In this document: positions 1-64,000 of the stretch, one piece after another
Layout of the letters: every line of letters starts with the position of its first letter
Position numbering within the stretch: position 1 is the first letter of the stretch
Assembly (NCBI GenBank): GCA_965261945.1
Contig: CBDHEF010000001.1
Location: forward strand, 463,150-527,149
Reading direction: 5' to 3'
Length of the DNA: 64,000 bases
Source of the DNA: Dehalococcoidia bacterium
GTDB lineage: Bacteria > Chloroflexota > Dehalococcoidia > Lucifugimonadales > UBA3495
Translations under genes and position numbers: made by a program
The notes under the pieces: generated by a model
Seen by the model: the letters and a program-made list of their open reading frames with translations, nothing else
Database searches by the model: none
What the model was told of the DNA's origin: nothing

Positions 1-144
1 CCTCGATGCCCAGCAGGGTCTCCAGGGACGGGGCCGTGAGGGCCCGGTCCGCCAGGCGGTTGAGTTCCGGCAGAATGGACGGCGGCAGTTTCCGGTGATT
101 GCGGCGCAGCATGGTGCGTGAGTTCTTTATCTTGCCGAACACCA
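1..144 (-). pseudogene. possible cas1 fragment (partial at window edge; 5' part displaced by IS remnant)
   Basis: Not in ORF track (partial). Reverse-complement translation of 144..1 reads VVFGKIKNSRTMLRRNHRKLPPSILPELNRLADRALTAPSLETLLGIE. This resembles my recollection of the Cas1 central region: a GKIxN...LxR helix, then ...L(R/L)GIEG. The upstream continuation is occupied by transposase homology on the other strand. Confidence 0.3.
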
Positions 145-1570
145 CCCCTGCTCCAGTCCCACGACAAGGTGAGCGACGCCGAGGCCAAGGCCCGGGCCGA
201 CTTCGACATCCGCTGGAAGGTTGCGCTGGGCATTGAGGTGGAGGACAGGCTCTTTGCCAAGAGCACACTGCAGGTGTTCCGCGCCCAGCTGATACTGCGC
301 GACAGGGTGCGGGAGGTGTTCGAGTCCAGCCTGCGGCTGGCCCGGGAGTCGGGCTACCTGAAAAGGCGCAGCATGAAGGTGGCTCTGGACACGACCAACA
401 TCCTGGGCCGGGGCGCGGTTAGGGACACCTGCAATCTGTTGGCCGACGGGATCGTCAAGCTGATTCGGGCGCTGGCGCAGGTTGAGGGAGTCAGCGTCGG
501 GAAATGGGCCAAAGCGCAGGGATATGGGCGGTACCTTGCCTCCAGCATCAAGGGAGAAGCGGCCATCGACTGGTCGGACAAGCGGGCGCGCACGGCCCTG
601 CTGTCCGGTATTGTGGCCGACGCCGACCGGCTGCTGGAGTTGTCGCGGCAGGCGCAGGGGGAGTTGGCGGAGGACAGCGCCGGGCGTCAGCAGATAGTGG
701 CGGCGGCGGAGTTGCTGGGGCAGTTGCTACTCCAGGACGTGGAGCGCACTGATGACGAAGTGAGCCTCAGGGACGGGGTGAGCCGGGACCGGATGATGTC
801 GGCGCAGGACCCGGAGATGCGCCACGGACGCAAGAGCAGCAGCAGACGCTTCGACGGACACAAGGCGGCGATTGTGGTGGACACCGACACCCAGCTGATC
901 ACCGCCGTGGAGGCACTGCCCGGCAACGCTCCGGACAACCTGGGGCGCTGGAACTGGTGTAGGCGACGCTGAGCCTGCCGAAGTACCACGCCGGTGTGCC
1001 GGTGGAGGAGGCCATGGGCGACGCCGATACCAGGCAGGCCTTCGCCGATGCGGAACGCACCCTGATTGCCCGGGCGCCGGGCCGCCCCGACCGGAAACAC
1101 TTTCCGAAAGAGGACTTCCATATCGACCTGGCGGCGGGTTCCTGCACCTGTCCGGCGGGGAATGTTACCCGGAGAATCCGGCCCTCTGGTACTCGCACCG
1201 CAGCAACAGGCCGGACGCACCAACTGAAGGCGTTCCAGTTCGATGGAGCGGTCTGCGGGGTGTGCCCGCTGCGAAACCCAGTGCGTGGCCGCGGCGCCGG
1301 GCACAGGACGGACGGTGCACCTGCACCCGCAGGAGGCTTTATTGCAGCAGGCCCGGGCCCTGCAGCAGAGCGAGGCCTTTGGCGAGTACCGGCAGCGCCG
1401 GGTGGTGGTGGAGCGCCGGCTGGCGCGGCTGGTCCAGCTGGGAATCCGCCAGTCCCGCTGCTTCGGGCGCGCCAAGACGAAATTCCAGCTGTACCTGGCG
1501 GCCACGGTGGCCAACCTGAACCTGGTGGCCGCCAAGGCCGGCCTGCCCGCCAACACCGGCTGCGGTTCCA
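118..1570 (+). pseudogene. IS1182/IS5-type DDE transposase, 5'-truncated and split over three frames
   Basis: ORFs 118..972, 996..1616 and 1243..1926 carry consecutive pieces of one transposase. These are a DUF772-like part (SDAEAKARADFDIRWKVALGI) and the DDE core (DPEMRHGRKSSSRRFDGHKAAIVVDTDTQLITAVEALPGNAPDN). Next come a Cys motif (CTCPAG...CGVCPLR) and the C-terminus (YRQRRVVVERRLARLVQLGIRQSRCFGRAKTKFQLYLAATVANLNLV). Frame changes lie near 960-1000 and 1240-1270. The usual N-terminus and left IR are absent. Confidence 0.8.
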
Positions 1571-1865
1571 GCGTCGGCCGCGCCCTCCGTGCCGGGACCA
1601 TCCGTTCCGCCCTTGAGATCGTCCCTGCGCGGCTCGCCCAAATCTTGATCCTGGCCTTGCTTACGGCGGCTTCACTACCGAAATACATCTCCCGGAATAA
1701 GGCTTTCCGGCCAGATTTCCAGGCCCCCTCAGCCCGCAGCCGGCACCGGAGGCCCTCTCCTCGGTGGTCCGACCGGAGTGTCCGGGCGGTCTCTCCCCGT
1801 CCGTCGCCGGCACTGTCTCGGCCAGCCGGTCGGATGCGACCCGAAAGGCCTACTCGGGGCAGTAG

Positions 1866-2188
1866 CGTCAGTTCGTGGCCTGGGCCGGCGATGTCTGCGT
1901 CCCCTGGCTGCCGGCTGCACCGGTAGAAGTCGCCGAATACCTCACGGCCCTGCTGGGGAAGGGGCGCGGGTCTTGCCACGGTGCGGCAGGCGGGGTCCGT
2001 TCTGTCCACCGGGTTACGTTCGTCGGTCAGAAGACCGGTTGTCCGAACCGCAAATATTGTCTTCGGTCGCCAAGGGTTGGCAGGCAGGCCGCGACGACAG
2101 GTACTTGGAGACCCAGATCAACATCCTGACAGGCTTCGGCGTCCGGGATGATCTCATCTACCAGGAGGCAGGCTGGACTTTACGCTAA
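1866..2188 (+). pseudogene. tyrosine recombinase N-terminal (SAM-like) domain remnant
   Basis: The frame of ORF 1875..2129 reads QFVAWAGDVCVPWLPAAPVEVAEYLTALLGKGRGS...VRSVHRV. This fits the integrase N-terminal pattern W..G...LPA.P..VA.YL..L...G.S......I...H. No catalytic domain follows, and the frame is broken (continuation in ORF 1778..2188). Confidence 0.35.
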
Positions 2189-2698
2189 AACTAGAAAAAG
2201 CAATGGATGCCATCGCTCTGGCGCGGCGCCACTTCTGGTCGGCGCCGGAGGGTCTTTCACTGTCTGTAGCTGACCCAGGTATTCAGGAACTCCCGGTCGC
2301 TCTATATCATCCGCTTGCAGATTCCCTCGCTTATGCCGCTTGAAAAGCGTAAAGTCCAGGCAGGGAGCGGCTGCTCCACGAAGCGCCCCGGCAGGCAGTA
2401 GCCGAAGACCAGGACCGACCTGGCGACACCATCGTCGTCGCCCTGTACACCGACGGCAGGGGAAGCCGCGACAATTCAGGCACGGACGGCTCCCAATAGC
2501 CCCGGCGCACTGTAGACCGGCGGGCAAACCTGATACCCGGAAACTCCCAGCCACCCCAAACCAGAAACCTGTAGAGTCCTCCACCTGCTCCACTTGAAAT
2601 GCGCCCGGTCCAGGCAAGCTATTCTTGACTTCCACAAGCCCTTGCCAAACCCCGGCCCGATACCCCACACTCACCTCCACACAGCATCGGACAACGCC

Positions 2699-5600
2699 AT
2701 GCTCATCATGCACGCCGCCCAAGTAAAAGGAAACCTCGTCCTCTGGAGCGAGGACTCCGAACCACGCCTGACGTCGCCCGACCGGCAGCTGGATGGGAAA
2801 CACTCCTACAGCGCCCAAGCCCAGGTCATAGCCGAAGCAATCGGCCTCGAAACGGTCGACACCAGCTTCGCCAGCGCGACCGCCTGGCTGCCCAGCCGGG
2901 GCGATGCCCCCGTGCCCTCCAGCCCCATGGCCGGCCCAATGCCCGGGTCGCGGGCCAAGCCGCGCATCAGGCCATGGACCGTGACAACGCTCTGCCTGAC
3001 ACCGGAGCAAGCCGTCCAGCTGCTACAGACGTGGTACGGGCGACAGGTCGTGAAACCCGGCGTCGCCATCGGGACCGATCTGTCCTACTGGACCCACGCT
3101 CTGCAACTGGCGGTCTCCCTGACGGCCCGTCAGCAGTTCCTGCCCAGCTTGTCCGAACGGGGCGGACAGACCATGGCGACTTGGATTCCGGTGTTCATCG
3201 GCGAGGATGCCCACCGGCTGACCGAGCTGGCCGGACTGATGCCGGCGTCGGCCAGGGCGCTCACCGGCGCAGGGGCCACCGAACCACCGGCCACACCGGC
3301 CCAGGCGGTCCTCAGGGAGTTCATAACAACCCAGATCGACCACCTGGCCCGCGCCGGAACGGATACCGAACACCGGGCGCAACCGCAGTTCGACTCTGCC
3401 CACGACGCCTGGCTGTCCGCCCTGTGCCATACCAACCCGGAGGTCCGGAGCAACCCGGCACAGCTCCAGCAACTCCGCCGCCAGGTCGCCGAATGGCAAA
3501 GGCCCCTCGCCATCGCGGCCAACTCTCCATACCGCCTCTGCCTCAGGCTGGAGGAGCCGCCCGAACCCAGCCCAAGCGACGAGGCGCCGGCCATCCGGCA
3601 GGATGACTGGTACCTGCGCTACCTGCTCCAGCCCCACGACGACCAGAGCCTACTGCTCCCCGCCGAGGCCGTGTGGAAAAATCGGGTCAATGGACCCCAC
3701 CCGGACTTCAACCCCGCCGAGTTCCTGTTGAATTCCCTGGCCCAGGCCGGCTCAGTGTGCCCACCCATCACCGACAGCCTGAAGCGCAGGCAACCTGCCG
3801 GATACCGGTTGAACACCGAGGAGGCCTACGGGTTCCTGGAAAGCCAGGCCGTTGCGCTGCAACAGGCTGGGTTCGGTGTGCTCCTGCCCGCCTGGTGGAC
3901 CCGTCAGGGCGCCAAGACCAGGCCCGGCATCCGCGCCAGGACCAAGACCCCTACCATGCAGGGCGGCTCCGGCATGACCATGACCTCCCTGATCGACCTC
4001 GACGTCGAGATGGCCCTGGGCGACGAGACCATATCCGCGCAGGAACTGGAGCAGCTCGCCGAGCTGAAGGTGCCGCTGGTGCGGTTCCGTGGCCAGTGGG
4101 TGGAAATCAACGCCGACGAAATCCGGGCGGCCGCTGATTTCTGGCGCAACAGGGAGCAGGTCAGTCTGCGGGAGGTCGTGCAGATCGGGCTGGGCGCCGA
4201 CCAGCGGGCCGAGGACGACAATGTCTCCCTCGCGGCCGACGACTGGCTCCGTGATCTCCTGGAACGCCTACAGCAGAAGGGCCGGATTGAGCAGATGGAC
4301 GCCCCCAAGGACTTCGCCGGCCAGCTCCGTCCCTACCAGCAGCTGGGCTACTCGTGGCTGGCCTTCCTCAGGGACTGGGGATTGGGAGGATGCCTGGCCG
4401 ATGACATGGGCCTGGGCAAGACCGTACAGGCCCTGGCCGCCCTGCAGCTGGACCGACAGGAGGGCAACGACCGGCCCAACCTGCTGGTATGCCCGACATC
4501 CGTGATCAACAACTGGGAGCGGGAGGCTGCCAGGTTCACACCGGACCTGCCTGTGCTGCTGCACCACGGCTCGAACCGCCAGGGCGGGGCTGCCTTCCGT
4601 AACCAGGCTGACGGCCACCATCTGGTCATCACCAGCTACGGTACCATGCACCGGGACCGGGGCCTGCTCGGCACCGTACCCTGGCGGGCGGTCATCCTGG
4701 ATGAGGCCCAGAACATCAAGAACCCGGCGTCCCAGCAGGCCCGGGCCGCCCAGGGCCTCCCGGCCGACTACCGGATCGCCCTCACCGGCACGCCGGTGGA
4801 GAACCACGTCGGCGACCTCTGGTCCATCATGCAGTTCCTGAACCCAGGCCTCCTGGGTTCCCAGGCCGAGTTCAAGCGCAACTACTTCCAGCCCATTCAG
4901 ACCGACCGGGACGGAGCGGCGGCGGCTCGGCTCCAGAAAGCCACCGGGCCCTTCATCCTGCGCCGACTCAAGACCGACCGGTCCATCATCGATGACCTGC
5001 CCGACAAGAACGAGACCAAGCAGTACTGCAGCCTGACCAGGGAGCAGGCAACACTCTACCAAGCCGTGCTGCGCGAGGCGGAGACCCGGCTGGAATCCGC
5101 CGAGGGCATGAAACGCCGGGGGTCGATCCTGGACACCCTGACCAAGCTCAAGCAGGCCTGCAACCACCCCCGCCAACTGCTGGGCGACAACTCCGCCATA
5201 GCGGGCCGTTCAGGGAAGCTGGCCCGCCTGCAGGAAATCCTCGATGAGGTATTGCCCGCCGGCGACCGGGTGCTGGTGTTCAGCCAGTTCGCCGAGATGG
5301 GAGCCATCCTGCAACAGCACGTGCAGGAGACCCACGGCCTCGAAACGTCCTTCCTGCACGGCGGCGTCACCCGGAAACAGCGGGACCTGATGGTACAACG
5401 CTTCCAGGACGACCCCGACGGCCCGCAGGTGTTCGTCCTGTCCCTCAAGGCCGGGGGATTCGGCCTCAACCTGCCCCGGGCCAACCACGTGATCCACTAC
5501 GACCGTTGGTGGAACCCAGCCGTGGAGAACCAGGCCACCGACCGGGCCTTCCGCATTGGCCAGACCAGGGACGTCCACGTCCACAAGCTGATCTGCGCCG

Positions 5601-5752
5601 GCACACTGGAGGACCGCATCGACTTAATGATCGAAATCAAGCAGGAAACCGTTGACCAGGTGGTGGGAACCACCTCGGTACGGTGGCTTACCGAGCTCTC
5701 CAACGCCGAACTCCGGGACGTGCTTGCCCTCAGCGCGAGCCCGGTGGACTGA
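2699..5752 (+). CDS. SNF2-family helicase with long N-terminal DUF3670-like region
   Basis: ORF 2594..5752; the likely start is ATG 2699 (MLIMHAAQVKGNLVLWSED). SNF2 motifs present: LADDMGLGKT (I), ILDEAQNIKN (II), LTGTPVEN (III). Helicase-C motifs present: VLVFSQF, LSLKAGGFGLNL, HYDRWWNPAVENQATDRAFRIGQ (VI). Confidence 0.9.
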   Translation: MLIMHAAQVKGNLVLWSEDSEPRLTSPDRQLDGKHSYSAQAQVIAEAIGLETVDTSFASATAWLPSRGDAPVPSSPMAGPMPGSRAKPRIRPWTVTTLCLTPEQAVQLLQTWYGRQVVKPGVAIGTDLSYWTHALQLAVSLTARQQFLPSLSERGGQTMATWIPVFIGEDAHRLTELAGLMPASARALTGAGATEPPATPAQAVLREFITTQIDHLARAGTDTEHRAQPQFDSAHDAWLSALCHTNPEVRSNPAQLQQLRRQVAEWQRPLAIAANSPYRLCLRLEEPPEPSPSDEAPAIRQDDWYLRYLLQPHDDQSLLLPAEAVWKNRVNGPHPDFNPAEFLLNSLAQAGSVCPPITDSLKRRQPAGYRLNTEEAYGFLESQAVALQQAGFGVLLPAWWTRQGAKTRPGIRARTKTPTMQGGSGMTMTSLIDLDVEMALGDETISAQELEQLAELKVPLVRFRGQWVEINADEIRAAADFWRNREQVSLREVVQIGLGADQRAEDDNVSLAADDWLRDLLERLQQKGRIEQMDAPKDFAGQLRPYQQLGYSWLAFLRDWGLGGCLADDMGLGKTVQALAALQLDRQEGNDRPNLLVCPTSVINNWEREAARFTPDLPVLLHHGSNRQGGAAFRNQADGHHLVITSYGTMHRDRGLLGTVPWRAVILDEAQNIKNPASQQARAAQGLPADYRIALTGTPVENHVGDLWSIMQFLNPGLLGSQAEFKRNYFQPIQTDRDGAAAARLQKATGPFILRRLKTDRSIIDDLPDKNETKQYCSLTREQATLYQAVLREAETRLESAEGMKRRGSILDTLTKLKQACNHPRQLLGDNSAIAGRSGKLARLQEILDEVLPAGDRVLVFSQFAEMGAILQQHVQETHGLETSFLHGGVTRKQRDLMVQRFQDDPDGPQVFVLSLKAGGFGLNLPRANHVIHYDRWWNPAVENQATDRAFRIGQTRDVHVHKLICAGTLEDRIDLMIEIKQETVDQVVGTTSVRWLTELSNAELRDVLALSASPVD

Positions 5753-5791
5753 AGAAGACAGCCCAAGCTCTTTTTAATAGCGGGAAGGACG

Positions 5792-6688
5792 ATGAGTTAC
5801 TACGACTACGTGTACACCAAGCCAATCGAAGTCAGAGGCGGCATCCGGGCCGGGTCGAAACGCGGCGCCTTCGGCTCCAACTGGTGGGCCAAGCGGTGGC
5901 TCCAGACCCTGGAGGAGTTCCAGATCGGTAGCCGCCTTGATCGCGGCCGATCCTACGCCCGCAGGGGACAGGTCATGTCCGTCGACATTCAGCCCGGCGG
6001 CGTCACGGCCAAGGTGCAGGGCTCCCGCAAGCGTCCCTACAACGTGAGCATCGAGGTCCGGACCATCAGCCCACCGGACTGGGAGCGCCTCCAGGCGGCC
6101 ATGGCGGAACAGCCCATCATCGCCGCCAGCCTGCTGTCGGGCCGTATGCCGGACAACATCGAGGACACCTTCCGGGTCGCCGGCCTGTCCATGTTCCCTG
6201 AAAGGCGGGGCGACCTGGAGACGGATTGCTCGTGTCCCGACTGGTCCAACCCCTGCAAGCACGTCGCCGCCGTGTATCTCCTGCTGGGCGAGGAGTTTGA
6301 TCGGGACCCCTTCCTGATCTTTCGGATGCGGGGCATGGACCGGGAGGACCTGCTGGGCCCGGAGTTCCGCCGCTCCGCCCACACCCTGGAGGGACCCACG
6401 CTGCCCGCCGAGCCCCTGCCGCCGGAACCCGGGGAGTTCTGGCCCAACCCGCTGACGGCGTTGCGGGAAAAGGACCATGCGGGCCCGGCCGTCATACCCG
6501 ACCTGGCTGCCGCCCTGCCCCAGCAGCTGGGCCGGTTCCCCCTCTGGCAGGGCAACCGGGAATTCGTCCCGGCAATGCAGGACATCTACCGCGCCGCTTC
6601 GCAACGGGCCGTTGAGATCCACATGGGGCCGGCGGAACCGCCTGACAACCCAGCACCGGAGAGGAGGCGGAGTAGGCAAGGGACATAA
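5792..6688 (+). CDS. SWIM zinc-finger protein (SNF2 partner)
   Basis: CSCPDWSNPCKH is a CxC..CxH SWIM finger. The gene starts 40 nt after the SNF2 stop on the same strand. The N-terminal WWAKRWLQTLE...GRSYARRGQV region is typical of bacterial SWIM proteins paired with SNF2 ATPases. Confidence 0.9.
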   Translation: MSYYDYVYTKPIEVRGGIRAGSKRGAFGSNWWAKRWLQTLEEFQIGSRLDRGRSYARRGQVMSVDIQPGGVTAKVQGSRKRPYNVSIEVRTISPPDWERLQAAMAEQPIIAASLLSGRMPDNIEDTFRVAGLSMFPERRGDLETDCSCPDWSNPCKHVAAVYLLLGEEFDRDPFLIFRMRGMDREDLLGPEFRRSAHTLEGPTLPAEPLPPEPGEFWPNPLTALREKDHAGPAVIPDLAAALPQQLGRFPLWQGNREFVPAMQDIYRAASQRAVEIHMGPAEPPDNPAPERRRSRQGT

Positions 6689-6971
6689 CCGCGGTTCCCG
6701 TCCGCCAGCACTTCAGTGACTGGTTTGAGGTGGCGGTCCCGGCCTGACGATACGGCACCCGGTGCGACGTCTCTCGAAGGAGCGGCGCGCCCGTTCGTTG
6801 AGTAGCTGTGGCTGGAGGATGCCCAAAGGCGCAACGATCAAGCCATACGCTCCCGTGCTAAGCGTCGGACCGCCCTTCGTACGCCCGGAACGCCCCTTCT
6901 TGAACCGTCGTTTGAATGCTAATAATCCGGCGGCTCCGGGGCAACAGGCCGCCAGATCTAGTTGTCGTTGA

Positions 6972-8759
6972 TCAGGGGTGCACCCCTTTGCTCTCCTTCC
7001 AGCTCTCGGCCTGGCGTAGCATCTCCGAGGCGTTGGTGCGGGTCGCGCCGCTATCGGAGCCCAGCATCTGACTGAGTTCCGTCACTCTGTCCTCGCCGTC
7101 CAGAACCTCCACCGATGTCGCGGTCCTATCATGCGAGGCAAGTTTCGTAACCTTAGCGTGGTGGTCTGCGTAGCACGCTATTTGCGGTAGGTGAGTTACG
7201 CATAGCACCAGGTGGCTCTTGGATAGACCCCATAGTTTCTGCCCCAGGACACTCCCGACTCGACCACCTACACCCGCATCGACCTCGTCGAACACGAGTA
7301 TTGGGATCTGGTCAGCCGTGGATAGGATGGTCTTTATGGCGAGCATCAGCCTGGAGGCTTCTCCCCCCGAGGCGATCCTGGCCAGGGGCCGCGGCGGTTC
7401 GCCCGGGTTCAGTGAGATCAGGAATTCCACGGAGTCTATACCGGTCTCGTTGAACGCGAGGCGCCTGATAGACTCCCCACCCAAAGAAGGTGTTGAGTAC
7501 GGGGCCGGATCCGCGGTCCCAACCGGCACACCGTCCTCAGAGTCTGTTTGACGGATATCCACAAGCACCTGGGCATACCCGAAGGCCAGCCCGGCGACCT
7601 CTTCCTCTATCGCATCAGCCAGGCCCCTTGCTGCGTGTTGACGGGCTTCGGAGAGCTGACCCGCAAGCCTGCCGACCCGCCTTCGAAGGTCCATCTCTCG
7701 GGCCTTCAATCCCTCCGCACGTTCTTCCCTGTGAAGTAGCTTTTCCAGCTCCTGCGAGGCCCTCTCGCCAAAGGCCAGGATTTCTTCGATGGTGCTGCCG
7801 TACTTCCTTTTGAGACGGTTGATCAAGTCCAAACGCTCCTCAAGCTCATAAAGACGGTCCGGGCTGTATTCGATGCCGTCACGATAGCTTCGGAGCGCAC
7901 GCGCCAACTCGTCCACCTGGTGCATCAAGGCGTCCACCGACTCAAGGTTCTGTCTCAATGAGGGGTCCAATTGCTCCAATTGGGAAAGGTCCTTGGACAC
8001 CTGCCCAATAAGGTCCATTGCCGATTCGCGCCGGTCGAAGCCATCGTATAACGCTCTGTAGGCGTGGTCGGACAGTGTGATAATTCGTTCCGCGTTGGCG
8101 ACCCGGTCCCTCTCCTGGGTCAGGTCATCATATTCAGTCGGACGTAGATTTGCTGTGCTGATCTCTCCTACCTGATACCTCAGATAATCCACCCGTTGAG
8201 CAACCTCTGCTTCATCCTCCCGCAGCCGGTTCAGCTCTTGGCGCATCTCAGTTAGCTGGCGGGCCCCCTCTGCAACGTCGGTGCGAAGCTGCCATAGCCC
8301 ACCATACTTGTCCAGGATATCCAGGTGCTCACGTACGCGGAGAAGGGATAAGTGCTGATTCTGGCCATGGATGTCCACCAGGTGTTGGGCCAGTGTGCTC
8401 AACAGTCTGAGAGGCACGATTCGCCCGTTCACACGGCAGGTGTTGCGCCCATCCAGGTTGACCTCCCGAGCGAGAATTACCTCCTCTTCGCCAACGTCAA
8501 TTTCGTACTCATTCAGAGCAACCTTGATTTTTTGAGAGATGTCGCCGCCAAGCAGGAAGACGCCCTCCACTCTGGACTGGCGTGCACCGGAACGTACCAT
8601 GCCAACATCGGCGCGTCCCCCAATTAGAAAGCCCAGCGCATCCACGATGATCGACTTGCCGGCCCCCGTTTCCCCGGTCAGCACACTAAAGCCGGGCGCC
8701 AACTCAATGTCGAGCTGTTCTATGGTGGCGAAGTTTGTGACACTAAGGAGTCTGAGCAT
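6972..8759 (-). CDS. recN: DNA repair protein RecN
   Basis: MLRLLSVTNFATIEQLDIELAPGFSVLTGETGAGKSIIVDALGFLIGGRAD (Walker A). A long coiled-coil middle follows. The C-terminus has ASGGEASRLMLAIK and ILVFDEVDAGVGG (Walker B). Start moved from 8822 to ATG 8759 to match the usual ML..L.I.NFA N-terminus. Confidence 0.95.
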   Translation of the reverse strand: MLRLLSVTNFATIEQLDIELAPGFSVLTGETGAGKSIIVDALGFLIGGRADVGMVRSGARQSRVEGVFLLGGDISQKIKVALNEYEIDVGEEEVILAREVNLDGRNTCRVNGRIVPLRLLSTLAQHLVDIHGQNQHLSLLRVREHLDILDKYGGLWQLRTDVAEGARQLTEMRQELNRLREDEAEVAQRVDYLRYQVGEISTANLRPTEYDDLTQERDRVANAERIITLSDHAYRALYDGFDRRESAMDLIGQVSKDLSQLEQLDPSLRQNLESVDALMHQVDELARALRSYRDGIEYSPDRLYELEERLDLINRLKRKYGSTIEEILAFGERASQELEKLLHREERAEGLKAREMDLRRRVGRLAGQLSEARQHAARGLADAIEEEVAGLAFGYAQVLVDIRQTDSEDGVPVGTADPAPYSTPSLGGESIRRLAFNETGIDSVEFLISLNPGEPPRPLARIASGGEASRLMLAIKTILSTADQIPILVFDEVDAGVGGRVGSVLGQKLWGLSKSHLVLCVTHLPQIACYADHHAKVTKLASHDRTATSVEVLDGEDRVTELSQMLGSDSGATRTNASEMLRQAESWKESKGVHP

Positions 8760-9360
8760 GACTATGTCCAAAACTACACTCCTCCGAGCAGCGCCCTTTG
8801 GTCTAACCAAATTGACGGTCACCTTTGGCGCTCATGCAAATGCAGCATCCAGATGTGACGAGGGACAGATCCCCGTTTCCACGCCTGTTGCCTCACCAGA
8901 TGATGTTACCGACATTCTAGCCGCTGATTCCTGTTACGACCAAAGCTGATTCGCTTCTGTAACGCTGTTCCACTGCACGCTCATCGGAATAAGCGTAGGC
9001 CAGTCTCATGGCCATGACTCCGCGCCAGCCCTTCACCCTGCGCTACAGGGTCCGCAGCTGGGCGTCGCTGCACCGCCCGGATGGGCTGACCGAAGCCGTG
9101 CCAGCAGATCCTTGGCTTTGATGTTGGCGTTGGTCTCGGGGTCATTCTGAGGCCACAACAACAGGTCGCACCACACATCATGGGTTCGGCGATCCTTGCT
9201 GCTTTTTGGCCTACTGCGACCCAGTTGACGTCGGTCTGCCGCACCCAGAACTACCCTGGTGCGGGGATTTTCCCACAACGCAATCAAGACACCAGTTGAT
9301 GTTGAACACCTTGCCCGCCTGCCCGAAACCCCCTGCCTTGAGCTGTCGTTGTAATATTAG

Positions 9361-10767
9361 TGCTACAGTCGCAGATTAGAAAGTCGCCGTTTGTAGCGGC
9401 AACGTCGGGCTCGGGCTTAGTGGCGGCGTCTCCACCACGACCAGTACAGGATGAAATCAGGCGGTTGGTTCTCTGTCCATATAAGGCGGGTCAGCAACCG
9501 GCGCACCTCCGGCGCTGTCATGGGAATCAGCTGTTCGTCCGGGCCGTAGCAGCCCCCCCTTCCCCTTGTTCCATCGCCTGATGCTTGATCACGGACAGAT
9601 ACGCGTGGGCCAGCATCGCCAGGGTGATGTGCCGGTGCCAGCCGTCCCACCTCCGCACCTCGTACTGGTCCAGCCCCACCTGTCCCTTGGCCTCCTCGAA
9701 GCATTCCTCTATGGCCCACCGGGTCCCGGCCACCCTCGCCAGTTCCCCCAGGGACGTTCCCGCCGGGCCGTAACAGACGTAGCAGGCCAGTTCCCCGGGG
9801 TTGGCCAGACTGCGCCGGGCCAACAGCCAATAGCCCTTGCCAGGCTCCCTCAGGGGACGTATATCCACCGCGGCCCAGTCGTATACCCGTGGTCCCTTGG
9901 CTCCGTCCCCGGCGCTGCATCTCACCCAGGCGCATTCCTCAACCCCGGACGCCAGCCGGTCAGCCCTCACCTGACGCGGCCCCCTGTCAGTCAAAGCCCA
10001 CAGCTTCTCGCTGCGCTTGATGGCCAGCACGTGGGGAACGCCCTCTCGCTCCAGCCACAGCCGCAGGTTGCGGTCGTTGCCGTACACCTCATCCCCGGCC
10101 ACCCAGGCGAAGGGGATTCCCGACTCCAGCGCCCGCTCCAGCATCAGCTGCGCCAGTCGGGGCTTGGTCCGAAAGCCGACATTCGCAGGCACTCCGGCCT
10201 CCCGCCGGCGCTCCCGGTCCTCCGCCCACACTTGGGGCAGGTACAATTCCCGGTCCAGCAGAGTCCTGCCATTGACACTGGCATAGGCCAGAAATACTCC
10301 TGCCTGACAGTTCTCGATCCGGCCTGCCGTGCCGCTGTACTGCTGCTGCACCCCAACCGACTTGTCCCCTTTCTTGAGGAATCCGGTCTCGTCCACCGCC
10401 AGAACTGCGCCAGCGTCGGCCAGATGCTCGGCCACGTAGGATTCAAGTTATCGCGAACCAGGTCCGCGTCTCACCGGGAGTTGTACAGCAGGCGCTGCAC
10501 CCCATCGGGAGTGGCGTCGCCCGCCTGCTCCGCCAGTTGCCAGCCGTTCTTCCGCTCCACGAGGCTCAGCAATCCTCGCAGGTAGTCCAGAACCCGTCGG
10601 CGCGGCTCGGGACGCCGGAACCTCCCCGCGATGCACTCATGTACCCGGTCGATGCCCTCGGCCCACCGGGCCACCTCCGCCACCTCATCCCTGTGCCCTG
10701 CCACAGCCTCACCTCACCACCCGTTGATTGCCCCAATTCCAGCCGTTTTCAATCTGCGACTGTAGTA
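9361..10767 (-). mobile_element. IS701-family insertion sequence (inactive copy)
   Basis: Terminal inverted repeats ctacagtcgcagatt (9363-9377) and aatctgcgactgtag (10751-10765). TTAG occurs on both outer flanks (9357-9360 and 10768-10771), a possible 4-bp target duplication. The element encloses the transposase pseudogene. Confidence 0.8.
9527..10704 (-). pseudogene. IS701-family DDE transposase, interrupted
   Basis: The N-part ORF 10471..10704 (...ERKNGWQLAEQAGDATPDGVQRLLYNSR) ends at a TGA where homologues have Trp (..SRW DADLVRD..). A 1-nt frame change follows, before YVAEHLADAGAVLAVDETGFLKKGDKSVGVQQQYSGTAGRIENCQ (ORF 9527..10435). Confidence 0.85.
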
Positions 10768-10809
10768 TTAGCCCAGCCCCATGCACCACACCGGAGAGAA
10801 CCAACCCGG

Positions 10810-11270
10810 ATGTACGCTCTCACCATCTCCCAGCCATGGACCTCCCTTATCGCCCACGGCCTGAAGACCACCATCACCCGGCCCGGCCCGGCCCCGGCCG
10901 CGCCAAGGGCGAGGTCATAGCCATCCACGCCGCCGCCGACCCGGCCCCGCTCCCGGACGCAATCCGCGACCTCCTCCCAGACCCGGAACGCTTCGACCAC
11001 CCGCCCTCCGGTGCGGTGCTGGCAATCGCAACTCTCAAAGATTCGGTCCCCACCGACCGCAGATGGCCGGGCTCCCTGGAACAGATGCTGGACGATTTCA
11101 CGTTCGGCCGCCACTCCTGGCGCCTGACCGACGTCCAGCCCCTCACCGTCCCGCTCCCCTGCACCGGCCACGCCGGCCTCTGGACGCTGCCCCGCCACCT
11201 CTACATGGCGATAATGACCCTTCTCGGTCCCACCGCGACCCTCGACCCGCACGAACCACAGAAACTCTGA
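10810..11270 (+). pseudogene. ASCH-domain protein, frameshifted
   Basis: MYALTISQPWTSLIAHGLKTTITRPGP (frame of ORF 10537..10920) continues as GRAKGEVIAIHAAA...GDFTFGRHSWRLTDVQPL..P..GHAGLW in ORF 10728..11270. The break lies in (cccgg)x3 at 10877-10891. Removing one 5-bp unit restores a single frame. Confidence 0.6.
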
Positions 11271-11296
11271 CTCATCCCCACCACACGGAACTGAAA

Positions 11297-11953
11297 ATGA
11301 ACGATGAAAGGCAGGACATAACCAGCATAGACCAGATGGACGGCTGGCCCGCAACACCCGGCGCCCACCGGTTCAAGCGCGCCGCCCAGTTCTTCTCCGA
11401 GCTCGATGTCCACATCCTCGACGAACCGAGGCCCGAAACCGGCGACCCCGGCCTCGCCCACGACACGGAGATGGTCGAGCTCACCTACTCCGCCATGCTC
11501 TTTGACTCGACCGAGGTCATGCAGAACCTGCCCCCGGACATCCAGGAGGGCATGGACCACCTCACAGGCGTCCTCGAGTCCCTGGACACGAACCTCACCT
11601 TCGCCGGCTGCATATTCGACACCGACGACGAGGTCCCGGGCATGGTCTACCCATGCGCCATTGCCATCCTGTCCCGCGACCCCGACTGGATGGGGGTCTC
11701 AACCCTCCTGCCACTCCTGAAGGACAAGCGCATCATCCTCTGGGAGTCCCCAGACCACCCGGGCCAGCTGGGCCCATTCCTGGCCCTCGCAGGCCCAACC
11801 ACCACCAATCCCCGTCCAGTCCTCCCACCGCCGCCGGGCCGGCCGCACTATTCGCAACCGTGGCGCGCCTGGCACGCCGCCGCCTCCTGCGAGTGGCGCC
11901 CGACCTCCACCAACAGTGCCCTCATGCAGAGCATCCAGAACATACTGCCCTGA
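11297..11953 (+). CDS. hypothetical protein (island gene)
   Basis: Inner ATG 11297 (MNDERQDITSIDQMDGW...) of ORF 11063..11953. The composition is acidic and non-repetitive, unlike the Pro/Arg-rich upstream part. No family recognised. Confidence 0.45.
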   Translation: MNDERQDITSIDQMDGWPATPGAHRFKRAAQFFSELDVHILDEPRPETGDPGLAHDTEMVELTYSAMLFDSTEVMQNLPPDIQEGMDHLTGVLESLDTNLTFAGCIFDTDDEVPGMVYPCAIAILSRDPDWMGVSTLLPLLKDKRIILWESPDHPGQLGPFLALAGPTTTNPRPVLPPPPGRPHYSQPWRAWHAAASCEWRPTSTNSALMQSIQNILP

Positions 11954-12000
11954 CCTCCCCCACTCCATCCATCCAACACGAGGAGCGCCACAACCCCACC

Positions 12001-12760
12001 GTGAAAACGAAAATTGACATCACAGTCCTGTCCCTAGGCGCCGGTATCCAGTCCTCGGCCATGGCGCTGCTCATAGACCGCAGCCTCCTCCCAGGCATAC
12101 CCATCCCGGACTACGGCCTGTTTGCCGATACCTTTGCCGAGCCCCAACACGTCTACGACACCGTCGAATGGCTCCGCACCCTCCTCTCCTTCCCGATCCA
12201 CACCTGTAGCTTCGGTGACCTCGGGAAGAACACCTGGAAGGCGATCACGGCCATGCCCGTACCCGAGCGCGGCCACAGCCAGGCCGGTTACATCGACCTC
12301 CCCGTCTTCTCCGAATCAGGAATGGGACGCCGCCAATGTACCAGTCACTATAAAGTTAAACCCATCAAGAGGGAGATACGCTGCCTCGCCGGTTCCGCCC
12401 CACCCGCACTCACCGCCACCCAGTACCTGGGCATATCCACCAACGAAACCAGGCGGGCCAAACCCTCCAAGGACCGCTGGATCACCAACCGCTTGCCGCT
12501 CATCGAACACGGCTGGAGCCGCCAGCAGCTCTCCAACTGGCTCGACGCCGAATACCCGGGCCACCCCGTCTCCCGCTCGGCATATCTTTTTGTCCGTTCC
12601 ATTCCCAAGCCGATTGGAATGAACTGAAAACCCGCTATCCCGCGCTCTACGCCGACGCCCTGGCCATGGACCGTCAGATGGCCGAACACCCCCGCGGCCC
12701 CTGGCGACTCCGCGCCGGAGGCCTCGACCGCTTCGACCAGAAGACCGAACTCCAGCCCCC
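12001..12760 (+). pseudogene. PAPS-reductase-like (PP-loop) protein of phage/plasmid type, frameshifted near the 3' end
   Basis: GTG 12001: VKTKIDITVLSLGAGIQSSAMALL (SxGxxxS PP-loop-like), ...CTSHYKVKPIKR..., ...YLGISTNETRRAK. At the T5 run 12587-12591 the frame slips: SRSAYLF then CPFHSQADWNELKTRYPALY continues in the next frame. The 3' end is undefined because no in-frame stop is nearby. Confidence 0.6.
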
Positions 12761-12849
12761 TCCTCTTCACTACCTAACCCGCAATCCCAGGCCAACCCCG
12801 AACCCCCATAATCCCGACAACACCCACACAGCAAGCCGGAGAGGCAGAC

Positions 12850-13278
12850 ATGCCAAGACGAGACGACATCTCCCTCATCGAATCCCTCCTCTACAACATG
12901 ACCTCCGTCTGGCCCCTCCGCTCCGGCACCCTCCGCATACACCTTCCCGCCCACGACCCGCTGGGAGACCCGGCCCCCATCCACGTCACCCGTACCGGCG
13001 ACGACGCACTCACCGTCGACGGCGGCGGCGCCGTCGCAGGTATGCTCTTCTCATCAGACACCGACGCCCCCGCCACCCCCCAGAGAGAACTCCTCGACCG
13101 CCTAGCCGCCTGCGGCGCCGCAATCAATTTCGACGACGGCGCCATCGAGATCCACACCGACCAGCCCGGCCTCGGACTCGCCATCCTGAACATGCTGGCC
13201 CTCAGCATCACCATGCTCACCGCGTCCCCGCACCTGCCCCAGAGTCCAAAACAAGATGCAGACCAACACGGAGAATGA
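12850..13278 (+). CDS. hypothetical protein (island gene)
   Basis: 142-aa ORF with SD-like GGAGAGG 6 nt upstream of the ATG. Composition is balanced, in contrast to the overlapping Arg/Pro-rich frame. The stop overlaps the next start (ATGA at 13275-13278). Confidence 0.55.
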   Translation: MPRRDDISLIESLLYNMTSVWPLRSGTLRIHLPAHDPLGDPAPIHVTRTGDDALTVDGGGAVAGMLFSSDTDAPATPQRELLDRLAACGAAINFDDGAIEIHTDQPGLGLAILNMLALSITMLTASPHLPQSPKQDADQHGE

Positions 13279-14273
13279 CCATCATGTTGCATCAGACCAC
13301 CTACATCATCACAGCCGAAACCACCCCCTTCCCCGCACAGCCAAGCCAGCACCAGCTCGATCTCGCCGCCGCCCAGGCGCGGCAGATCGCCCTCCAGGTC
13401 GTCGCCAATATGCCAGACGATCACCCCGCCTATCCCGAGACCCTGTCCCTCGGCGGCCGCTCCTACCGCTTCATCCAGGGCAACCTGAATACCAATCACG
13501 AGGTCTTCGCCGGCAAGCCCCCAGCCCACTGGCCACAGATGTCCATCCAGTTCTGGAGCCAGAACATCGGCGCCGCCAAGACCGAGCCCGTCCCCGACGA
13601 AGTCCTCCATAACTGCTGGAACCACACCGACAGCCTGATCACCCTGGCCCTGGAGCACCACGACACCCACCGGCTCCGCCCCTACCCCCAGATGATCATC
13701 ACCCCCGCCGACGACTGTCAGCACCACATGGGCTACCCCGACACGGACGTCTTCGACGACCCGGCCCCCGGGGGCACCGTCGCCCTCTACCTGAAAGGCG
13801 ACCCCGCAACCTCCCATCACCGGGCCATACAAGCACTCCGGGACATCGACGCCGCCTTCTTCCGCCGCGACTACCTCCAGACCCTGGCCTCCTTCCCCGG
13901 CCACATAGTCATGGAGATGGACTGGAATCTGCAGCAACACACAAAAGCACAAACCCTTCCAGGAGTCACCCAGTTGCCCTCCCGAAAAAACATATCAAAC
14001 CCGGACCGCCCCCTGAGCTACCCCGAGTTCCTCGAATGGAAACGCCAGTCCCTCACCGACAAGGGCGAACCCCTGCCCTTCCTCACGGAACAGCCACGCC
14101 CCTGGACCCACGGCGCCTGCGCCCACTGCGGGCAACCCCTGCCGAAAACGGCCCCCGCCTGCGCCACCTGCAACAACCGCCTCTGCACCGGCTGCAACCG
14201 CACCCACACCTCCACGTCCCGCTTCGTCACAGACCGGTTCCGCTGCCCGGTCCAACGGTTCATTACCAATTGA
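13275..14273 (+). CDS. hypothetical protein with C-terminal Cys-rich (zinc-ribbon-like) tail
   Basis: Inner ATG 13275 (MTIMLHQTTYIITAE...) of ORF 12666..14273. The C-terminus reads HGACAHCGQPLPKTAPACATCNNRLCTGCNRTH. It is translationally coupled to the previous ORF. Confidence 0.55.
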   Translation: MTIMLHQTTYIITAETTPFPAQPSQHQLDLAAAQARQIALQVVANMPDDHPAYPETLSLGGRSYRFIQGNLNTNHEVFAGKPPAHWPQMSIQFWSQNIGAAKTEPVPDEVLHNCWNHTDSLITLALEHHDTHRLRPYPQMIITPADDCQHHMGYPDTDVFDDPAPGGTVALYLKGDPATSHHRAIQALRDIDAAFFRRDYLQTLASFPGHIVMEMDWNLQQHTKAQTLPGVTQLPSRKNISNPDRPLSYPEFLEWKRQSLTDKGEPLPFLTEQPRPWTHGACAHCGQPLPKTAPACATCNNRLCTGCNRTHTSTSRFVTDRFRCPVQRFITN

Positions 14274-14298
14274 GAACACCCCCACGGAGGACCCGGCA

Positions 14299-15665
14299 AT
14301 GCCCACCCGCGCCGACACATTCAGGGACACCGCCCGGCAGGCCCTCCACAACCGGTCCCAGGACGTTCTGAAAGCCTGGCTGCGGGACCTGCCGCACACC
14401 CACCGGCTCCACCATCTCCTTCGAGATCCCGAATGTCCCTGCCCGCAGCTTCGAGGACGCCGCCAACTACCACCCATTGCCCATCTCCCTGAACGGCGAA
14501 CAGCTCCCCCGGCACAAATTTCTCAACACCTCCCACGCCGTCCGCAACTGGCGCGGCCTCCGCATCGCCGTCGGCCACGGCCACCGCTCCCGGCTGAACT
14601 TCCACGGCGTCGTCGCCACCTCCCAGGAACTGCCCGTGGTCCATGCCCTCACCTCGCTGCTCAGCACCGACATCGACGTCGGCGACTGCCCCGAGCTCCA
14701 GCTCACTCTCCCCGCCCGCAAGAACATCGTCCAGACCCCCTTCTTCGAAGAGATCAAGGACGCCTGCCTCCAGTTCATATACGAGGCCATCCGCGACGCA
14801 CCCCAGCCCATAGACGTGCCTCACTCCGTCCAGCAGGACGCGCCTCAGGTTCGGGGTCGTCCTCCCGGACGCACAGCCCCTGCTCAAGGCCTGGACCCCA
14901 GAGACCGGCAACTCCATGGACGACAACCATATCCGCGACCGGAGCCAGGTCACCCCGGCCTCGATCCTCATCGACGCCGAGCTCCCGCCCGCGGACCAGC
15001 AAGCCCTCTCCCGCGCCGCCGGACGCGCCGGCATCGCCGACCAGCTCATGCAGGCTGACCCCAATCTCCGGGGCTATCCCTGGTACGACTCGCTCACCCG
15101 CGTATCCGACATCACCATCACCATCTCCGCCGACGGCCGGAACCACAACCTCCAGCGCCGCCGGGACGCCAAGGAGCCCTTCGCCGCCCCCCGGCCGGAC
15201 CGGCTCACCATCGAGCTGCACACCCTCAACACATCAACCAAGCCGCCCCGCATCTCCCTCCCCGCCGACGTGGTGTTCTTCAACGAGGACGAGGACCACA
15301 TGGACCACAACCTCCCCCTGGTCACCAAGAGCAGCACCATCGCCCCCGCCGACCTGTCCGATCTCCTCTACGACGCCTTCTTCGACCCCTCCGACGACCC
15401 CGAGGCCAACAGCCACGACACCCAGTCCCAGGACCACCGCGACGCCAACTACGCCATCGCAGTCGGCCTCCTGCACTCCCCCGAGGAGTCCCTGCGCTCC
15501 GCCATCGAGGACGCCGTCCACCGCCACGTCGCCTACCGCCTCCCACACTCCTTCAACGCCGAGATCTCCATCGCGCGACACCCCCTCCACCACACACGCA
15601 CCGTGTCCGTCCTCCTCAGCCCGGCCCCCGACCGGCACGACACCACGAAAGACACCGCGGACTGA
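14299..15665 (+). pseudogene. hypothetical protein spread over three frames
   Basis: MPTRADTFRDTARQALHNRSQDVLKAWLRDLP (frame 1) is followed by RTPTGSTISFEIPNVPARSFEDAANYHPLPISLNGEQLPRHKFL...VPHSVQQDA (ORF 14477 frame). Then comes RLRFGVVLPDAQPLLKAWTPETGNSMDDNHIRD...(ORF 14916..15665). Breaks lie near 14400 and 14840. No family assigned. Confidence 0.45.
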
Positions 15666-15724
15666 CCGGCAACCCCGTTTCCAATGCCGGTTCGACACCC
15701 ACCCACCACCCAGGAGAGAAACGA

Positions 15725-16499
15725 GTGAACTTCATGATGCAGGCCACCGACAGACAGGTCTCCATAGTCGAAAACATCATCGGCAAACGCCTGACACCCA
15801 TCTCCATCAGCGGGTCCGGCTCCGTGGCCAACCACGACCACGGCCCCGCGGTACTGTCCCAACTCCGTGAGGACATCTCCCACACCACCGGCGTCACCGC
15901 CGATTCCATGACCAGATGGCAGGATCTCGACCGACAGGCCCAGAACGAGATAGCCCTGATCACAGCCGACTCCGCCCCGTGGGCCATGTACAAGCGCATT
16001 CACGACTCCGCCGCCGAGGACCTCTCCCCCGAGACCTACCAGAAGATCCTCGGCCCCCGCGGCCAGTGCCCCCCACCCCGGCCCGGAATCACCGGAACAC
16101 CAATCAGAAGGAAACACAATAACCACAAACAGAGAAACCCCGGCCTACCCCCAGGAGGACCTGGACGAGCTGCTCAAGCTCAGCCACGAGAACTCTTACC
16201 GCACCTACAGCATCTGCTCCAGGTTCGCCTCCGACATACGGGACGCCGTCGCCGCCCGCCGCGACCACACGGGCGTCGCCTTCCAGTGGCACAGCCACCT
16301 CGGACCCAGCGCCGAGGGCGCATCCTTCGGAAACGGCTGGGACGACTACCTCGGAGACCTCCGCCAGAAGGCCCAGAACGCCGTAGACCGGGCCGAAGCC
16401 GCCGACGGTCACGACCGCTACGAGCTGTTCCCCATCGCCAGACTCCACATCAACCTCTACCACGCCGCCGCCGCTCACCGCCTCGCCATCGAGCCCTGA
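15725..16499 (+). pseudogene. hypothetical protein, probably frameshifted
   Basis: The plausible N-part MNFMMQATDRQVSIVENIIGKRL...SPETYQKILGPRG becomes Arg/Pro-rich after ~16050. A start-less frame then reads ...PQEDLDELLKLSHENSYRTYSICSRFASDIRDAV...LYHAAAAHRLAIEP and stops at 16497-16499. C-rich runs at 16050-16080 are the likely slip site. Confidence 0.4.
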
Positions 16500-16687
16500 T
16501 TCCACAGGCAACCCAACCCGAATTGCGGCGGCTGCGGGAACAACTCCGCCGGGAAGCGCCGGAATAGCCAACAAACCGGGCCAACTCTCTTTTGTCCGGT
16601 TCGTGATTTACCTGTGTGAACTCCGTAACCAATTTTTCGGATATGCAATAATACTGTCTGCGACCAGATGGCTATTGGGAGGGTGAG

Positions 16688-17404
16688 ATGGCTTCTTTTT
16701 GGGAAACGATACTGGTGGAAGGCGAGGATATGCACGTCTATGCCAGCGTCCCCAGCGGCAGGGGTGGCGGGCCATTCCCGGCGGTGATTGTCAGCCAGCA
16801 CGGGGGCGGCGTGGACCAGTTCATCCGTGACATGGCCGACAACCTGGCCGCTGCCGGTTTCGCCGCCGTTGCGCCTAACCTGTTCCACCGCTTTACCGAG
16901 GAGCAACTGGACAACCGCACGGGACGCATCCAGCACCTGAGTGACCCGGAAATCGTCACCGACATAAACGCCACGGTGGACTGGCTCCGGGCGCATCCGG
17001 CCATCCAGGGCGACAACATCGGCATCACCGGCTTCTGCATGGGCGGTCGCGTAGCCTGGCTGGGAGCGGCCACCAACCGCCACATCAAGGCCTGCATACC
17101 CTACTACGGCGGCAACCTTTTCGTGCCCTGGGGCGCCGGCGAAAATACGCCATTCCAGTTGGCAGCGGGCATAAGTTGCCCCGTGCTGTTCCACTTCGGC
17201 GAAATCGACGAGAACCCGTCGCCGGCAGACCAGGAAAGGCTGGACGCAGAGTTGTCGCGGCTGGGAGTGGCGCACGAGTTCCACACCTACCCCGGCGCCG
17301 ACCACGCCTTTATGGACTATACCGGGCTGCGCCACCAACAGGAAGCGTCAGAAGCATCCTGGCCCCGAACCGTGGAATTCTTCACGGCGCATCTTATGGG
17401 GTAG
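16688..17404 (+). CDS. dienelactone hydrolase family protein
   Basis: GFCMGGR nucleophile motif and C-terminal YPGADHAF. SD GGGAGGGTGAG lies directly upstream of the ATG. Confidence 0.85.
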   Translation: MASFWETILVEGEDMHVYASVPSGRGGGPFPAVIVSQHGGGVDQFIRDMADNLAAAGFAAVAPNLFHRFTEEQLDNRTGRIQHLSDPEIVTDINATVDWLRAHPAIQGDNIGITGFCMGGRVAWLGAATNRHIKACIPYYGGNLFVPWGAGENTPFQLAAGISCPVLFHFGEIDENPSPADQERLDAELSRLGVAHEFHTYPGADHAFMDYTGLRHQQEASEASWPRTVEFFTAHLMG

Positions 17405-17462
17405 TCCTTCGGTTCCCTTCCTTGAGCAGTAAACTGACGAATGCAATGCAATAGGAGCGACT

Positions 17463-19007
17463 GTGAAATACGACTATGTCATCCTGGGCGCCGGATCCGC
17501 CGGATGTACGCTGGCCAGCCGCCTGTCGGAAGACCCGACCAAGAGTGTGCTGCTGCTGGAAGCGGGGCCGGACTACCCGGAATTCGAGATATATCCCGAC
17601 GACCTGAAGTTCGGTTACGACCAGACGGCCTCGGCCATCGACGCGCCGCACAACTGGTCCTTCCAGGGCAATACCACGGCGTTGCAGACCGAGCCGATGC
17701 CAGTGCCCCGCGGGCGGGTGGTCGGCGGCTCCAGCGCCATCAACGGCCAGGTGCTGTTGCGCGGCGTGCCCGAGGACTATGACGCCTGGGCCGCACTGGG
17801 CAACGACCAATGGGGGTTCACCAGCGTTTTGCCCTACCTGCGTAGGCTGGAAAGCGACATGGACTTCGGCGCCGACGACTTCCACAACTCCGAAGGTTTC
17901 ATCCCGGTGCGCCGTTTCGCGAAGGAGACCTGGCTGCCAGCGCAGCAGGCATTTTACAACGCCGCCCGCACCGCCGGGTTCCCCGACGATCCCGACATGA
18001 ATCACCCCGAGTCGGGCGGCGTCGGCCCCATCCCCATGAACAACCCCAACGGTGTGCGGATGAGCACCTCTCTGACCTTCCTCAGCGCCGCCCGGCACCG
18101 CCTAAACCTGACGGTCAAGGCCAACGTAACCGTGCATCGAGTGCTGTTCGAGGGCAACAAAGCCGTCGGCGCAGAGGTGGAGAGCGGCGACGAGAGGTTT
18201 ACCGTCGAAGGCGATCAGATTATTCTCAGCTCCGGGGCAATCGCGTCGCCGCAGATTCTGATGCTGTCGGGCGTGGGGCCTGCCGGAATCCTGAACGGCC
18301 TGGGCATCCCGGTAGTCCTCGAAGCGCCCGGCGTGGGGCAGAACCTGCGCGACCATCCCAACATCCGCGTTCCCATCGAGGTCAAGGAAGACTTCCCCTT
18401 GGACCCGAAGGACCCGCGCACCCAGGTGGCGTTGCGCTACACCGCCACCGGCTCCGACCTGCGCAACGACATCCAGATTATCGCATCGTCCTTCTCATCG
18501 CCCATCTCCGGCGACCCACTGGAGGCCGAGGGCATCCGCTTCACCGCCATTCTGGAGTTGGCCTACGGCAAGGGCCACATGAGGATTACCTCAACCGACC
18601 CCAACGTCCAGCCCGAGCTCAACTACAACTACTTCGCAGACGACTCCCGCGACCTGGCCCGGATGCGCGAGGCAGTGCGGCTGTGCGTGTCGTTCCTGGA
18701 CCACCCGGACTACGCCGACATCGTCAAGGGGCTGATAGAGCCGACCCCGGCCGACCTTGAGTCGGACGATGCCCTGGACAACTGGCTGATGCGCACCGTG
18801 TCAACCTCGCAGCACATCTCCGGCACCTGCAAGATGGGCACGGACAACGACCCGCTGGCGGTGGTGGACCAGCAATGCCGCGTCAAGGGGCTGGAAAACC
18901 TGCGGGTCATCGACGCCTCCGTGATGCCCGACTGCATCCGCGCCAACACCAACTGCACCACCATAATGATTGCCGAGCGGATGGCGGACATCATCAAAGG
19001 TGAGTAA
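17463..19007 (+). CDS. GMC-family (choline dehydrogenase-like) FAD oxidoreductase
   Basis: GTG start. YDYVILGAGSAGCTLASRLSED FAD-binding motif, GGSSAINGQV, and C-terminal HISGTCKMG...VIDASVMP. Confidence 0.9.
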   Translation: MKYDYVILGAGSAGCTLASRLSEDPTKSVLLLEAGPDYPEFEIYPDDLKFGYDQTASAIDAPHNWSFQGNTTALQTEPMPVPRGRVVGGSSAINGQVLLRGVPEDYDAWAALGNDQWGFTSVLPYLRRLESDMDFGADDFHNSEGFIPVRRFAKETWLPAQQAFYNAARTAGFPDDPDMNHPESGGVGPIPMNNPNGVRMSTSLTFLSAARHRLNLTVKANVTVHRVLFEGNKAVGAEVESGDERFTVEGDQIILSSGAIASPQILMLSGVGPAGILNGLGIPVVLEAPGVGQNLRDHPNIRVPIEVKEDFPLDPKDPRTQVALRYTATGSDLRNDIQIIASSFSSPISGDPLEAEGIRFTAILELAYGKGHMRITSTDPNVQPELNYNYFADDSRDLARMREAVRLCVSFLDHPDYADIVKGLIEPTPADLESDDALDNWLMRTVSTSQHISGTCKMGTDNDPLAVVDQQCRVKGLENLRVIDASVMPDCIRANTNCTTIMIAERMADIIKGE

Positions 19008-19046
19008 CAGCCGTTTCCCCCTCCTTTCCACAGGGGATTAGTCAAG

Positions 19047-19082
19047 TCCCCTCTCCCGCAGGGAGAGGGTTAGGGTGAGGGC
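19047..19082 (+). repeat. REP-like hairpin + G-rich tail (family A)
   Basis: tcccctctcccgcagggagagggttagggtgagggc. Confidence 0.8.
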
Positions 19083-19117
19083 AGCTCCCTCACCTCAAAC
19101 CCGGCCCTGTTGTTTAG

Positions 19118-19153
19118 CCCCCTCCTTTGTTAAAGTGGAAAGGAGGGGGTTTT
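19118..19153 (+). terminator. candidate intrinsic terminator / family-B hairpin
   Basis: ccccctccttt (19118-19128) pairs with aaaggaggggg (19139-19149), with a 10-nt loop, followed by TTTT. It lies downstream of the GMC oxidoreductase gene. Confidence 0.5.
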
Positions 19154-19193
19154 CATATCGCACATCCCCCGGTCCCTTGAGGAGGTGGCATCA

Positions 19194-20615
19194 ATGAGCG
19201 CAACGACATCCACCCTGCCCCGAAAGCTGCCACCGGGACCGCGCGGGCTGCCGGTGTTCGGCTCCCTGCTGGAAATGCGACACGACACGCACCTGGCCAT
19301 TGACCGACTGGTAAGGCGATACGGCGACATTTGCCTGCTTCGTTTCGGCAGTGTGCCGACCGTCGTAATCAGCGAACCGGGCCTGTTGCACGAGGCTTTC
19401 GGCAAGACGGAACTGGCCGACCGCTGGGTCAGCGAAATCATGAACATACTCAGCGGGCAGAAAGACCTGGTGCTGGCCCCCTACGGCGACCACTGGCGGC
19501 GGATGCAGCGCTTTGCCAACCGGGAGCTTCTCAGTGCGCGGAACATCGACACCGTCCGCGAGCGCTACATCGAGCTGGTGGTCAATGGGCTGGTGGCGCA
19601 GATGGCAGAGACGGGGGACGCCGGCGAACTGGTTTACCCTAAAACATTGACCGCCCGAAGCAACTCCAACCTGATGTTTCGGGCGCTGTTCGGGCGCGAC
19701 GAGGACGAATCGGCAGAGTTCGTAGAGCAGCGGGAGCGGCTGCTGAACTACATCAGTTGGCTGTTTGCCAGCGCCACCGCTACCAATTTGGTGGACTACA
19801 TTCCATGGCTGCGGTTCCTGCCCGGCAACAGCGCCAAAGAAGCCGGCAGGCAGGCCGAAATCAGCTCGGAAGTGATTACCGCCCTCACTGAGGCGGCACG
19901 AAATCGTCCCGGGGTAGACTTGTCGGCGCCCACCTGCCTGGTGGAGGTGATGCTGGCCAAGGAGGACACCGGCGAGATAAGCAGCGCGATGACCAAGGAC
20001 CTGTGCGCCGATATGCTCATCGCCGGCACCGACACCTCGGCGCAGACGGTCAACTGGTTCCTGCTTCTCATGGCCAACCGGCCCGAGATCCAAGCCAAAG
20101 TGCACGAGGAACTGGATCGGGTAATCGGGCGCGACGCCCTCCCCACGGTGGACGACCGGACGCGCCTGCCCTACCTATTCGCCTGCCTGGCCGAGTCCAT
20201 GCGCTACCGCACCATCGGCCCCTTGGGATTGCCGCACAAGGCATCGGAAGACACCGAAATCGGCGGCTACCGGATTCCGGCGGGAACGCAGGTCTTGGGC
20301 AACATCTACTCCATCCATCACGACCCGCGCTACTGGGACTCACCCGACGAGTTCATCCCGGAGCGGTTCCTGCCCCAGGCGGACGGCTCGATGTCGCCGG
20401 CGCTGACCAGCCCGGCCTACATCCCCTTCGGCACCGGCCACCGCCGCTGCCCCGGCCGCCGCTTCGCCGAAACCACCGTCTGGCTGCATATCACGCGGAT
20501 GCTGCACCACCTCCGCTTTGAGACGCCAGAAGGCACGCCGCTGACGGAGGATGAAGTCTTCGGCCTGGCAATCTCGCCCAAGCCCTACTCGTTGAAAGCC
20601 ACGCGGCGATGGTAG
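19194..20615 (+). CDS. cytochrome P450
   Basis: FIPFGTGHRRCPGRRFA heme-thiolate loop, LIAGTDTSAQTV I-helix, ESMRY (ExxR). ATG 19194 is preferred over GTG 19185 because GAGGAGGTG lies 6-7 nt upstream. Confidence 0.9.
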   Translation: MSATTSTLPRKLPPGPRGLPVFGSLLEMRHDTHLAIDRLVRRYGDICLLRFGSVPTVVISEPGLLHEAFGKTELADRWVSEIMNILSGQKDLVLAPYGDHWRRMQRFANRELLSARNIDTVRERYIELVVNGLVAQMAETGDAGELVYPKTLTARSNSNLMFRALFGRDEDESAEFVEQRERLLNYISWLFASATATNLVDYIPWLRFLPGNSAKEAGRQAEISSEVITALTEAARNRPGVDLSAPTCLVEVMLAKEDTGEISSAMTKDLCADMLIAGTDTSAQTVNWFLLLMANRPEIQAKVHEELDRVIGRDALPTVDDRTRLPYLFACLAESMRYRTIGPLGLPHKASEDTEIGGYRIPAGTQVLGNIYSIHHDPRYWDSPDEFIPERFLPQADGSMSPALTSPAYIPFGTGHRRCPGRRFAETTVWLHITRMLHHLRFETPEGTPLTEDEVFGLAISPKPYSLKATRRW

Positions 20616-20677
20616 GGGATGGGCTGGAACTCCTCGCCGCAATTTTGCGCCAGGGCGGCTTTACGCCTTTGTTCAAT

Positions 20678-20953
20678 CTAGGGCAAAAGGCAACACCCCT
20701 TAACTTTGCATTCTCTGGCATCCTTGCGGCCAGTGCCGCGGGCGACACGCAGGGCCTCATCCTTGGTATCGAACGGGCCGTGCCATTTGCCGTCCCGCTC
20801 CAGCTTGGGGCGAGGAACCTCGCAAGGGCCGTCGTCCCGGTGGACTATCGCCCGGTTGGTGGGCTTGTCCTCATTGACGTAGTAGGATGAACTCCCCCTA
20901 GGCTGAACTTCGGAACTTCGCTCTGACCAGCGCGTAAGGCGTCTCAAAACCAT
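20678..20953 (-). CDS. small hypothetical protein
   Basis: 91-aa ORF with GGAGG 6 nt upstream of the ATG. It contains YYVNEDKPTNRAIVHRDDGPC...DGKWHGPFDTKDEALRVA...C..C. No family assigned. Confidence 0.45.
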   Translation of the reverse strand: MVLRRLTRWSERSSEVQPRGSSSYYVNEDKPTNRAIVHRDDGPCEVPRPKLERDGKWHGPFDTKDEALRVARGTGRKDARECKVKGCCLLP

Positions 20954-21021
20954 TCCGAGCCTCCGTTAAATTGGATCTCTGATGTCGTCTACACTCAATT
21001 GCCAAGACAGTAACATCAGCG

Positions 21022-22468
21022 TTAGTTAGAACGATTCTGTCTCTGGTATTCAATAATGCTGGAGTGGGATGGCGGTGAAAAACTCACCATCCAGATGCGC
21101 CCCGATGGACACTCACTCGAACCATCAGAACACCTCATCAACACGCCAACCGCGTTTTCCCACCCACCGCTTTGGAGCAGGACTAGGCCAAGCTGGTCGC
21201 TTAGTATCTCCATCTTCATATTCTCAGCGCAACTAGCGTCGTAATAGCACGCGAACGTTACGTCTACGTGCTTGTCAATCAGCAGGCAAGTAATGCCAAA
21301 TGTCTCGAAGGCGTTATCTGACATATAGACAAGACCCGGTTCGTTTGGATTTAAACCAGGCTGTTCGTGAGTAATCAAAGTAAACTCTGCTTTAGGGAAC
21401 GGTTCCTCGTAATACTCGGTCCGTGTCAGAATACCCTTGCCAAGAACTTTCTCTCGATTCCGCCCGACTATCTGAAAAACCTCTCCAGTGGAGCAAACCT
21501 GCTCGAACCACTCAAGAGAATTCCACCGCTCGACTGCTATCTGCCAATTCGGCTTTGGCTCCGTCTTTGGCAGAAGCTCTGAGTAGTCAAACAGCGGCTC
21601 CCAAGGAATGGAGGTTGGAGTGGGGGAAGGCAACGCCGTGGAAGTGGGCATGGGAGCGCGAGTGGGGCGCCGCATTACAGTGGGCGTCGGGTCAGGTCGT
21701 CGTGTGCGCCCCGTCATCCTTGCTACTGGAGTTGCCGTTGCGGTCGAAGCAACCGATATCTGCCTGCCTAGCTCCGACTTTATCAAGTTAATAGGTATGG
21801 CAAAAGCAATCCCCGACACCGCCCTGCCGCCGCTGGTGCTGTCCACCCTGGACGTCACGACGCCGGTGGCTTGTCCGAACATATTCAGCAGCGGCCCGCC
21901 GCTGTTGCCCGGGTTCAGCGATGCGTCGGTCTGCAAGCGGTCGTTCCGCTTGGCCGAAATGATTCCGACGCTAACGGTCGGTTCCTGTCCCAACGAACTA
22001 CCCAGGGGGAAACCGATGGCGATAACCGTCTCCCCCACGCGGATTTTGCCGGAGTCGCCGATAGCAATGGGAGTAAAAGACCGGTTGGCGTCTATTTCGA
22101 TATAGGCCAAATCAAGGCTTGGATGTCGCGTTGGTGACCACCAACCCGCTTTCGTTGACTATGAAGCCCGTCCCCGAACCGGAACCCGCGATTATCTGGA
22201 CCACGCTGGGCAGTGCGTTCTCCACCACGTCGGCCACGGACAGGCCAGAAGACAGCGGCTCGTCGAAAGCGTTTTCAACAGCCGACCGCGGCACCGGGGT
22301 TCCAACGGCAGGCGGTGCGGCAGGCGGCGGCGGCGGCTGATTATCCGCCGGAGTTGTCGCTGTCGGCACAGGCCTAGGCAGCATCGGCGTATCAGCCCCG
22401 CCGCAAGCGAGAGCCGCCAGTATTGGCAGCATCACTGCCAACGCCGTGAGTATGACGCTGATTTTCAC
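21022..22468 (-). pseudogene. S1C (trypsin-like/HtrA-type) serine protease, split, with AT-rich C-terminal domain of unknown function
   Basis: The N-part (probable GTG 22468) has a signal-like VKISVILTALAVMLPILAALACGG, then LPSVVQIIAGSGSGTGFIVNESGLVVTNA, then a stop. The next frame reads HPSLDLAYIEIDANRSFTPIAIGDS...GNSGGPL (ORF 21022..22110). There is a 1-nt frame change at ~22110. The His-to-Asp spacing is only ~5 aa, against ~30 aa in family members. Confidence 0.65.
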
Positions 22469-22557
22469 CGCGATTCGCCTGCCTGTGGCCGGAATCAGTG
22501 GATTTGCGCCATTATACGACAAGGCTATGCTGGGCGGCGTTGGCAGGTCGGCGTTCC

Positions 22558-23439
22558 CTACCCCAACTGTTCCAGGGCCCTCCGGCCGAGCATCATCTTG
22601 ACCGGGCTGATGGGGCGGAAGGTGCGGGACATCCGCACGTCGCCGGCGAGGCTGAGCAGGGTGTAGGCGTCGTAGGGTTCCATGCCCTTCTCCCGGACCA
22701 GGAACTCCACCATGCTGCGGACGGCGCCCTTCATGGCCGGGCCCAGCTCCTCGCCGTAGTACAGCACCACGAAGTAGTCGGGGGTCATGGCCTGCGGGCT
22801 TTCGATGCCCATGCCCTTCTCGACAGTGACGCGGATGTGACTGTCGGCGGCGCACTCCGCACCGGTGCCGCCCACCGCGCCGTCGCCCACCACAGCGTGG
22901 CAGTCGCCCATGGCCAGCAGGCCGCCCTCTACGAACACCGGCAGCCATAGCGTGCTGCCCTCGACCAGCTCCTTGATGTCGATGTCGCCGCCGTAGGGGC
23001 CGCTGTCGCTGGCGGTCTGCTGCGGGTAGGTGGGCGTGGTTGCCACCAGTCCCATGGACGGGTTCAGCGGCAGCCGGACGCCGCTGGGCAGCACCACGTG
23101 GCCGTCCTCGATGGTCATAATCGTTGGGTAGGCGCGGTCGAACTCCTGCTCCAGGAAGCCGCGCCCCGGCGAGACCATGTGGGCCGCGCCCTCGCTGGAT
23201 CGAGGCGTAACGCTGATGAAGTCCACCCGCAGGGCGTCGCCCGGCTCGGCGCCGTTGACGTAGATGGGGCCAATAGCCGGGCCCTTGAGCTGCTTCTCAT
23301 CCAGCGACTTGGGGTCGCGGATACCCTCGAAGGCGTCCCAAGTTTCCACCATCAGATCCTCGCCGGAATCAATGGTGATGGCTGGCGGGTTGGCCGGATC
23401 AAGGACATAAATCTTATGGTCGCGGGTCAGCCGTTTCAT
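22558..23439 (-). CDS. acetamidase/formamidase family protein
   Basis: GDCHAVVGDGAVGGTGAE matches the family GDxHAxQGDGE motif, and the N-terminal ...VETWDAFEG fits. The start ATG overlaps the stop of the upstream methyltransferase (ATGA). Confidence 0.85.
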   Translation of the reverse strand: MKRLTRDHKIYVLDPANPPAITIDSGEDLMVETWDAFEGIRDPKSLDEKQLKGPAIGPIYVNGAEPGDALRVDFISVTPRSSEGAAHMVSPGRGFLEQEFDRAYPTIMTIEDGHVVLPSGVRLPLNPSMGLVATTPTYPQQTASDSGPYGGDIDIKELVEGSTLWLPVFVEGGLLAMGDCHAVVGDGAVGGTGAECAADSHIRVTVEKGMGIESPQAMTPDYFVVLYYGEELGPAMKGAVRSMVEFLVREKGMEPYDAYTLLSLAGDVRMSRTFRPISPVKMMLGRRALEQLG

Positions 23440-24356
23440 AGCGGCCTCCTTTCAAACATATCAGCGACAAGCCGTTGTTTAGCTGTAGCTACGAAGTTTT
23501 CGTCATTGTCGAATCCAATGTAGTATCTATCAAGAGTTTTTGCCGCCACCAAAGTTGAGCCGCTTCCACAGAATGGATCTAGGACAACTTGTCCTTCCAA
23601 AGTGGTTAGCTCAATCAACGCTTTCATTAATTTCACAGGTTTCTGTGCGGTGTGTCGGCCTCCTTCACCCGATGCAAAACCGGAGTACAAGACGTTATCC
23701 GGGCTGTGTTCGTAGGAAATGAAGGCTTTTTCGTTAAATGCCCCAACACCATGCGCCACAACATTGTCCGCGATAGTCGTTCCAATCGTGTAAGGCTTTA
23801 CAAGCCAAAGAACCGGCTCAAATCTTGGCCGCAAATTTCCGACTCGCCAACCGTCCCACTGGCGACTGTTTTCTATATCACCGCGTTTGTCATATACTAC
23901 ACTAAGACGTTGAGCTCGATGCGGTGCCGTTTCTCTCAGCCAAGCTAATGAATCTTTGAATGTAAATCCTGCATCCTCAAATGCGATGATACAACGATGC
24001 GAAAACCTCCGTCCGGCAAAAATGACGGCGGAACCGCCCGGTTTGAGAACGCGCAGCCACTCACCGGCAAAGGACTCGCACCAGCGTTGATACTCGGAAG
24101 GGATTTGCCTGTCAGCCTCAGACCAACCGTTAAGCGGCTTGCCTCTGCGCTTGAAGACGGCTCCTGCCTTGATTTGGGCTGGACTAGTGCCAAGAAAAGC
24201 GGAATTTGTGTTGTTGTGGAGAACATCCCATTTATCGGTGCCTATACCGTATGGTATGTCGCTCAAAATAAGATGCACACTTTCGCTGGGAAGTTTTTTT
24301 ACCGCAGTTATTCCGTCTGCTAAGGAAATTGTGTTCAATAAATTTTGATCACTCAT
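23436..24356 (-). CDS. beta-class N6A/N4C DNA methyltransferase (R-M 1)
   Basis: Motif IV-like LILSDIPYG is near the N-terminus and motif I VVLDPFCGSGSTLVAAK near the C-terminus (beta order). The likely start is ATG 24356 (MSDQNLL), overlapping the endonuclease stop. The region is AT-rich. Confidence 0.85.
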   Translation of the reverse strand: MSDQNLLNTISLADGITAVKKLPSESVHLILSDIPYGIGTDKWDVLHNNTNSAFLGTSPAQIKAGAVFKRRGKPLNGWSEADRQIPSEYQRWCESFAGEWLRVLKPGGSAVIFAGRRFSHRCIIAFEDAGFTFKDSLAWLRETAPHRAQRLSVVYDKRGDIENSRQWDGWRVGNLRPRFEPVLWLVKPYTIGTTIADNVVAHGVGAFNEKAFISYEHSPDNVLYSGFASGEGGRHTAQKPVKLMKALIELTTLEGQVVLDPFCGSGSTLVAAKTLDRYYIGFDNDENFVATAKQRLVADMFERRPL

Positions 24357-25275
24357 CTGATTCCGCTTCCAAAAGTTCGCCATGCACTACGTTTGCGACC
24401 TGCGTAACTCTAGCCTCTATTCGCGCCGAACGCATCAAGGCTTCAAGGGCTTCTTGATGCGACAAAGCAAGCAATCTGTCACGTTCTGATTGAAGGTATC
24501 TCAAGGACTCCTGTTTAAGTGTCTCAAGGGTTTCGATAGATGCCGTCTTCTCATCGGTCCAGAGATTGGCATCCTTACCTAGCGACTTCACAAGGGATTG
24601 GTTAATGCCAGTCCAGTAATCTACTGCGTTTTTACTGGGATGCAGTGTTGGGACGGTTTTGAGAATTTCGTGAAACGCCACCTCAGCCTGTTCAGAGCCT
24701 TGTCGTGAAGTAAGAGCTGTTAGCACAGACAAATGGGAGTAGCTGATGATACATACATTCCGGGCAATCGCCTGATAGTAAATTTGGCTCTGGCGTGTTG
24801 GAAATTGATATATCGGACAGACCAGAACCGCGTAATTCAAGCTGCCTCGCCAACCATCTAAAGCCTGTATCTTGAAATCTTTTTGGTTCTTGGCGGTACG
24901 GCTGAGTCGAAAAGCCTTTGCATCTGCAACTAATGAAAAATCGTCTCCTCGCGCTTGAACATCCGCCGAGTCAGCTCGCGCGTCAATAACAATACTTTTG
25001 AGTCCTATTGCAGATAAGGCTTCACTTACTACTGAATCAGTGTACTTCGAGTACAACTTTTCCTGAGTAGAGTCATGTCCGTACTGTTCCGGCACGGCTC
25101 CGCAGAAGCGCAGGTGGTCAGTAAGAGCTTCCGTGGTCTCTAGTCTTATTTCCACGCGAAGTTCTTCCGCAATCTTGTCAGAATTTTTATCAAAAGGGCC
25201 AGTGAGTGTTTCCAAGTATGTAACCCAGCGACTCCGGCGTTGAGCGGAGTTTGATTGAATAGACATAATAAGCAT
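24349..25275 (-). CDS. HindIII-family type II restriction endonuclease
   Basis: STQEKLYSK...SLVADAKAFRLSRTAKNQKDFKIQALDGW..NYAVL...YQFPT..SQIY aligns with my recollection of R.HindIII (STQEKLFSK...GLVADAKSFRLSRTAKNQKDFKVKALSEW..DYAVL..FQYPT..SQIF). The gene is AT-rich. Confidence 0.75.
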   Translation of the reverse strand: MLIMSIQSNSAQRRSRWVTYLETLTGPFDKNSDKIAEELRVEIRLETTEALTDHLRFCGAVPEQYGHDSTQEKLYSKYTDSVVSEALSAIGLKSIVIDARADSADVQARGDDFSLVADAKAFRLSRTAKNQKDFKIQALDGWRGSLNYAVLVCPIYQFPTRQSQIYYQAIARNVCIISYSHLSVLTALTSRQGSEQAEVAFHEILKTVPTLHPSKNAVDYWTGINQSLVKSLGKDANLWTDEKTASIETLETLKQESLRYLQSERDRLLALSHQEALEALMRSARIEARVTQVANVVHGELLEAESDE

Positions 25276-25375
25276 TCTGTCCGGGTAATCTATGGTGTCC
25301 TATGTTACTACCTATACAGGAACACTGTACAGCACCAAATGTCAGCATTCTTGACATCTAAGCGAGTATCCGGAG

Positions 25376-26092
25376 CTACCCCGCCAGCAACTCCAGCCGG
25401 TAGCTGACTCCCGCATCCGGGTCCAGCTCCACCACGCAGACCGCGCCCTGCTCCGGGGCGCCGATGGGGCCGTAGGGGCAGCCGGAGTAGACGGCCGTGG
25501 CGCTTCCGCGGGACACGTCAACATGACGGTCCCAGTGGCCCAGCGCCAGGTAGTGGCAGCCGGACGCCGCCACATCATCGGGGTAGATGGGTGAAGAACG
25601 CTGGTCACGGTCATTCTCGAAGTGGAAATGGCCGTGCGCCATGGCCACCAGCCACCGCCCCTCCGCAGGCTCCGGCATCCCGCGGAGAGGCCGGAAGTCC
25701 GGCGTATGCGACAACATCGCCCGGCCCCAAAGCTCCAGCCCCAACTCAGGGAAAGCCAGCGTCTCCCCCTCCGGCTCGCTGAACACGCTCAGGTTGGGCG
25801 GAGCAGCCTCGAACGGTGCCCGGCGGTACACCGAAGTCTTATGGGCCAGGTCGTGATTGCCGGGCAACACAATGACCGGCGTGTCCAAACAGGCCATCTG
25901 CGCCACGAACCGCGCCACAACGTCGTCGGAAACCCGCTCGTTGTCGAATACGTCGCCCGCCAGCAGCAGCGCATCGCCGCCCAGCCGCTCCACTGCGTCC
26001 ACCACCGACGACAGCACCTCCTCCGCCCGGGGATGCCCGGTTGGGTCACCAAGGTGAGTGTCGGAGGTGTGGATAAGGCGGAGTTTCTTCAT
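25376..26092 (-). CDS. metallophosphoesterase (calcineurin-like)
   Basis: IHTSDTHLG, LLLAGDVFD, VLPGNHD, AMAHGHFH motifs. Confidence 0.85.
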   Translation of the reverse strand: MKKLRLIHTSDTHLGDPTGHPRAEEVLSSVVDAVERLGGDALLLAGDVFDNERVSDDVVARFVAQMACLDTPVIVLPGNHDLAHKTSVYRRAPFEAAPPNLSVFSEPEGETLAFPELGLELWGRAMLSHTPDFRPLRGMPEPAEGRWLVAMAHGHFHFENDRDQRSSPIYPDDVAASGCHYLALGHWDRHVDVSRGSATAVYSGCPYGPIGAPEQGAVCVVELDPDAGVSYRLELLAG

Positions 26093-26134
26093 GCGGCTTG
26101 GCTGCTCCTGATGCTGTAAGTCCCGGCGCGGGTT

Positions 26135-27331
26135 CTACTCAGCGGCTCCGATAACTCCCCGCGCTCTCAGGTCGGCAATCTGCTCGGCGGTAAAGCCCTG
26201 TTCGGCGAGGACCTCGTCGTTATGTTGCCCCAGCAGGGGCGGCGGGCGGCGGATGGCGGCGGGCGAGTCGGTGAGCTTCAGCGGCGAGTTGGGCGTCTTC
26301 AGGTTGGGGACGTTGGGATGCTCCATCTCGGCGATCATGTTGCGGGCCAGCACCTGCGGGTTGGTGACCACCTCCGAGACGCGGTTGATCGGCCCGCAGG
26401 GGACGCCCGCGCCGTTGATCAGCTCGACCCAATGCCCGGCGCTCTTGTGCTTGAACACTTCCATCAGGATGCTCACGCACTCCTCCCTGTGGGCCACCCG
26501 CTCGGTGTTGGTGACGAAGCGCGGGTCTTCCAGAAGGTCCTCGCGCCCGATGCCCCGGCACATCCGTTCCCACAGACCCTGGTTGGCGCAGCCGAGGATG
26601 AAGTAGCCGTCGGAGGATGCGAAACTCTGGTACGGCACCAGGCTGGGGTGGCCGGATCCCATGCGTTGCGGGTCTTCGCCGGTGCCCAGGTAGCGGGTGG
26701 CGTGGTAGCTGAGAGCCGCCACCTGTCCATCCAGCAGCGACGCCTCCACCCACTGCCCCTTGCCGGTCTGGTCGCGCTGGCGCAGAGCAGTCACTACGGT
26801 GCCGTAGGCCATCATCCCGGCGAACAGGTCAACCAGCGAGAAGCCCACCCGCAGCGGCAGCCCGTCGGGTTCGCCGGTCAGGTGCATCAGCCCGCTGTAT
26901 GCCTGGATAATCAGGTCATACCCTGGCATATCGGCCATCGGCCCGGTGCGCCCATAGCCGGATATGGAGCAGTAGACGATGCGCGGGTTGATGGCGCTGA
27001 TGTCATCGTAGCCCAGGCCCATGCGCTCCAGGGCGCCGGCGCGAAAGCTCTCGATCATCACGTCGGCCTCAGCGGCCATCCGGCGCACCAGTTCCACGCC
27101 CTCCGGCTCCTTGAGGTTTATGGTGACGCTGCGCTTGTTGCGGTTGAAGGTGACGAACTGGGTGCTCTCACTGTTCCAGAAGGGCGTCCAGTTGCGCGTC
27201 TCATCGCCCTGCGACGGCTCCTCTATCTTCACCACGTCGGCGCCCATGTCGCCCAACAGCATGGTGCAGAAAGGGCCGGCCAGAGTCCGCGTTAAGTCCA
27301 CAACTTTGATGTCTTCCAGCGCAGCGGCCAT
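26135..27331 (-). CDS. family III CoA-transferase (CaiB/BaiF type)
   Basis: IKVVDLTRTLAGPFCTMLLGDMGADVVKIE N-terminus and overall length are typical of the family. Confidence 0.9.
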   Translation of the reverse strand: MAAALEDIKVVDLTRTLAGPFCTMLLGDMGADVVKIEEPSQGDETRNWTPFWNSESTQFVTFNRNKRSVTINLKEPEGVELVRRMAAEADVMIESFRAGALERMGLGYDDISAINPRIVYCSISGYGRTGPMADMPGYDLIIQAYSGLMHLTGEPDGLPLRVGFSLVDLFAGMMAYGTVVTALRQRDQTGKGQWVEASLLDGQVAALSYHATRYLGTGEDPQRMGSGHPSLVPYQSFASSDGYFILGCANQGLWERMCRGIGREDLLEDPRFVTNTERVAHREECVSILMEVFKHKSAGHWVELINGAGVPCGPINRVSEVVTNPQVLARNMIAEMEHPNVPNLKTPNSPLKLTDSPAAIRRPPPLLGQHNDEVLAEQGFTAEQIADLRARGVIGAAE

Positions 27332-27440
27332 GCGTCAATCTCCGAAATCAGCAACTTGGGATACCCTGGACAATCTGCCGATTATAGCACGGAGGACGAC
27401 CCACCCCGGCGATTGACCGAAGGCACGGCCAGCATTCCGG

Positions 27441-27469
27441 TGTTCCCTTTCCCGGAGGGATAGGGAACA
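27441..27469. repeat. degenerate REP-like hairpin (no G-rich tail)
   Basis: tgttccctttcccggagggatagggaaca; outer 8-bp stem tgttccct/agggaaca. Confidence 0.5.
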
Positions 27470-27560
27470 ACTAAAAGACCCTGCCAGGCTATCGGGTGCA
27501 ATTGACCCACATGGCAAGCAATGTTAGGTTGGAGCATCGTATTACAGGAGCAAACAGGCG

Positions 27561-28493
27561 ATGAGCGGCAGCGAGACTCCGGGGGTTGTGGCGCTGGGCG
27601 GCATCAATATGGATTTGGTCACCTACTCGGCGCGGTTCCCGGAAGCGGGGGAAACGGTGGCCGGCGAGCGGTTCCTGACCTACGCCGGCGGCAAGGGCGC
27701 CAACCAGGCGGTCGCGGCGGCCCGCATGGGAGCGCGCACCGCCATGGTCGGCCGCGTCGGCGACGACATCTTCGGTCCTCAACTGCTGGGCGGACTTCGC
27801 GCCGTGGGCATTGACGTGTCCCGAATTGCGGTATGGCCCGGAGAGACCTCCGGCATCGCCGTTATCAGCATCGACGGCTCGGGGCAGAACCGCATCGTGC
27901 AGGTGCTGGGCGCCAACTCCACCTGCGGTGCGGAGCAGGCCAACGCCGTCATTGCGGCCCTCGAAAACGCAGACACCTTGATGCTGCAACTGGAAGTCCC
28001 GATGGACGTATCGCTGGCCGCAGCGCAATCGGCGCGGGCCGCGGGCAAGACGGTGATCCTGGACCCGGGGCCAGTGCGTCCCGTCCCTGCCGAGTTGCTG
28101 CAACTCAGCAGCGTCATCACTCCCAACGAGACCGAGGCCGAAGCGCTGGTAGGCTTCGCCGTTGACGGCCCCGACTCGGCGGCGCGGGCGGCGGATGACC
28201 TCCTGGCCCGCGGCGTGGGCGTGGCGGTGATCAAGCTGGGAGCGCTGGGGGCCTATTTCGCCACGCCGGAAATGTCGGGGTTCCAGCCCGCTTTCCCGGT
28301 CGCGGCGGTGGACACAGTGGCGGCGGGCGACGCCTTCAACGGGGCGCTCGCCGTCTGCCTCGCCGAAGGCATGGCTTTGCCCGGTGCGGTGCGGGTCGCC
28401 TGCGCCGCCGGATCCCTGGCCGTCACCACCACCGGCGCCCAGGACTCCATGCCCACCCGCGAGGCGGTGGAACATCTGCTGGCGGCATCTTGA
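27561..28493 (+). CDS. rbsK: ribokinase (PfkB family)
   Basis: VVALGGINMDLV, GGKGANQAVAAARMG, and C-terminal DTVAAGDAFNGALA. Confidence 0.85.
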   Translation: MSGSETPGVVALGGINMDLVTYSARFPEAGETVAGERFLTYAGGKGANQAVAAARMGARTAMVGRVGDDIFGPQLLGGLRAVGIDVSRIAVWPGETSGIAVISIDGSGQNRIVQVLGANSTCGAEQANAVIAALENADTLMLQLEVPMDVSLAAAQSARAAGKTVILDPGPVRPVPAELLQLSSVITPNETEAEALVGFAVDGPDSAARAADDLLARGVGVAVIKLGALGAYFATPEMSGFQPAFPVAAVDTVAAGDAFNGALAVCLAEGMALPGAVRVACAAGSLAVTTTGAQDSMPTREAVEHLLAAS

Positions 28494-28500
28494 CCCCGCG

Positions 28501-29082
28501 CTAACCGGCGCGGCCCCTGCCCCGCCAATACCACGCCAACGGAATTCCGGCGCTCACCGCCACCCAGCACAACGCCAGCAGGACGCAGATCCACCAATAG
28601 AGAGAAATTCGGATTTCCAAAGCGATGCCAAGACCGGCCAGCGCGGTCAGCAACGCCATCAGCACGGCGGTCGCCCATCCGAATGCGCGACCCCCCCGGA
28701 CTTTCAACCCGACAGTCAGGGCCAGGCCGGAACAGGCCAGTCCCAACACCAGCAGCGTGACGATGGCTGTCGCCTTCCAATACCCATCGGAGTCGGGCGT
28801 TAGCCACAGCCCGGACAGCAGCAGAAGCAACGCTGCCATCGCCAGGGCCAGCACGGCAGGACGCAGCCCCCGCCCTGCTCCGGCGCGGGGCATCGCAGTG
28901 GCGGGCAGCGAGGTCAGGAAGTATCCGCCCGTCAGCAGGGCGGTCAGCAGCAACCGGCCCCGCGTATTGGTATACTCCAACGTGCCAAGCATCACGCCAA
29001 CGACCGTCAGCACGGCCAACAGCGATACGAACAGCCCTACGATGTGAGTTTGGGGCCGGCCGGCCCATTCGATAAGTTTCAT
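28501..29082 (-). CDS. integral membrane protein, unknown function
   Basis: Inner ATG 29082 (MKLIEWAGRPQTHIVGLFVSLLAVLTVVGV...). There are about six hydrophobic segments. The upstream part of ORF 28501..29268 overlaps the NUDIX start region. Confidence 0.6.
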   Translation of the reverse strand: MKLIEWAGRPQTHIVGLFVSLLAVLTVVGVMLGTLEYTNTRGRLLLTALLTGGYFLTSLPATAMPRAGAGRGLRPAVLALAMAALLLLLSGLWLTPDSDGYWKATAIVTLLVLGLACSGLALTVGLKVRGGRAFGWATAVLMALLTALAGLGIALEIRISLYWWICVLLALCWVAVSAGIPLAWYWRGRGRAG

Positions 29083-29182
29083 CCTTGCGCCACGGCGTCG
29101 GCTGATGCGAAGAAGCCGAGCATGGCGAACATTATAGCCGCGACCCCACCGGATAGCCGCGACCCCACCGGGGTTCCGGTGA

Positions 29183-29710
29183 GTGGCGAGAGTTGCATTG
29201 ACCACATCCCAGGACAAATTCTGCGCCTCCTGCGCCACGCCATTGGAACAGCGGGAAGTCTTCGGCACGGAGCGGCCCGCTTGCCCCCATTGCGGACGGG
29301 TGGTGTTCTACGACCCGAAGGTCGCCGCCGTCTGCGTCATCGCCCGCGAAGGCCGGGTGCTCATGATTCGCCGCGCCACCGACCTCGGCTATGGCCTGTG
29401 GAGTCTGCCCGGCGGCTTCGTAGACCGGGGAGAGGTCGTGGAATCGGCCGCTGCCCGCGAGGCCCGGGAGGAAACGGGACTGGAAGTAACCGTAACCGGA
29501 CTGCTCGGCCTCTTCTCCCTCCCCGGCGACCCGGTAATCGTCGTCGCCTTCACCGCCCGCGAGACCGGAGGCGCCCTCGCGCCTGGCCCCGAAGCGCTGG
29601 AAACCGCCTTCTACCCGCCCGACGCGCTCCCGGAACTCGCCTTCACCCGCGACACAGAAATCCTGTCACTCTGGCAGAGCAAGTCCCCTCCCCCTCATGG
29701 GGAGGGTTAG
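29183..29710 (+). CDS. NUDIX hydrolase with N-terminal zinc ribbon
   Basis: CASC...CPHCG followed by the NUDIX box GGFVDRGEVVESAAAREAREETGL. The last 9 codons and the stop lie inside a REP element. Confidence 0.8.
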   Translation: MARVALTTSQDKFCASCATPLEQREVFGTERPACPHCGRVVFYDPKVAAVCVIAREGRVLMIRRATDLGYGLWSLPGGFVDRGEVVESAAAREAREETGLEVTVTGLLGLFSLPGDPVIVVAFTARETGGALAPGPEALETAFYPPDALPELAFTRDTEILSLWQSKSPPPHGEG

Positions 29711-29720
29711 GGTGGGGGGG
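29682..29720 (+). repeat. REP-like hairpin + G-rich tail (family A)
   Basis: aagtcccctccccctcatggggagggttagggtggggggg. Confidence 0.8.
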
Positions 29721-30416
29721 CGAAACCACTTGCTGTCAAAGCTAACCAAGTCAGCCATCGACCTGATATTCCCCATCCACTGCTCCGGCTGCGGGCGCGA
29801 GGGCGGCATCATCTGCGGGCAGTGCGCTGACGGTCTGGAGCGGCTGACACTTCCATACTGCCGCATCTGCGCCGCGCCGGGAGTTGGCGGCGTGTGCCGC
29901 TGGTGCCTCCAGTTCCCTCGCGGGTTCGACTCGCTGCGCTCACCCTTCCGGTTCGAGGGGACGGTGCGTGAAGCAGTCCACGCCCTCAAGTACCGGGGTG
30001 TGCGGGTCGCCGCCGGTGCGCTTGCAGGGCTGATGGCCGACTACCTGCAACGCAACCCGGTCTCGGCGGATGTGCTGATTCCCGCGCCGCTGCACCCGCG
30101 CCGGCTACGCAGCCGGGGCTACAATCAGTCGGCGCTGCTGGCCCTCGAACTTGGCAGGAGTTTGGGCCGGCCGGTACGCGGAGACCTGCTCATCCGCGTC
30201 GCAAACGCCCGCCCGCAGGTGGAAGCCCGAACGCAGGAGGAGCGGCGCAACAACGTCGCCAACAATTTCGCCTGCGATGCCGACGCCAGCGGCCTGACCG
30301 CGCTGCTGATCGACGACGTGGCCACCACCGGCAGCACCCTGTCGGAGTGCGCCCAAGCCCTGAAGAACGCCGGAGCCGCCAAAGTCTACGCCCTGACCCT
30401 GGCGCGGGATGGCTAG
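29697..30416 (+). CDS. ComF-family protein (phosphoribosyltransferase domain)
   Basis: N-terminal Cys pairs CSGCG...CGQC...CRIC, and PRTase motif LLIDDVATTGSTL. The first 11 codons are REP sequence; TTG 29730 is an alternative start. Confidence 0.8.
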   Translation: MGRVRVGGRNHLLSKLTKSAIDLIFPIHCSGCGREGGIICGQCADGLERLTLPYCRICAAPGVGGVCRWCLQFPRGFDSLRSPFRFEGTVREAVHALKYRGVRVAAGALAGLMADYLQRNPVSADVLIPAPLHPRRLRSRGYNQSALLALELGRSLGRPVRGDLLIRVANARPQVEARTQEERRNNVANNFACDADASGLTALLIDDVATTGSTLSECAQALKNAGAAKVYALTLARDG

Positions 30417-30428
30417 GCGTATGAAGGC

Positions 30429-30460
30429 GATCAGGGTCATTCACGATCAGGGTCATTCAA
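30429..30460. repeat. 16-bp tandem duplication (x2), intergenic
   Basis: gatcagggtcattcac gatcagggtcattcaa. Confidence 0.9.
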
Positions 30461-30465
30461 GTGTT

Positions 30466-30497
30466 CCCTCTCCCTCCGGGGGAGGGTTCGTGGGCGA
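30466..30497 (+). repeat. REP-like hairpin, degenerate tail (family A)
   Basis: ccctctccctccgggggagggttcgtgggcg. Confidence 0.6.
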
Positions 30498-30652
30498 CAG
30501 TAGTCCGGTTCCGGAATTTCACCTCCACTCCCATGTGAGAGAGAACAGTTGCATGACTCTATGACGGCGAGTAGCCGCGATTGACAATAGAGGGCGTGTC
30601 TGCTGAAATTGGGCAATCACCGTACAGAATGACTGATATGGAGGAGAGCGTT

Positions 30653-31636
30653 ATGGCAGGCAAGACTCTGATCTACGTCGGCGCCGAGGCTGACGGTTTG
30701 TATCGCAAGGAAGCCGGAGACTCCCGCTGGGAAAAGCTGGCCAAGGGTATGCCGCCCTCCCCGCAGGTGCGGGCCATCGCGGTGCATCCCAACGACGCCA
30801 ACACCATCTTCGTCGGCACCCAGCGCGGCGTCTACCGCTCGCAGGACTGCGGCGACAGCTTCGAGCGCATGAACATGACCGAGGGCCGCATTGTCTGGTC
30901 AATCAAGTTTCACCCCCACGACCTCAACATCATGTTCCTGGGAACAGAGGGCGCCGAGATCTTCAAGAGCGCCGACGGCGGCGAAAACTGGGACTACCTG
31001 TCCACCGTCGCCAACCCAGACGCGGTGCAGATGGCCTTCGCCACCCGCATCCTGGGCATCGGCATCGAGAGCGGCGACACCAACCAGATGTACGCGGCCC
31101 TGGAAGTCGGCGGCGCTGCCCACAGCTCCGACGGCGGCAAGACCTGGACCATCGTCAACAGCGTATTCGAAGGCGACGTTGACCTCTTGGACCTGCACGG
31201 CGTAACCGTGGGCGTCAACGAGTCCGTCTTCATCTCCAACCGCACCGGCGTCTGGCGCACCCGCGACCGGGGCAATACCTGGGACGATCTCCAGTTCGAG
31301 AACTTTTCCAACATCCGCTACTCCCGCGGCGTCGAGGTCGCGCCCAACGACCCCAGCACCCTCTACGCCTGCATCGGCCTGAACTTCGGCAGCGAAGAGG
31401 GCGGCATTCTGCGCTCCACCGACGCCGGGGACAACTGGAGCCGGTTCGACCAGGGCATCCAGCCCATCAGCACCACCTTCGGCATCGCCGTCAACGACCG
31501 CGCCCCGGAGCAGGTCTACTTCTGCACCCGCAAGGGCCAGGTCTTCGGCACCCACGACGGCGGCGCCACCTGGCAGGGCCACGACCTCCCGGAGATGGCC
31601 GCCAACGTCAAGGCCATCGCCTGCACGTCGGTCTAG
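30653..31636 (+). CDS. BNR/Asp-box repeat beta-propeller protein (Ycf48/sialidase-like fold)
   Basis: Repeated SxDxGxxW boxes: SQDCGDSF, SADGGENW, SSDGGKTW, TRDRGNTW, STDAGDNW, THDGGATW. ATG 30653 has GGAGGAG 5-6 nt upstream. Confidence 0.8.
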   Translation: MAGKTLIYVGAEADGLYRKEAGDSRWEKLAKGMPPSPQVRAIAVHPNDANTIFVGTQRGVYRSQDCGDSFERMNMTEGRIVWSIKFHPHDLNIMFLGTEGAEIFKSADGGENWDYLSTVANPDAVQMAFATRILGIGIESGDTNQMYAALEVGGAAHSSDGGKTWTIVNSVFEGDVDLLDLHGVTVGVNESVFISNRTGVWRTRDRGNTWDDLQFENFSNIRYSRGVEVAPNDPSTLYACIGLNFGSEEGGILRSTDAGDNWSRFDQGIQPISTTFGIAVNDRAPEQVYFCTRKGQVFGTHDGGATWQGHDLPEMAANVKAIACTSV

Positions 31637-31646
31637 CCACCACAGA

Positions 31647-31684
31647 ATCCCCTCTCCCAGCGGGATAGGGTTATGGTGAGGGCG
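31647..31684 (+). repeat. REP-like hairpin + G-rich tail (family A)
   Basis: atcccctctcccagcgggatagggttatggtgagggcg. Confidence 0.75.
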
Positions 31685-31691
31685 CGTATCC

Positions 31692-32861
31692 ATGACCTCC
31701 TCAACCAACCCCGACATAGTGGCCGCAGCAAAGGCGCTGCGGCCACAAATAGTTGCGGCGCGGAATGAAATCGAGGAATTCCGGCGGCTGCCCACTGCCA
31801 TCATTGACCAGATGGACCGGGCCGGGCTGTTCCGTATGTTTGTACCCAAGTCCTTGGGCGGACCTGAAACCGACCCGCTGACCGCCTTCCGTACCGTGGA
31901 GCAACTGTCCATAGCCGACGGCTCGGTGGGATGGTGTTGCCTCATCGCCGGCTCCATCTCCCTGTACACGGGCTGGCTGGACGCCACGACGGCCAGCGAG
32001 ATAGTGGGAAGCCCGCCCACACTCCGGGCATCCGGCTCCTTCCGACCCGAGGGAACGGCCCGGATCTCCGATGGCGGCTATTTGGTCAACGGCCGCTGGG
32101 ACTTTGCCAGTGGCTGCCTTCATGCCAACTGGCTGTTTTTCAACTGCGTGGTGACTGACGAGAACGGGCCGCGTTACAACAGCGGCGGCCTGCCCGAACT
32201 GCGGATGATGTCTCTCCCAATCGAGGCAGCCACCATCCACGACAACTGGTCGGTTATCGGTCTCCACGGCACCGGCAGCAACGACGTGTCGGTGGAGGGG
32301 CTGCTCGTTCCTGCGGAACGCACCTTCGCGCTGGCGTCCGACTCCGTTGATGCCGCCCCGCTTTACAACGCCCGCGCCGCGCTGGCTACCGCCTTTACGC
32401 TGCTGGCGGCCAACGCATTGGGAATGGCCCGGGGAGCGATGGATGCCTTCCTGGACTTGGCTGGCGCGTCGGCCACCACCATGAACCCGGCCCTGCTCCG
32501 CGACCGGGGGCCGGTGCAGTTGGCAGCAGGCCGGGCCGAGGCCATCATCAGCGGGGCGAGGGCCTACGTGCTCCACGCTGTGGGCGAGATGTGGGACGCG
32601 GTCCAGTACGGGAAGCCAGACCTGGGCGAGGAAATACTTCAAAGCAGGCTGGCGGTCACCCACGGAGTCCACGAGGCTGCCAGGGCCATTGATATGCTCT
32701 ACCACGCCTCAGGCACCAACGCGGTGCGCCGAGGCAACCTGCTGGAGCGCTACTTCCGCGACATCAACGCCGCCATGATGCACGCCGCGGGCCTACCCGC
32801 CAACTTCGAGCAGGGCGGCCGAGTGGCAATGGGACTGCCGCCGGGTGCGCCGGGCTGGTAG
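31692..32861 (+). CDS. acyl-CoA dehydrogenase-fold flavoprotein (type-2 ACAD / two-component monooxygenase-like)
   Basis: Length and motifs (GGPE, DGSVGWC, WDFASGC, C-terminal helical bundle) fit the ACAD-like family. Confidence 0.75.
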   Translation: MTSSTNPDIVAAAKALRPQIVAARNEIEEFRRLPTAIIDQMDRAGLFRMFVPKSLGGPETDPLTAFRTVEQLSIADGSVGWCCLIAGSISLYTGWLDATTASEIVGSPPTLRASGSFRPEGTARISDGGYLVNGRWDFASGCLHANWLFFNCVVTDENGPRYNSGGLPELRMMSLPIEAATIHDNWSVIGLHGTGSNDVSVEGLLVPAERTFALASDSVDAAPLYNARAALATAFTLLAANALGMARGAMDAFLDLAGASATTMNPALLRDRGPVQLAAGRAEAIISGARAYVLHAVGEMWDAVQYGKPDLGEEILQSRLAVTHGVHEAARAIDMLYHASGTNAVRRGNLLERYFRDINAAMMHAAGLPANFEQGGRVAMGLPPGAPGW

Positions 32862-32925
32862 CTTATCAGCCGCGGGCCAGGGTTTTACGGCCGCCACTGA
32901 ATCGCCGCCGTTCAGGAGATAGTCA

Positions 32926-33621
32926 ATGAAGTCTGATACCGTAGAATTCTGGGACGAAACCTGGGCCACAATGGAGCACACTTTCGCCGATCATGACGCG
33001 CTGCTGGAAGAGCACGGCAGGGAGCCGAAGCCGGGACGCGCTCTTGACTTGGGATGCGGGTCAGGCGGAAACGCCGTATGGCTGGCCGAGCGCGGCTGGC
33101 AGGTGACCGCGGTTGACTTCTCTGCCGTTGCCATTGAGAAAGCGAAGCTGCTGGCCGCTGACCGACTGGTTGAAGTGGAATTCATAGTGTCAGACGTCAC
33201 TGCGTACCGTCCGCATGGGCTGTACGACCTGATTACCACTTTCTACATACAGCTTTGGCCTGAGCAACGGGCGCAGATGCTCTTCGCCGCCGTTGAAGCC
33301 CTGGCTCCGGGCGGCAGACTCCTTTTCGTAAGCCATGACCAATCTTCGCCGCCCTCCGGGTGGAGCCAAGAGGACTTGGAATCCCTAACGACTCCTGACC
33401 AAGTGGTTGCCGAATTACATGGTCTGAGGATAGAGCGGGCGGAGGTTGTGGAAGGGTTCGGCGCCCACGCAGGGAATATGTCGCCCTCAGAGTTATTGGA
33501 AGATCACAACAGCCACGAGCGCGACCAACATCCCCACGAAGAGGCCAACCACGACGGCGGGTTCCACGGAGCGACCACGGTAGTGATGGGGGCGAAGGAC
33601 AAGACAGTCGCATCCCCCTGA
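32926..33621 (+). CDS. class I SAM-dependent methyltransferase
   Basis: ALDLGCGSGGNAVWLAERG motif I, with the following DFS and YDLI motifs. Confidence 0.8.
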   Translation: MKSDTVEFWDETWATMEHTFADHDALLEEHGREPKPGRALDLGCGSGGNAVWLAERGWQVTAVDFSAVAIEKAKLLAADRLVEVEFIVSDVTAYRPHGLYDLITTFYIQLWPEQRAQMLFAAVEALAPGGRLLFVSHDQSSPPSGWSQEDLESLTTPDQVVAELHGLRIERAEVVEGFGAHAGNMSPSELLEDHNSHERDQHPHEEANHDGGFHGATTVVMGAKDKTVASP

Positions 33622-33651
33622 AAGGATCGCGCGACAGGCAGGCATCCCACG

Positions 33652-34047
33652 CTATTCCTGCTGCGGCGAGCCGGCTGGCGGCGGCACACGAAAGATGACC
33701 CCTCCGTCCGGTGCGTGCGAGTGCGAAATGAAGGCGTCGGTCAATCGCCGGATTTCCGCCATGGTCTCGGCGTGCTGGGCGTCGGCGCGCTCCCGCGCTT
33801 CTCTGAATTGGCCTTCGGCCCACTCCCGCAACTCCCTGTAGCGATCTTCGGTGCGTTCCCGCGCTTCCGCGTGTTGGGCCTCGGTGCGTTCCCGCAACTC
33901 CCTGTACCGATCGTCAGATCGTTCCCGTCCGGCCTTGACTTCGCCTTCCAAATGGCCAAGACGCAGATAGACCGGACCAACCAGGCCCAGAACCGTAACT
34001 AAGGCAACCGACACCGAGGCAAAAGCGGCTATCGTAGGGGCATCCAT
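33652..34047 (-). CDS. small membrane-anchored coiled-coil protein with internal repeats
   Basis: N-terminal TM segment AAFASVSVALVTVLGLVGPVY, then repeated ER(S/T)(D/E)DRYRELRE(R/W).E.Q..EARER units. The repeats are also visible in the DNA at ~33790-33915. Confidence 0.55.
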   Translation of the reverse strand: MDAPTIAAFASVSVALVTVLGLVGPVYLRLGHLEGEVKAGRERSDDRYRELRERTEAQHAEARERTEDRYRELREWAEGQFREARERADAQHAETMAEIRRLTDAFISHSHAPDGGVIFRVPPPAGSPQQE

Positions 34048-34101
34048 CGTTTCTTCCCCTGTTCGGGTGTTCCTTTGCCTACATTCATTATAACCGCCCC
34101 C

Positions 34102-34677
34102 CTACGGTCGCACCCACGTCTCCGACCAGGCCAGGCAGGCGGTGCTGCTCTGCTTTTCGCCGCGCATTTCCAGCGCCACATCGCCTTCCGCGTCCTCGCC
34201 GTTGACTGTGATGCGGCCGGAGCGGCACGGGATGAAGCAACTGTATACCCCGTGAGGACGGCCCGGCGCGCTGCCCGCCGGCACCGTCAGCATGAACGGC
34301 TCCATGAAGTCGTGCCACGTCAGAGTGATCTGGTCGTCGTCGCTTTCGATGGTCTCCCTCCAGAAGGTGAAGGTGTCGCCCTTCTTGCTGAACTCGGCCT
34401 CTATGACCTGGAGCGTCTGGTCGGCGAACTCCGGGAACAGGAGGCTTTCAATCTCCTCCTGCAACCAGCGGGCCAGGGCGATGTTGTCGGCGTAGACGCG
34501 GACGCCGTCGACCAGGCCGCTCTTCAGGAACAGGACGTGTCCCGCGCCGCCGGGAGAGTACAGAACCCGCCAATGGCTGGACCGGGTGGTCTGCTCTTCG
34601 CCCTCCACCAAGCGGATGAAGGAGTTTTCGCCGGTTAGCCGGATGCTGTTGGTATCAACGGGATTTGCCGAAGTCAT
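34102..34677 (-). CDS. hypothetical protein
   Basis: Inner ATG 34677 (MTSANPVDTNSIRL...), 191 aa. The start overlaps the stop of the upstream DUF2335-like gene (ATGA). Confidence 0.5.
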   Translation of the reverse strand: MTSANPVDTNSIRLTGENSFIRLVEGEEQTTRSSHWRVLYSPGGAGHVLFLKSGLVDGVRVYADNIALARWLQEEIESLLFPEFADQTLQVIEAEFSKKGDTFTFWRETIESDDDQITLTWHDFMEPFMLTVPAGSAPGRPHGVYSCFIPCRSGRITVNGEDAEGDVALEMRGEKQSSTACLAWSETWVRP

Positions 34678-35363
34678 GTGCGCCCTCCTCTGAATTCGCG
34701 GTTCGGTTGTCGCCTGCGTTTCCTGTGCTTTTCCCCGGAGAAAAAACCGGAGAAAAACCCCCTGGTGTAAAATTTCCGCCGCAATCGGGCTTTGGAGATG
34801 TATATCGAAACGGCCAACGCGATTCCCATGTAAACTCCGATAAGGGAAAATCCGGGCCATGACCGGTCGGTATAGACCAGAAACAACGCCATACCGGTAA
34901 ACAGCAGCCCCAGGATAAAACCTGCGGCCATTCCCATGTAGCCCTGTCTGGCTCTTTCCTTCAGGAGCTCGATTTCCGTCTCGCCGTCGTTTTCAAGTCT
35001 CTGGGTCGCCCGCTCCATGATTCTGTCGCAGGCTCCCGGGACAAGTTCCTCGTATCTCAGAATAGCTTTTTGCGTCGGCACCGGGCCCAACAGAATGTCG
35101 GCGACCGCAAAGGCGCGACGGCGGAGCATCGGGTCTGCCACCAATTTCCGCGACTCTTCGGCCTCGAAGACGCCGATCGAGTCGCGGATGTACCAGTCGA
35201 CTATCCGGTCCCTCCATTCCTTGTCTTCCCGGGCTTCGTCCTCGGAGTCCCGCCTGGCTCGCGACTTGCGCAGCTCCAATAGTGTGCCCCAGTCGAAAGC
35301 GCGCACCATCCCCTCCAGAAAGGCCAGGAAAGGGGTGGTGCGATTTTGATATATGCCGTACAT
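34674..35363 (-). CDS. DUF2335-like membrane protein
   Basis: ILRYEELVPGACDRIMERATQRLE, followed by two TM segments (GMAAGFILGLLFTGMALFLV, GFSLIGVYMGIALAVSIY), matches the DUF2335 pattern as I recall it. Confidence 0.6.
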   Translation of the reverse strand: MYGIYQNRTTPFLAFLEGMVRAFDWGTLLELRKSRARRDSEDEAREDKEWRDRIVDWYIRDSIGVFEAEESRKLVADPMLRRRAFAVADILLGPVPTQKAILRYEELVPGACDRIMERATQRLENDGETEIELLKERARQGYMGMAAGFILGLLFTGMALFLVYTDRSWPGFSLIGVYMGIALAVSIYISKARLRRKFYTRGFFSGFFSGEKHRKRRRQPNREFRGGRT

Positions 35364-35497
35364 TCGCTCGGTTCCTGGACAACGAATTCTTGCCTGGCTA
35401 TGTACCTGCGCCTATTTTACCCAGGCACATACAGCAGGCAACGCCGCCCGCCCAGTGGCGGACGGCGCTGCCGTATGCTCCCAGGTTCTTTTCTGGC

Positions 35498-36685
35498 TTA
35501 CTCGTCTTTGGACGGGAACCAGTCCTGCTTCCAGGGGAAGTCCCCTTCGGCCGAATCAAAGGCCGGGAGTCCCTGCTCGAGTCGTTCGCGGTAGGGGCTG
35601 GTGATGGGCTCGCGGTAGGGGTAGATACCGCCCTCATAGACCTCGGGGCCCTTCTTGAAGTGCCTGGCTTCTTCCAGCGTTTCGATGAACGGAGCGTTAA
35701 TGTCGTAAAGCTGGTCCACGGTCTTGGGCCGGGGGCCGGCCTTGGAGACGTGGCCGTAAAGCTCGCGCCCGATGATGCGCTCAGCGGTCCAGACGCAGTC
35801 GATGAGCTTGTCAATGTCCACGCCGGTCTCGATGCCCATGTCCTCCATCATGTGGAGCAGGTCTTCGGTGGGGGCCATGCCGGTGGCGCGCCCGTTGCCG
35901 CAGTAGGGGCAGCCGCCGAACCCGCCGATGGTGCCGTCCAACTCCAGCGTGTCGTCGGAGCCGAGGGTGCGCATGGCGGCGTAGGCCGACGCGATGGCCA
36001 TGTTGCGCCCGTTGTGCAGGTGCAGGCGGAAGTGGTCAATCTCCGGCCAGCGCTCCTTGACCCGGTAGAGGCTCTCCTCGACCTTGGCCGGGGTGCAGTG
36101 GCTCATCGGGTCTCCCATGGAGACGCTGCGGACGTTGATGCCCACCTCGTCCCACATATTGTGTTCCTTTTCCAGCAACGTCATCAGGCTGTCCACCGGG
36201 AACTCGCCCAGGAAGTTGGACCCCCAACTTGCGTTGCAGCCGATGCCTGCTTCCTTGATGTTCAGTTCCTGGGCCTGGGCCACAATCTGCGGCCAGCGCT
36301 CCATTTCATCCATCTGAGTGCGGTTGGTGTTGCGGCGCGTAAACACGTCGCACATGTGGCAGGAAAGACGCGGATAGCCGTCGCGCTCAATGGTCAGGGG
36401 CGGCGAGTAAGCGCGGGCGCGCTCGACGCCGCGCGAGTTCAGCGCCAGCGCGGTGTAGGTGACACCGGGCTTGGGGGTGAACCGGGTGACAATCTCGTCT
36501 ATGCGCTCCATCTGGGGTGTCCACTTGGGGCTGACGAAAGAGCCGACGACGATGTTCTTCAGACCTGACTCGGAAAGCTGGTCGAGGAGTTCGATCTTGT
36601 CGTCAACGGCAATGTTGGCGTCCTCGATCTGCATCCCCTCGCGCATACCCTCTTCTTTGTAAGTGACCTTCGGGTAGCTGGGCAT
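35498..36685 (-). CDS. HMGL-like / pyruvate carboxyltransferase-domain protein
   Basis: The N-terminal VTYKEEGMREGMQIE...KIELLDQLSESGLKNIVVGSFVSPKWTPQM is typical of HMG-CoA-lyase-like TIM barrels. Confidence 0.8.
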   Translation of the reverse strand: MPSYPKVTYKEEGMREGMQIEDANIAVDDKIELLDQLSESGLKNIVVGSFVSPKWTPQMERIDEIVTRFTPKPGVTYTALALNSRGVERARAYSPPLTIERDGYPRLSCHMCDVFTRRNTNRTQMDEMERWPQIVAQAQELNIKEAGIGCNASWGSNFLGEFPVDSLMTLLEKEHNMWDEVGINVRSVSMGDPMSHCTPAKVEESLYRVKERWPEIDHFRLHLHNGRNMAIASAYAAMRTLGSDDTLELDGTIGGFGGCPYCGNGRATGMAPTEDLLHMMEDMGIETGVDIDKLIDCVWTAERIIGRELYGHVSKAGPRPKTVDQLYDINAPFIETLEEARHFKKGPEVYEGGIYPYREPITSPYRERLEQGLPAFDSAEGDFPWKQDWFPSKDE

Positions 36686-36826
36686 TTTGGGGCCTCCTTT
36701 GGGCGGTTGATTACCATGCCGGATTGGGGCGATTGTAGGGTTGGCGCAGCCCGCCTGTCAATCGCGGCGCCACCCACACAGCCACTGCTATACTGTCGGC
36801 ATCCCAATCCAGCGGAGGAAGGGACC

Positions 36827-37412
36827 ATGACCACCACAAGCAGCAAACTGTTGACCGCCGATGACCTTTTGTCGCTGCCGCGCGGATACGGCAAACGGTA
36901 TGAGCTCATCCGGGGAGTTTTGGTCGAAAAGATGGGAACAGGACATCCTCACTCCATCGTCCTGGTATGGTTTACCTACCTGTTAGCCGACTACGTGGCA
37001 AAGGCCAGCCATGGAATTCTGTGCGTCGGCGAGCCAGGCTATCACCTAGATGTTGACCCGGACACCGTGCGCTGTCCGGATTTGGCATGGTTCGCCCCCC
37101 GGACGCATCCCCCAGACACGCGCGGCTGCCCGAATCTCGCCCCCCGACCTCGCCGTCGAGGTAAAGTCGCCCAGCAACTCCAACCCTGAAATGGCGGCCA
37201 AGGCAAGGATGTGGCTCAGCTACGGCTCGCAGGAGGTGTGGGTGGCCGACCCGGAGCGTGTAACCGTGACCATCTACCGCTACCGCCTCAACGCCGAACC
37301 GCAGACCCTGGGTGAAGACGATGAGCATAGCGGCGGCGACCTGCTCCCCCGATTCGCCACCCCCGTATGGCGCCTGTTCCGTGTATGGCGCCTGTTCCGT
37401 CCGCAGCGCTGA
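36827..37412 (+). pseudogene. Uma2-family (DUF820) endonuclease, frameshifted
   Basis: MTTTSSKLLTADDLLSLPRGYGKRYELIRGVLVEKM...PDLAWF runs to a C6 run at 37141-37146. With C5 the frame would read NLAPDLAVEVKSPSNSNPEM, continuing in ORF 37050..37412. GGAGGAA lies upstream of ATG 36827. Confidence 0.8.
37365..37400 (+). repeat. 18-bp tandem duplication (x2) in the 3' end of the Uma2 pseudogene
   Basis: gtatggcgcctgttccgt x2, encoding VWRLFRVWRLFR. Confidence 0.9.
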
Positions 37413-37448
37413 CCGCCCGGGTACCTTCGCGCTTACCCCCGCCGCGCT

Positions 37449-38219
37449 TTACCCCCGCCGGTAGTCTGGCTCCCGCCCTTCACGGATGGCGGCCAGCGCC
37501 TCCCCGTGATCGGGCGACTCCATCGCGATGGCCTGGCGGCGCAGGTACTCCTCGAAGAACTGGCCGTGGGGATAGTCCTGGCAGGCCGACAGCATCAGCT
37601 TGGTCTGCCGCGCGCCTTCGGAGCAGATGGACAGGAAATGCTGCGTCAGGGCCTCAACCTCGTAGTCGAAGCTGTCGGCTTCGACCACATAGTCCACCAG
37701 CCCGATGCGCAGGGCCTCTTTGCCGTCCACGTTCTCGCCCGACAGCGCCATGCGCTTGGCGCGGCCCAGGCCGATGTGGCGCGGCAGGCGGTAGGTCCCC
37801 AGGCCGGGGATGAACCCCTCTTTTGCGGCAGGCAGGCCCAGTTGGCAGTCGGACGTTGCGATGCGAATATCGCAGGCCAGCGGCAGTTGCAGCCCGCCGC
37901 CCAGCGCGTAGCCCTGCATCGCGCAAAGCACCAGCTTGTCCGACAGCTCCAGAAGCCGCAGCGCCCGGTCCCAGTGATAGAAGTAGGCGTGGGGCGTCTC
38001 GCCGGCGGCAAGCTCCTTCAGGTCAATACCGGCGCAAAAGGCCCGCCCAGCCCCGCGGATGATGACCGCTCGCGCCGTCGGGTCGTCGTGAATCACCTGC
38101 GCCGCCTCGCGCAACTCCAGCGTCCCGTGGTAGTTGACGGCGTTCAGCGCCTGAGGCCGGTTCAGTGTGAGCCGGATAAGGTCGCCGTCGCTCTCATAGA
38201 GCATAGTTTCGAGATTCAT
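37449..38219 (-). CDS. enoyl-CoA hydratase/isomerase family protein
   Basis: LNRPQALNAV, GAGRAFCAGIDLKE, QGYALGGGLQLPLACD. Confidence 0.9.
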   Translation of the reverse strand: MNLETMLYESDGDLIRLTLNRPQALNAVNYHGTLELREAAQVIHDDPTARAVIIRGAGRAFCAGIDLKELAAGETPHAYFYHWDRALRLLELSDKLVLCAMQGYALGGGLQLPLACDIRIATSDCQLGLPAAKEGFIPGLGTYRLPRHIGLGRAKRMALSGENVDGKEALRIGLVDYVVEADSFDYEVEALTQHFLSICSEGARQTKLMLSACQDYPHGQFFEEYLRRQAIAMESPDHGEALAAIREGREPDYRRG

Positions 38220-38298
38220 GGGTTTCTTTCCGCCGGACCTGGCGCAGTTTTGTATGCACGGGGGACTCCCCCCTGATCTTCCCCCAGGGGAGAAGGAA

Positions 38299-39609
38299 TT
38301 ACAGCCGCCGGTTGTCTACGACGCGGGCGGCCTTGCCCTCGCTGCGGGGCAGTTGCCGGGGCGCAACTACCTCGACGCGGCAGCCGACTCCCAGGCTGCT
38401 CTGCAACGACTCGGCCAACGACTCGGCCAACGACTGCCCGGCAGCGGATATGCCGATGCCAACGCGATGCAATTCCTCCGACGCTTCCACCCGGACAGTC
38501 AACTCGTCCATGCGCGAATCACCCCGCTCCAAGAGAAGCTCGTAGTGCGGCTCCAGCCCCTCCGTCCGAAGTAGCACGGTCTCAATTTGCGAGGGAAAGA
38601 CGTTGACGCCGCGAATAATAAGCATATCGTCGGTACGGCCCAGGGGTTTGCTCATCCGGGCCGTGGTGCGCCCGCAGCCGCACTGCCCTCGCTCAAGACA
38701 GGTCAGGTCGCCGGTACGGTAGCGCAGCAGAGGCAACGCCTCCTTGGTAACGCAGGTCAGCGTCAACTCGCCGGTATCCCCATCAGCAAGAGGCTCGCCG
38801 GTGTTCGCATTGATGACTTCCGGGATAAAGTGATCTTCGGCCAGATGCAGGCCCTCTTTCGCGGGGCATTCCATCGCCACCGCCGGCCCCATCACCTCGG
38901 ACAGGCCGTAGATGTCGAGGGCCGTGATGCCCAGCCGCGCCTCGATCTCCACCCGCATCTCTTCCGACCACGGCTCCGCGCCGAAGACGCCCAGCCGCAG
39001 CCGTCCCAAGTCGGCGCCCATTTCCGCCGCCTGCTCGGCGATAAGCAGCGAGTACGATGGAGTGCAGCAAAGAACAGTTGCGCCGAAGTCCTGCGCAAGC
39101 TCCACCTGCCGCCGTGTGTTGCCCGCCGACACCGGCACCACCGTCGCTCCCATACGCTCGCCGCCGTAATGCAGCCCCAGCCCGCCGGTGAACAGCCCAT
39201 AGCCATAGGCGACGTGAATGACGTCATTCCGGTCAGCCCCCGCAATGCTCAGGGCACGAGCCGCCAGATCGGCCCAAACGGCGATGTCATTGGCGGTGTA
39301 GCCCACCACCGTCATCTTGCCGGTCGTCCCGCTGGAAGCGTGAACCCGCACCACCTCGCTCATGGGAACTGCGAACAGCCCGTAGGGATAGTTGTCGCGC
39401 AGGTCCTGCTTGACGGTGAAGGGCAGCCGGGCCAGGTCGTCCGGCGATCGTATGTCCTCCGGCGCGATGCCCGCCGTGCCCAGCTTCTCGCGGTAGAAGG
39501 GGACGCGCCCGGCGACGCGCTCCACGCAGGCGCGCAGGCGCTCCGTCTGCAAAGCGGCCATCTTATCCCGCGAAATAAGCTCCACCGGGTCCCGAAGCGG
39601 ACTGTCCAA
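38299..39609 (-). CDS. phenylacetate-CoA ligase-like adenylate-forming enzyme
   Basis: VHASSGTTGKMTVV P-loop, PaaK-like N-terminus (LQTERLRACVERV...VPFYREKL), and C-terminal GKAARVVD. TTG 39609 has GAGGGGGG 7 nt upstream and is preferred, because ATG 39708 would overlap the divergent Uma2 gene. Confidence 0.8.
   Translation of the reverse strand: MDSPLRDPVELISRDKMAALQTERLRACVERVAGRVPFYREKLGTAGIAPEDIRSPDDLARLPFTVKQDLRDNYPYGLFAVPMSEVVRVHASSGTTGKMTVVGYTANDIAVWADLAARALSIAGADRNDVIHVAYGYGLFTGGLGLHYGGERMGATVVPVSAGNTRRQVELAQDFGATVLCCTPSYSLLIAEQAAEMGADLGRLRLGVFGAEPWSEEMRVEIEARLGITALDIYGLSEVMGPAVAMECPAKEGLHLAEDHFIPEVINANTGEPLADGDTGELTLTCVTKEALPLLRYRTGDLTCLERGQCGCGRTTARMSKPLGRTDDMLIIRGVNVFPSQIETVLLRTEGLEPHYELLLERGDSRMDELTVRVEASEELHRVGIGISAAGQSLAESLAESLQSSLGVGCRVEVVAPRQLPRSEGKAARVVDNRRL
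38404..38439 (-). repeat. 12-bp tandem repeat (x3, third imperfect) inside the PaaK-like gene
   Basis: caacgactcggc caacgactcggc caacgactgccc; encodes the (AESL)n stretch near the C-terminus, in frame. Confidence 0.85.
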
Positions 39610-39677
39610 CGCTATACCCCCCTCGCAACCTGTCCAGTATACTTCACTGCGTAAGGAGAGATTTCCTGGAGGCTCCG

Positions 39678-40370
39678 ATGACGACCACAATGACCGGACT
39701 CCCGCCAATGCGCCGGTTCACCCCGCAGGAGTGCGAGGCCCTGGTTTCCGCCGGCATCATCGCCGACGGCGAGCAGTCAGCCGTGCTGTCCGGCGTCCGC
39801 CTCTTCACGGGGGACGAATGCCGGGACATGGTAAAAGCCGGCGTATTGAACAGACGCGACCGACTCGAACTAATTGAAGGAAAGATAGTTGTTATGGCTC
39901 CCATAGGCGAACATCACCATGCGGGTGTCGATTGGCTGAATATGTTGCTGGTTACGGCTTTACTTGGCCGGGCGATGGTTCGAGTAGGCGGGTCAATCTT
40001 TCTGAACGACCTCAGCGCCCCCCAACCTGACATTGCAGTGGTCAGGCTGCACCCCATAACCGACCTAGTCCGTATCGACTCGACCGAGGTTTACTTCCTC
40101 ATCGAGGTCGCCGACAGTTCGCTCAGCTACGATAGCGGCCCCAAGCTGGCCCGTTACGCCGCCGCAAGCATCCCAGAAGTCTGGGTCGCCAACCTGCGAA
40201 TCTGGGAAGTTACCGTCTACGCCGACCCGTCCGGCTCGGAATACGCCACCGTCACCGCCTACCGCCCCGGCGACAGCATCAGCCCCCGCGCCTTCCCCGA
40301 CATCGCGCTGGCCGTCGACGAATTCATGCCCCCGGCCACCCACGGCCGCGACGCGGCGACATCCGTTTGA
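39678..40370 (+). CDS. Uma2-family (DUF820) endonuclease
   Basis: RLELIEGKIVVMAPIGEHH, PQPDIAVV, YFLIEVADSSLSYDSGPKLARYAAASIPEVWVANL. Confidence 0.8.
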   Translation: MTTTMTGLPPMRRFTPQECEALVSAGIIADGEQSAVLSGVRLFTGDECRDMVKAGVLNRRDRLELIEGKIVVMAPIGEHHHAGVDWLNMLLVTALLGRAMVRVGGSIFLNDLSAPQPDIAVVRLHPITDLVRIDSTEVYFLIEVADSSLSYDSGPKLARYAAASIPEVWVANLRIWEVTVYADPSGSEYATVTAYRPGDSISPRAFPDIALAVDEFMPPATHGRDAATSV

Positions 40371-40431
40371 CCGCGTCCGGCCCGAACCATAGAATTACCG
40401 GCGACTCCCATTCCACCCTCGGAGAGCAGCC

Positions 40432-40944
40432 TTGCCCGTATCCTCCGCCAACTCCAAGATCATCTACGGCGCCCTCAAGGACGCCGGGGTCAGCATCGTT
40501 TCCGCTCTGCCCGAGACCTGGCTGGTCCACCTGGTCGGCATGGCCGACGACGACCCCGAGGTCACGCTGGTGCGGCTGAACAAGGAAGAAGAAGGCGTGG
40601 GCATTTCCGCCGGGGCGCACCTGGCCGGGCGGAAATCGGCCATGCTGATGCAGAACCACGGGCTGCTGACTTCCATCAACGGCATCGTGTCGCTGGCGCA
40701 GCTCTACCGCATACCGCTGCTGATGCTCATCAGCTACCGCGGCGAGATGGGTGAGCGCGACCCCTGGCAGACCGAAGGCGGGCTGGTCACCGAGCGGGTG
40801 CTGGACGCTCTGGGCATCATGTACCGCAAGATGTCGGACCCGGCGCTGGTGGCGCGGGACATCCGGCAGGCCCAGACCCTGGCGGAAAGCTCGCTGCGCC
40901 CGGTGGCGCTGCTGCTCACCCGCGAACTGATGTGGGAGGACTGA
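40432..40944 (+). CDS. TPP-dependent decarboxylase alpha subunit (sulfopyruvate/phosphonopyruvate decarboxylase-like)
   Basis: IIYGALKDAGVSIVSALPETWL...EEEGVGISAGAHLAGRKSAMLMQNHGL is typical of the ComD-like N-terminal TPP-enzyme half. Confidence 0.75.
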   Translation: MPVSSANSKIIYGALKDAGVSIVSALPETWLVHLVGMADDDPEVTLVRLNKEEEGVGISAGAHLAGRKSAMLMQNHGLLTSINGIVSLAQLYRIPLLMLISYRGEMGERDPWQTEGGLVTERVLDALGIMYRKMSDPALVARDIRQAQTLAESSLRPVALLLTRELMWED

Positions 40945-40946
40945 CG

Positions 40947-41510
40947 ATGCTGCGGGAAGACGCGCTGCGGGCCATTTACCCCAAGCTGAAAGACCAGGTC
41001 GTAGTCACCATCATGGGCGCCGTGGCCGTCGAGCTGTACAACCTGGGCCACCAACCCAACTTCTTCTACCTCGAGCACGGCATGGGCCTGGCGTCCTCGA
41101 TGGGCCTCGGCCTCGCCCTGTCGCTGCCCGACCGGCAGGTCACGGTGCTGGACGGCGACGCCTCCCTGCTGATGAACCTGGGAACCCTGAGCACCCTGGC
41201 CCGCTACCGTCCGCCCAACCTGACCCACCTGATATTCGACAACGAGAGCTTGCTCTCGGTAGGCGGCTTCCCCTCGGCCACCGGCACTGGCACAGACCTT
41301 GCCGGAGTAGCCCGCGAAGCAGGCGTGGAGCACGTCGCCAAGGCCGACACTGTGGAGGCGCTGGAGGAAGCCTACGCCGCCGCCACCGGCCGCCCCGGCC
41401 TCTCGGTAATCCACTCCAAGGTCGAAGCGGTAGGTCCGCCATCCTTCGCCATGGACATCGGCCTGCTGGAAAACCGCTTCGAGTTCGCCCGGCATTTGCG
41501 GGGCGGTTAG
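40947..41510 (+). CDS. TPP-dependent decarboxylase beta subunit (ComE-like)
   Basis: GMGLASSMGLGLAL...VLDGDASLLMNLGTLSTL...IFDNES is the TPP-binding GDG..N motif. ATG 40947 has GGGAGGA 6 nt upstream. Confidence 0.75.
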   Translation: MLREDALRAIYPKLKDQVVVTIMGAVAVELYNLGHQPNFFYLEHGMGLASSMGLGLALSLPDRQVTVLDGDASLLMNLGTLSTLARYRPPNLTHLIFDNESLLSVGGFPSATGTGTDLAGVAREAGVEHVAKADTVEALEEAYAAATGRPGLSVIHSKVEAVGPPSFAMDIGLLENRFEFARHLRGG

Positions 41511-41549
41511 TAGCCAATCCAAGATATTATTGTTTGAAAGTTACATAGG

Positions 41550-42437
41550 TTACATCGCGGCGGCAAACAATTCGTCAGGCAGTTGGTCCACCGCCGCAAC
41601 AATGCTCCCAGTATCGGACGGGGGCTCAGTTAAAGTCTTATTAACCCGTTCATTCAAGAAAGCGTACAGCTCGGTCAAGGGGCGGTTATTCCTGATTTGA
41701 ATGAAGCAGACTTGGCGGTTCTCCGCAGTCTGCCGAGCGTTGGAGCGGGGGCCAATCTGGTCAAATATGACTATCCCGCCAGGGCCGACACGTTCTATTT
41801 TGTCCTCTATAACTTCCTGGTTGCCCCGCTCAATCAGTCCCATCTCAACTCGAATACGTCCGCGGCGACTGGCAATTTCCACGTCCATCTCACGGGAAAC
41901 TTCAGCATCTCGCTGCATATTGCGCCAGAAATCTATGCCTTCTTCCAATCCCAAGATCGTAAGTCCGGCGCGTAGAAAAGCCCCTTCCAGCGTTTTTCCA
42001 GCGGATGACTTTCGGGAACCGCGAATAGTCAAAGTCGCTGCTCCGGCCCAAATCATCAGCATTGCATCGTCGAAAGACAAGCCGGGAGAGTTATCTGTGA
42101 CGTCTTTAACGTGCTGGGCTACTTCCTCCAGATAATTGAATCGTTCCTCCCGGCGTACTCCCAAGTTCTGCGCGGTTTTGTTGGTCAAGCCCAGCATCCA
42201 CCAAGCCAAATCGTTACTACTCTGTTCCAGCTCCTTGCGGACTGCGGCCATCCACTGGTCATATCCAGCGCCGTTGGGCAGGCGGCTCTTGATTGCGATT
42301 AACTGACGGTAGGCGTCAAGTAATTGGTTGCGTGTCTGGCCTTCAGTGTACAGGCGGTAGTTGTACCCCTGGAACAACGCTGCGACAATCTGCCGCACTC
42401 CCGAAACGGACCTCAGGTCATACAGATCAGGCGTCAT
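41550..42437 (-). CDS. candidate type II restriction endonuclease (family not recognised)
   Basis: 295-305-aa ORF directly downstream of, and overlapping, the methyltransferase gene. It has acidic/Lys-rich stretches (EMDVEIASRRGRIRVEMGLIERGNQEVIEDK) compatible with a PD-(D/E)xK core. The call rests on gene context only. Confidence 0.45.
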   Translation of the reverse strand: MTPDLYDLRSVSGVRQIVAALFQGYNYRLYTEGQTRNQLLDAYRQLIAIKSRLPNGAGYDQWMAAVRKELEQSSNDLAWWMLGLTNKTAQNLGVRREERFNYLEEVAQHVKDVTDNSPGLSFDDAMLMIWAGAATLTIRGSRKSSAGKTLEGAFLRAGLTILGLEEGIDFWRNMQRDAEVSREMDVEIASRRGRIRVEMGLIERGNQEVIEDKIERVGPGGIVIFDQIGPRSNARQTAENRQVCFIQIRNNRPLTELYAFLNERVNKTLTEPPSDTGSIVAAVDQLPDELFAAAM

Positions 42438-43662
42438 GGCCTGCACTCCAGAAGTATTGCAGATCATCGAAGTCCACGGGTTGAGACAGGGGCATTTGCC
42501 GCAGTTCCCGTTCCATTACCTCGAAATAATCCGGCTGTTTTTCGATGAGTATGAAGCGGCGGCCCATAGCAGTGGCGACCCGGCCCACGGTGCCGGTGCC
42601 AGCGAAGGGATCCAAAACGCAGTCTCCCTCAAAGGAGTAGTACCGCAACACTCGGCTGACCAGTTCGTCGGGAAACACGGCCGGATGAAGTGCGTGGTTA
42701 GACGGAGTGATGTCCCAGACGTTGGTCTTGTCGTACTCTCCCAGTATGCGAGACCGCTCCACCGCCTGCGGGTCGGGATGACTGCGAAGGTTCCAGTCAA
42801 TCAGGCGGTCGGTCTTTTTACGATAAACCAGCACATACTCTGTAACTGTAACCGGCTTGTACTGTAACGGCTGGCGGTCTGCGGCGAAGCGGCGGCCTCG
42901 TCCCAAATGCCACCCGGCGCCTTCAGGCTTGCGCCAGATAATATCATCTATAAACTCTAAACCGATGCGGTTAAGGACCGAATGGAGGTCAAAGGGAATG
43001 GGAAGCCGCTTGCTGGCCGTGCTTCGGGAAGTGCGCCGCACTAGCACCGGGGATACGTTAACGATTAAGAAGCGGCCTTCGGCAAGGACGTCGTGGCAAG
43101 CCTCGAAAACTTTGCCAAGGTAGTCAAGATAGGACGGATAATCAACGTACTCTGCGCATTCGGGCTTGGCGTTAAAGTAGGGTGGCGAAGTAAACACCAG
43201 TTGGGCGCTGCTGGGCGGGAATTCTGCAAGCACGTCCCTGCAATCACCCAAAATGACCTTATTGGGGATGGGCGGAAAAGAGATCCGGGATTTTCTAGCG
43301 TTCCGGCTTGGCTGTTGGCTCTGGCGGATGGAATTCAGCCGCTCATCAACCATCGTAGGGGCAGGGGCGCGGAGTATTTCGCCAGTGCGATCAATCTGAA
43401 TTTCGCCTATGGACTGAACGGGGTTATCGGCTGGAACCAAAGCAACGCGCCAACGCCCCAATCGGTCATCCCATTCCGGGAGCCCCAACGATACAGAAGC
43501 AGAAAGCGGGCCGGGAAGACATTCCTGAAGCCAGCGCCGGGCCAAGCGGCGCGCATCGCCGGTGAGCAGCGGGGTAGCGGTCATATCCCTCGAAACTGGA
43601 CTCCAAGTTTTGTGGGCCGTTGCGTTGGCGCATATTGTAGGCAATTCGCCACACACTAACAA
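42427..43662 (-). CDS. beta-class DNA methyltransferase with SPPY motif (R-M 2)
   Basis: Motif IV is LVFTSPPYFNA; motif I is CVLDPFAGTGTVGRVA near the C-terminus. There is a ~130-aa N-terminal extension of unknown function, and the start is uncertain. Confidence 0.85.
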   Translation of the reverse strand: MLVCGELPTICANATAHKTWSPVSRDMTATPLLTGDARRLARRWLQECLPGPLSASVSLGLPEWDDRLGRWRVALVPADNPVQSIGEIQIDRTGEILRAPAPTMVDERLNSIRQSQQPSRNARKSRISFPPIPNKVILGDCRDVLAEFPPSSAQLVFTSPPYFNAKPECAEYVDYPSYLDYLGKVFEACHDVLAEGRFLIVNVSPVLVRRTSRSTASKRLPIPFDLHSVLNRIGLEFIDDIIWRKPEGAGWHLGRGRRFAADRQPLQYKPVTVTEYVLVYRKKTDRLIDWNLRSHPDPQAVERSRILGEYDKTNVWDITPSNHALHPAVFPDELVSRVLRYYSFEGDCVLDPFAGTGTVGRVATAMGRRFILIEKQPDYFEVMERELRQMPLSQPVDFDDLQYFWSAGHDA

Positions 43663-43736
43663 TGCGCCTCTGTCATGTCCATCGACAAAACGGACGATCG
43701 TTATACCGGAACCTGTCCATGCCGAGCAGGAAGAAC

Positions 43737-43772
43737 GCCCTCACCCTATCCCCTTCACAAGGAGAGAGGGGC
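43737..43772 (-). repeat. REP-like element, reverse orientation, degenerate hairpin (family A)
   Basis: gccctcaccctatccccttcacaaggagagaggggcc. Confidence 0.55.
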
Positions 43773-43782
43773 CTGCTCCTCC

Positions 43783-44661
43783 TTACAGCGCCGCCGCCGC
43801 CACGCGCTCCAGCGCTTCCACTGTTTCCCGCTCCCCGCGCGTCGTTAGCATGTGCACAATATGGTCCGCCCCCGCGTCGAAGAAGCGGCGGTTCTGCTCC
43901 CGGTCCGGCGGCGCGTCCCACATGGTGATGTTCAGCGCCGACGGGTCGCGTCCGTTGACCCGGTACAGCTCCTCGATGTGCCGTCGAGCCTCGGGCAGCT
44001 TGTCCGGGTCGCTGTATTCCGACGTGTTGCGGGCGCGGGGCAGCCAGCCGTCTCCGTAATCGGCCACTCGTTGCGCCGCCCGCCGCAGTTCCCCGCCGAC
44101 CATCACCGGCGGATGCGGTTGCTGCACCGGCTTGGGGTTGCAGATGATGGGCGGGAAGTCCACCCACTTGCCGTGAAACTCCGACACCGGCTCTGTCCAC
44201 AGCTCCTTCATGGCGTATACGTACTCCCGCGTCTGCGCCCAGCGGCGAGGGAAGTCCGCGCCCAGCGCTTCCGCCTCGCCCTGCAACCATCCGGCCCCGA
44301 TGCCGAAGATGAATCGCCCGCCTGAAACTAAGTCCAGAGTAGCCACCTCCTTGGCCAGGCGGATGGGGTTGCGCTCCGGCACCAGGCAGATGCCCGTCCC
44401 CAGCTTGACCGACGTGGTGGCCGAAGCCGCTGCGGCCAGATACACCAGCGGATCGATGATCTGGTTGATGCGTCCGTCCGAGTAGGCGCTGGGCGCGCCC
44501 GCTGCGGCCCCTGAAGCCCCCACGCTGAAATCCGCAGGAACCACCCCATGCTCCGGCGCCCACAGCGACCCGAATCCCAGCTCCTCCACCTTCCGCGCCA
44601 GCCCAACAATGTCAAAGTCGTGCTGCGTCATCAGCAAGCAAATGCCAACCTCTACCATCAT
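43783..44661 (-). CDS. LLM-class (luciferase-like) flavin-dependent oxidoreductase
   Basis: LGFGSLWAPEH, GTGICLVPERNP, GGRFIFGIGAGW. Confidence 0.85.
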   Translation of the reverse strand: MMVEVGICLLMTQHDFDIVGLARKVEELGFGSLWAPEHGVVPADFSVGASGAAAGAPSAYSDGRINQIIDPLVYLAAAASATTSVKLGTGICLVPERNPIRLAKEVATLDLVSGGRFIFGIGAGWLQGEAEALGADFPRRWAQTREYVYAMKELWTEPVSEFHGKWVDFPPIICNPKPVQQPHPPVMVGGELRRAAQRVADYGDGWLPRARNTSEYSDPDKLPEARRHIEELYRVNGRDPSALNITMWDAPPDREQNRRFFDAGADHIVHMLTTRGERETVEALERVAAAAL

Positions 44662-44700
44662 ATCCCCCTGTGTCTAGTATGGTGTCTGTAACCACTTATC

Positions 44701-45750
44701 TCATTGCCGCAGGGGCGCACAGCCTTGCGCCCCTGCATTCGCAACATCGGACGCATCCCCAAACGCCCGCCACTTAATCCCCTCTTCCCGAATCCTCCGC
44801 TCAATCACCGCCCATGCCGCTGGCGATTCGTCCATGCCAACAAACCGCCGGCCCAAACGCGCGGCCTCCAGCAGCGTACTGCCACTGCCGGCGTAGCAGT
44901 CCAGCACCGTGTCGCCCGGCTCCGATGAGGTCAGGATGATTCGCTCCAGCATGGCCACGTTCTTCTGCGTCGGATAGCTGGGACGCTGCGGGTCCTTGTA
45001 GACCCATACGTCCTGCGGCAGCTTGCCTGCCGAATCGCCGGCATAGATTATCTTGCGCGGGTTGCCGGTGCTGCTCCAGGCTATCAGGCCGGCGGCGTCC
45101 AGTTCGTCCAGCTTGTCCGGCGGGTAGCGCCAGTGACGTCCCGCAGGCGGCGGCTTTCCTCGCCACAGCCTGCCGGTTGGGCCGTTTCGCGTCGTGCCGG
45201 GGGCATGAAGCGGCGTGGTGGCGTAGCGGCGGCCTTCATCGTCCACCAGCGGATAGCGGGATTCAGCGTCGTCATGGGTCAGCGGCTCTTCCTGTGGATG
45301 CCACTTGATGCGTTGCGGCGACACGGAATAGAAGAGAATCGTGTCCTTGATGTTGCCGTAGGAGTAGCGGTTGAAGTTCTTGGGGTTGCACTTGATGCGC
45401 GTGATGCTGTTGCGGAAGTTGTGGGGACCGAAAACCTCGTCCAGCAGCAGGCGAACATGATGCTCCATCTTCACGTCTATATGAACGTATATGGAGCTGT
45501 CACCGGCCATAACCGAATGGATAGCCTTAAGCCGCAGCCATAGCTGCTCCAGGTAGTCGTCTGTTTCCCAAGTATCGGAGTATGCCAGTTCTCCCGAGGC
45601 GCTGATGGAGTTGGCCCGTTCAGCGTCCATCAGGAATTCGTTGTTGGTGGCGAAGGGCGGGTCAATGTACACCAGGTCAACCTGTATGCCCAATTCGGCG
45701 AGCAGATTCAGCCCTTCCAGATTGTCCCCGGCGTGAAAGAGGTGTTCCAT
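44701..45750 (-). CDS. orphan beta-class N6-adenine-type DNA methyltransferase
   Basis: VDLVYIDPPFATNNEF (motif IV) is N-terminal and VLDCYAGSGSTLLEAARLGRRFVGMD (motif I) is C-terminal. No endonuclease-like neighbour is present. Confidence 0.85.
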   Translation of the reverse strand: MEHLFHAGDNLEGLNLLAELGIQVDLVYIDPPFATNNEFLMDAERANSISASGELAYSDTWETDDYLEQLWLRLKAIHSVMAGDSSIYVHIDVKMEHHVRLLLDEVFGPHNFRNSITRIKCNPKNFNRYSYGNIKDTILFYSVSPQRIKWHPQEEPLTHDDAESRYPLVDDEGRRYATTPLHAPGTTRNGPTGRLWRGKPPPAGRHWRYPPDKLDELDAAGLIAWSSTGNPRKIIYAGDSAGKLPQDVWVYKDPQRPSYPTQKNVAMLERIILTSSEPGDTVLDCYAGSGSTLLEAARLGRRFVGMDESPAAWAVIERRIREEGIKWRAFGDASDVANAGAQGCAPLRQ

Positions 45751-45879
45751 TCAGTCGGCCCCCGGCGGCGAAAAGGTAGCAGCGTAAATGTCGTTAGACT
45801 GTATCGTATTCCATCTGGATATTTCACGCGCCAAGTGTCGGCAAAATGGCCCGTTTCGCTTTACCGGCTTACAAGCATA

Positions 45880-45916
45880 AGAAAACGCCCCCCTTTTGCA
45901 GTGGAAAAGGAGGGCG
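45880..45916 (-). terminator. candidate intrinsic terminator / family-B hairpin
   Basis: cgcccccctttt (45886-45897) pairs with aaaaggagggcg (45905-45916) with 1 mismatch. On the minus strand it is followed by TTTTCTT, downstream of the ferredoxin gene. Confidence 0.45.
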
Positions 45917-45940
45917 GCAGGTTCCAAAGCGGCGCGATGG

Positions 45941-46165
45941 TTACGGGAAGAGCTGCTCGCCGGTTTCAGCGTCCATCACGCTGATGGCGGCCATGGGGCA
46001 CTGCTCGGCCGCTTCGATGATTATCTCCTCGGTGTCTCCGTCAACATCCGCCGGGATGGCTTGGCGGTCATCGTTGAGCGTGAGCGCCTTGGTGGCGATC
46101 GAAATGCACATCTGGTTGCCGACGCACAGATTATGGTCGACCGATACGCTGATTTTTCTGGCCAT
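45941..46165 (-). CDS. small single-cluster ferredoxin (P450-type)
   Basis: Last 74 aa of ORF 45941..47353: MARKISVSVDHNLCVGNQMCISIA...EAAEQCPMAAISV (CxxxxxC...CP). The remainder of that ORF is antisense to the GMC gene. Confidence 0.75.
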   Translation of the reverse strand: MARKISVSVDHNLCVGNQMCISIATKALTLNDDRQAIPADVDGDTEEIIIEAAEQCPMAAISVMDAETGEQLFP

Positions 46166-46330
46166 GTCCTCCCCCAGCATTGCGGGATGTAGCTGTAGGC
46201 AGCCCCGCGGGAAGTCGCTGCCACCCTGCCGGCCGACCCGGACAAGGTGGCCGCATTCTATCAGCGGCCCAATTACCCGGTCAACCGGAGGAACCCTTCC
46301 TGTGCAGTTGACGACACCCTCAGCCACTAT

Positions 46331-46365
46331 CCACTCCCCCTTGAGGGGGAGGGTTAGGGTGGTGG
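46331..46365 (+). repeat. REP-like hairpin + G-rich tail (family A)
   Basis: ccactcccccttgagggggagggttagggtggtgg. Confidence 0.75.
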
Positions 46366-46456
46366 TGAAATTCTCGCCGCACAATACTGCCTCACGCCAA
46401 AAGACACTCCCCAAAAACCGTGTACAATGGCCCAAACCACCCGAGGGAGCAACCCC

Positions 46457-47992
46457 ATGAAATACGATCACGTAGTAGTCGGCGGCGGCACCGCCGGTTG
46501 CATCGTGGCAGCCCGGCTGTCGGAAGACCCGGAGCGCTCGGTGCTGCTGCTGGAAGCCGGCCCCGACTTTCCCGACTTCACCCAACTCCCCGATATGCTC
46601 AAGTTCGGCTGGGGCACGGTGAACCTCGAGGCCCGCGCCGCCGGTTCGCCCTACAACTGGTCCTTCACCGGCACCGCCACGCCCGAACAGGGGCCGATGC
46701 CCGTCCCGCGCGGCAAGACCCTGGGCGGCTCCAGCGCCATCAACGGCCAGACCTTCATCCGCGGCGCGCCCGAAGACTACGATACGTGGGAGTCCTGGGG
46801 CAACGAGGGCTGGTCGTACATTAACTGTCTGCCCTACTTCCGCAAACTGGAGAACGACGCCGACTTTCACGACGACTTCCACGGCACCAACGGGCCGGTC
46901 CCCGTCCGCCATCACCCCCGAGAGACCTGGCCGCCGTCGCAGGAGGCATTCTTCCAGGCTGCCACCGACGCCGGTTACCCCTTCCATCCCGACGTGAACC
47001 ACCCGGAGGCCACCGGCATCAGCCTGCGTGCAGAGAACAACATCGACGGTGTGCGGATGAGCATGGCTCTGGCCTACATCGACTCGGTGCGCCACCGGCT
47101 GAACCTGACCATCCGCGCCAACGTCCAGACGAACCGCGTAGTGATCGAAGGCGGGCGCGCCGTCGGCGTAGAGGTTGAGAGCGGAGGCGAGACCTTCATC
47201 GTCGAGGGCGGCGAGGTCATCCTGTGCGCCGGAGCAGTGGCCTCGCCGCAACTGCTGATGCTGTCGGGCCTCGGTCCCGCCGACCAGCTTGAGGCGCAGG
47301 GCATTCCCGTAGTGGTGGAACTGCCCGGCGTGGGGCAGAATATGCGCGACCACCCCAACGTGTCAGTGCGTTACCTTGTCAAGGAAGGCGTTCCCCAAGA
47401 CCCCAACGGCATGAGGGCCTTGCGGCTGCGTTTTACTGCCTCCGGTTCGCAGACGCCCAACGACATGATACTTTCTCCGGCGTCCCTGAACACCGTGGTT
47501 CGGGACGACAACCCGGCCCATTCCGTAAACTGCGGACTGTACCTCGCGGCAGGCAAGGGCGAGCTGCGGCTCGTGTCCGCCGACCCGCACACCCCGCCCA
47601 GCATGGACTACCGCTACCTGGAAGAGGACTGGGACCGCGAAAGGCTGCGGGAGAGCGTCCACCTCTGCGTATCGCTGCTGCAACATAGCGCCTACGACAA
47701 CGTCATTGAGGAGATTACCGCCCCCACGCCCGCAGACCTGGAGACCGACGAGGCGCTGGACGGCTGGCTGCGCCGCAACATCAGCACCTCCTACCACATT
47801 TCCGGCACTTGTAAAATGGGGCCGCCGGATGACCCCATGGCCGTAGTTGACCGGCAACTCCGTGTCCGCGGCGTCTCCAACCTGCGCATCGCCGACGCCT
47901 CGATCATGCCCGATGTGGTCCGCGCCAACACCAACGTAACCACGATGATGATAGCCGAGCGAGCAGCCGACTTCATCAAGGCGGGTAGCTAA
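46457..47992 (+). CDS. GMC-family FAD oxidoreductase (paralog of 17463..19007)
   Basis: MKYDHVVVGGGTAGCIVAARLSED, GGSSAINGQ, HISGTCKMG...IADASIMP. It is colinear with the first GMC protein. Confidence 0.9.
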   Translation: MKYDHVVVGGGTAGCIVAARLSEDPERSVLLLEAGPDFPDFTQLPDMLKFGWGTVNLEARAAGSPYNWSFTGTATPEQGPMPVPRGKTLGGSSAINGQTFIRGAPEDYDTWESWGNEGWSYINCLPYFRKLENDADFHDDFHGTNGPVPVRHHPRETWPPSQEAFFQAATDAGYPFHPDVNHPEATGISLRAENNIDGVRMSMALAYIDSVRHRLNLTIRANVQTNRVVIEGGRAVGVEVESGGETFIVEGGEVILCAGAVASPQLLMLSGLGPADQLEAQGIPVVVELPGVGQNMRDHPNVSVRYLVKEGVPQDPNGMRALRLRFTASGSQTPNDMILSPASLNTVVRDDNPAHSVNCGLYLAAGKGELRLVSADPHTPPSMDYRYLEEDWDRERLRESVHLCVSLLQHSAYDNVIEEITAPTPADLETDEALDGWLRRNISTSYHISGTCKMGPPDDPMAVVDRQLRVRGVSNLRIADASIMPDVVRANTNVTTMMIAERAADFIKAGS

Positions 47993-48050
47993 GCCACCCC
48001 TATCCAAATTCCAGTAGACGCGGTCCGAGGGCTTCGAAAGAATTTCGTGA

Positions 48051-49361
48051 ATGGCCAACATAGAAGGTATCAGAATTCGAAATTACCGGGTTCTGCGAGA
48101 TATAAGCCTTGGCAGGCTATGGAATACTCCGCGTGTTACAGCATTGACTCCAATGACTGCAGTTATCGGGAAAAATGGCGTGGGCAAGAGTTCGCTATTC
48201 GACGCATTCGGTTTTCTTGGTGACTGCCTGAGACTTTGCGTAGAGGAGGCCTGCGACCAGCGAGAGCGCGGAGGATTCGACCGTATTCGCTCGCAAGGAG
48301 AAGATGCCCCTATCGAGTTCGAGGTCTACTACCGTGAACAACCCAATGCGCGGCCAATAACCTACGAATTGGCGATTGAAAAAGACAAAACAGGGCGCCC
48401 ATATGCGTCTCGGGAACGTCTCCGCCAGCGACGAAAGGGTCAGACTCATGGGAGGCCATTTTCTTTCTTGATGCTGAACAGTGGGCGTGGAGTTGTGTGG
48501 AAAGGCGAAGCACAAGGGAGTCTGGTGAATGAAGGTGATGAAGCGCAGTTCGACCTGAGTGCGCTAATCGACCAGATACGGAGAAGCCCAGCAGATGAAG
48601 AAAGCGCAGACACAGAGGTAGTTGAACTTCAGGACAGACGCAGGCTTGGCATAGCAACTTTGGGCGCATTGAAACAGCATCCCAGAATTGCCGCCTTCCG
48701 TGAGTTTATTGAAGGCTGGTATTTGAGCTACTTTACTCCCGACGCCGCTCGTAGCCTACCACTAGCCGGCCCCCAAAGACGCTTGAATGTCCACGGAGAC
48801 AATCTAGGTAACGTCGTACAATTTATGGAACGGGAACATCCGGCTCGGTTTGAGCGCATATTAGCCAAAATAGCCGACAGGATTCCTGGTATTGATCGGA
48901 TAGGTACGGAACGGAGCCCTGATGGCCGGTTGCTGCTTCGATTCAATGACCGCGGCTTTGTAGACCCATTTTTCGCTCAGCAAATGTCCGACGGAACTTT
49001 GAAGGTCTTTGCATATCTTCTGATGCTAGAAGATCCTAATCCGTTGCCCTTCATCTGTATCGAAGAGCCGGAAAACGGCCTCTATCACAAGCTGCTGGAG
49101 GTCTTGGCCTCCGAATTTCGAGCTCACGCCACGGGGAGAAGGAACGCTCCCCAGATTTTCGTCACAACGCACCAGCCTTACTTCGTGGACGCCCTTACCC
49201 CCGAAGAAACGTGGGTTCTGGAAAAGCAAGGGGACGGCTTCGCCACCATACGCCGCGCCAGCAGTGACAAAATTGTCAATGCTATGGTTGAAGAGGGGTT
49301 GCCCCTTGGCAGCCTTTGGTACAGCGACTATCTGGACCGGAGGCAGTCAAATGCATTTTGA
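48051..49361 (+). CDS. ABC/AAA_21-type ATPase (OLD/AriA/AbiLi-like)
   Basis: Walker A GKNGVGKSS, signature-like QQMSDGTLKVF, Walker B FICIEEPENGLYHKLL, H-loop IFVTTHQP. The gene is AT-rich (sampled lines 43-48% GC against 65% in the flanking gene). Confidence 0.85.
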   Translation: MANIEGIRIRNYRVLRDISLGRLWNTPRVTALTPMTAVIGKNGVGKSSLFDAFGFLGDCLRLCVEEACDQRERGGFDRIRSQGEDAPIEFEVYYREQPNARPITYELAIEKDKTGRPYASRERLRQRRKGQTHGRPFSFLMLNSGRGVVWKGEAQGSLVNEGDEAQFDLSALIDQIRRSPADEESADTEVVELQDRRRLGIATLGALKQHPRIAAFREFIEGWYLSYFTPDAARSLPLAGPQRRLNVHGDNLGNVVQFMEREHPARFERILAKIADRIPGIDRIGTERSPDGRLLLRFNDRGFVDPFFAQQMSDGTLKVFAYLLMLEDPNPLPFICIEEPENGLYHKLLEVLASEFRAHATGRRNAPQIFVTTHQPYFVDALTPEETWVLEKQGDGFATIRRASSDKIVNAMVEEGLPLGSLWYSDYLDRRQSNAF

Positions 49362-50007
49362 GGTTTTGGTAGAGGACCAATCTGGAAGCACTTCGTTGAA
49401 ATTTGTTTTGGAGAAGATTCTTGGTCAAAACGGCGCGGATCACTCGTGGACAATGCACCACTATAAGGGAATTGGCCACCTACCGAAAGACTTGTATGTA
49501 GTGCCAAACTCGGGCCACTGGTTTCTTCTAAATCACTTGCCAAGTGTCTTGCGGGCATACGGGAAAAGTCTGGACCATTCCTCATCGGTTATCGTGGTAA
49601 TGGATTTGGATGACAAGGATTGCATCAAATTCAAGCAAGATCTGCTCAATGTGCTAAATGCCTGCAATCCGCGTCCCAAGACACTGTTCAGGATTGCCAT
49701 AGAAGAAATCGAAGCATGGCTCTTGGGAGATTTCGCCGCCGTAAAGTCGGCCTATCCCAATGTGAAAAATGCAGTTTTGAACGGTTACGTCCAAGACAGC
49801 ATCTGTGGCACATGGGAAGTCCTGGCTGACGCCGTGCACTCTGGAGGGTCGAGACTGCTTAAGAAGTCGGGCTATCAGATCGACGGGAAGGCCAAAAGCG
49901 ATTGGGCAGAGGACATAGCCCCCCACATGGACATAGATGCTAACAAGTCGAAGAGCTTCCAAGTCTTTCGTGATGGGGTAAGAAACTTAGCAGGCATCAA
50001 AATCTAA
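49351..50007 (+). CDS. DUF4276-like, TOPRIM-related protein
   Basis: ATG 49351 overlaps the ATPase gene by 11 nt. MHFEVLVEDQSGS carries a conserved Glu, VIVVMDLDDKD is a DxD motif, and AIEEIEAWLLGD is present. I recognise this pattern as DUF4276, related to DUF4435/RloB/OLD TOPRIM. Confidence 0.7.
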   Translation: MHFEVLVEDQSGSTSLKFVLEKILGQNGADHSWTMHHYKGIGHLPKDLYVVPNSGHWFLLNHLPSVLRAYGKSLDHSSSVIVVMDLDDKDCIKFKQDLLNVLNACNPRPKTLFRIAIEEIEAWLLGDFAAVKSAYPNVKNAVLNGYVQDSICGTWEVLADAVHSGGSRLLKKSGYQIDGKAKSDWAEDIAPHMDIDANKSKSFQVFRDGVRNLAGIKI

Positions 50008-50012
50008 GTCAG

Positions 50013-51128
50013 TTACCCATCGAACCCGTACAGACGGGCGCAGTTGTCCCACAGGAACTTGCGCCTGGTATCGTCCGACAGCGGCATCTCCAAGAAGCGG
50101 TCCACCGACTGCGGGTACTTGGAGTCGGCGTGGGGGTAGTCGGTGGAGAAGACAACATTGTCCTCCAGCCCGAATCGAGGCACGATCTCCGCCGGCTCCT
50201 CGTCGCATTCCACCGACAGGTAGCACTGGCGGCGGAAATAGTTGCTCGGTTCCATCTTCAAGTCGGGGTGGTCGTAGGACGCCGACATTTCGTAATGCTC
50301 GTCCAGCCGCCACAGCAACCACGGCGCCCACGAGCAGTTGCCCTCGAGGAAGGCCACGGTCAGTTCGGGGAACCGCTCCAGGACGCCGCCGCCCACTATG
50401 TCCACCACCGCCAGCATCATGCCCATCGGGTGAGTGCAGGTGTGGTACAGCATGTGGGTGTCGAAGTTGTCGCCCGGCTGTGGCAGGTTGACTCGTCCGC
50501 CCTCGTGGAAGCTGAGCGGCACACCCAGCCGCTGTATCTCGTCCCAAAGCGGGTCGTAATACGAATCGTGCCAGTTGCGCCCGGCCACCGGGTTGGGCCG
50601 CACGAACACCGTCTTGAACCCCAGTTCGTCGACAGCCCGGCGCGCCTCTGCCACGGCCCCGTCGATGTCCTGGGGAGGGATCATCGCCGCGCCGAACAAA
50701 CGCCCCGCGCCGCCGCCGCAGAAGTCGGCCAGCCAGTCGTTGTAGGCTCGCGAGATGGCGGTGGCCAGCGCCGGATCGAGATCGCTGTCCCCCAGGGTGA
50801 ACAGGCCGCGACTGGGGAAAAGCACGGCGACATCGATGCCCTCGTTGTCCATCGCCGTCAACTGCGAGGCGCTGTCCCAGCCACGCTGCTCCGACTCGGC
50901 GTAGACGTCCTGCTGGCTGGTCATCAGGGGCGCGATGGCGTTGGAATAGCTGCGTCCGGGCAGCGGAAAGACATTCTCGCCCACCTGTACGCCCAGGTCG
51001 CGCGGATGGCGGCTCGTGCCCTGCGGCGCCCTGTCCCGGAACGCTGGATCAATGTAGCGCTCCCACAAATCCGCAGGTTCCACGATGTGCATATCCGAGT
51101 CCATGACCCTGAAACCGTTCTTCGCCAT
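50013..51128 (-). CDS. amidohydrolase-2 family protein (ACMSD-like metal hydrolase/decarboxylase)
   Basis: Inner ATG 51128: MAKNGFRVMDSDMHIVEP..., ...FHEGG..., C-terminal VFSTDYPHAD. Confidence 0.85.
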   Translation of the reverse strand: MAKNGFRVMDSDMHIVEPADLWERYIDPAFRDRAPQGTSRHPRDLGVQVGENVFPLPGRSYSNAIAPLMTSQQDVYAESEQRGWDSASQLTAMDNEGIDVAVLFPSRGLFTLGDSDLDPALATAISRAYNDWLADFCGGGAGRLFGAAMIPPQDIDGAVAEARRAVDELGFKTVFVRPNPVAGRNWHDSYYDPLWDEIQRLGVPLSFHEGGRVNLPQPGDNFDTHMLYHTCTHPMGMMLAVVDIVGGGVLERFPELTVAFLEGNCSWAPWLLWRLDEHYEMSASYDHPDLKMEPSNYFRRQCYLSVECDEEPAEIVPRFGLEDNVVFSTDYPHADSKYPQSVDRFLEMPLSDDTRRKFLWDNCARLYGFDG

Positions 51129-51279
51129 CGAGCGCGCCTCCTGCCGCCGGGGTGATTGCTGGTAATACGATGATAGCAGATGCGGGCGAGAGCAAGCGTT
51201 TATCCTGCCCGGCCACTGTGATAACCTGGATTTAGACACTATCTCAAGTCGCGACATAGCACTCAACCCGTCAATCCCG

Positions 51280-51311
51280 CGAAGACTGGAATCCACGAAG
51301 ACTGGAATCTT
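51280..51311. repeat. 16-bp tandem duplication (x2, 14/16), intergenic
   Basis: cgaagactggaatcca cgaagactggaatctt. Confidence 0.85.
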
Positions 51312-51384
51312 CGGGCTTTGGTCAGCGATGCCGGAATATCCATAACAGGAGGGCCAGTTGACTTTGAGATGGTTCCTAAGAATA

Positions 51385-51417
51385 CAGGCCCCGGGAGCGA
51401 ATCGCTCCCGGGGCCTG
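51385..51417 (-). terminator. perfect 16-bp-arm palindrome, candidate terminator
   Basis: caggccccgggagcga a tcgctcccggggcctg, immediately downstream of the minus-strand MDR oxidoreductase gene. Confidence 0.5.
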
Positions 51418-51440
51418 ATCGCTTTCGGTCAGTGCCCCGT

Positions 51441-52421
51441 CTACCCCTCGCCCACGTCCACGATGACGTTGCCGATGGCGCCGCCCTCCACGGCCCGGTG
51501 GGCCTGCGCCACCTGCTCCAGCGGGAAGTGCGGGCCGACCAGATGGGTCAGTGCGCCCGCCTCCAGCCACGCAGTGATGTCGGCGATGGCGGCTTCCTTG
51601 GCTGGTTCCGGCATATCGTAGACCAGCACGTTGCGAACCACCGTATTGCTCCGCCGGAATTGCAGCGGCGCCGGCGGCTGCTGTCCCGTACCGGCGGCGT
51701 AGATTGCCACCACCCCGGACGACTTCAGCACCTCGCGGGTAACCGGGAAGTTGGCCGCGAAGTCCACCTCAACAATGTGGTCAACGCCCCCTCCCCCGGT
51801 GATGTCCATGATTCGGGCCGTGACATCCTCGGTGCGATAGTTGATGGTGTGGTCAGCGCCCGCTGCCCTGGCGATTCCCGCCTTGTGGTCGGAACTGATG
51901 GTGCTGATGACCGTGGCCCCGGTCAGCTTGGCTTCCTGTACTGCGTAGTGGCCCACGGCCCCGGCGCCTCCGGGCACCAGCACGACTTTGCCGTCCAGCG
52001 GCCCGTCGGCGAACAGGCAGCGATGAGCCGTCATGGCCGGAACCCCCAGGCAGGCCCCCTGCGCGAAACTGACGGAATCGGGCATAGCCACCACATGGCC
52101 CGACGGTTGCACCGTATACTCCGCCGCCGACCCGAAGGGCCGCCCGAACTGCGACTCGAAGAGCCACACCCGCTCACCCACCCGCGACTCCGGCACACCG
52201 GGGCCAACGCGGTCAATAACGCCCGCGCCGTCTTGGTGCGGAATGACGCGGGGAAAGCCAATGCGGGCAGTCAGACCGGCGCGCCGCTTCCAGTCCGAGG
52301 GATTAACGCCCGACGATACGACCCGAATCCGCACCTCGCCCGGCCTTGGCTCCGGGTCGGGCATCTCCCCCACCTGCATTATCTCGGCGGGGCCATTCTG
52401 TTCGTACCAGGCTGCTTTCAT
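51441..52421 (-). CDS. MDR-family NADPH:quinone oxidoreductase-like protein
   Basis: MKAAWYEQNGPAEIMQVGEMPDPEP..., VLVPGGAGAVGHYAVQ nucleotide-binding motif. Confidence 0.85.
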   Translation of the reverse strand: MKAAWYEQNGPAEIMQVGEMPDPEPRPGEVRIRVVSSGVNPSDWKRRAGLTARIGFPRVIPHQDGAGVIDRVGPGVPESRVGERVWLFESQFGRPFGSAAEYTVQPSGHVVAMPDSVSFAQGACLGVPAMTAHRCLFADGPLDGKVVLVPGGAGAVGHYAVQEAKLTGATVISTISSDHKAGIARAAGADHTINYRTEDVTARIMDITGGGGVDHIVEVDFAANFPVTREVLKSSGVVAIYAAGTGQQPPAPLQFRRSNTVVRNVLVYDMPEPAKEAAIADITAWLEAGALTHLVGPHFPLEQVAQAHRAVEGGAIGNVIVDVGEG

Positions 52422-52500
52422 GTTTGACTCCGTGCTAAACATAGGGGCGCACAGCAGTGCGCCACTGCACGTATCCTGAATAGAATCGTACCGGGCGAGG

Positions 52501-53670
52501 CTAGTTGGCTCGCGCGGCGTAGTCGGCCTTGGCGCGGTCTATGGCGGCAGCGCGCCCCGACTTGAGCGTATCCCGGCGCTCGTAGGCCCACTGGTTGGAC
52601 CCGGCTGTGCTGGCCGTGGTGCCCTGGAAGGCGGGCATGACGTAGCGTGCCATCAGCTCGTAGCTGTGCATCACATGCTCGCGCTTGGCCCAGTCGATGG
52701 CCTGCACCATGAAGCCGCCGAAGCCGCCGCTGCGCTCCTCCAGCCGCTTGATCCCTTCGATGCAATCGTCAGGGGTGCCGATGATCCAGGATCCCCTTTC
52801 GTCCATCACTTCGATAATGTCTTCCAGCGGCCCGTCGACAATGGCGTCGCGGCCCATGGTGTGCTCGAAGTATTCCCGCTGGTAGCGTCCGGCGCCGACG
52901 CGGGCCTGCTTCATTGCTTCCTTTTTGGTTTCGGCCAGATGCACCGGCAGCACCAGCCGCCAGTCGTCGCGGTTCATCGTTTGGCCGTGCTCTGCCGCCG
53001 ATGTTTCGGCGATGTCCCACAGGCTGCGCAGGTCGGATTCGGGGGCGCCCGGGTCGCGCGGCACAGTGATGGTCAGCACCGCTGCGCCGTACTTGCCGGC
53101 CAATGCCACGCCTGACGGCGACTGCACCGAGGCAACCGCAATGGGCATACGTGGCTTGGTGTAGGGGCGCAGTTGCAACATCGCCTCACGAAGCGTGAAC
53201 CAGTCGCTTTCGTAGGTGATCGGCTCGGTCTCGGTCATCAGTCGCAGCACCATGCCGAAGCCCTCATCCATCCGCAGCCGTTGCACACTGGGATCGATGC
53301 CCATCATATAGGCGTCGCCGGGCAGCGCCCCCGGCCCGACGCCCAGCATCACCCGCCCGTGGGTCATGTGGTCAAGCTGCACCATGCGGTTGGCGACGTT
53401 GAAGGGATGGTGATAGGGGATGCTGATGACGCCGGTGCCCAGCTTGATATGCTTGGTGCGGTCGGCGGCCACGCCAATGAAAATCTCCGGCGAGGAGATG
53501 GTCTCCCAGCCCGCGCTGTGATGCTCGCCAATCCAGGCCTCGTCAAAGCCCAGGGAATCGAGCCACTGTACCAACTCCAGGTCCCGGTCCAAGGCCAGGG
53601 TAGGATTCTCACCCACCCGGTGGAAGGGACCCATGAAAATTCCGAATTTCATACGTTCAGGCAAAGCCAT
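52501..53670 (-). CDS. LLM-class flavin-dependent oxidoreductase
   Basis: FDEAWIGEHHS, KLGTGVISIPYHHP, and overall luciferase-like layout. Confidence 0.85.
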   Translation of the reverse strand: MALPERMKFGIFMGPFHRVGENPTLALDRDLELVQWLDSLGFDEAWIGEHHSAGWETISSPEIFIGVAADRTKHIKLGTGVISIPYHHPFNVANRMVQLDHMTHGRVMLGVGPGALPGDAYMMGIDPSVQRLRMDEGFGMVLRLMTETEPITYESDWFTLREAMLQLRPYTKPRMPIAVASVQSPSGVALAGKYGAAVLTITVPRDPGAPESDLRSLWDIAETSAAEHGQTMNRDDWRLVLPVHLAETKKEAMKQARVGAGRYQREYFEHTMGRDAIVDGPLEDIIEVMDERGSWIIGTPDDCIEGIKRLEERSGGFGGFMVQAIDWAKREHVMHSYELMARYVMPAFQGTTASTAGSNQWAYERRDTLKSGRAAAIDRAKADYAARAN

Positions 53671-53761
53671 GCTATTACACTCCTAAACTAACACTTACCG
53701 CGATGCCGTAATTATAGCCCCCATGCCCGTTCGATGCCAACGAATGCCTGCCAGCGCCCAA

Positions 53762-54582
53762 GACGATTGCAAAGTTGCGGAGGGACGATTGCAAAGTTGC
53801 GGAGGTAAGTATACAAAGACAGGGAAGTGAGATATGGGAGTGTGCGGATATGGAGGCGGCGGAATCTCTGTTCGGATGTTTGGAGCAGGCGCCGGATCCC
53901 AGGAGGGCCAGATGGGTCAGACATCCCTTTCAGGCCATCCTCCGGCTGACCCTGCTGGGCTTGGCTTGTGGTCAGACCAACATGGCCCACATCGCCCTCT
54001 TCGCCAGGATGCACTGGCCAGAACTGAAGGAGCCTTTGGGCTTTGTGCGGGACCATCCGCCCCACGCCACCACCATCTCCCGCGCCCTGGCCGGAGTCTC
54101 CTGTGAGCAGTTGCAGGGCGCCCTGACGGGGTGGGTGGCCCGGGTGGTGGCGGACCAGGATGTGAACGCCTCGGTGGACGGCAAGTGGGCCAGGCAGTCC
54201 GAGGACGGCAACGGCAATCCCCTGGTGATGGTGAACGTGCTGGCCCACGACCTGAAGCTGTGCCTGGCCCAGTGGCCGGCATCGGAGAAACGGCGCGAAC
54301 CCGGGGTGTTGCGGGAACAACTGGGGCCACTGTTCGAGCGCTATCCCGGTCTGAAACTGCTGACCATGAACGCTCTCTATGCGGAGCGGGACTTGTGCCA
54401 GGCCATCGTGAGCCACGGACGGGACTACCTGGTGCGCATCAAGGGGAACCAACGCCCTGCGCCCGGCAGGATGGTTTCCCATCCGGATGTCCATGCCCCT
54501 GCGAGCCAGGACCTGCGCCTTCCGCCCGACCCAGACCATCGCCCGCCTCCGCGGCCAAATCTCCTGACTTTGCAATCGTCCC
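53762..54582 (+). mobile_element. ISAs1-family element, internally deleted (~0.8 kb) with both IRs
   Basis: IR gggacgattgcaaagt at 53782-53797, with its reverse complement at 54567-54582. The left end is a perfect 22-bp tandem duplication (gacgattgcaaagttgcggagg x2, 53762-53805). The transposase N-half starts at ATG 53850: LEQAPDPRRARWVRHPFQAILRLTLLGLACGQ...SVDGKWAR...DYLVRIKGNQ. It then runs into unrelated sequence. Confidence 0.7.
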
Positions 54583-54666
54583 GCCGCCACTCCAGCAACG
54601 CTTGACGCCCCTTCGCCTGCGTCTCTACAATCGCTTTGGCCATATTGACCGGGATGCGATGATATT

Positions 54667-55902
54667 TTGCCTGTGAATTCACCCCATGAGGGCGCCCTTC
54701 TGCCTCCGTACCGCGTTCTGGACCTGAGCGGCCCGGAGGCGGTGTTCTGCGGCAAACTGCTGGCCGACTACGGGGCCGACGTGGTGCGGGTGGAGCCGCC
54801 CGGCGGGGACTCATCCCGTGCCCGGGCGCCATTTGTTGGGGACGAAGAGGGGCCGGAACGCAGCCTATACTTTCTCTTCTACAACACCAACAAACGTGCC
54901 ATAACCCTCGATTTGGAATCAGAGCGGGGACGGGAGTTATTCCGGCGTTTGGCGGCTCAGGCAGACGTGATTGTGGAGAGCTTTCCTGTCGGATTCATGG
55001 AGTCGCTGGGGTTGGGATACGATGCTTTGCGCCTGATCAATCCCGGTATCGTGATGGCGTCGGTTACGCCCTTCGGCCAGACCGGGCCGTGGAAGGACTA
55101 CAAGTCTTCCGACCTGATTGCCCTCGCCGCCAGCGGGTTCATGCAAATAACCGGCGAACCCGACGGGCCACCGATGCGGCAAGGCAACGACCAATCGCAC
55201 TTTCCGGGAGCGCAATTCGCCGCCGCGTCCATCCTGGCGGCCCTGTATCACCGCGACTTCGGCAATGGCGAGGGACAGCACATCGACGTGTCGTTGCAGG
55301 AAGCGCTGATCACCTACTACACCGACGCGCATCCCGCCCTCGCCTGGGAGCTGCTCGGCCAGAACGTCACCCGCGTCGGGGCCACTTCGACGCTGGTTAT
55401 TCCGCTGGGCGCCTACCCCAGCGCCGACGGCTGGATTTCCGCCGGAATCATCACCCCCCGCGAGTGGGATACGCTGGCCGAGTGGATTTACGAGGTCACC
55501 AGCAACGAAGAAGTGCTGAACGACGCCTATCGCGGCGGCAATCAGGACCGGGCGCCCTACAACGACATAATCACCGCGCTGGTCATAGACTTTACTACCC
55601 GTTTCACCAGCGAGTACCTGTTCCATGAGGGCCAACGCCGAAACTTGGTGTTCATCCCGGTCAACACAGTCTCCGACCTGCTGGCCGACCCCCAGCTCGA
55701 GGCCAGCAACTTCTGGTTCGGCCTCGACCATCCGGAGACCGGAACGCTCCAGTATCCGCTGGGCGTGTTTGACAGCGAGGAGGTCTCACCGGCCGCCAAC
55801 CCGGCCCCCCGGCTGGGGCAGGACAACAACGCCATCTACGCCGGCGAGCTGGGCCTGTCAGCAGAAATTTTGGAATCGCTGCGCCACGACGGAGTAATCT
55901 AA
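54667..55902 (+). CDS. family III CoA-transferase
   Basis: YRVLDLSGPEAVFCGKLLADYGADVVRVEPPGG. TTG/GTG start. Confidence 0.9.
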   Translation: MPVNSPHEGALLPPYRVLDLSGPEAVFCGKLLADYGADVVRVEPPGGDSSRARAPFVGDEEGPERSLYFLFYNTNKRAITLDLESERGRELFRRLAAQADVIVESFPVGFMESLGLGYDALRLINPGIVMASVTPFGQTGPWKDYKSSDLIALAASGFMQITGEPDGPPMRQGNDQSHFPGAQFAAASILAALYHRDFGNGEGQHIDVSLQEALITYYTDAHPALAWELLGQNVTRVGATSTLVIPLGAYPSADGWISAGIITPREWDTLAEWIYEVTSNEEVLNDAYRGGNQDRAPYNDIITALVIDFTTRFTSEYLFHEGQRRNLVFIPVNTVSDLLADPQLEASNFWFGLDHPETGTLQYPLGVFDSEEVSPAANPAPRLGQDNNAIYAGELGLSAEILESLRHDGVI

Positions 55903-55913
55903 AGACTATCCTA

Positions 55914-55953
55914 AAACTCCCTCTCCCCCTGGGAGAGGGCTGGGGTGAGGGCG
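55914..55953 (+). repeat. REP-like hairpin + G-rich tail (family A)
   Basis: aaactccctctccccctgggagagggctggggtgagggcg. Confidence 0.8.
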
Positions 55954-55995
55954 TCCCCAGAGGGCGAGAAGGCCGTTTCTCTAGGCGGAAATTTA

Positions 55996-57219
55996 ATGAA
56001 AGAAAAAGCGTTGGCAGGCATCCGGGTGCTGGAATTGGGGCCTTACGTGGCCCTGCCCCTGACCGGGCGCATCCTGGCATCCCTAGGCGCCGAGGTCATC
56101 AAAGTCGAGACCAACAAGGTTCTGGACGAGATGGCCTTCATCCCCGCCTGGTCGAGAGGAGCGGGTCAGCCCGACTTCCAGCGGGCCAAGAAACGTGTGT
56201 CCATTGACGTGCGCACTCCCGGCGGCCTTGAGGTGTTCCGGGAACTGGTCAAGGTCAGCGACGTGTTCATGACCAACTTCCGGCGCAACATCCTCGACCG
56301 ATGGGGCATAGACTTCCCGGCGGTCAGGGAACTACGCCCTGACATCATCCTGATGTGGCAGACCGGGCTGGGCGGCATCGGGCCGTACTACACCTACAAG
56401 TCTTACGGGATCCTGGTGCAGCACATGGGCGGGGTGTCGCTGATGACCGGCGACGAGGGAGAGCCGCCCTCGGCCATTAACACCTCCTATTCCGACTACC
56501 ACACCGGAGTGTTCCAGCCGTCGGCCATCATCGGCGCGTTGATGCGGCGGCGGATGACCGGGCTGCCCGCAACCATGGAGTCGTCGATTTTCAAGTCCGG
56601 CGCGGTTACCGCCGGGCCTGCCATCCTTGACTTCCAGGTCAGCGGGCGGATGCCGCAGCGCATAGCCAACCGCAGTACCGAAAGCGCCCCCCAAGGCGTT
56701 TATCAATGCCAGGGTGATGACCGTTGGTGCGCCATCGCGGTGCAGAACGAAGAGCAGTGGACCGGGTTCTGCCGCGTCCTGGGCAACCCCGGCTGGTGCG
56801 ATGAGCCTGACTTCACCACCGTCGGGAGCAGGCTGGCCAACCAGGACAGGCTGGATGCGCTTATCGGCGAGTGGACGGCGCAGCAGAAAGCGGATGACGT
56901 GATGGAGCGGATGCAAGCCCAGGGCGTCCCGGCCAGCATTGTTTCGCAGGGCGACGACCTGTACGCCAGCGAACATTTGAAGGCGCGTGATTTCTACCGC
57001 CCCTCTCCCTACTACGTGGCCGAACGGGGTACCCCGGCCTGGGAATGGGAGAAGCGCGACAGTCTGGCGTGGACTACGCCGGCGAGGCTCTCGGAAACGC
57101 CGATGGAGTTCGGGCATTACAGCAATGTTGGCGAGGACAACGACTATGTGTTCCGTGAAGTGCTGGGTATGCCTGAGTCCGAGATTGAATCGCTCATGGA
57201 AAGCGGGGCCCTTTACTGA
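55996..57219 (+). CDS. family III CoA-transferase
   Basis: Inner ATG 55996: MKEKALAGIRVLELGPYVALPLTGRILASLGAEVIKVE. Confidence 0.9.
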   Translation: MKEKALAGIRVLELGPYVALPLTGRILASLGAEVIKVETNKVLDEMAFIPAWSRGAGQPDFQRAKKRVSIDVRTPGGLEVFRELVKVSDVFMTNFRRNILDRWGIDFPAVRELRPDIILMWQTGLGGIGPYYTYKSYGILVQHMGGVSLMTGDEGEPPSAINTSYSDYHTGVFQPSAIIGALMRRRMTGLPATMESSIFKSGAVTAGPAILDFQVSGRMPQRIANRSTESAPQGVYQCQGDDRWCAIAVQNEEQWTGFCRVLGNPGWCDEPDFTTVGSRLANQDRLDALIGEWTAQQKADDVMERMQAQGVPASIVSQGDDLYASEHLKARDFYRPSPYYVAERGTPAWEWEKRDSLAWTTPARLSETPMEFGHYSNVGEDNDYVFREVLGMPESEIESLMESGALY

Positions 57220-57238
57220 ACGGTGAATCGCCAGGGGA

Positions 57239-57276
57239 CGCCCTCACCCTAACCCTCTCCCAGAGGGAGAGGGAAC
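57239..57276 (-). repeat. REP-like element, reverse orientation (family A)
   Basis: cgccctcaccctaaccctctcccagagggagagggaac. Confidence 0.8.
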
Positions 57277-57297
57277 TTTCTTTCCGGGATATTTGAA

Positions 57298-58098
57298 ATG
57301 GTTGATTACAGCGGCTATCAGGACTTGCTGATCGAGAAAAACGACGGCATCGCCCTTCTGACGATGAACCGCCCGGAGGTGTTCAACGCCACCGGGTTCG
57401 CGCTGCACAACGAACTCTCGCGGGTGTGGCTGGACCTGGGGCAGGACCCGGAGGTGCGGGTTGCAGTCATCACCGGCGCGGGCAACGCCTTCTCCGCAGG
57501 CGGCGATTTCGACATGATCGAGCAGTCCATCGGCAACGCCGAGGTCATCGCCGGCACCATGCAGGAAGCTCGCGACATCGTTCACAACATGATCAACCTG
57601 GACAAGCCGGTCATCTCGGCCATCAATGGCGTCGCCGTAGGCGCAGGGCTTGCGGTGGCGCTGCTGGCCGACATCTCGATAGCGTCGGAGCGGGCGCGTT
57701 TCACCGACGGCCACGTGCGCCTGGGCGTCGCCGCGGGCGGCCACGCCGCGGTCATCTGGCCGTTGCTCATCGGCATGGCCAAGGCCAAGTATTACCTGTT
57801 GACCTGCGAGTTTATGGACGGCGCGGAGGCGGAACGGCTGGGGCTGGTCAGCCTGGTGGTGCCTCACGACGAACTGATGGAGCGGGCGATGGGGGTGGCC
57901 CGCAAGCTGGCCTCCGGCTCCCAGCCCGCCCTGCGCTACACCAAGCGTTCGCTGAATCAGTGGCTCCGCATGGCGGAGCACACCGCCTTCGACTACTCGC
58001 TGGCCCTCGAAATGCTCAACTTCTTCGGCCCCGACGTCCGCGAGGGGCTGGATTCCGTCCGCCAGAAGCGCGACCCGGACTTCCCGTCGGCGCGTTAG
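57298..58098 (+). CDS. enoyl-CoA hydratase/isomerase family protein
   Basis: [38 protein letters not shown]. Confidence 0.9.
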
Positions 58099-58583
58099 GG
58101 CCGCGTCATCACAACCGCCAGCGCCACCACTGCCAGCGCCAGCAGCAGGTTGACGCGCGCCGCCCACTGAACAAACAGCCGCGCCGGGCCGGTGGGCAGC
58201 GGCGCGCCGGACGACCGGGCCGCTTCCAGCCGGTCCATCATCCGCGGCCCCAGCCAGAAGTCGTGGGCCAGACTGAGCAGTATCACGATGATGAACAGCC
58301 CGGTTTTCATCTGGAGATACTGGACAAAGTGGCTGTCTCCGCCGAAGAATGTTTCTGGCCGGATGCCCCATTGCGTCCAGGCCAGGTAGCCCCCGGTGAC
58401 CGCCAGCACGACCATCGAGGCCCAGGCCACCGGCACGAACTTCTTGGCCGCGTCGCGCAGCACAGCGAACCCCACCCCGGTGTCTCTGCGGGCCAGCGGC
58501 GCCATCACCATGGACAGGAACAGCATCCCGCCCAGCCAGGTTATGGCGGATATGACGTGGATGTAGACGATGGCTTGGTACAT
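58095..58583 (-). CDS. integral membrane protein (CopD-like?)
   Basis: Four hydrophobic segments. The N-terminal MYQAIVYIHVISAITWLGGMLFL resembles CopD/DUF-type membrane proteins; the family is uncertain. Confidence 0.55.
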   Translation of the reverse strand: MYQAIVYIHVISAITWLGGMLFLSMVMAPLARRDTGVGFAVLRDAAKKFVPVAWASMVVLAVTGGYLAWTQWGIRPETFFGGDSHFVQYLQMKTGLFIIVILLSLAHDFWLGPRMMDRLEAARSSGAPLPTGPARLFVQWAARVNLLLALAVVALAVVMTRP

Positions 58584-58607
58584 CTTCTGTTGCCTTTGCC
58601 TCCGGCT

Positions 58608-58650
58608 TTCACCCTCACCCTAAACCCTCTCCCTCAAGGGAGAGGGGATT
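58608..58650 (-). repeat. REP-like element, reverse orientation (family A)
   Basis: ttcaccctcaccctaaaccctctccctcaagggagaggggatt. Confidence 0.8.
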
Positions 58651-58680
58651 TGCGGGGGCTTCGTCCATTGAGGGGGATTT

Positions 58681-59775
58681 TCAGGAAAGCCAGGGTATGT
58701 CTTCGGGCAGGTAGTGGGTAGCGCGGAAAACTCGGTTGACCAGTTGGTTTTCCATGTCCACGTGGAAATGGGGGTTGATGAATTCCCAGACCACTTCGCC
58801 CTCGGTCGTTACTTGGAACATCCGCCCGAACTGCCCCTCAGTGATGAGGGTGTTGCCGTTGGACAGGCGGCGCGCTCCCGAAATGTATGCGCTGAAGAAA
58901 TTGTACGCCGGGTTGTCGCGGTATTCCCAGACAATTTCGTTGGTTGCCGGATTGACTTCAATCACCCTGGAAAATGGCAGGCCAGTATCGCGACGGTGCG
59001 ATCCGTTGTCGAAAATCAGCACGTTGCCGTTGGGCAGCATATTCGGGTCGTGCTGCTGGGCCAGAGTTTCGTAGCCCAGCTCCCATACTATGTCGCCGCT
59101 GGCCTTGTCCACCATGCCAACGGTGGAGATGTTGCGGAAGCTGAACAGCACCCGGTCGCCAGGCACCGGCGAGAGGGTATTGCCGTGGCTCCACTCGTCG
59201 CGCAGGTCGTTATGGGTGACAATGTGCTTATCCACGTCGAGATGCTCGGCGGCGCGCCATTCCCACACTCTGTTGCCGTTTGCGTCCACTTCGACAAGCA
59301 CGTCGGCCCACATCCCTTCCGGCGCTGAACCCGGGATGCCGCCCTGCACCTTCGATGCCAGGGACGGAGCCATCGGCTCGACTGCCATGTACAGCGCACC
59401 GCCCGATTCCGTCCGGCGGGCGTCGTGGTGGTGGTCGGGGTCGCGGTGCTCCCAGACCACGTTGCCGCCGGGATCGACTTCGAGCATCACGCCGCCCTTG
59501 AACCGCTTCCACGACGGGAAACGCTCCCAGGTCTCGTCCCTGACCTTGCCGCCGTAGAACAGGTTTCCGTTGGGCAGCAGGTAGCCGTACAGCCCCGGCG
59601 GGTGGGGCATCGCCCACTGGTGGGCCACATTGCCTTCCATGTCTACCAGGTACACATCACCGGGGCTGGCCATGGGCGTGTACAGCACATAGCCGGGGCA
59701 GGCCCTGTCCGGGTCGAAGGCGGTCAGGCCAGTGCGGGCCATCCGGCGGCGCGTCTGCTGGTCAACGGTGGTCAT
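58681..59775 (-). CDS. arylsulfotransferase (ASST)-like beta-propeller protein
   Basis: Inner ATG 59775 with GAGAGGTGA upstream. Repeated LPNGN/NGNTL blades, HGNTLSP, QHDPNMLPNGNVLIFDNG. Confidence 0.75.
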   Translation of the reverse strand: MTTVDQQTRRRMARTGLTAFDPDRACPGYVLYTPMASPGDVYLVDMEGNVAHQWAMPHPPGLYGYLLPNGNLFYGGKVRDETWERFPSWKRFKGGVMLEVDPGGNVVWEHRDPDHHHDARRTESGGALYMAVEPMAPSLASKVQGGIPGSAPEGMWADVLVEVDANGNRVWEWRAAEHLDVDKHIVTHNDLRDEWSHGNTLSPVPGDRVLFSFRNISTVGMVDKASGDIVWELGYETLAQQHDPNMLPNGNVLIFDNGSHRRDTGLPFSRVIEVNPATNEIVWEYRDNPAYNFFSAYISGARRLSNGNTLITEGQFGRMFQVTTEGEVVWEFINPHFHVDMENQLVNRVFRATHYLPEDIPWLS

Positions 59776-59849
59776 CTGTTCACCTCTCAGGCTGTTGACT
59801 TGGGTAGCGCCCCCTTGCAATCAACCGTCTCCCCGGAGGGAGCAGCGAC

Positions 59850-60617
59850 CTACTGCGCCACGTAGCCGCCGTCGACGGCCATGTTATGACCCGTGACGAA
59901 GCTGGCGGCGCCGGACGAAAGCCAGACCACGGCCTCGGCGATTTCCTGCGGTTCGCCCAGCCGGCCGATGGGGTGGCGGGAGACGACCGTCTCCTCCATC
60001 GTCTCGTACTGGTCGAACAGGGGCCGCACCAGCGGCGTGTTGATGTAGCCGGGACATACCGAGTTCACCCGGATGCCGTCGGCGGCGTATTCCAGGGCCG
60101 CGGCCTTGGTCAGCCCCACGACTCCGTGCTTGGCCGCCATGTAGGCCACCGAGCCGGGGGTGGCGATCAACCCCATGATCGAAGCGGTGTTGACGATGGC
60201 TCCGCTGCCCTGCTTGAGCATCTGCGGGATTTCGGCCTTCATCGAGAGCCAGACGCCCTTGAGGTTGATTCTGATTACCCGGTCGAAGTCTTCCTCTTCG
60301 TAGTCGGCGGAGCGTCGCCGCTCCCGCCCGCCCGAGATGCCGGCGTTGTTGAAGGCGCAGTCCAGGCTGCCAAAGGCCTCCACAGCCCGGTCAACCATCA
60401 GTTGCGTTCCGGCAGCGTCCGATACGTCGGCGTGGACCAGGATGGCCTGGCCGCCGGCCTCCACGATCATCTGCACCGTCTCCTCGCCTCCCTCCATGTT
60501 CATGTCCGCCACCACAACGCGAGCGCCTTCGCGGGAATAGACCAGCGAAGTCGCCCTTCCGATTCCGGAGCCGCCACCAGTTACCAGCGCCGTCTTGCCC
60601 TCAAGTTGTCCCGCCAT
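59850..60617 (-). CDS. SDR-family oxidoreductase
   Basis: TGGGSGIGRA, NNAG, YMAAKHGVVGL (YxxxK). Confidence 0.9.
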   Translation of the reverse strand: MAGQLEGKTALVTGGGSGIGRATSLVYSREGARVVVADMNMEGGEETVQMIVEAGGQAILVHADVSDAAGTQLMVDRAVEAFGSLDCAFNNAGISGGRERRRSADYEEEDFDRVIRINLKGVWLSMKAEIPQMLKQGSGAIVNTASIMGLIATPGSVAYMAAKHGVVGLTKAAALEYAADGIRVNSVCPGYINTPLVRPLFDQYETMEETVVSRHPIGRLGEPQEIAEAVVWLSSGAASFVTGHNMAVDGGYVAQ

Positions 60618-60688
60618 GCTTTCTTCTCCATCGGTGATAGTGTTGCAGATTATAACCGCCTTACCGTGCCGCGGGCAGGGTCTTTTAA

Positions 60689-61954
60689 GGGTCTTTTAAT
60701 TGTAGTAAAGGCTGCGGGGAGTGTTGGATAATTGGGATTAGAGTATTGGGAGTGGGGAGGACGGTTGTGTGGGAAGAGAGTGTTGGGGATTGGGGACCCG
60801 GACTGCCGGATGCCCTGAATGAGGTAGAGGATCCAATGAGGTAGAGGATCCCAGGAAGCCCAAAGGGGTACGCCATCCCTTGCCGGCGATTCTGGCCTTG
60901 GCGGTGTGCGCCATGCTCAGTGGCTCCAGGAGCCTTTACGCCATCGCCCAATGGGGCCGGACACCCCGAGTTTGCCCAGACGCTGGGGTTCAGCCGGCAG
61001 CGGACTCCATGCGCAGCCACCTTGCGTCACGTATTCCGGCGCATGGACGCGGAAGCCTTCGAGCCGGACTTGGGCCGCTGGGCCCGGGAGCGCCTGGGAG
61101 AGGGGGAGGCCACCATTGCCATAGACGGCAAAGCCCTGCGGGGTATCCACGGCGGTGAATTGCCCGGGGTGAGGGTGGTGGCGGCTTATGCGGGAGAGAG
61201 CGGCCTGGTACTGGGGCAAAAGGGGGGGCAGGGGGGATCGCAAGGAGAGCGAACCGGGGATGGCCTCGGGCTTGCTGGATCAACTGGAGTTGAAAAGGAA
61301 GGTGGTCACTGGGGATGCTCTGTACGCCCAGCGGGAGTTGAGCCGCAGCATCCTGAAGCGGGGCGGGGATTACTTATGGGGACTGAAGGACAACCAGCCC
61401 GGGGTGAAGGAGGCGGTGAGCTTGCTCTTTGAGCAGCCGTCTTGGGGTGAAAGATTTGCCTATGCGCACCAGGAGGGCCGGCACGGAGACCGGTGGGAAA
61501 GGAGGCGGTTGTGGCCGTCGACGGCTCTGAACGGTTACCTGGATTGGCCTGGCCTGGAGCAGGTCTGTTGCGTGGAACGGACCGGGTGGCACAAGGGCAG
61601 GGAGACGGTGGAGTGGGCCTGCGCCATCACCAGCCTGCCGCCGGAGTGTGCGGATGCTGCCCGGCTGCTGGAGATATGGCGGGGACACTGGGGAATTGAA
61701 AACCGGCTGCACTGGGTGCGGGACATGGTCTTTGGCGAGGAGCAAAGCCAGGTGCGGCCAGGTGCGAACGGAGCCGGCGCCGCAACTGCTGGCGGCGCTG
61801 CGGAACCTGGTGATCGGGATGTTGCGGCTGGGAGGGGTGAAAAACATAGCGGCGGCGCGGCGCCACTACGGCTGGAAACCCTGGTGGAAACCCTGGTGGA
61901 AACCCTGGGAGACGCTGACTCTCATCGGCCTCTCCAACCACAATTAAAAGGCCC
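60689..61954 (+). mobile_element. ISAs1-family element with multiply disrupted transposase
   Basis: IRs gggtcttttaattgt (60689-60703) and acaattaaaaggccc (61940-61954), 14/15 match. Transposase pieces lie in ORFs 60880.., 60920.., 61188.. and 61648.. (LNEVEDP..RHPLPAILALAVCAMLSGSRSLYAIAQWG; IAIDGKALRG; VVTGDALYAQRE...DYLWGLKDNQ; HWGIENRLHWVRD; LRNLVIGMLRLGGVKNIAAARR). Confidence 0.75.
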
Positions 61955-62023
61955 TAAACCAAAGCCAAGGTGGGATGTACATTTTGCGGACAGCCATTCG
62001 CAGTCAGGGTTCGCGCCTCGACC

Positions 62024-62052
62024 GTAGGGGCGGGTTTCAAACCCGCCCCTAC
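62024..62052. repeat. perfect GC-rich palindrome
   Basis: gtaggggcgggttt c aaacccgcccctac, between the two ISAs1 copies. Confidence 0.85.
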
Positions 62053-62257
62053 CAGATGGACCGCCCGTGCGCCGGCGAGTCCACCTGCAATGAAACGCTA
62101 CCTGGCATAAATGCGCATTTCACCTTGGATTTGGTTTAGTCCGGTTAACAGGGCAAACGCATTCTCTGGATAAAGGAGTAGAGTGGTACGATTAAAGCAG
62201 GAGACAGGAAAGCACAGGGTGGGGTGAAGCATGGGTAGTAGTGGGTGCGGCAGCTTG

Positions 62258-63442
62258 ATGGAGCATTTTGCCATTTGGAGGATTCCAGAAGGGATCAGGG
62301 GAAACGGCATTAACTATTGGACATTATTGCGATGACCATCTGCGCGGTCGTTGGGGGCGCTGAGGGTTGGGACGATGTGGAGTTGTTCGTCCAATGCAAG
62401 TACGAATGGTGTCCTGAGATTTCTGGATCTGCCCCACGGGGTTCCCTGCTCTGACACCTTTGCGCGGGTGTTCAGCGGCATTGACCCGGAACAGTTCCGA
62501 AACTGCATCATGGACTGGGTAAACAGCGTCAGCCAGCTGACTCAGGGCCAGGTGATTGCCCTGGACGGCAAGACCTTACGGCGGTCCCACGACCGCCCTT
62601 CGGGAAAGGCGGCCATTCACATGGTCAGCGCCCGGGCATCGGAGAACTCCCTGGTGTCGGGTCAGGTCAAAGTGGATGAGAAAACCAATGAGATCACGGC
62701 CATAGCGGAGTTGCTCAATCTGTTGGATGTGTCGGGCTGCATCGTGACAATTGACGCCGACAATTGACGCCATGGGCTGCCAGAAGAAGATAGCCCAGCA
62801 GATTGTGAGCCAGGAAGCCGATTATATTCTGGCAGTGAAGGAAAATCAGGGAAAGTTGCCGGAGGATGTGGCCGACCTGTTTTCCTGCGGACAGAGGACC
62901 GGGTTTGCTGATATACAGCGCGATTTCTGCCAGACCGTGAGCAGCGGGCGCGGACGCGCTGAAACCCGGCGCTGTTGGACCATTGACGATCCGGAGCAGT
63001 TATCCTACCTGGATACCCGAGGCGATTGGCCTGGGTTGCGGAGCATCGGGATGGTCGCGGCGCGACGATGTCAAGACGATGTCAAGGGGAACAGGTGCCG
63101 GAGGAAACCCGCTACTACATCTCCAGTCCTGAGTCGGATGCCCATCGATTCTTGCGGGCAACTCGAAGCCATTGGGGTATCGAGAACCGGGTGCGCTGGA
63201 TACTGGACGTGTCCTTCCGGGAAGACGAAAGCCGGGTAAGAACCGGAAACGCCCCGGAAAACCTCGCGATAGTCCGGCACATGGCCCTCAACCTGCTGCG
63301 CCAAGACCGAACCTCCAAAACCTCCATCAAAGCCAAACGCAAATTGGCAGGCTGGGACAACGACTACCTGCTGTCCATCCTCTCCAATCAGAATGCGGTA
63401 GCCCTGCCTGGAGTCGCTCTTGCGCCAGCGCGAGAGACTTGA
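62258..63442 (+). pseudogene. ISAs1-family transposase, multiply frameshifted
   Basis: MEHFA...; LLDIIAMTICAVVGGAEGWDDVELF; FLDLPHGVPCSDTFARVFSGIDPEQF; VIALDGKTLRRSHD; IVTIDAMGCQKKIAQQI..DYILAVKENQ; YYISS...SHWGIENRVRWILDVSFREDESRVRTGNAPENLAIVRHMALNLL. The pieces are spread over three frames. Two of the breaks are tandem duplications at 62746-62771 and 63064-63085. Confidence 0.8.
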
Positions 63443-63604
63443 TAGAATATGTTAGGCGTATTGCGCTCTTCGTCGATTCTCGTCCGCGAGATTCTCGCGA
63501 GGGTGGGTTGCCCTGAAGTTTACCGGTCCGGTTGATTCGCGGGTGAGTGGGGAATCCGATGGCCGGCCTCTTGGCATTGGCGGCCGGATTCCGGAGGGCT
63601 GTTT

Positions 63605-64000
63605 GTGACCGTAGTAGACGACATAAAGGCCCGGCTCGACATTCTTGAAGTCGTGGGGCAGCGGGTGGCGCTGCAAAGGTCAGGGCGCAGCTACAAGGGT
63701 AACTGCCCCTTCCACCAGGAGCGCACCCCTTCCTTCCATGTGTTCCCCGACCGCCAGTCGTGGCGCTGTTTCGGGGCCTGCGCCACCGGCGGAGACGCCA
63801 TATCCTTCGTCATGCGGGCCGAGAATCTGGAGTTCGGCGAGGCCATTCGCCAACTGGCGCGGCAGGCAGGCTTGCCCATGCCGGAGCGCCAGGGCGCCCG
63901 CACCGACCCGGCGGCATACCGGATAAACGAGGCCGCCTGCGCCTACTTCCAGCGAACCCTCGCATCTACCCAGGGCGCGGAAGCCCGCGCCTACATGGAG
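63605..64000 (+). CDS. dnaG: DNA primase DnaG, N-terminal part (runs off window)
   Basis: Not in ORF track (no stop in window). The GTG 63605 frame reads VTVVDDIKARLDILEVVGQRVALQRSGRSYKGNCPFHQERTPSFHVFPDRQSWRCFGACATGGDAISFVM, a CHC2 zinc finger. GGAGGG lies 6 nt upstream. Confidence 0.85.
   Translation, partial: MTVVDDIKARLDILEVVGQRVALQRSGRSYKGNCPFHQERTPSFHVFPDRQSWRCFGACATGGDAISFVMRAENLEFGEAIRQLARQAGLPMPERQGARTDPAAYRINEAACAYFQRTLASTQGAEARAYME

Follow-up and report, generated by a model that had tools for sequence, protein, structure and literature searches.

The SSO1653 subfamily of Snf2 proteins has as its founder SsoRad54 (SSO1653) from Sulfolobus solfataricus, an ATPase that depends on dsDNA, changes DNA topology and stimulates strand exchange by RadA (PMC2677860). 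Iyer et al. placed SsoRad54 together with the SWIM-associated prokaryotic Snf2 ATPases and found the latter in mobile systems (PMC5512222). Snf2 proteins act also in Zorya, DISARM, Dpd and Hma, and the defence conferred by HmaA requires a C-terminal NOV_C PD-(D/E)XK nickase domain (PMC11232893). YwqA from B. subtilis has been called 'poorly characterized' and its mutant exhibits mild phenotypes only (PMC7385302), in keeping with the preliminary description of the DNA studied here, which regarded the Snf2-SWIM association as old and its function as unresolved.

The window, i.e. the whole stretch of 64,000 nucleotides from a Dehalococcoidia bacterium that was analysed, encodes a Snf2-family ATPase of the SSO1653/SsoRad54 subfamily (HelZ/YwqA type), followed on the same strand by a SWIM zinc-finger protein. 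In the open-reading-frame list the Snf2 frame spans 2594–5752 (+) and yields 1052 aa counted from a TTG codon; since all homologues open with MLI(L/M)HAAQ, translation really starts from the ATG at 2699, and the protein has 1017 aa (2699–5752, +). The Pfam analysis identified the ATPase core (4334–5560, +), composed of SNF2-rel_dom (aa 546–825, E 1.2e-66) and Helicase_C (aa 842–954, E 8e-21), and the helicase motifs DDMGLGKT, DEAQ, TGTPVEN and QATDRAFRIGQ can be read in the translation. The core thus has all motifs and is closest to SsoRad54, the catalytic core of which is also the best PDB match (1z63, E 7e-143, alignment over aa 532–1013). The two proteins have this core in common, but the solved part of SsoRad54 (1z63 and 1z6a) is the 500-aa catalytic core only, while the window protein adds ~540 N-terminal residues, comprising a region without family assignment (aa 1–364; 2699–3790, +) and a DUF3670 domain (PF12419, E 8.5e-41, aa 365–496; 3791–4186, +). 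In the AlphaFold2 model of aa 1–540, the pLDDT of aa 1–400 ranges from ~50 to 94 per 10-residue block, with most blocks above 80, and Foldseek found no match to this model in the PDB at E <0.7.

The partner gene (5792–6688, +) encodes 298 aa with a SWIM finger at aa 140–165 (Pfam, E 1.6e-6). Its motif, CSCPDWSNPCKH (nt 6227–6262), follows the pattern CxCx6CxH, and C146, C148, C155 and H157 are invariant in the alignment of 45 homologues. The core of the structural model has a pLDDT of ~90, with ZSWIM8 as the sole weak fold match, and the fold searches revealed a solved structural relative neither for the SWIM protein nor for the N-terminal half of Snf2. According to Pfam, neither protein of the pair contains a nuclease or other effector domain. 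The SWIM gene begins 39 nt after the Snf2 stop codon, with a Shine-Dalgarno-like sequence, GGGAAGGA (5782–5789, +), readable in the gap, and the two genes are probably co-transcribed. The preliminary description had thus correctly recognized a Snf2 ATPase of 1017–1052 aa with all helicase motifs and a SWIM-finger gene 40 nt behind it, and its guess of DUF3670 in the N-terminal half is confirmed by the Pfam match. We take B. subtilis YwqA/YwqB and M. tuberculosis HelZ (Rv2101)/Rv2102 to be members of the same Snf2 + SWIM family, which form two-gene units as in the window. Judged by its domains, motifs and gene order, the window pair is an intact copy of this kind, i.e. a SSO1653/SsoRad54-type Snf2 protein with its SWIM partner.

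The best full-length match in NCBIfam is the SCO1167/SCO6262 family helicase (NF058637, 731 bits, aa 89–1011), rejected as an equivalog at a cut-off of 1200; the N-terminal half also matches the sll1366 family intein-prone helicase (NF058636, 364 bits, cut-off 550). As both scores lie below the curated cut-offs, the window protein represents a related Chloroflexota branch rather than an equivalog. It has the Snf2 ATPase core in common also with the defence proteins ZorD, DrmD, DpdE and HmaA; the PADLOC matches (ZorD 448 bits, DpdE 425 bits, aa 430–992) are confined to this core, and PDB entry 8qy7 matches at E 7e-71. None of the specific assignments was accepted: neither ZorD (NCBIfam 296 bits vs 1500, with neither a nuclease domain nor zorABC neighbours), nor DrmD (87 bits vs 950 and 64 vs 610, with no drmA, drmB, drmC or methylase neighbours in the window), nor DpdE (NCBIfam 41 bits vs 500, no dpd cluster), nor the Snf2-nuclease fusion HmaA (no NOV_C or other nuclease domain in Pfam), nor RapA/HepA (51 bits vs 576, C-terminal lobe only). 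By these scores and neighbours the pair belongs to no known phage-defence system, and the link to DISARM and Zorya drawn in the preliminary description comes down to the common helicase core, ZorD and DrmD scoring far below their cut-offs and their partner genes being absent. A defence or mobile-element role of the window copy is possible but unsupported.

The Snf2-SWIM unit is very widespread in bacteria but poorly understood. The two genes are strictly paired, adjoining each other in 82 of 86 loci (Chloroflexota, Actinomycetota, Bacillota, Planctomycetota, Cyanobacteria and others), and the SWIM family counts 4,070 representatives (E ≤1e-10), each standing for one cluster at 50% identity. 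The Bacillaceae loci recovered, whose Snf2 is 37–43% identical to that of the window over the core, encode a SWIM partner of ~540 aa upstream of Snf2, whereas the window protein of 298 aa is encoded downstream; there, the two genes overlap by 7 nt at the start of Snf2, which implies co-translation and physical partnership. The dN/dS values of the Snf2 and SWIM genes in all copies versus relatives range from 0.13 to 0.36 (recN: 0.24–0.25), and on this measure both genes are functional and under purifying selection like recN.

recN itself (6972–8822, −; TIGR00634 536 bits vs a cut-off of 408) is the convergent right-hand neighbour of the pair and lies outside its operon. The pair is intact beside recN at seven loci (the window, L012, L085, L086, L087, L090 and L095); the block 2373–9057 is ~92% identical in L012 and L085, the Snf2-SWIM-recN block is equally similar in these two, L090 and L095, and the order is kept in L086 and L087. 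From this conservation, the pair is inherited vertically beside recN in the close Dehalococcoidia clade, across ~9% nucleotide divergence and under purifying selection. Within the same clade it is truncated at the recN site in one lineage (L091/L092) and absent in two (L088, L093/L094). The preliminary description had set a fixed core position next to recN against a defence-related role: the adjacency holds in the close clade, but the outer neighbours vary between loci, and losses and extra copies occur. Dehalococcoidia loci with 85–95% Snf2 identity have on average 0.95 neighbour families in common, and relatives at 63–69% identity have none. At the same 85–95% identity the means are 8.8 in Bacillaceae, 9 in Paenibacillus and 6 in Acidimicrobiia; the Bacillaceae pair sits in stable synteny, unlike the gain and loss seen here. 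Adjacency to recN says little about function, since the genes are convergent, form no operon, and are so arranged in one clade only.

Extra copies occupy other contexts (L001–L003, L004 and L084). A single 5.1-Mb genome carries four, three of them away from recN among transposases and each directly behind a gene for a Cas4-like nuclease (L001–L003), which recurs directly upstream of the distant L010 (47% identity); tblastn did not find this PD-(D/E)XK gene in the window. L001 and L003 lie within a duplicated segment of >20 kb with genes for a Mu-type transposase, IstB, an IS110 transposase and a resolvase, and an integrase fragment precedes the pair in L084. Restriction-type genes occur within 8 kb of the pair at four loci (HsdR in L004, a type I methylase in L085, GmrSD in L008 and a NOV_C giant protein in L006). 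A census of 148 neighbouring ORFs found no recurrent partner and much housekeeping, e.g. GAPDH, P450s and an FAD oxidase. Occurrence in viruses is rare (2 of 50,697 phage records and one IMG/VR locus); SWIM homologues were found on 145 plasmids, 56 of them conjugative, mostly megaplasmids and amounting to 0.2% of records. The losses at the recN site together with the copies elsewhere show the pair to be accessory and occasionally relocated, and on this comparison of genomes it is dispensable.

The module measures ~4.3–4.6 kb, has sharp ends and occurs in at least five contexts at 87–95% nucleotide identity. It includes a conserved non-coding leader of ~335 nt (2364–2698, +), which starts with the palindrome GGAGCGGCTGCTCC (2364–2377) and is kept at ~90% identity in L004, L012, L084 and L085 although the DNA further upstream differs; the leader has no match in Rfam, and covariation gives no support for a structure. 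On the other side, a non-coding 3' tail of 235 nt (6689–6923, +) travels with the pair up to a sharp right boundary, homology stopping at ~6921–6923 in L001, L003 and L004 and in the comparison of L001 with L087; L088 retains only the last 65 nt of this tail, a deletion scar. The module itself is bounded neither by a recombinase gene nor by terminal repeats. Just upstream of the leader lies a 192-bp insertion resembling a miniature inverted-repeat element (2173–2363), with perfect 14-nt inverted ends (2173–2186 and 2346–2359), missing from the same spot in L084, L090 and L095.

The preliminary description had placed the pair among dead mobile and defence genes; the two dead transposase genes that it named are confirmed, as is recN on the right. 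The IS1182-type transposase on the left (379–1719, +; DUF772 and DDE_Tnp_1_6 matches on split ORFs) is a pseudogene, since three reading frames are needed to match an intact 460-aa copy, and the IS701/DDE_5 transposase on the right (9530–10692, −) is a pseudogene with one frameshift. The cas1 fragment and the integrase remnant, however, find no backing by a family match among the ORFs between 1 and 2600, and the dead defence genes on the right reduce to a single weak SspD-like match (11653–12627), the only defence-family match among the ORFs tested on both sides of the pair. For the large ORFs at 12666–15870, neither Pfam nor PADLOC nor NCBIfam gave a match.

We consider it an even chance that the pair is a dispensable DNA translocase for genome maintenance. 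By analogy with SsoRad54, the Snf2 motor would bind double-stranded DNA and track along it with ATP, leaving the strands unseparated, generating torsion and displacing proteins or DNA structures or shifting their position. The SWIM protein would be its dedicated partner, most likely docking on aa 1–540 of Snf2, including DUF3670; from there it could act as a tether or gate for the motor at some specific DNA structure or protein. The role would most likely be non-essential genome maintenance, either an aid to RecA-type recombination and repair, as for SsoRad54 with RadA, or clearance of stalled protein-DNA complexes; in the Dehalococcoidia clade the unit would have been inherited vertically beside recN, remaining dispensable and occasionally copied to other sites. 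In its favour stand the match to SsoRad54, the strict pairing, the purifying selection, the core-like synteny in Bacillaceae, Paenibacillus and Acidimicrobiia, the vertical inheritance beside recN, the lack of an effector domain and the rarity in viruses. Counted against this reading are the losses (L088, L093), the truncation (L091/L092), the four-copy genome, the restriction-type genes near several relatives and the mildness of the ywqA mutant phenotypes.

The same features would suit a self-contained defence or anti-mobile-DNA module, in which Snf2 scans DNA, the SWIM protein recognizes foreign DNA or a phage protein, and a separate nuclease is the effector, a role that in some copies (L001–L003 and L010) might fall to the Cas4-like PD-(D/E)XK protein of the gene directly upstream. 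Variable copy number and position, repeated loss from the recN site, the Cas4-like gene ahead of these copies, restriction-type genes nearby, few common neighbours in Dehalococcoidia and the established action of other Snf2 proteins in Zorya, DISARM, Dpd and Hma (PMC11232893) all point this way. Yet we regard it as unlikely: the window copy lacks a nuclease, tblastn detecting no PD-(D/E)XK gene either, the validated Snf2 defence proteins have fused nucleases or multigene systems (HmaA needing NOV_C; PMC11232893), PADLOC sees the ATPase core only, the census lacks a recurrent partner and is rich in housekeeping, synteny is stable in Bacillaceae, Paenibacillus and Acidimicrobiia, and insertion sequences abound in these genomes, so that variable flanks may be a lineage-wide property.

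More doubtful is a remodeller associated with RNA polymerase, which like RapA/HepA would free or recycle polymerase that has stalled or is left after termination, and would reduce conflicts between transcription and replication. The Bacillus family member YwqA is listed with translocases for which an interaction with RNA polymerase has been reported, its loss lowers viability ~8-fold under PcrA depletion (PMC7385302), and the family occurs widely and in synteny among Firmicutes; but the RapA model matches the C-terminal lobe alone, well below its cut-off, nothing in the window connects the pair with genes for transcription, a polymerase cofactor would not usually be lost repeatedly or be present in multiple copies, and SsoRad54, the closest characterized protein, acts on dsDNA with a recombinase (PMC2677860). 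The least probable of the readings that we weighed is cargo that serves a mobile element, e.g. in its replication, recombination, integration or counter-defence; the copy beside recN would then be a domesticated or stranded remnant. The duplicated segment around L001 and L003, the integrase fragment in L084, the plasmid-borne homologues and the mobile systems of Iyer et al. (PMC5512222) agree with it, while the missing recombinase and terminal repeats, the great rarity in phage collections, the predominance of megaplasmids among few plasmid records and the vertical inheritance of the recN-adjacent copy under purifying selection speak against it. Or perhaps the triad of Cas4-like PD-(D/E)XK nuclease, SSO1653-type Snf2 and SWIM protein in L001–L003 and L010 could be a mobile system against phages or plasmids that has not yet been catalogued, of which the window pair is the resident nuclease-less form? 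We give this a slim chance; if it were true, the very common bacterial Snf2-SWIM pairs might have originated as immune sensors.

The Snf2 gene is open without interruption from 2594 to 5752 on the forward strand, and since all homologues compared begin with MLI(L/M)HAAQ, its start was placed at the ATG at 2699, which yields a protein of 1017 aa. Its translation exhibits legible Walker A, DEAQ, TGTPVEN and QATDRAFRIGQ motifs, and the Pfam analysis identified DUF3670 (aa 365–496), the family that the preliminary description had suggested for the N-terminal half, followed by SNF2-rel_dom (aa 546–825) and Helicase_C (aa 842–954). A gap of 39 nt with a ribosome-binding site (GGGAAGGA) precedes the forward-strand gene at 5792–6688, which encodes a 298-aa protein with a Pfam SWIM domain (motif CSCPDWSNPCKH); the SNF2 and SWIM pair is thus present as claimed, in its ORFs, helicase motifs, domains and spacing. 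Among solved proteins, the SsoRad54 core (SSO1653 of Sulfolobus solfataricus; crystal structure 1z63) is by far the best match to the ATPase core (E-value 7e-143), which places the Snf2 protein in the SSO1653 subfamily, one of two prokaryotic Snf2 groups, with sll1366 of Synechocystis and YwqA of B. subtilis as named relatives (PMC2677860). The best full-length match in NCBIfam is the 'SCO1167/SCO6262 family helicase' (731 bits), and the 'sll1366 family' model scores 364 bits over the N-terminal half; as both scores lie under the curated cut-offs, the protein belongs to a Chloroflexota branch of the SSO1653-type kind and is not an equivalog. A PDB sequence search with the SWIM protein gave no match. 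AlphaFold2 models of this protein and of the N-terminal 540 aa of Snf2 have confident cores, and Foldseek found nothing better than E 0.1 for them, the best match being ZSWIM8, also a SWIM protein; neither region has a solved structural relative.

The nearest loci in the genome collection come from Dehalococcoidia MAGs (86–88% protein identity), and the source organism is uncultured. The Snf2-SWIM association has already been noted in the literature (Iyer et al., PMC5512222), and the window pair is a correctly described addition to this known kind. Among 86 loci (80 with one genome per species, 5 from metagenome assemblies, and the window), a SWIM-motif gene adjoins Snf2 in 82, and this adjacency is the defining feature of the unit. 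In 48 loci Snf2 is immediately followed by the SWIM gene, which tblastn detected in two further ones. In 32 Bacillaceae loci the partner is longer (~540 aa) and lies directly upstream; the SWIM motif is present in all nine partners inspected, eight of which overlap the Snf2 start by 7–13 nt (7 nt in six), while the ninth (L047) shows a 942-nt gap instead. The Bacillaceae loci (L039–L083) display a gene order reversed relative to other phyla, and the locus is syntenic across genera. The SWIM partner family, counted as one representative per cluster at 50% identity, has 4,070 members (E up to 1e-10). Its homologues are nearly missing from viral collections, with 2 of 50,697 phage records and one IMG/VR locus, which is a Snf2-SWIM pair, and they occur on 145 of 72,556 plasmids, mainly large ones.

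Comparison at the DNA level revealed that the block 2373–9057, with the leader (2364–2698), both genes, the 3' tail (6689–6923) and the convergent recN (6972–8822, reverse strand), is ~92% identical in four relative loci (L012, L085, L090 and L095), and that gene order is as in the window in two more (L086 and L087). The neighbour had been named RecN and is genuine (TIGR00634, 536 bits, cut-off 408). The outer flanks of the recN-linked copies are transposase-rich and different in every case. The recN-adjacent copy is ancestral for the close clade, and the pair was lost or damaged several times from this site. In locus L088, recN is retained and insertion sequences have replaced the pair, of whose 3' tail only the final 65 nt are left; in L091 and L092, Snf2 is reduced to its last 120 codons and the SWIM gene persists, intact in the former and split into two ORFs in the latter; in L093 and L094, among them a circular 3.1-Mb genome, recN is present and there is no trace of the pair. 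Just upstream of recN, L088 also encodes a HigB-like toxin with an HTH antitoxin and a T1RH-like_C fragment (7760–8369 of that locus), in a region saturated with insertion sequence fragments.

The pair is found in unrelated contexts in L004 and L084, and a 5.1-Mb contig (ENA ERZ25072670, ctg256825) carries four copies, one by recN (L087) and three elsewhere (L001–L003). The latter share 91–93% nucleotide identity with L087, and Mu-type, IS21, IS110, resolvase and group II intron genes surround them. A duplicated segment of more than 20 kb, its two copies ~200 kb apart, contains L001 and L003 together with genes for Mu-type transposase, IstB, IS110 and resolvase; the Snf2 gene of L003 is split, which could reflect decay or a long-read assembly error. 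Each of these three copies is preceded by a gene for a 218-aa Cas4-like PD-(D/E)XK protein (9010–9666 in L001 and L003, 9103–9759 in L002), and the same nuclease gene, 47% identical (217–218 aa in the set as a whole), precedes the pair in the distant L010 (8872–9525). The nuclease, missing from the window, may be an optional third component found in two divergent branches. Another 218-aa gene, upstream of recN-linked copies (L087), turned out to be unrelated to the Cas4-like protein of L001. As some closely related Dehalococcoidia keep the unit and others have it truncated, deleted or multiplied, it is dispensable.

The dN/dS values for diverged copies, paralogues included, range from 0.21 to 0.36 for Snf2 and from 0.13 to 0.34 for the SWIM gene; comparison with recN (0.24–0.25) indicates that all intact copies are maintained by selection. 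Between the window and L085, dS of the pair (0.18–0.21) is ~1.7-fold that of recN next to it (0.115); exchange involving paralogues is one possible explanation, and unequal codon bias is another. The shared segment has sharp ends, at ~2364 on the left (2637 in the nuclease-linked copies) and ~6923 on the right, and no terminal direct or inverted repeats were found flanking it. A clean insertion into the short-chain dehydrogenase gene of L004 was considered and rejected, since what adjoins the module on the left is a fragment of that gene, truncated and frameshifted, and no counterpart of its 3' half lies past the right end of the module. A structured RNA or riboswitch in the leader was likewise discarded (no Rfam match, covariation term +1.48, only one pair with a compensatory change), as was a structured element in the 3' tail, which folds into a single long hairpin with z-scores of only -1.4 and -1.7 and gave nothing in the Rfam search. 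Upstream matches to the SOS box (GAAC-N4-GTTC) are at chance level, with none within the leader.

The surroundings of the pair in the window largely agree with the scar zone described previously. The IS1182-type transposase (379–1719) is a pseudogene split over three reading frames, and the IS701-type transposase is dead, with one frameshift; the cas1 fragment and the integrase remnant could not be confirmed, nor could dead defence genes on the right, where the sole match is a weak SspD-like one. This match (PADLOC 8.8e-10) concerns ORF 11653–12627, the first of three large forward-strand ORFs with a strong negative GC skew (about -0.3) at 11653–15870; the other two (12666–14273 and 14299–15870) have no match in Pfam, PADLOC or NCBIfam. 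A 192-bp MITE-like insertion at 2173–2363, whose 14-nt terminal inverted repeats are perfect (CTGGACTTTACGCT / AGCGTAAAGTCCAG), is missing at this position in L084, L090 and L095. Fragments of ISAs1/Y4rL_C-type transposases occur at 8920–9057 (reverse strand), marking the right breakpoint (9057) of the block common to L012 and L085, and at 62717–62879 (forward strand). The small recN-adjacent gene of L085 raised the suspicion that these are halves of one gene split by a large inversion at 9057; this was ruled out, as the piece at 62717–62879 shows only 70% identity and is part of another ISAs1-type transposase, i.e. the two are paralogous scraps. The only long internal repeat of the window is a couple of GMC-oxidoreductase paralogues (17464–18997 and 46458–47979; 66% DNA identity).

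A role in defence or in mobile elements is possible for the pair, and its repeated loss, its multiple copies, the optional Cas4-like nuclease and the restriction-type neighbours at some loci speak for it. However, every test of membership in a known defence system failed, and the window copy is devoid of an effector. The PADLOC analysis of Snf2 gave strong ZorD and DpdE and weaker DrmD matches, all confined to the ATPase core (aa 430–992), and the NCBIfam scores are far below the cut-offs (ZorD: 296 bits vs 1500, DrmD: 87 and 64 vs 950 and 610, DpdE: 41 vs 500, RapA: 51 vs 576). Only this core is common to the window protein and ZorD of Zorya, DpdE, or DrmD of DISARM. Pfam revealed no nuclease domain in the pair, and no Zorya, DISARM or Dpd partners were found among the tested ORFs on both sides; the link to DISARM and Zorya proposed in the preliminary description is not supported. 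HmaA, the one Snf2 protein shown to defend alone, requires a NOV_C nickase fused to it (PMC11232893), and the window protein has no such domain. With failed scores, no nuclease, no partners and no NOV_C, the pair is not to be filed under any known defence system.

The neighbourhoods, for which enrichment in defence islands had been envisaged, gave a divided picture. ORFs were called in all loci and clustered, and the neighbour families shared by each pair of loci were counted. At 85–95% Snf2 identity, the mean number shared is 0.95 in Dehalococcoidia (none in 26 of 39 pairs) vs 8.8 in Bacillaceae, 9 in Paenibacillus and 6 in Acidimicrobiia, figures that cover the loci of the pair only; since the Dehalococcoidia genomes are rich in insertion sequences, part of the flank variability may be a trait of the lineage and not of the pair. 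No genes other than Snf2 and SWIM recur in all 18 Dehalococcoidia loci. A census of 148 ORFs neighbouring the pair in ten Dehalococcoidia genomes contained many transposases, three DNA methylases, HsdR, GmrSD and a NOV_C giant protein, as well as Pnkp, a DnaE2-type polymerase, GAPDH, P450s and oxidoreductases, with no recurrent partner. The variable flanks and some restriction-type genes agree with the defence or mobile-element role, but the missing recurrent partner does not, and the stable synteny in other phyla contradicts it.

The pair is best read as a two-protein DNA translocase, in which an SsoRad54-like motor would track on duplex DNA and remodel the DNA or proteins bound to it, while the zinc-finger protein would be a dedicated partner, probably docking on the family-specific N-terminal half of Snf2 and, once docked, directing or gating the motor. 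By analogy, the pair would most likely serve in non-essential genome maintenance, either in recombination or repair, as SsoRad54 does together with RadA (PMC2677860), or in clearing stalled complexes; the relative YwqA is listed with RNA-polymerase-interacting translocases and termed 'poorly characterized' (PMC7385302). Database matches to ZorD, DpdE or DrmD in this family should be read as a shared ATPase core only. Snf2-SWIM pairs rank among the commonest uncharacterised helicase systems of prokaryotes, and the Dehalococcoidia variants constitute a natural experiment, in which the pair vs the triad of Cas4-like nuclease, Snf2 and SWIM is the comparison of interest.

Follow-up and report, generated by a model that had tools for sequence, protein, structure and literature searches.

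Perfect 10–22 bp tandem duplications in three dead ISAs1-family copies of a soil Dehalococcoidia genome

We analysed a 64,000-nucleotide stretch of a soil Dehalococcoidia genome (contig CBDHEF010000001.1, positions 463,150 to 527,149), referred to here as the window. It contains three ISAs1-family elements, all of them dead copies, which sit at both edges of a ~9.7-kb IS-bounded island. The elements and their landmarks are as follows (positions are those of the window):

53759..54583, plus strand: IS copy 1, ISAs1 family, ends CAAGACGATTGCAAAGT...ACTTTGCAATCGTCCCG, 825 bp
54450..54457: junction of a ~415-bp internal deletion in copy 1, located by alignment, its endpoints sharing the microhomology CAAC
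60676..61956, plus strand: IS copy 2, ISAs1 family, ends CAGGGTCTTTTAATTGTAG...CAATTAAAAGGCCCTA, 1281 bp
60960..60961: deletion of 2 nt confined to the window copy, the only indel in copy 2 that is not a tandem duplication
61217..61238, plus strand: A4-G7 run with a +1 frame switch of the transposase, common to all ~30 relatives of copy 2
61954..62139: MITE-like element of 186 bp between copies 2 and 3; its terminal inverted repeats measure 19 bp (CTAAACCAAAGCCAAGGTG)
62149..63406, plus strand: IS copy 3, ISAs1 family, ends CAGGGCAAACGCATTCTC...GAATGCGGTAGCCCTG, 1258 bp

The assignment of the three copies to the ISAs1 family, proposed in a sequence-only reading of this DNA, agrees with their Pfam domain architecture. 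Copies 2 and 3 match DDE_Tnp_1_assoc followed by DDE_Tnp_1 (E = 1e-19 and 2e-15; 5e-28 and 3e-21, respectively), and copy 1 matches DDE_Tnp_1_assoc only, because its C-terminal half is deleted. Alignment to the relatives L006, L002 and L024, which are 85–92% identical, full length and each flanked by a 10-bp target-site duplication, shows that ~415 bp are gone from copy 1, including the catalytic C-terminal half. The inverted-repeat ends are CAGGGTCTTTTAATTG / CAATTAAAAG(G/A)CCCT(A/G) in the copy-2 type, CAGGGCAAACGCATTC / GAATGCGGTAGCCCTG in copy 3 and CA(A/G)GACGATTGCAAAGT / ACTTTGCAATCGTCC(C/T)G in the copy-1 type; together with a length in the family range of ~1.2–1.5 kb they characterize copies 2 and 3, and copy 1 is shortened by its deletion. 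In their domain architecture, their CAGG(G) ends, the ~1.25 kb length of the full-length copies 2 and 3 and the 9–10 bp target duplications of their relatives, the elements are unremarkable representatives of the ISAs1 family. The end sequence of the 186-bp MITE-like element recurs in 10 related loci.

The window copies differ from typical family members in being inactive and in lacking target duplications. No target-site duplication was found at copies 1 and 2, and none is visible by eye in the flanks of copy 3. The 20 relatives that we aligned to copy 2 carry target-site duplications of 9–10 bp, and clean ones of this size are seen in the relatives L003, L007, L011, L016, L006, L002 and L024. 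Synteny with L055 ends at 53757, which makes copy 1 a synteny breakpoint, and the missing target-site duplications would fit later rearrangement rather than non-membership. A further difference from the family is that the copy-2 type of Dehalococcoidia has its transposase split across two frames: in place of a single long frame, ~30 of ~30 such copies shift +1 at an A4-G6/7 run. The run at 61217–61238 was for this reason rejected as a lesion specific to copy 2, and the switch is due either to recoding at this site or to an error in the homopolymer. A Planctomycetia relative has one transposase frame of 380 aa.

The IS copies contain seven perfect tandem duplications (TDs). We located them by TRF and by a separate exact scan, and both return the arrays that the sequence-only reading had listed, all with 100% identity:

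53762..53805: 22 bp x2, IS positions 4–25, in the left inverted repeat of copy 1; junction homology 0 nt
60677..60699: 11 bp x2 + 1 nt, IS positions 2–12, at the start of the left inverted repeat of copy 2; junction homology 1 nt
60818..60851: 17 bp x2, copy 2, breaking the frame (LNEVEDPMR-stop); in 0 of 20 relatives
61747..61766: 10 bp x2, copy 2, frameshift after HWGIENRLHWVRD; in no relative
61873..61908: 12 bp x3, copy 2, in frame (WKPWWKPWWKPW, WKPW x3); +24 bp compared with all relatives
62746..62771: 13 bp x2, copy 3, breaking TIDAMGCQ to give TIDADN-stop; not in L036
63064..63086: 11 bp x2 + 1 nt, copy 3, frameshift; not in L036

All five coding effects are as that reading had described them, and its count of five periods that are not multiples of 3 is corrected to six of seven. 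Its placement of two TDs exactly at left termini stands only in part: both are near the left ends, but neither includes the first IS base, as the TD of copy 1 (an element beginning at C53759) starts at IS position 4 and that of copy 2 (beginning at C60676) at position 2. In locally shuffled sequence, our chance baseline, perfect TDs with a period of at least 10 number ~1.6 per 763 kb, and ~0.02 would be expected in the 9.3-kb region where seven are observed, which bears out the suspected excess over chance. Comparison with other copies, which had been suggested as a check, shows that none of the related IS copies compared carries any of the seven, each of which is inserted sequence with respect to all of them. 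The TDs thus exist in the assembled sequence, are derived and are specific to individual copies; most of the TD-rich data are long-read MAGs. When the TDs are collapsed, much of the transposase frames is regained (~250–300 codons in copies 2 and 3). Seven of the 11 indel lesions of the three window copies are TDs. Compared with the L036 copy, to which it is 79% identical, copy 3 has as its other lesions the loss of 1 nt near 62271, a TAA at 62311–62313 and the gain of 1 nt near 62411.

Outside the IS copies, the window contains four more perfect TDs of 12–19 bp, two of them intergenic and two in frame:

29134..29171: 19 bp x2, in a divergent intergenic spacer; single copy in L055 (91% identical)
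30428..30459: 16 bp x2, intergenic, 12 bp past the stop codon of a comF-like gene
37365..37400, plus strand: 18 bp x2, doubling VWRLFR in frame at the C-terminal end of a Uma2-like gene with a frameshift
38404..38435, minus strand: 12 bp x2.67, in frame, in an intact phenylacetate-CoA ligase gene

The frameshifted Uma2-like gene is absent from L055. The array at 38404 adds four residues (SLAE) to the CoA ligase and occurs in 0 of 15 homologues. None of these four non-IS window TDs breaks an otherwise intact gene, and the large genes of the window are uninterrupted. IS DNA contains ~2 TDs per kb, roughly 4–5 times as many as the rest of the non-coding DNA of the window (p ~0.02, from an approximate intergenic tally).

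TDs also occur outside IS copies in related genomes, and they are far more common there than in controls. Related Dehalococcoidia MAGs have 46 perfect TDs in ~700 kb, compared with 1 in 600 kb of controls, Shigella IS-rich DNA included; the controls are all finished isolate genomes, whereas the TD-rich sequence is mostly long-read metagenome assemblies. Counted as perfect TDs of 10–22 bp, there are 52 in 763 kb of Dehalococcoidia DNA; the controls matched in GC content, together with E. coli, have 1 in 400 kb (Fisher odds ratio 27, p = 7e-9). No TD was present in 200 kb of pCP301, a Shigella plasmid laden with IS elements. TD density is uneven among the related genomes, with ~2 in 252 kb in two genomes with intact multi-copy IS compared with ~44 in 440 kb in the others. 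In relatives, Illumina scaffolds among them, the housekeeping DNA that is syntenic with the CoA-ligase region has just 2 TDs in ~104 kb. We can therefore speak of a raised rate only in the window and at loci flanking IS elements, where junk DNA is abundant. Between 10 and 19 bp the TD lengths are distributed more or less evenly, and a single TD measures 22 bp. Only perfect TDs are in excess; those with 1–2 mismatches are not. Turnover must then be fast or the TDs must stem from a recent burst, and an artefact would give the same picture. Arrays of three units at 61873 and of four to five units in L002, L027 and L028 were found, and the scarcity of diverged TDs is consistent with array turnover; the collapse of an array was not seen.

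TD junctions lack microhomology. Ten of the 11 window TDs have 0–1 nt of junction homology, the TD at 38404 being the one with more (8 nt). Over 49 events, the homology is 0 nt in 51%, 1 nt in 24%, 2 nt in 10% and at least 3 nt in 14%, compared with random expectations of 56%, 28%, 10.5% and 5%, and the distribution as a whole matches the random expectation. All window TDs but the one at 38404 lack the microhomology arms of 3–4 nt or more that bound the unit in microhomology-mediated duplication; taken together, the 49 junctions are independent of microhomology, as in end joining of the Ku/LigD type.

Deletion bias is regarded as general in bacteria. Bacterial pseudogenes have a ratio of insertions to deletions of 0.79 and few indels >15 nt, and about half of their insertions create direct repeats (Danneels et al. 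2018, PMC6054270). Our IS copies resemble these pseudogenes in the neutral decay of dead genes, but differ in spectrum: the copy-2 IS type, compared across 21 copies, has 13 insertions of at least 6 bp and only 3 deletions of this size, nearly all of these insertions are TDs or array expansions, and eight insertions exceed 15 nt. The TD sites of this type are scattered over the full length of the element. Three copies from one genome, L011, L028 and L030, have a 17-bp and an 8-bp TD in common, and L011 keeps an intact 10-bp target-site duplication; copies bearing TDs were therefore propagated, which would argue that the TDs are real sequence. Selection also appears to filter TDs. Among non-IS events of related loci with clearly coding flanks, five keep the frame and one breaks it, compared with a random ratio of 1:2 (p ~0.02 by our own binomial calculation, or ~0.1 without L021, a 16-bp event called frame-keeping whose length is not a multiple of 3).

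These data do not describe a new genetic system; they would amount to a lineage-specific, insertion-biased indel spectrum. The reading that we consider probable, with some reserve, is a spontaneous short-duplication process that requires no microhomology, has a fast turnover and is seen only in unconstrained DNA. The TDs would then be ordinary neutral mutations piled up in dead IS copies, of a class unusually common in this genome and several relatives, and they look like a general mutational habit of these genomes rather than an IS-specific device. Initially, a stretch of 10–22 bp would be duplicated head to tail with no need for flanking microhomology, either by end-filling and rejoining of staggered breaks or by the growing strand realigning where pairing is minimal; the junctions are a poor fit to classical slippage from one short direct repeat to another, which we disfavour for this step. 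Once two perfect units are present, units could be gained or lost by slippage, which would account for the x3 array here and the x4–x5 arrays of the relatives. Selection would purge TDs from functional sequence, so that the only survivors would be those in dead IS copies, those in spacers between genes and those that keep the frame at protein sites tolerant of them. From these patterns we infer that the TDs are neutral and turn over fast, and by what biochemical route the first duplication arises.

Three explanations had been offered in the sequence-only reading, and relaxed selection that exposes a genome-wide bias is the best supported of them, given the TDs outside IS copies, their numbers in relatives and controls, and their dominance among the insertions of the 21 copy-2-type copies. 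Slippage-prone DNA in its classical form is not supported, given the near absence of homology at 10 of 11 window junctions and the random-like 49 events. A transposition- or repair-associated footprint is not supported as a general account, as the TDs are 10–22 bp long, compared with target duplications of 9–10 bp, and lie along the whole element, but it could still apply to the two TDs that start 1–3 nt inside left IS ends. We put forward only tentatively a bolder claim, that some soil Dehalococcoidia have a lineage-specific, microhomology-free 10–22 bp TD process, at a rate similar to that of other indels, which makes unconstrained DNA insertion-biased and is a main route of IS death. The stronger version, in which this process is preferentially triggered at IS ends, is less likely.

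The footprint idea can be extended to a model, in our view improbable, in which abortive ISAs1 cleavage at ends or end-like sites creates staggered breaks whose fill-in leaves TDs as an IS by-product. The terminal starts of two of the seven TDs, a TD in L002 that falls within the terminal inverted repeat of a different ISAs1 element, the roughly 4–5-fold TD richness of IS DNA and the motif GACRAT, the core of the copy-1 inverted repeat, which opens three window TD units, all point this way. However, correction for the search leaves the start motif without significance (at word lengths of 6, 7 and 8, P = 0.15, 0.017 and 0.14, respectively), the overlap of two of seven TDs with an inverted repeat has a chance probability of ~0.04–0.08 by our own calculation, and ~30 intact relatives have no terminal TD. 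Four window TDs and most of those at related loci lie outside any IS, those within are found along the entire element, and their 10–22 bp do not correspond to the 9–10 bp staggered cuts of these IS types. It is similarly improbable that the TDs are absent from the cells and were created by the joining or polishing of long reads, above all where IS DNA is repeated. The perfection of all TDs, with no excess of slightly diverged ones, would suit such an artefact, as would the strong differences in density among assemblies and the concentration of TDs in long-read MAG contigs as opposed to finished controls. Their placement is non-random, however: outside the IS copies no intact window gene is broken, the two coding TDs are 12 and 18 bp long, the large window genes are unbroken and the coding events at related loci favour frame-keeping 5 to 1. 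Furthermore, the intact multi-copy IS copies of genome OY761541 are free of TDs, two identical TDs are common to three copies of one genome, one of them with an intact target-site duplication, and perfect TDs also occur in the Illumina-based metagenome contigs L059, L047, L048 and L049. Very improbable, finally, is the possibility that each TD is a target-site duplication left by the insertion and precise excision of another mobile element. Such a remnant would be perfect and microhomology-free, and three TDs of 10–11 bp approach the 9–10 bp duplications of these IS types, but TD lengths are continuous over 10–22 bp rather than set by one fixed stagger, x3–x5 arrays exist and no common target motif is present at TD boundaries. 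We know of no excision that leaves the duplication intact in the ISAs1 family.

Microhomology-mediated tandem duplications (MTDs) were reportedly first described in fission yeast. They have been claimed to be a universal, dominant mechanism across life, with ~70% of new events having at least 3 nt of microhomology (bioRxiv 10.64898/2026.02.28.708716). Our TDs are like MTDs in being perfect head-to-tail units of ~8 bp upward that would be unstable, may expand to three or more units and appear to be filtered by selection in coding sequence; such a size, reversibility and growth to at least three units are hallmarks given in the same preprint. The unlike features are the random-like junctions in the window and relatives (51% with 0 nt, 14% with at least 3 nt) and a TD density ~25-fold above that of the sampled control genomes. 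We consider it unlikely that the TDs here arose by the classical route, that is by slippage or faulty Okazaki-flap processing between short direct repeats. The 8 nt at the TD at 38404 and the share of events with at least 3 nt, 14% where 5% is expected, agree with this route, and perfect TDs without microhomology make up 50–60% of those in reference genomes (bioRxiv 10.64898/2026.02.28.708716), close to the 51% found here. However, the same preprint has only 13% without microhomology among new and 25–30% among recently fixed events, and neither the 0–1 nt at 10 of 11 window junctions nor the match of the whole distribution to the random expectation fits. The two TD units are still identical, which makes it unlikely that a microhomology arm once existed and has decayed.

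If the TDs are real and their rate is elevated, the spontaneous, microhomology-free process that we favour would provide a natural case, in an uncultured lineage, of dead DNA that decays mainly by TD and not by deletion. It would then bear on why some free-living bacteria retain large, repeat-rich genomes and on the birth of tandem repeats without microhomology, and would suggest an unusual set of replication or break-repair functions, which could be searched for in public complete genomes. Unless TDs are recognized, gene callers and pseudogene finders will go wrong on such genomes, and if the TDs were artefacts they would usefully alert users to a problem in one class of long-read MAGs.

Mycobacterial Ku/LigD end joining fills in and bluntly joins breaks with 5' overhangs. 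Like the process proposed here, this duplicates the overhang without microhomology, with a size bounded by the nick spacing that still allows separation; we know of no genome-wide signature of it. The Sinorhizobium and Ralstonia controls, both of which we take to encode Ku/LigD, have almost no TDs. In yeast rad27 and E. coli Pol I 5'-nuclease mutants, failure of flap processing leads to short duplications flanked by 3–12 bp direct repeats, a flanking that the TDs here do not have. The link of rad27 to TDs is also stated in the MTD preprint (bioRxiv 10.64898/2026.02.28.708716). The likeness to these mutants is that short TDs become a dominant class of mutation.

All seven perfect short tandem duplications (TDs) reported in the three ISAs1-family insertion sequence (IS) copies were recovered by TRF and by our own exact scan, each with 100% identity between units:

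53762, copy 1, 22 bp x2
60677, copy 2, 11 bp x2
60818, copy 2, 17 bp x2
61747, copy 2, 10 bp x2
61873, copy 2, 12 bp x3
62746, copy 3, 13 bp x2
63064, copy 3, 11 bp x2

Local shuffling of the sequence gave ~1.6 perfect TDs with a period of 10 or more per 763 kb, and therefore ~0.02 would be expected in the 9.3-kb IS region, compared to the seven found. The observation is real and beyond chance, as the sequence-only reading had proposed. The coding consequences it described were each reproduced by translating the raw and the TD-removed sequence, and the transposase frames were recovered once the TDs were deleted. Its count of periods that are not multiples of 3 has to be raised from five to six of the seven. 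The two TDs that it placed exactly at a left terminus are indeed near the left IS ends, but they start at IS positions 4 and 2 rather than at the first base.

For domain searches, the transposases of the three copies were reconstructed by cutting out the TDs and bridging the remaining lesions. Copies 2 and 3 match DDE_Tnp_1_assoc and DDE_Tnp_1, the ISAs1 architecture, and copy 1 matches the N-terminal domain only (DDE_Tnp_1_assoc). The copy-2 protein, searched against one genome per species, matched 36 loci, nearly all from Dehalococcoidia metagenome-assembled genomes (MAGs), many of them complete 3.4-5 Mb chromosomes; the top identity was 85%, and the source genome is therefore absent from the scanned collection. 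The elements, with the ends of copies 1 and 2 taken from alignment to relatives, are:

53759-54583, copy 1, ends CAAGACGATTGCAAAGT...ACTTTGCAATCGTCCCG
60676-61956, copy 2, ends CAGGGTCTTTTAATTG...CAATTAAAAGGCCCTA
61954-62139, between copies 2 and 3, a 186-bp MITE-like element whose terminal inverted repeats are 19 bp long (CTAAACCAAAGCCAAGGTG)
62149-63406, copy 3, 79% identity to the copy in related locus L036

The end sequence of the MITE-like element was found again in at least 10 related loci, thus this element family is widespread in these genomes. Relatives of copy 2 are flanked by 9-10 bp target duplications and relatives of copy 1 by 10-bp ones; no target duplication was found at copies 1 and 2, nor by eye at copy 3. 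We ruled out that copy 1 is flanked by a degraded target-site duplication, as the right flank departs from the ancestral sequence in L055, the contig of a 91%-identical syntenic relative.

When the TDs were set against related IS copies of other genomes, the window copies alone carried them. In an alignment of copy 2 with 20 relatives, insertions of 17, 10 and 24 bp and the 11-bp TD in the left inverted repeat are private to the window copy, and its one remaining private indel is a 2-nt deletion. Compared to L036, copy 3 has two TDs, a stop codon and two indels of one base each, and alignment of copy 1 to its relatives revealed the 22-bp TD and a ~415-bp internal deletion with the microhomology CAAC at its junction. 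Across the three copies, TDs make up seven of the 11 indel lesions. By these alignments, each TD is a derived change private to the copy that carries it.

The excess extends beyond the three copies. The 36 related loci contain 68 TDs in 730 kb, or 46 after leaving out the repeat-array locus L035 (OZ253476), which at 6677-19192 is packed with arrays on GCCGGAATGACGGAG and CGCGGGAATGACGAG motifs with periods of 18-41 and up to 5 units. Four control replicons gave the following counts of perfect TDs with a period of 10 or more:

Sinorhizobium pSymB, 200 kb, 0
Ralstonia megaplasmid, 100 kb, 1
E. coli K-12, 100 kb, 0
Shigella pCP301, dense with partial IS copies, 200 kb, 0

For TDs of 10-22 bp, the comparison is 52 in 763 kb versus 1 in 400 kb of controls (odds ratio 27, p = 7e-9). 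Sizes between 10 and 19 bp are about equally common, one TD has 22 bp and very few are longer; below a period of 8 bp the signal is masked by the chance background. Housekeeping DNA of relatives syntenic with the CoA-ligase region, Illumina scaffolds included, has 2 TDs in ~104 kb, and distant metagenome contigs have 3 in ~100 kb, a rough extra sample from a scan with RecN that reached relatives of at most 44% identity. In two related genomes whose multi-copy IS are intact there are ~2 TDs in 252 kb, versus ~44 in 440 kb for the other genomes. Because these housekeeping, distant and TD-poor samples hold few TDs, we limit the excess to the window and the IS-flanking, junk-rich loci of several genomes, where it is secure, and do not extend it to every relative or to constrained DNA. 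Literature searches yielded neither TD-rich Dehalococcoidia nor TDs from bacterial end joining.

The exact scan found 11 perfect TDs with a period of 10 or more in the whole 64-kb window, four of them outside IS DNA:

29134, 19 bp x2, in a divergent spacer (one unit in L055)
30428, 16 bp x2, 12 bp past a stop codon
37365, 18 bp x2, in frame, at the end of a Uma2-like gene with a frameshift
38404, 12 bp x2.67, in frame within the intact phenylacetate-CoA ligase gene

The last of these inserts SLAE, which is present in none of 15 homologues. All four leave otherwise intact genes unbroken, an outcome that we estimate to have a chance of ~0.03 under random placement. A spanning-ORF test of gene breakage was dropped as uninformative, since long spurious ORFs occur in all frames of GC-rich DNA, and we used instead a classifier of GC phase at codon positions, which we calibrated with random positions. 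With this noisy classifier, frame-breaking TDs fall in IS or IS-like DNA, and non-IS TDs with clearly coding flanks keep the frame in five cases and break it in one, where random placement gives 1:2. The five frame-kept calls assume multiples of three, which one event (16 bp, in related locus L021) is not; our binomial calculation gives p ~0.02, or ~0.1 without that event.

The indel spectrum of the IS is biased towards insertion. Among 21 copies of the copy-2 IS type there are 13 insertions of at least 6 bp versus three deletions of that length, and the insertions, 6 to 179 bp long and scattered along the element, are essentially all TDs or array expansions. Three copies in OZ250156 have in common an 8-bp TD and the 17-bp TD TGCGAGCCAGGAGGGCC, the latter at:

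L028, 10561-10863
L011, 10633
L030, 10668

One of the three has an intact target duplication, therefore TD-bearing copies have propagated. In L028 the 17-bp TD has expanded to five units with nested 37-bp repeats (+179 bp), and the site is a local hotspot with array expansion after the first duplication. A doubled GGAAACCCTG at the WKPW site of L023, L024 and L029, a candidate recurrent TD, proved to be a native near-repeat whose units became identical through a G-to-A change, and was left out of the TD set. TDs with one or two mismatches are at control levels, and the excess is confined to perfect ones. Combined with arrays that have reached three to five units, this suggests that units are gained and lost rapidly, such that TDs seldom last long enough to diverge; the perfect-only excess is also compatible with a recent burst or an artefact.

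Junction homology, measured as the length of the repeat run past whole units, was absent in 51% of 49 events and amounted to 1 nt in 24%, 2 nt in 10% and at least 3 nt in 14%, where duplication of random segments would give 56%, 28%, 10.5% and 5%. A recent preprint makes the case that microhomology-mediated duplication is dominant across life, with 13% of new events, 25-30% of recently fixed ones and 50-60% of perfect duplications in reference genomes lacking microhomology (bioRxiv 10.64898/2026.02.28.708716). The reference-genome figure resembles the pattern in the Dehalococcoidia TDs. A microhomology arm that has since decayed is unlikely here because both units of the TDs are still identical. 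The large copy-1 deletion, in contrast to the TDs, does have microhomology at its junction. We found no motif at TD boundaries. Units start with GACRAT, which likewise forms the core of the copy-1 inverted repeat, in three of the 11 window TDs (53762, GACGATTG; 62746, GACAATTG; 63064, GACGATGT), at most weakly significant after correction for the search (P = 0.15, 0.017 and 0.14 for word lengths 6, 7 and 8).

The TDs are a mutational signature and not a new system. They probably reflect neutral decay of dead IS copies, in which a short segment would be duplicated spontaneously with no need for microhomology, slippage would then act inside the arrays, and selection would purge TDs elsewhere while dead copies keep them. 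For the first duplication we favour the view that staggered breaks may have been filled in and rejoined, or that the nascent strand may have been realigned on minimal pairing. Classical slippage on microhomology is unlikely, as 10 of the 11 window TDs have only 0-1 nt of junction homology. It is quite improbable that the TDs are an assembly artefact: the restriction of the excess to perfect TDs would fit one, but TDs also occur in Illumina contigs, the same TDs are common to propagated IS copies and, as the main counter-argument, the TDs outside IS DNA with clearly coding flanks mostly keep the frame, and those outside IS DNA in the window spare intact genes.

An origin linked to the transposase would concern chiefly the two TDs just inside the left IS ends and one in related locus L002, which also lies in an inverted repeat; we regard it as doubtful, to about the same degree as an artefact. 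Excision footprints are very improbable. The signature is of moderate interest, for its insertion-biased indel spectrum and for a strength far above that in the control genomes sampled.

The frameshift near 61230 is no lesion of copy 2, since the change of frame at this A4-G6/7 run is common to all ~30 relatives. The split lies at 61217-61238 in the window, and the homologous site in L001-L030 reads …GLVLGQKGG / (V)RGDRKESELGMAS…. All ~30 Dehalococcoidia copies of this IS type have two transposase frames, which would be joined by a +1 shift or by one nucleotide lost from the mRNA, and the transposase of a Planctomycetia relative, known from an Illumina assembly, occupies a single 380-aa frame. 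The split is either a conserved recoding site, of which we could find no earlier record for ISAs1, or a homopolymer error that long-read MAGs make systematically.

A search for homologues of the phenylacetate-CoA ligase returned the window's own protein, on a contig of 677,876 bp, and that of one 91% relative, whose contig L055 is syntenic with window positions 28,284-53,757 at 91.4% nucleotide identity. The synteny stops two bases before copy 1, where L055 continues with rpsU. The window continues with ~9.7 kb between IS copies (53759-63420) and then dnaG, with no rpsU between. This block looks like an IS-bounded island or a rearrangement. Its cargo comprises two CoA-transferase-like genes, an enoyl-CoA hydratase, a short-chain dehydrogenase (SDR), a small membrane protein and a beta-propeller-like ORF; exact-protein look-ups of window genes for independent assemblies had no record of the SDR, the enoyl-CoA hydratase or P0001. 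Judged from this comparison, the three IS copies would mark the borders of an island that was inserted or rearranged, a position that fits the absent target duplications.

Four segments of the window are missing from L055 (36859-37443, 39593-40317, 41500-43784 and 47992-50019), with contents that include frameshifted Uma2-like, intact Uma2-family and AAA_21/AbiEii-like ATPase genes. The region is collinear apart from these segments, which look like small insertions or deletions specific to one strain. GC-rich palindromic repeats CCCTCTCCC...GGGAGAGGG, with GGTGAGGG or CCCTCACC adjoining, lie just 3' of genes and look like a REP-like intergenic family, at about these positions:

29685-29720
30465-30490
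55917-55960
57236-57280
58605-58650

A 36-bp piece of one of them (57238-57273) has an exact match in L055 at an unrelated site. The imperfect 33-bp x3.2 repeat at 33824-33927 (68% matches), within a minus-strand ORF, encodes repeated heptad-like units of the RERTE(D/A)(R/Q)…REL type and is an older in-frame tandem array.
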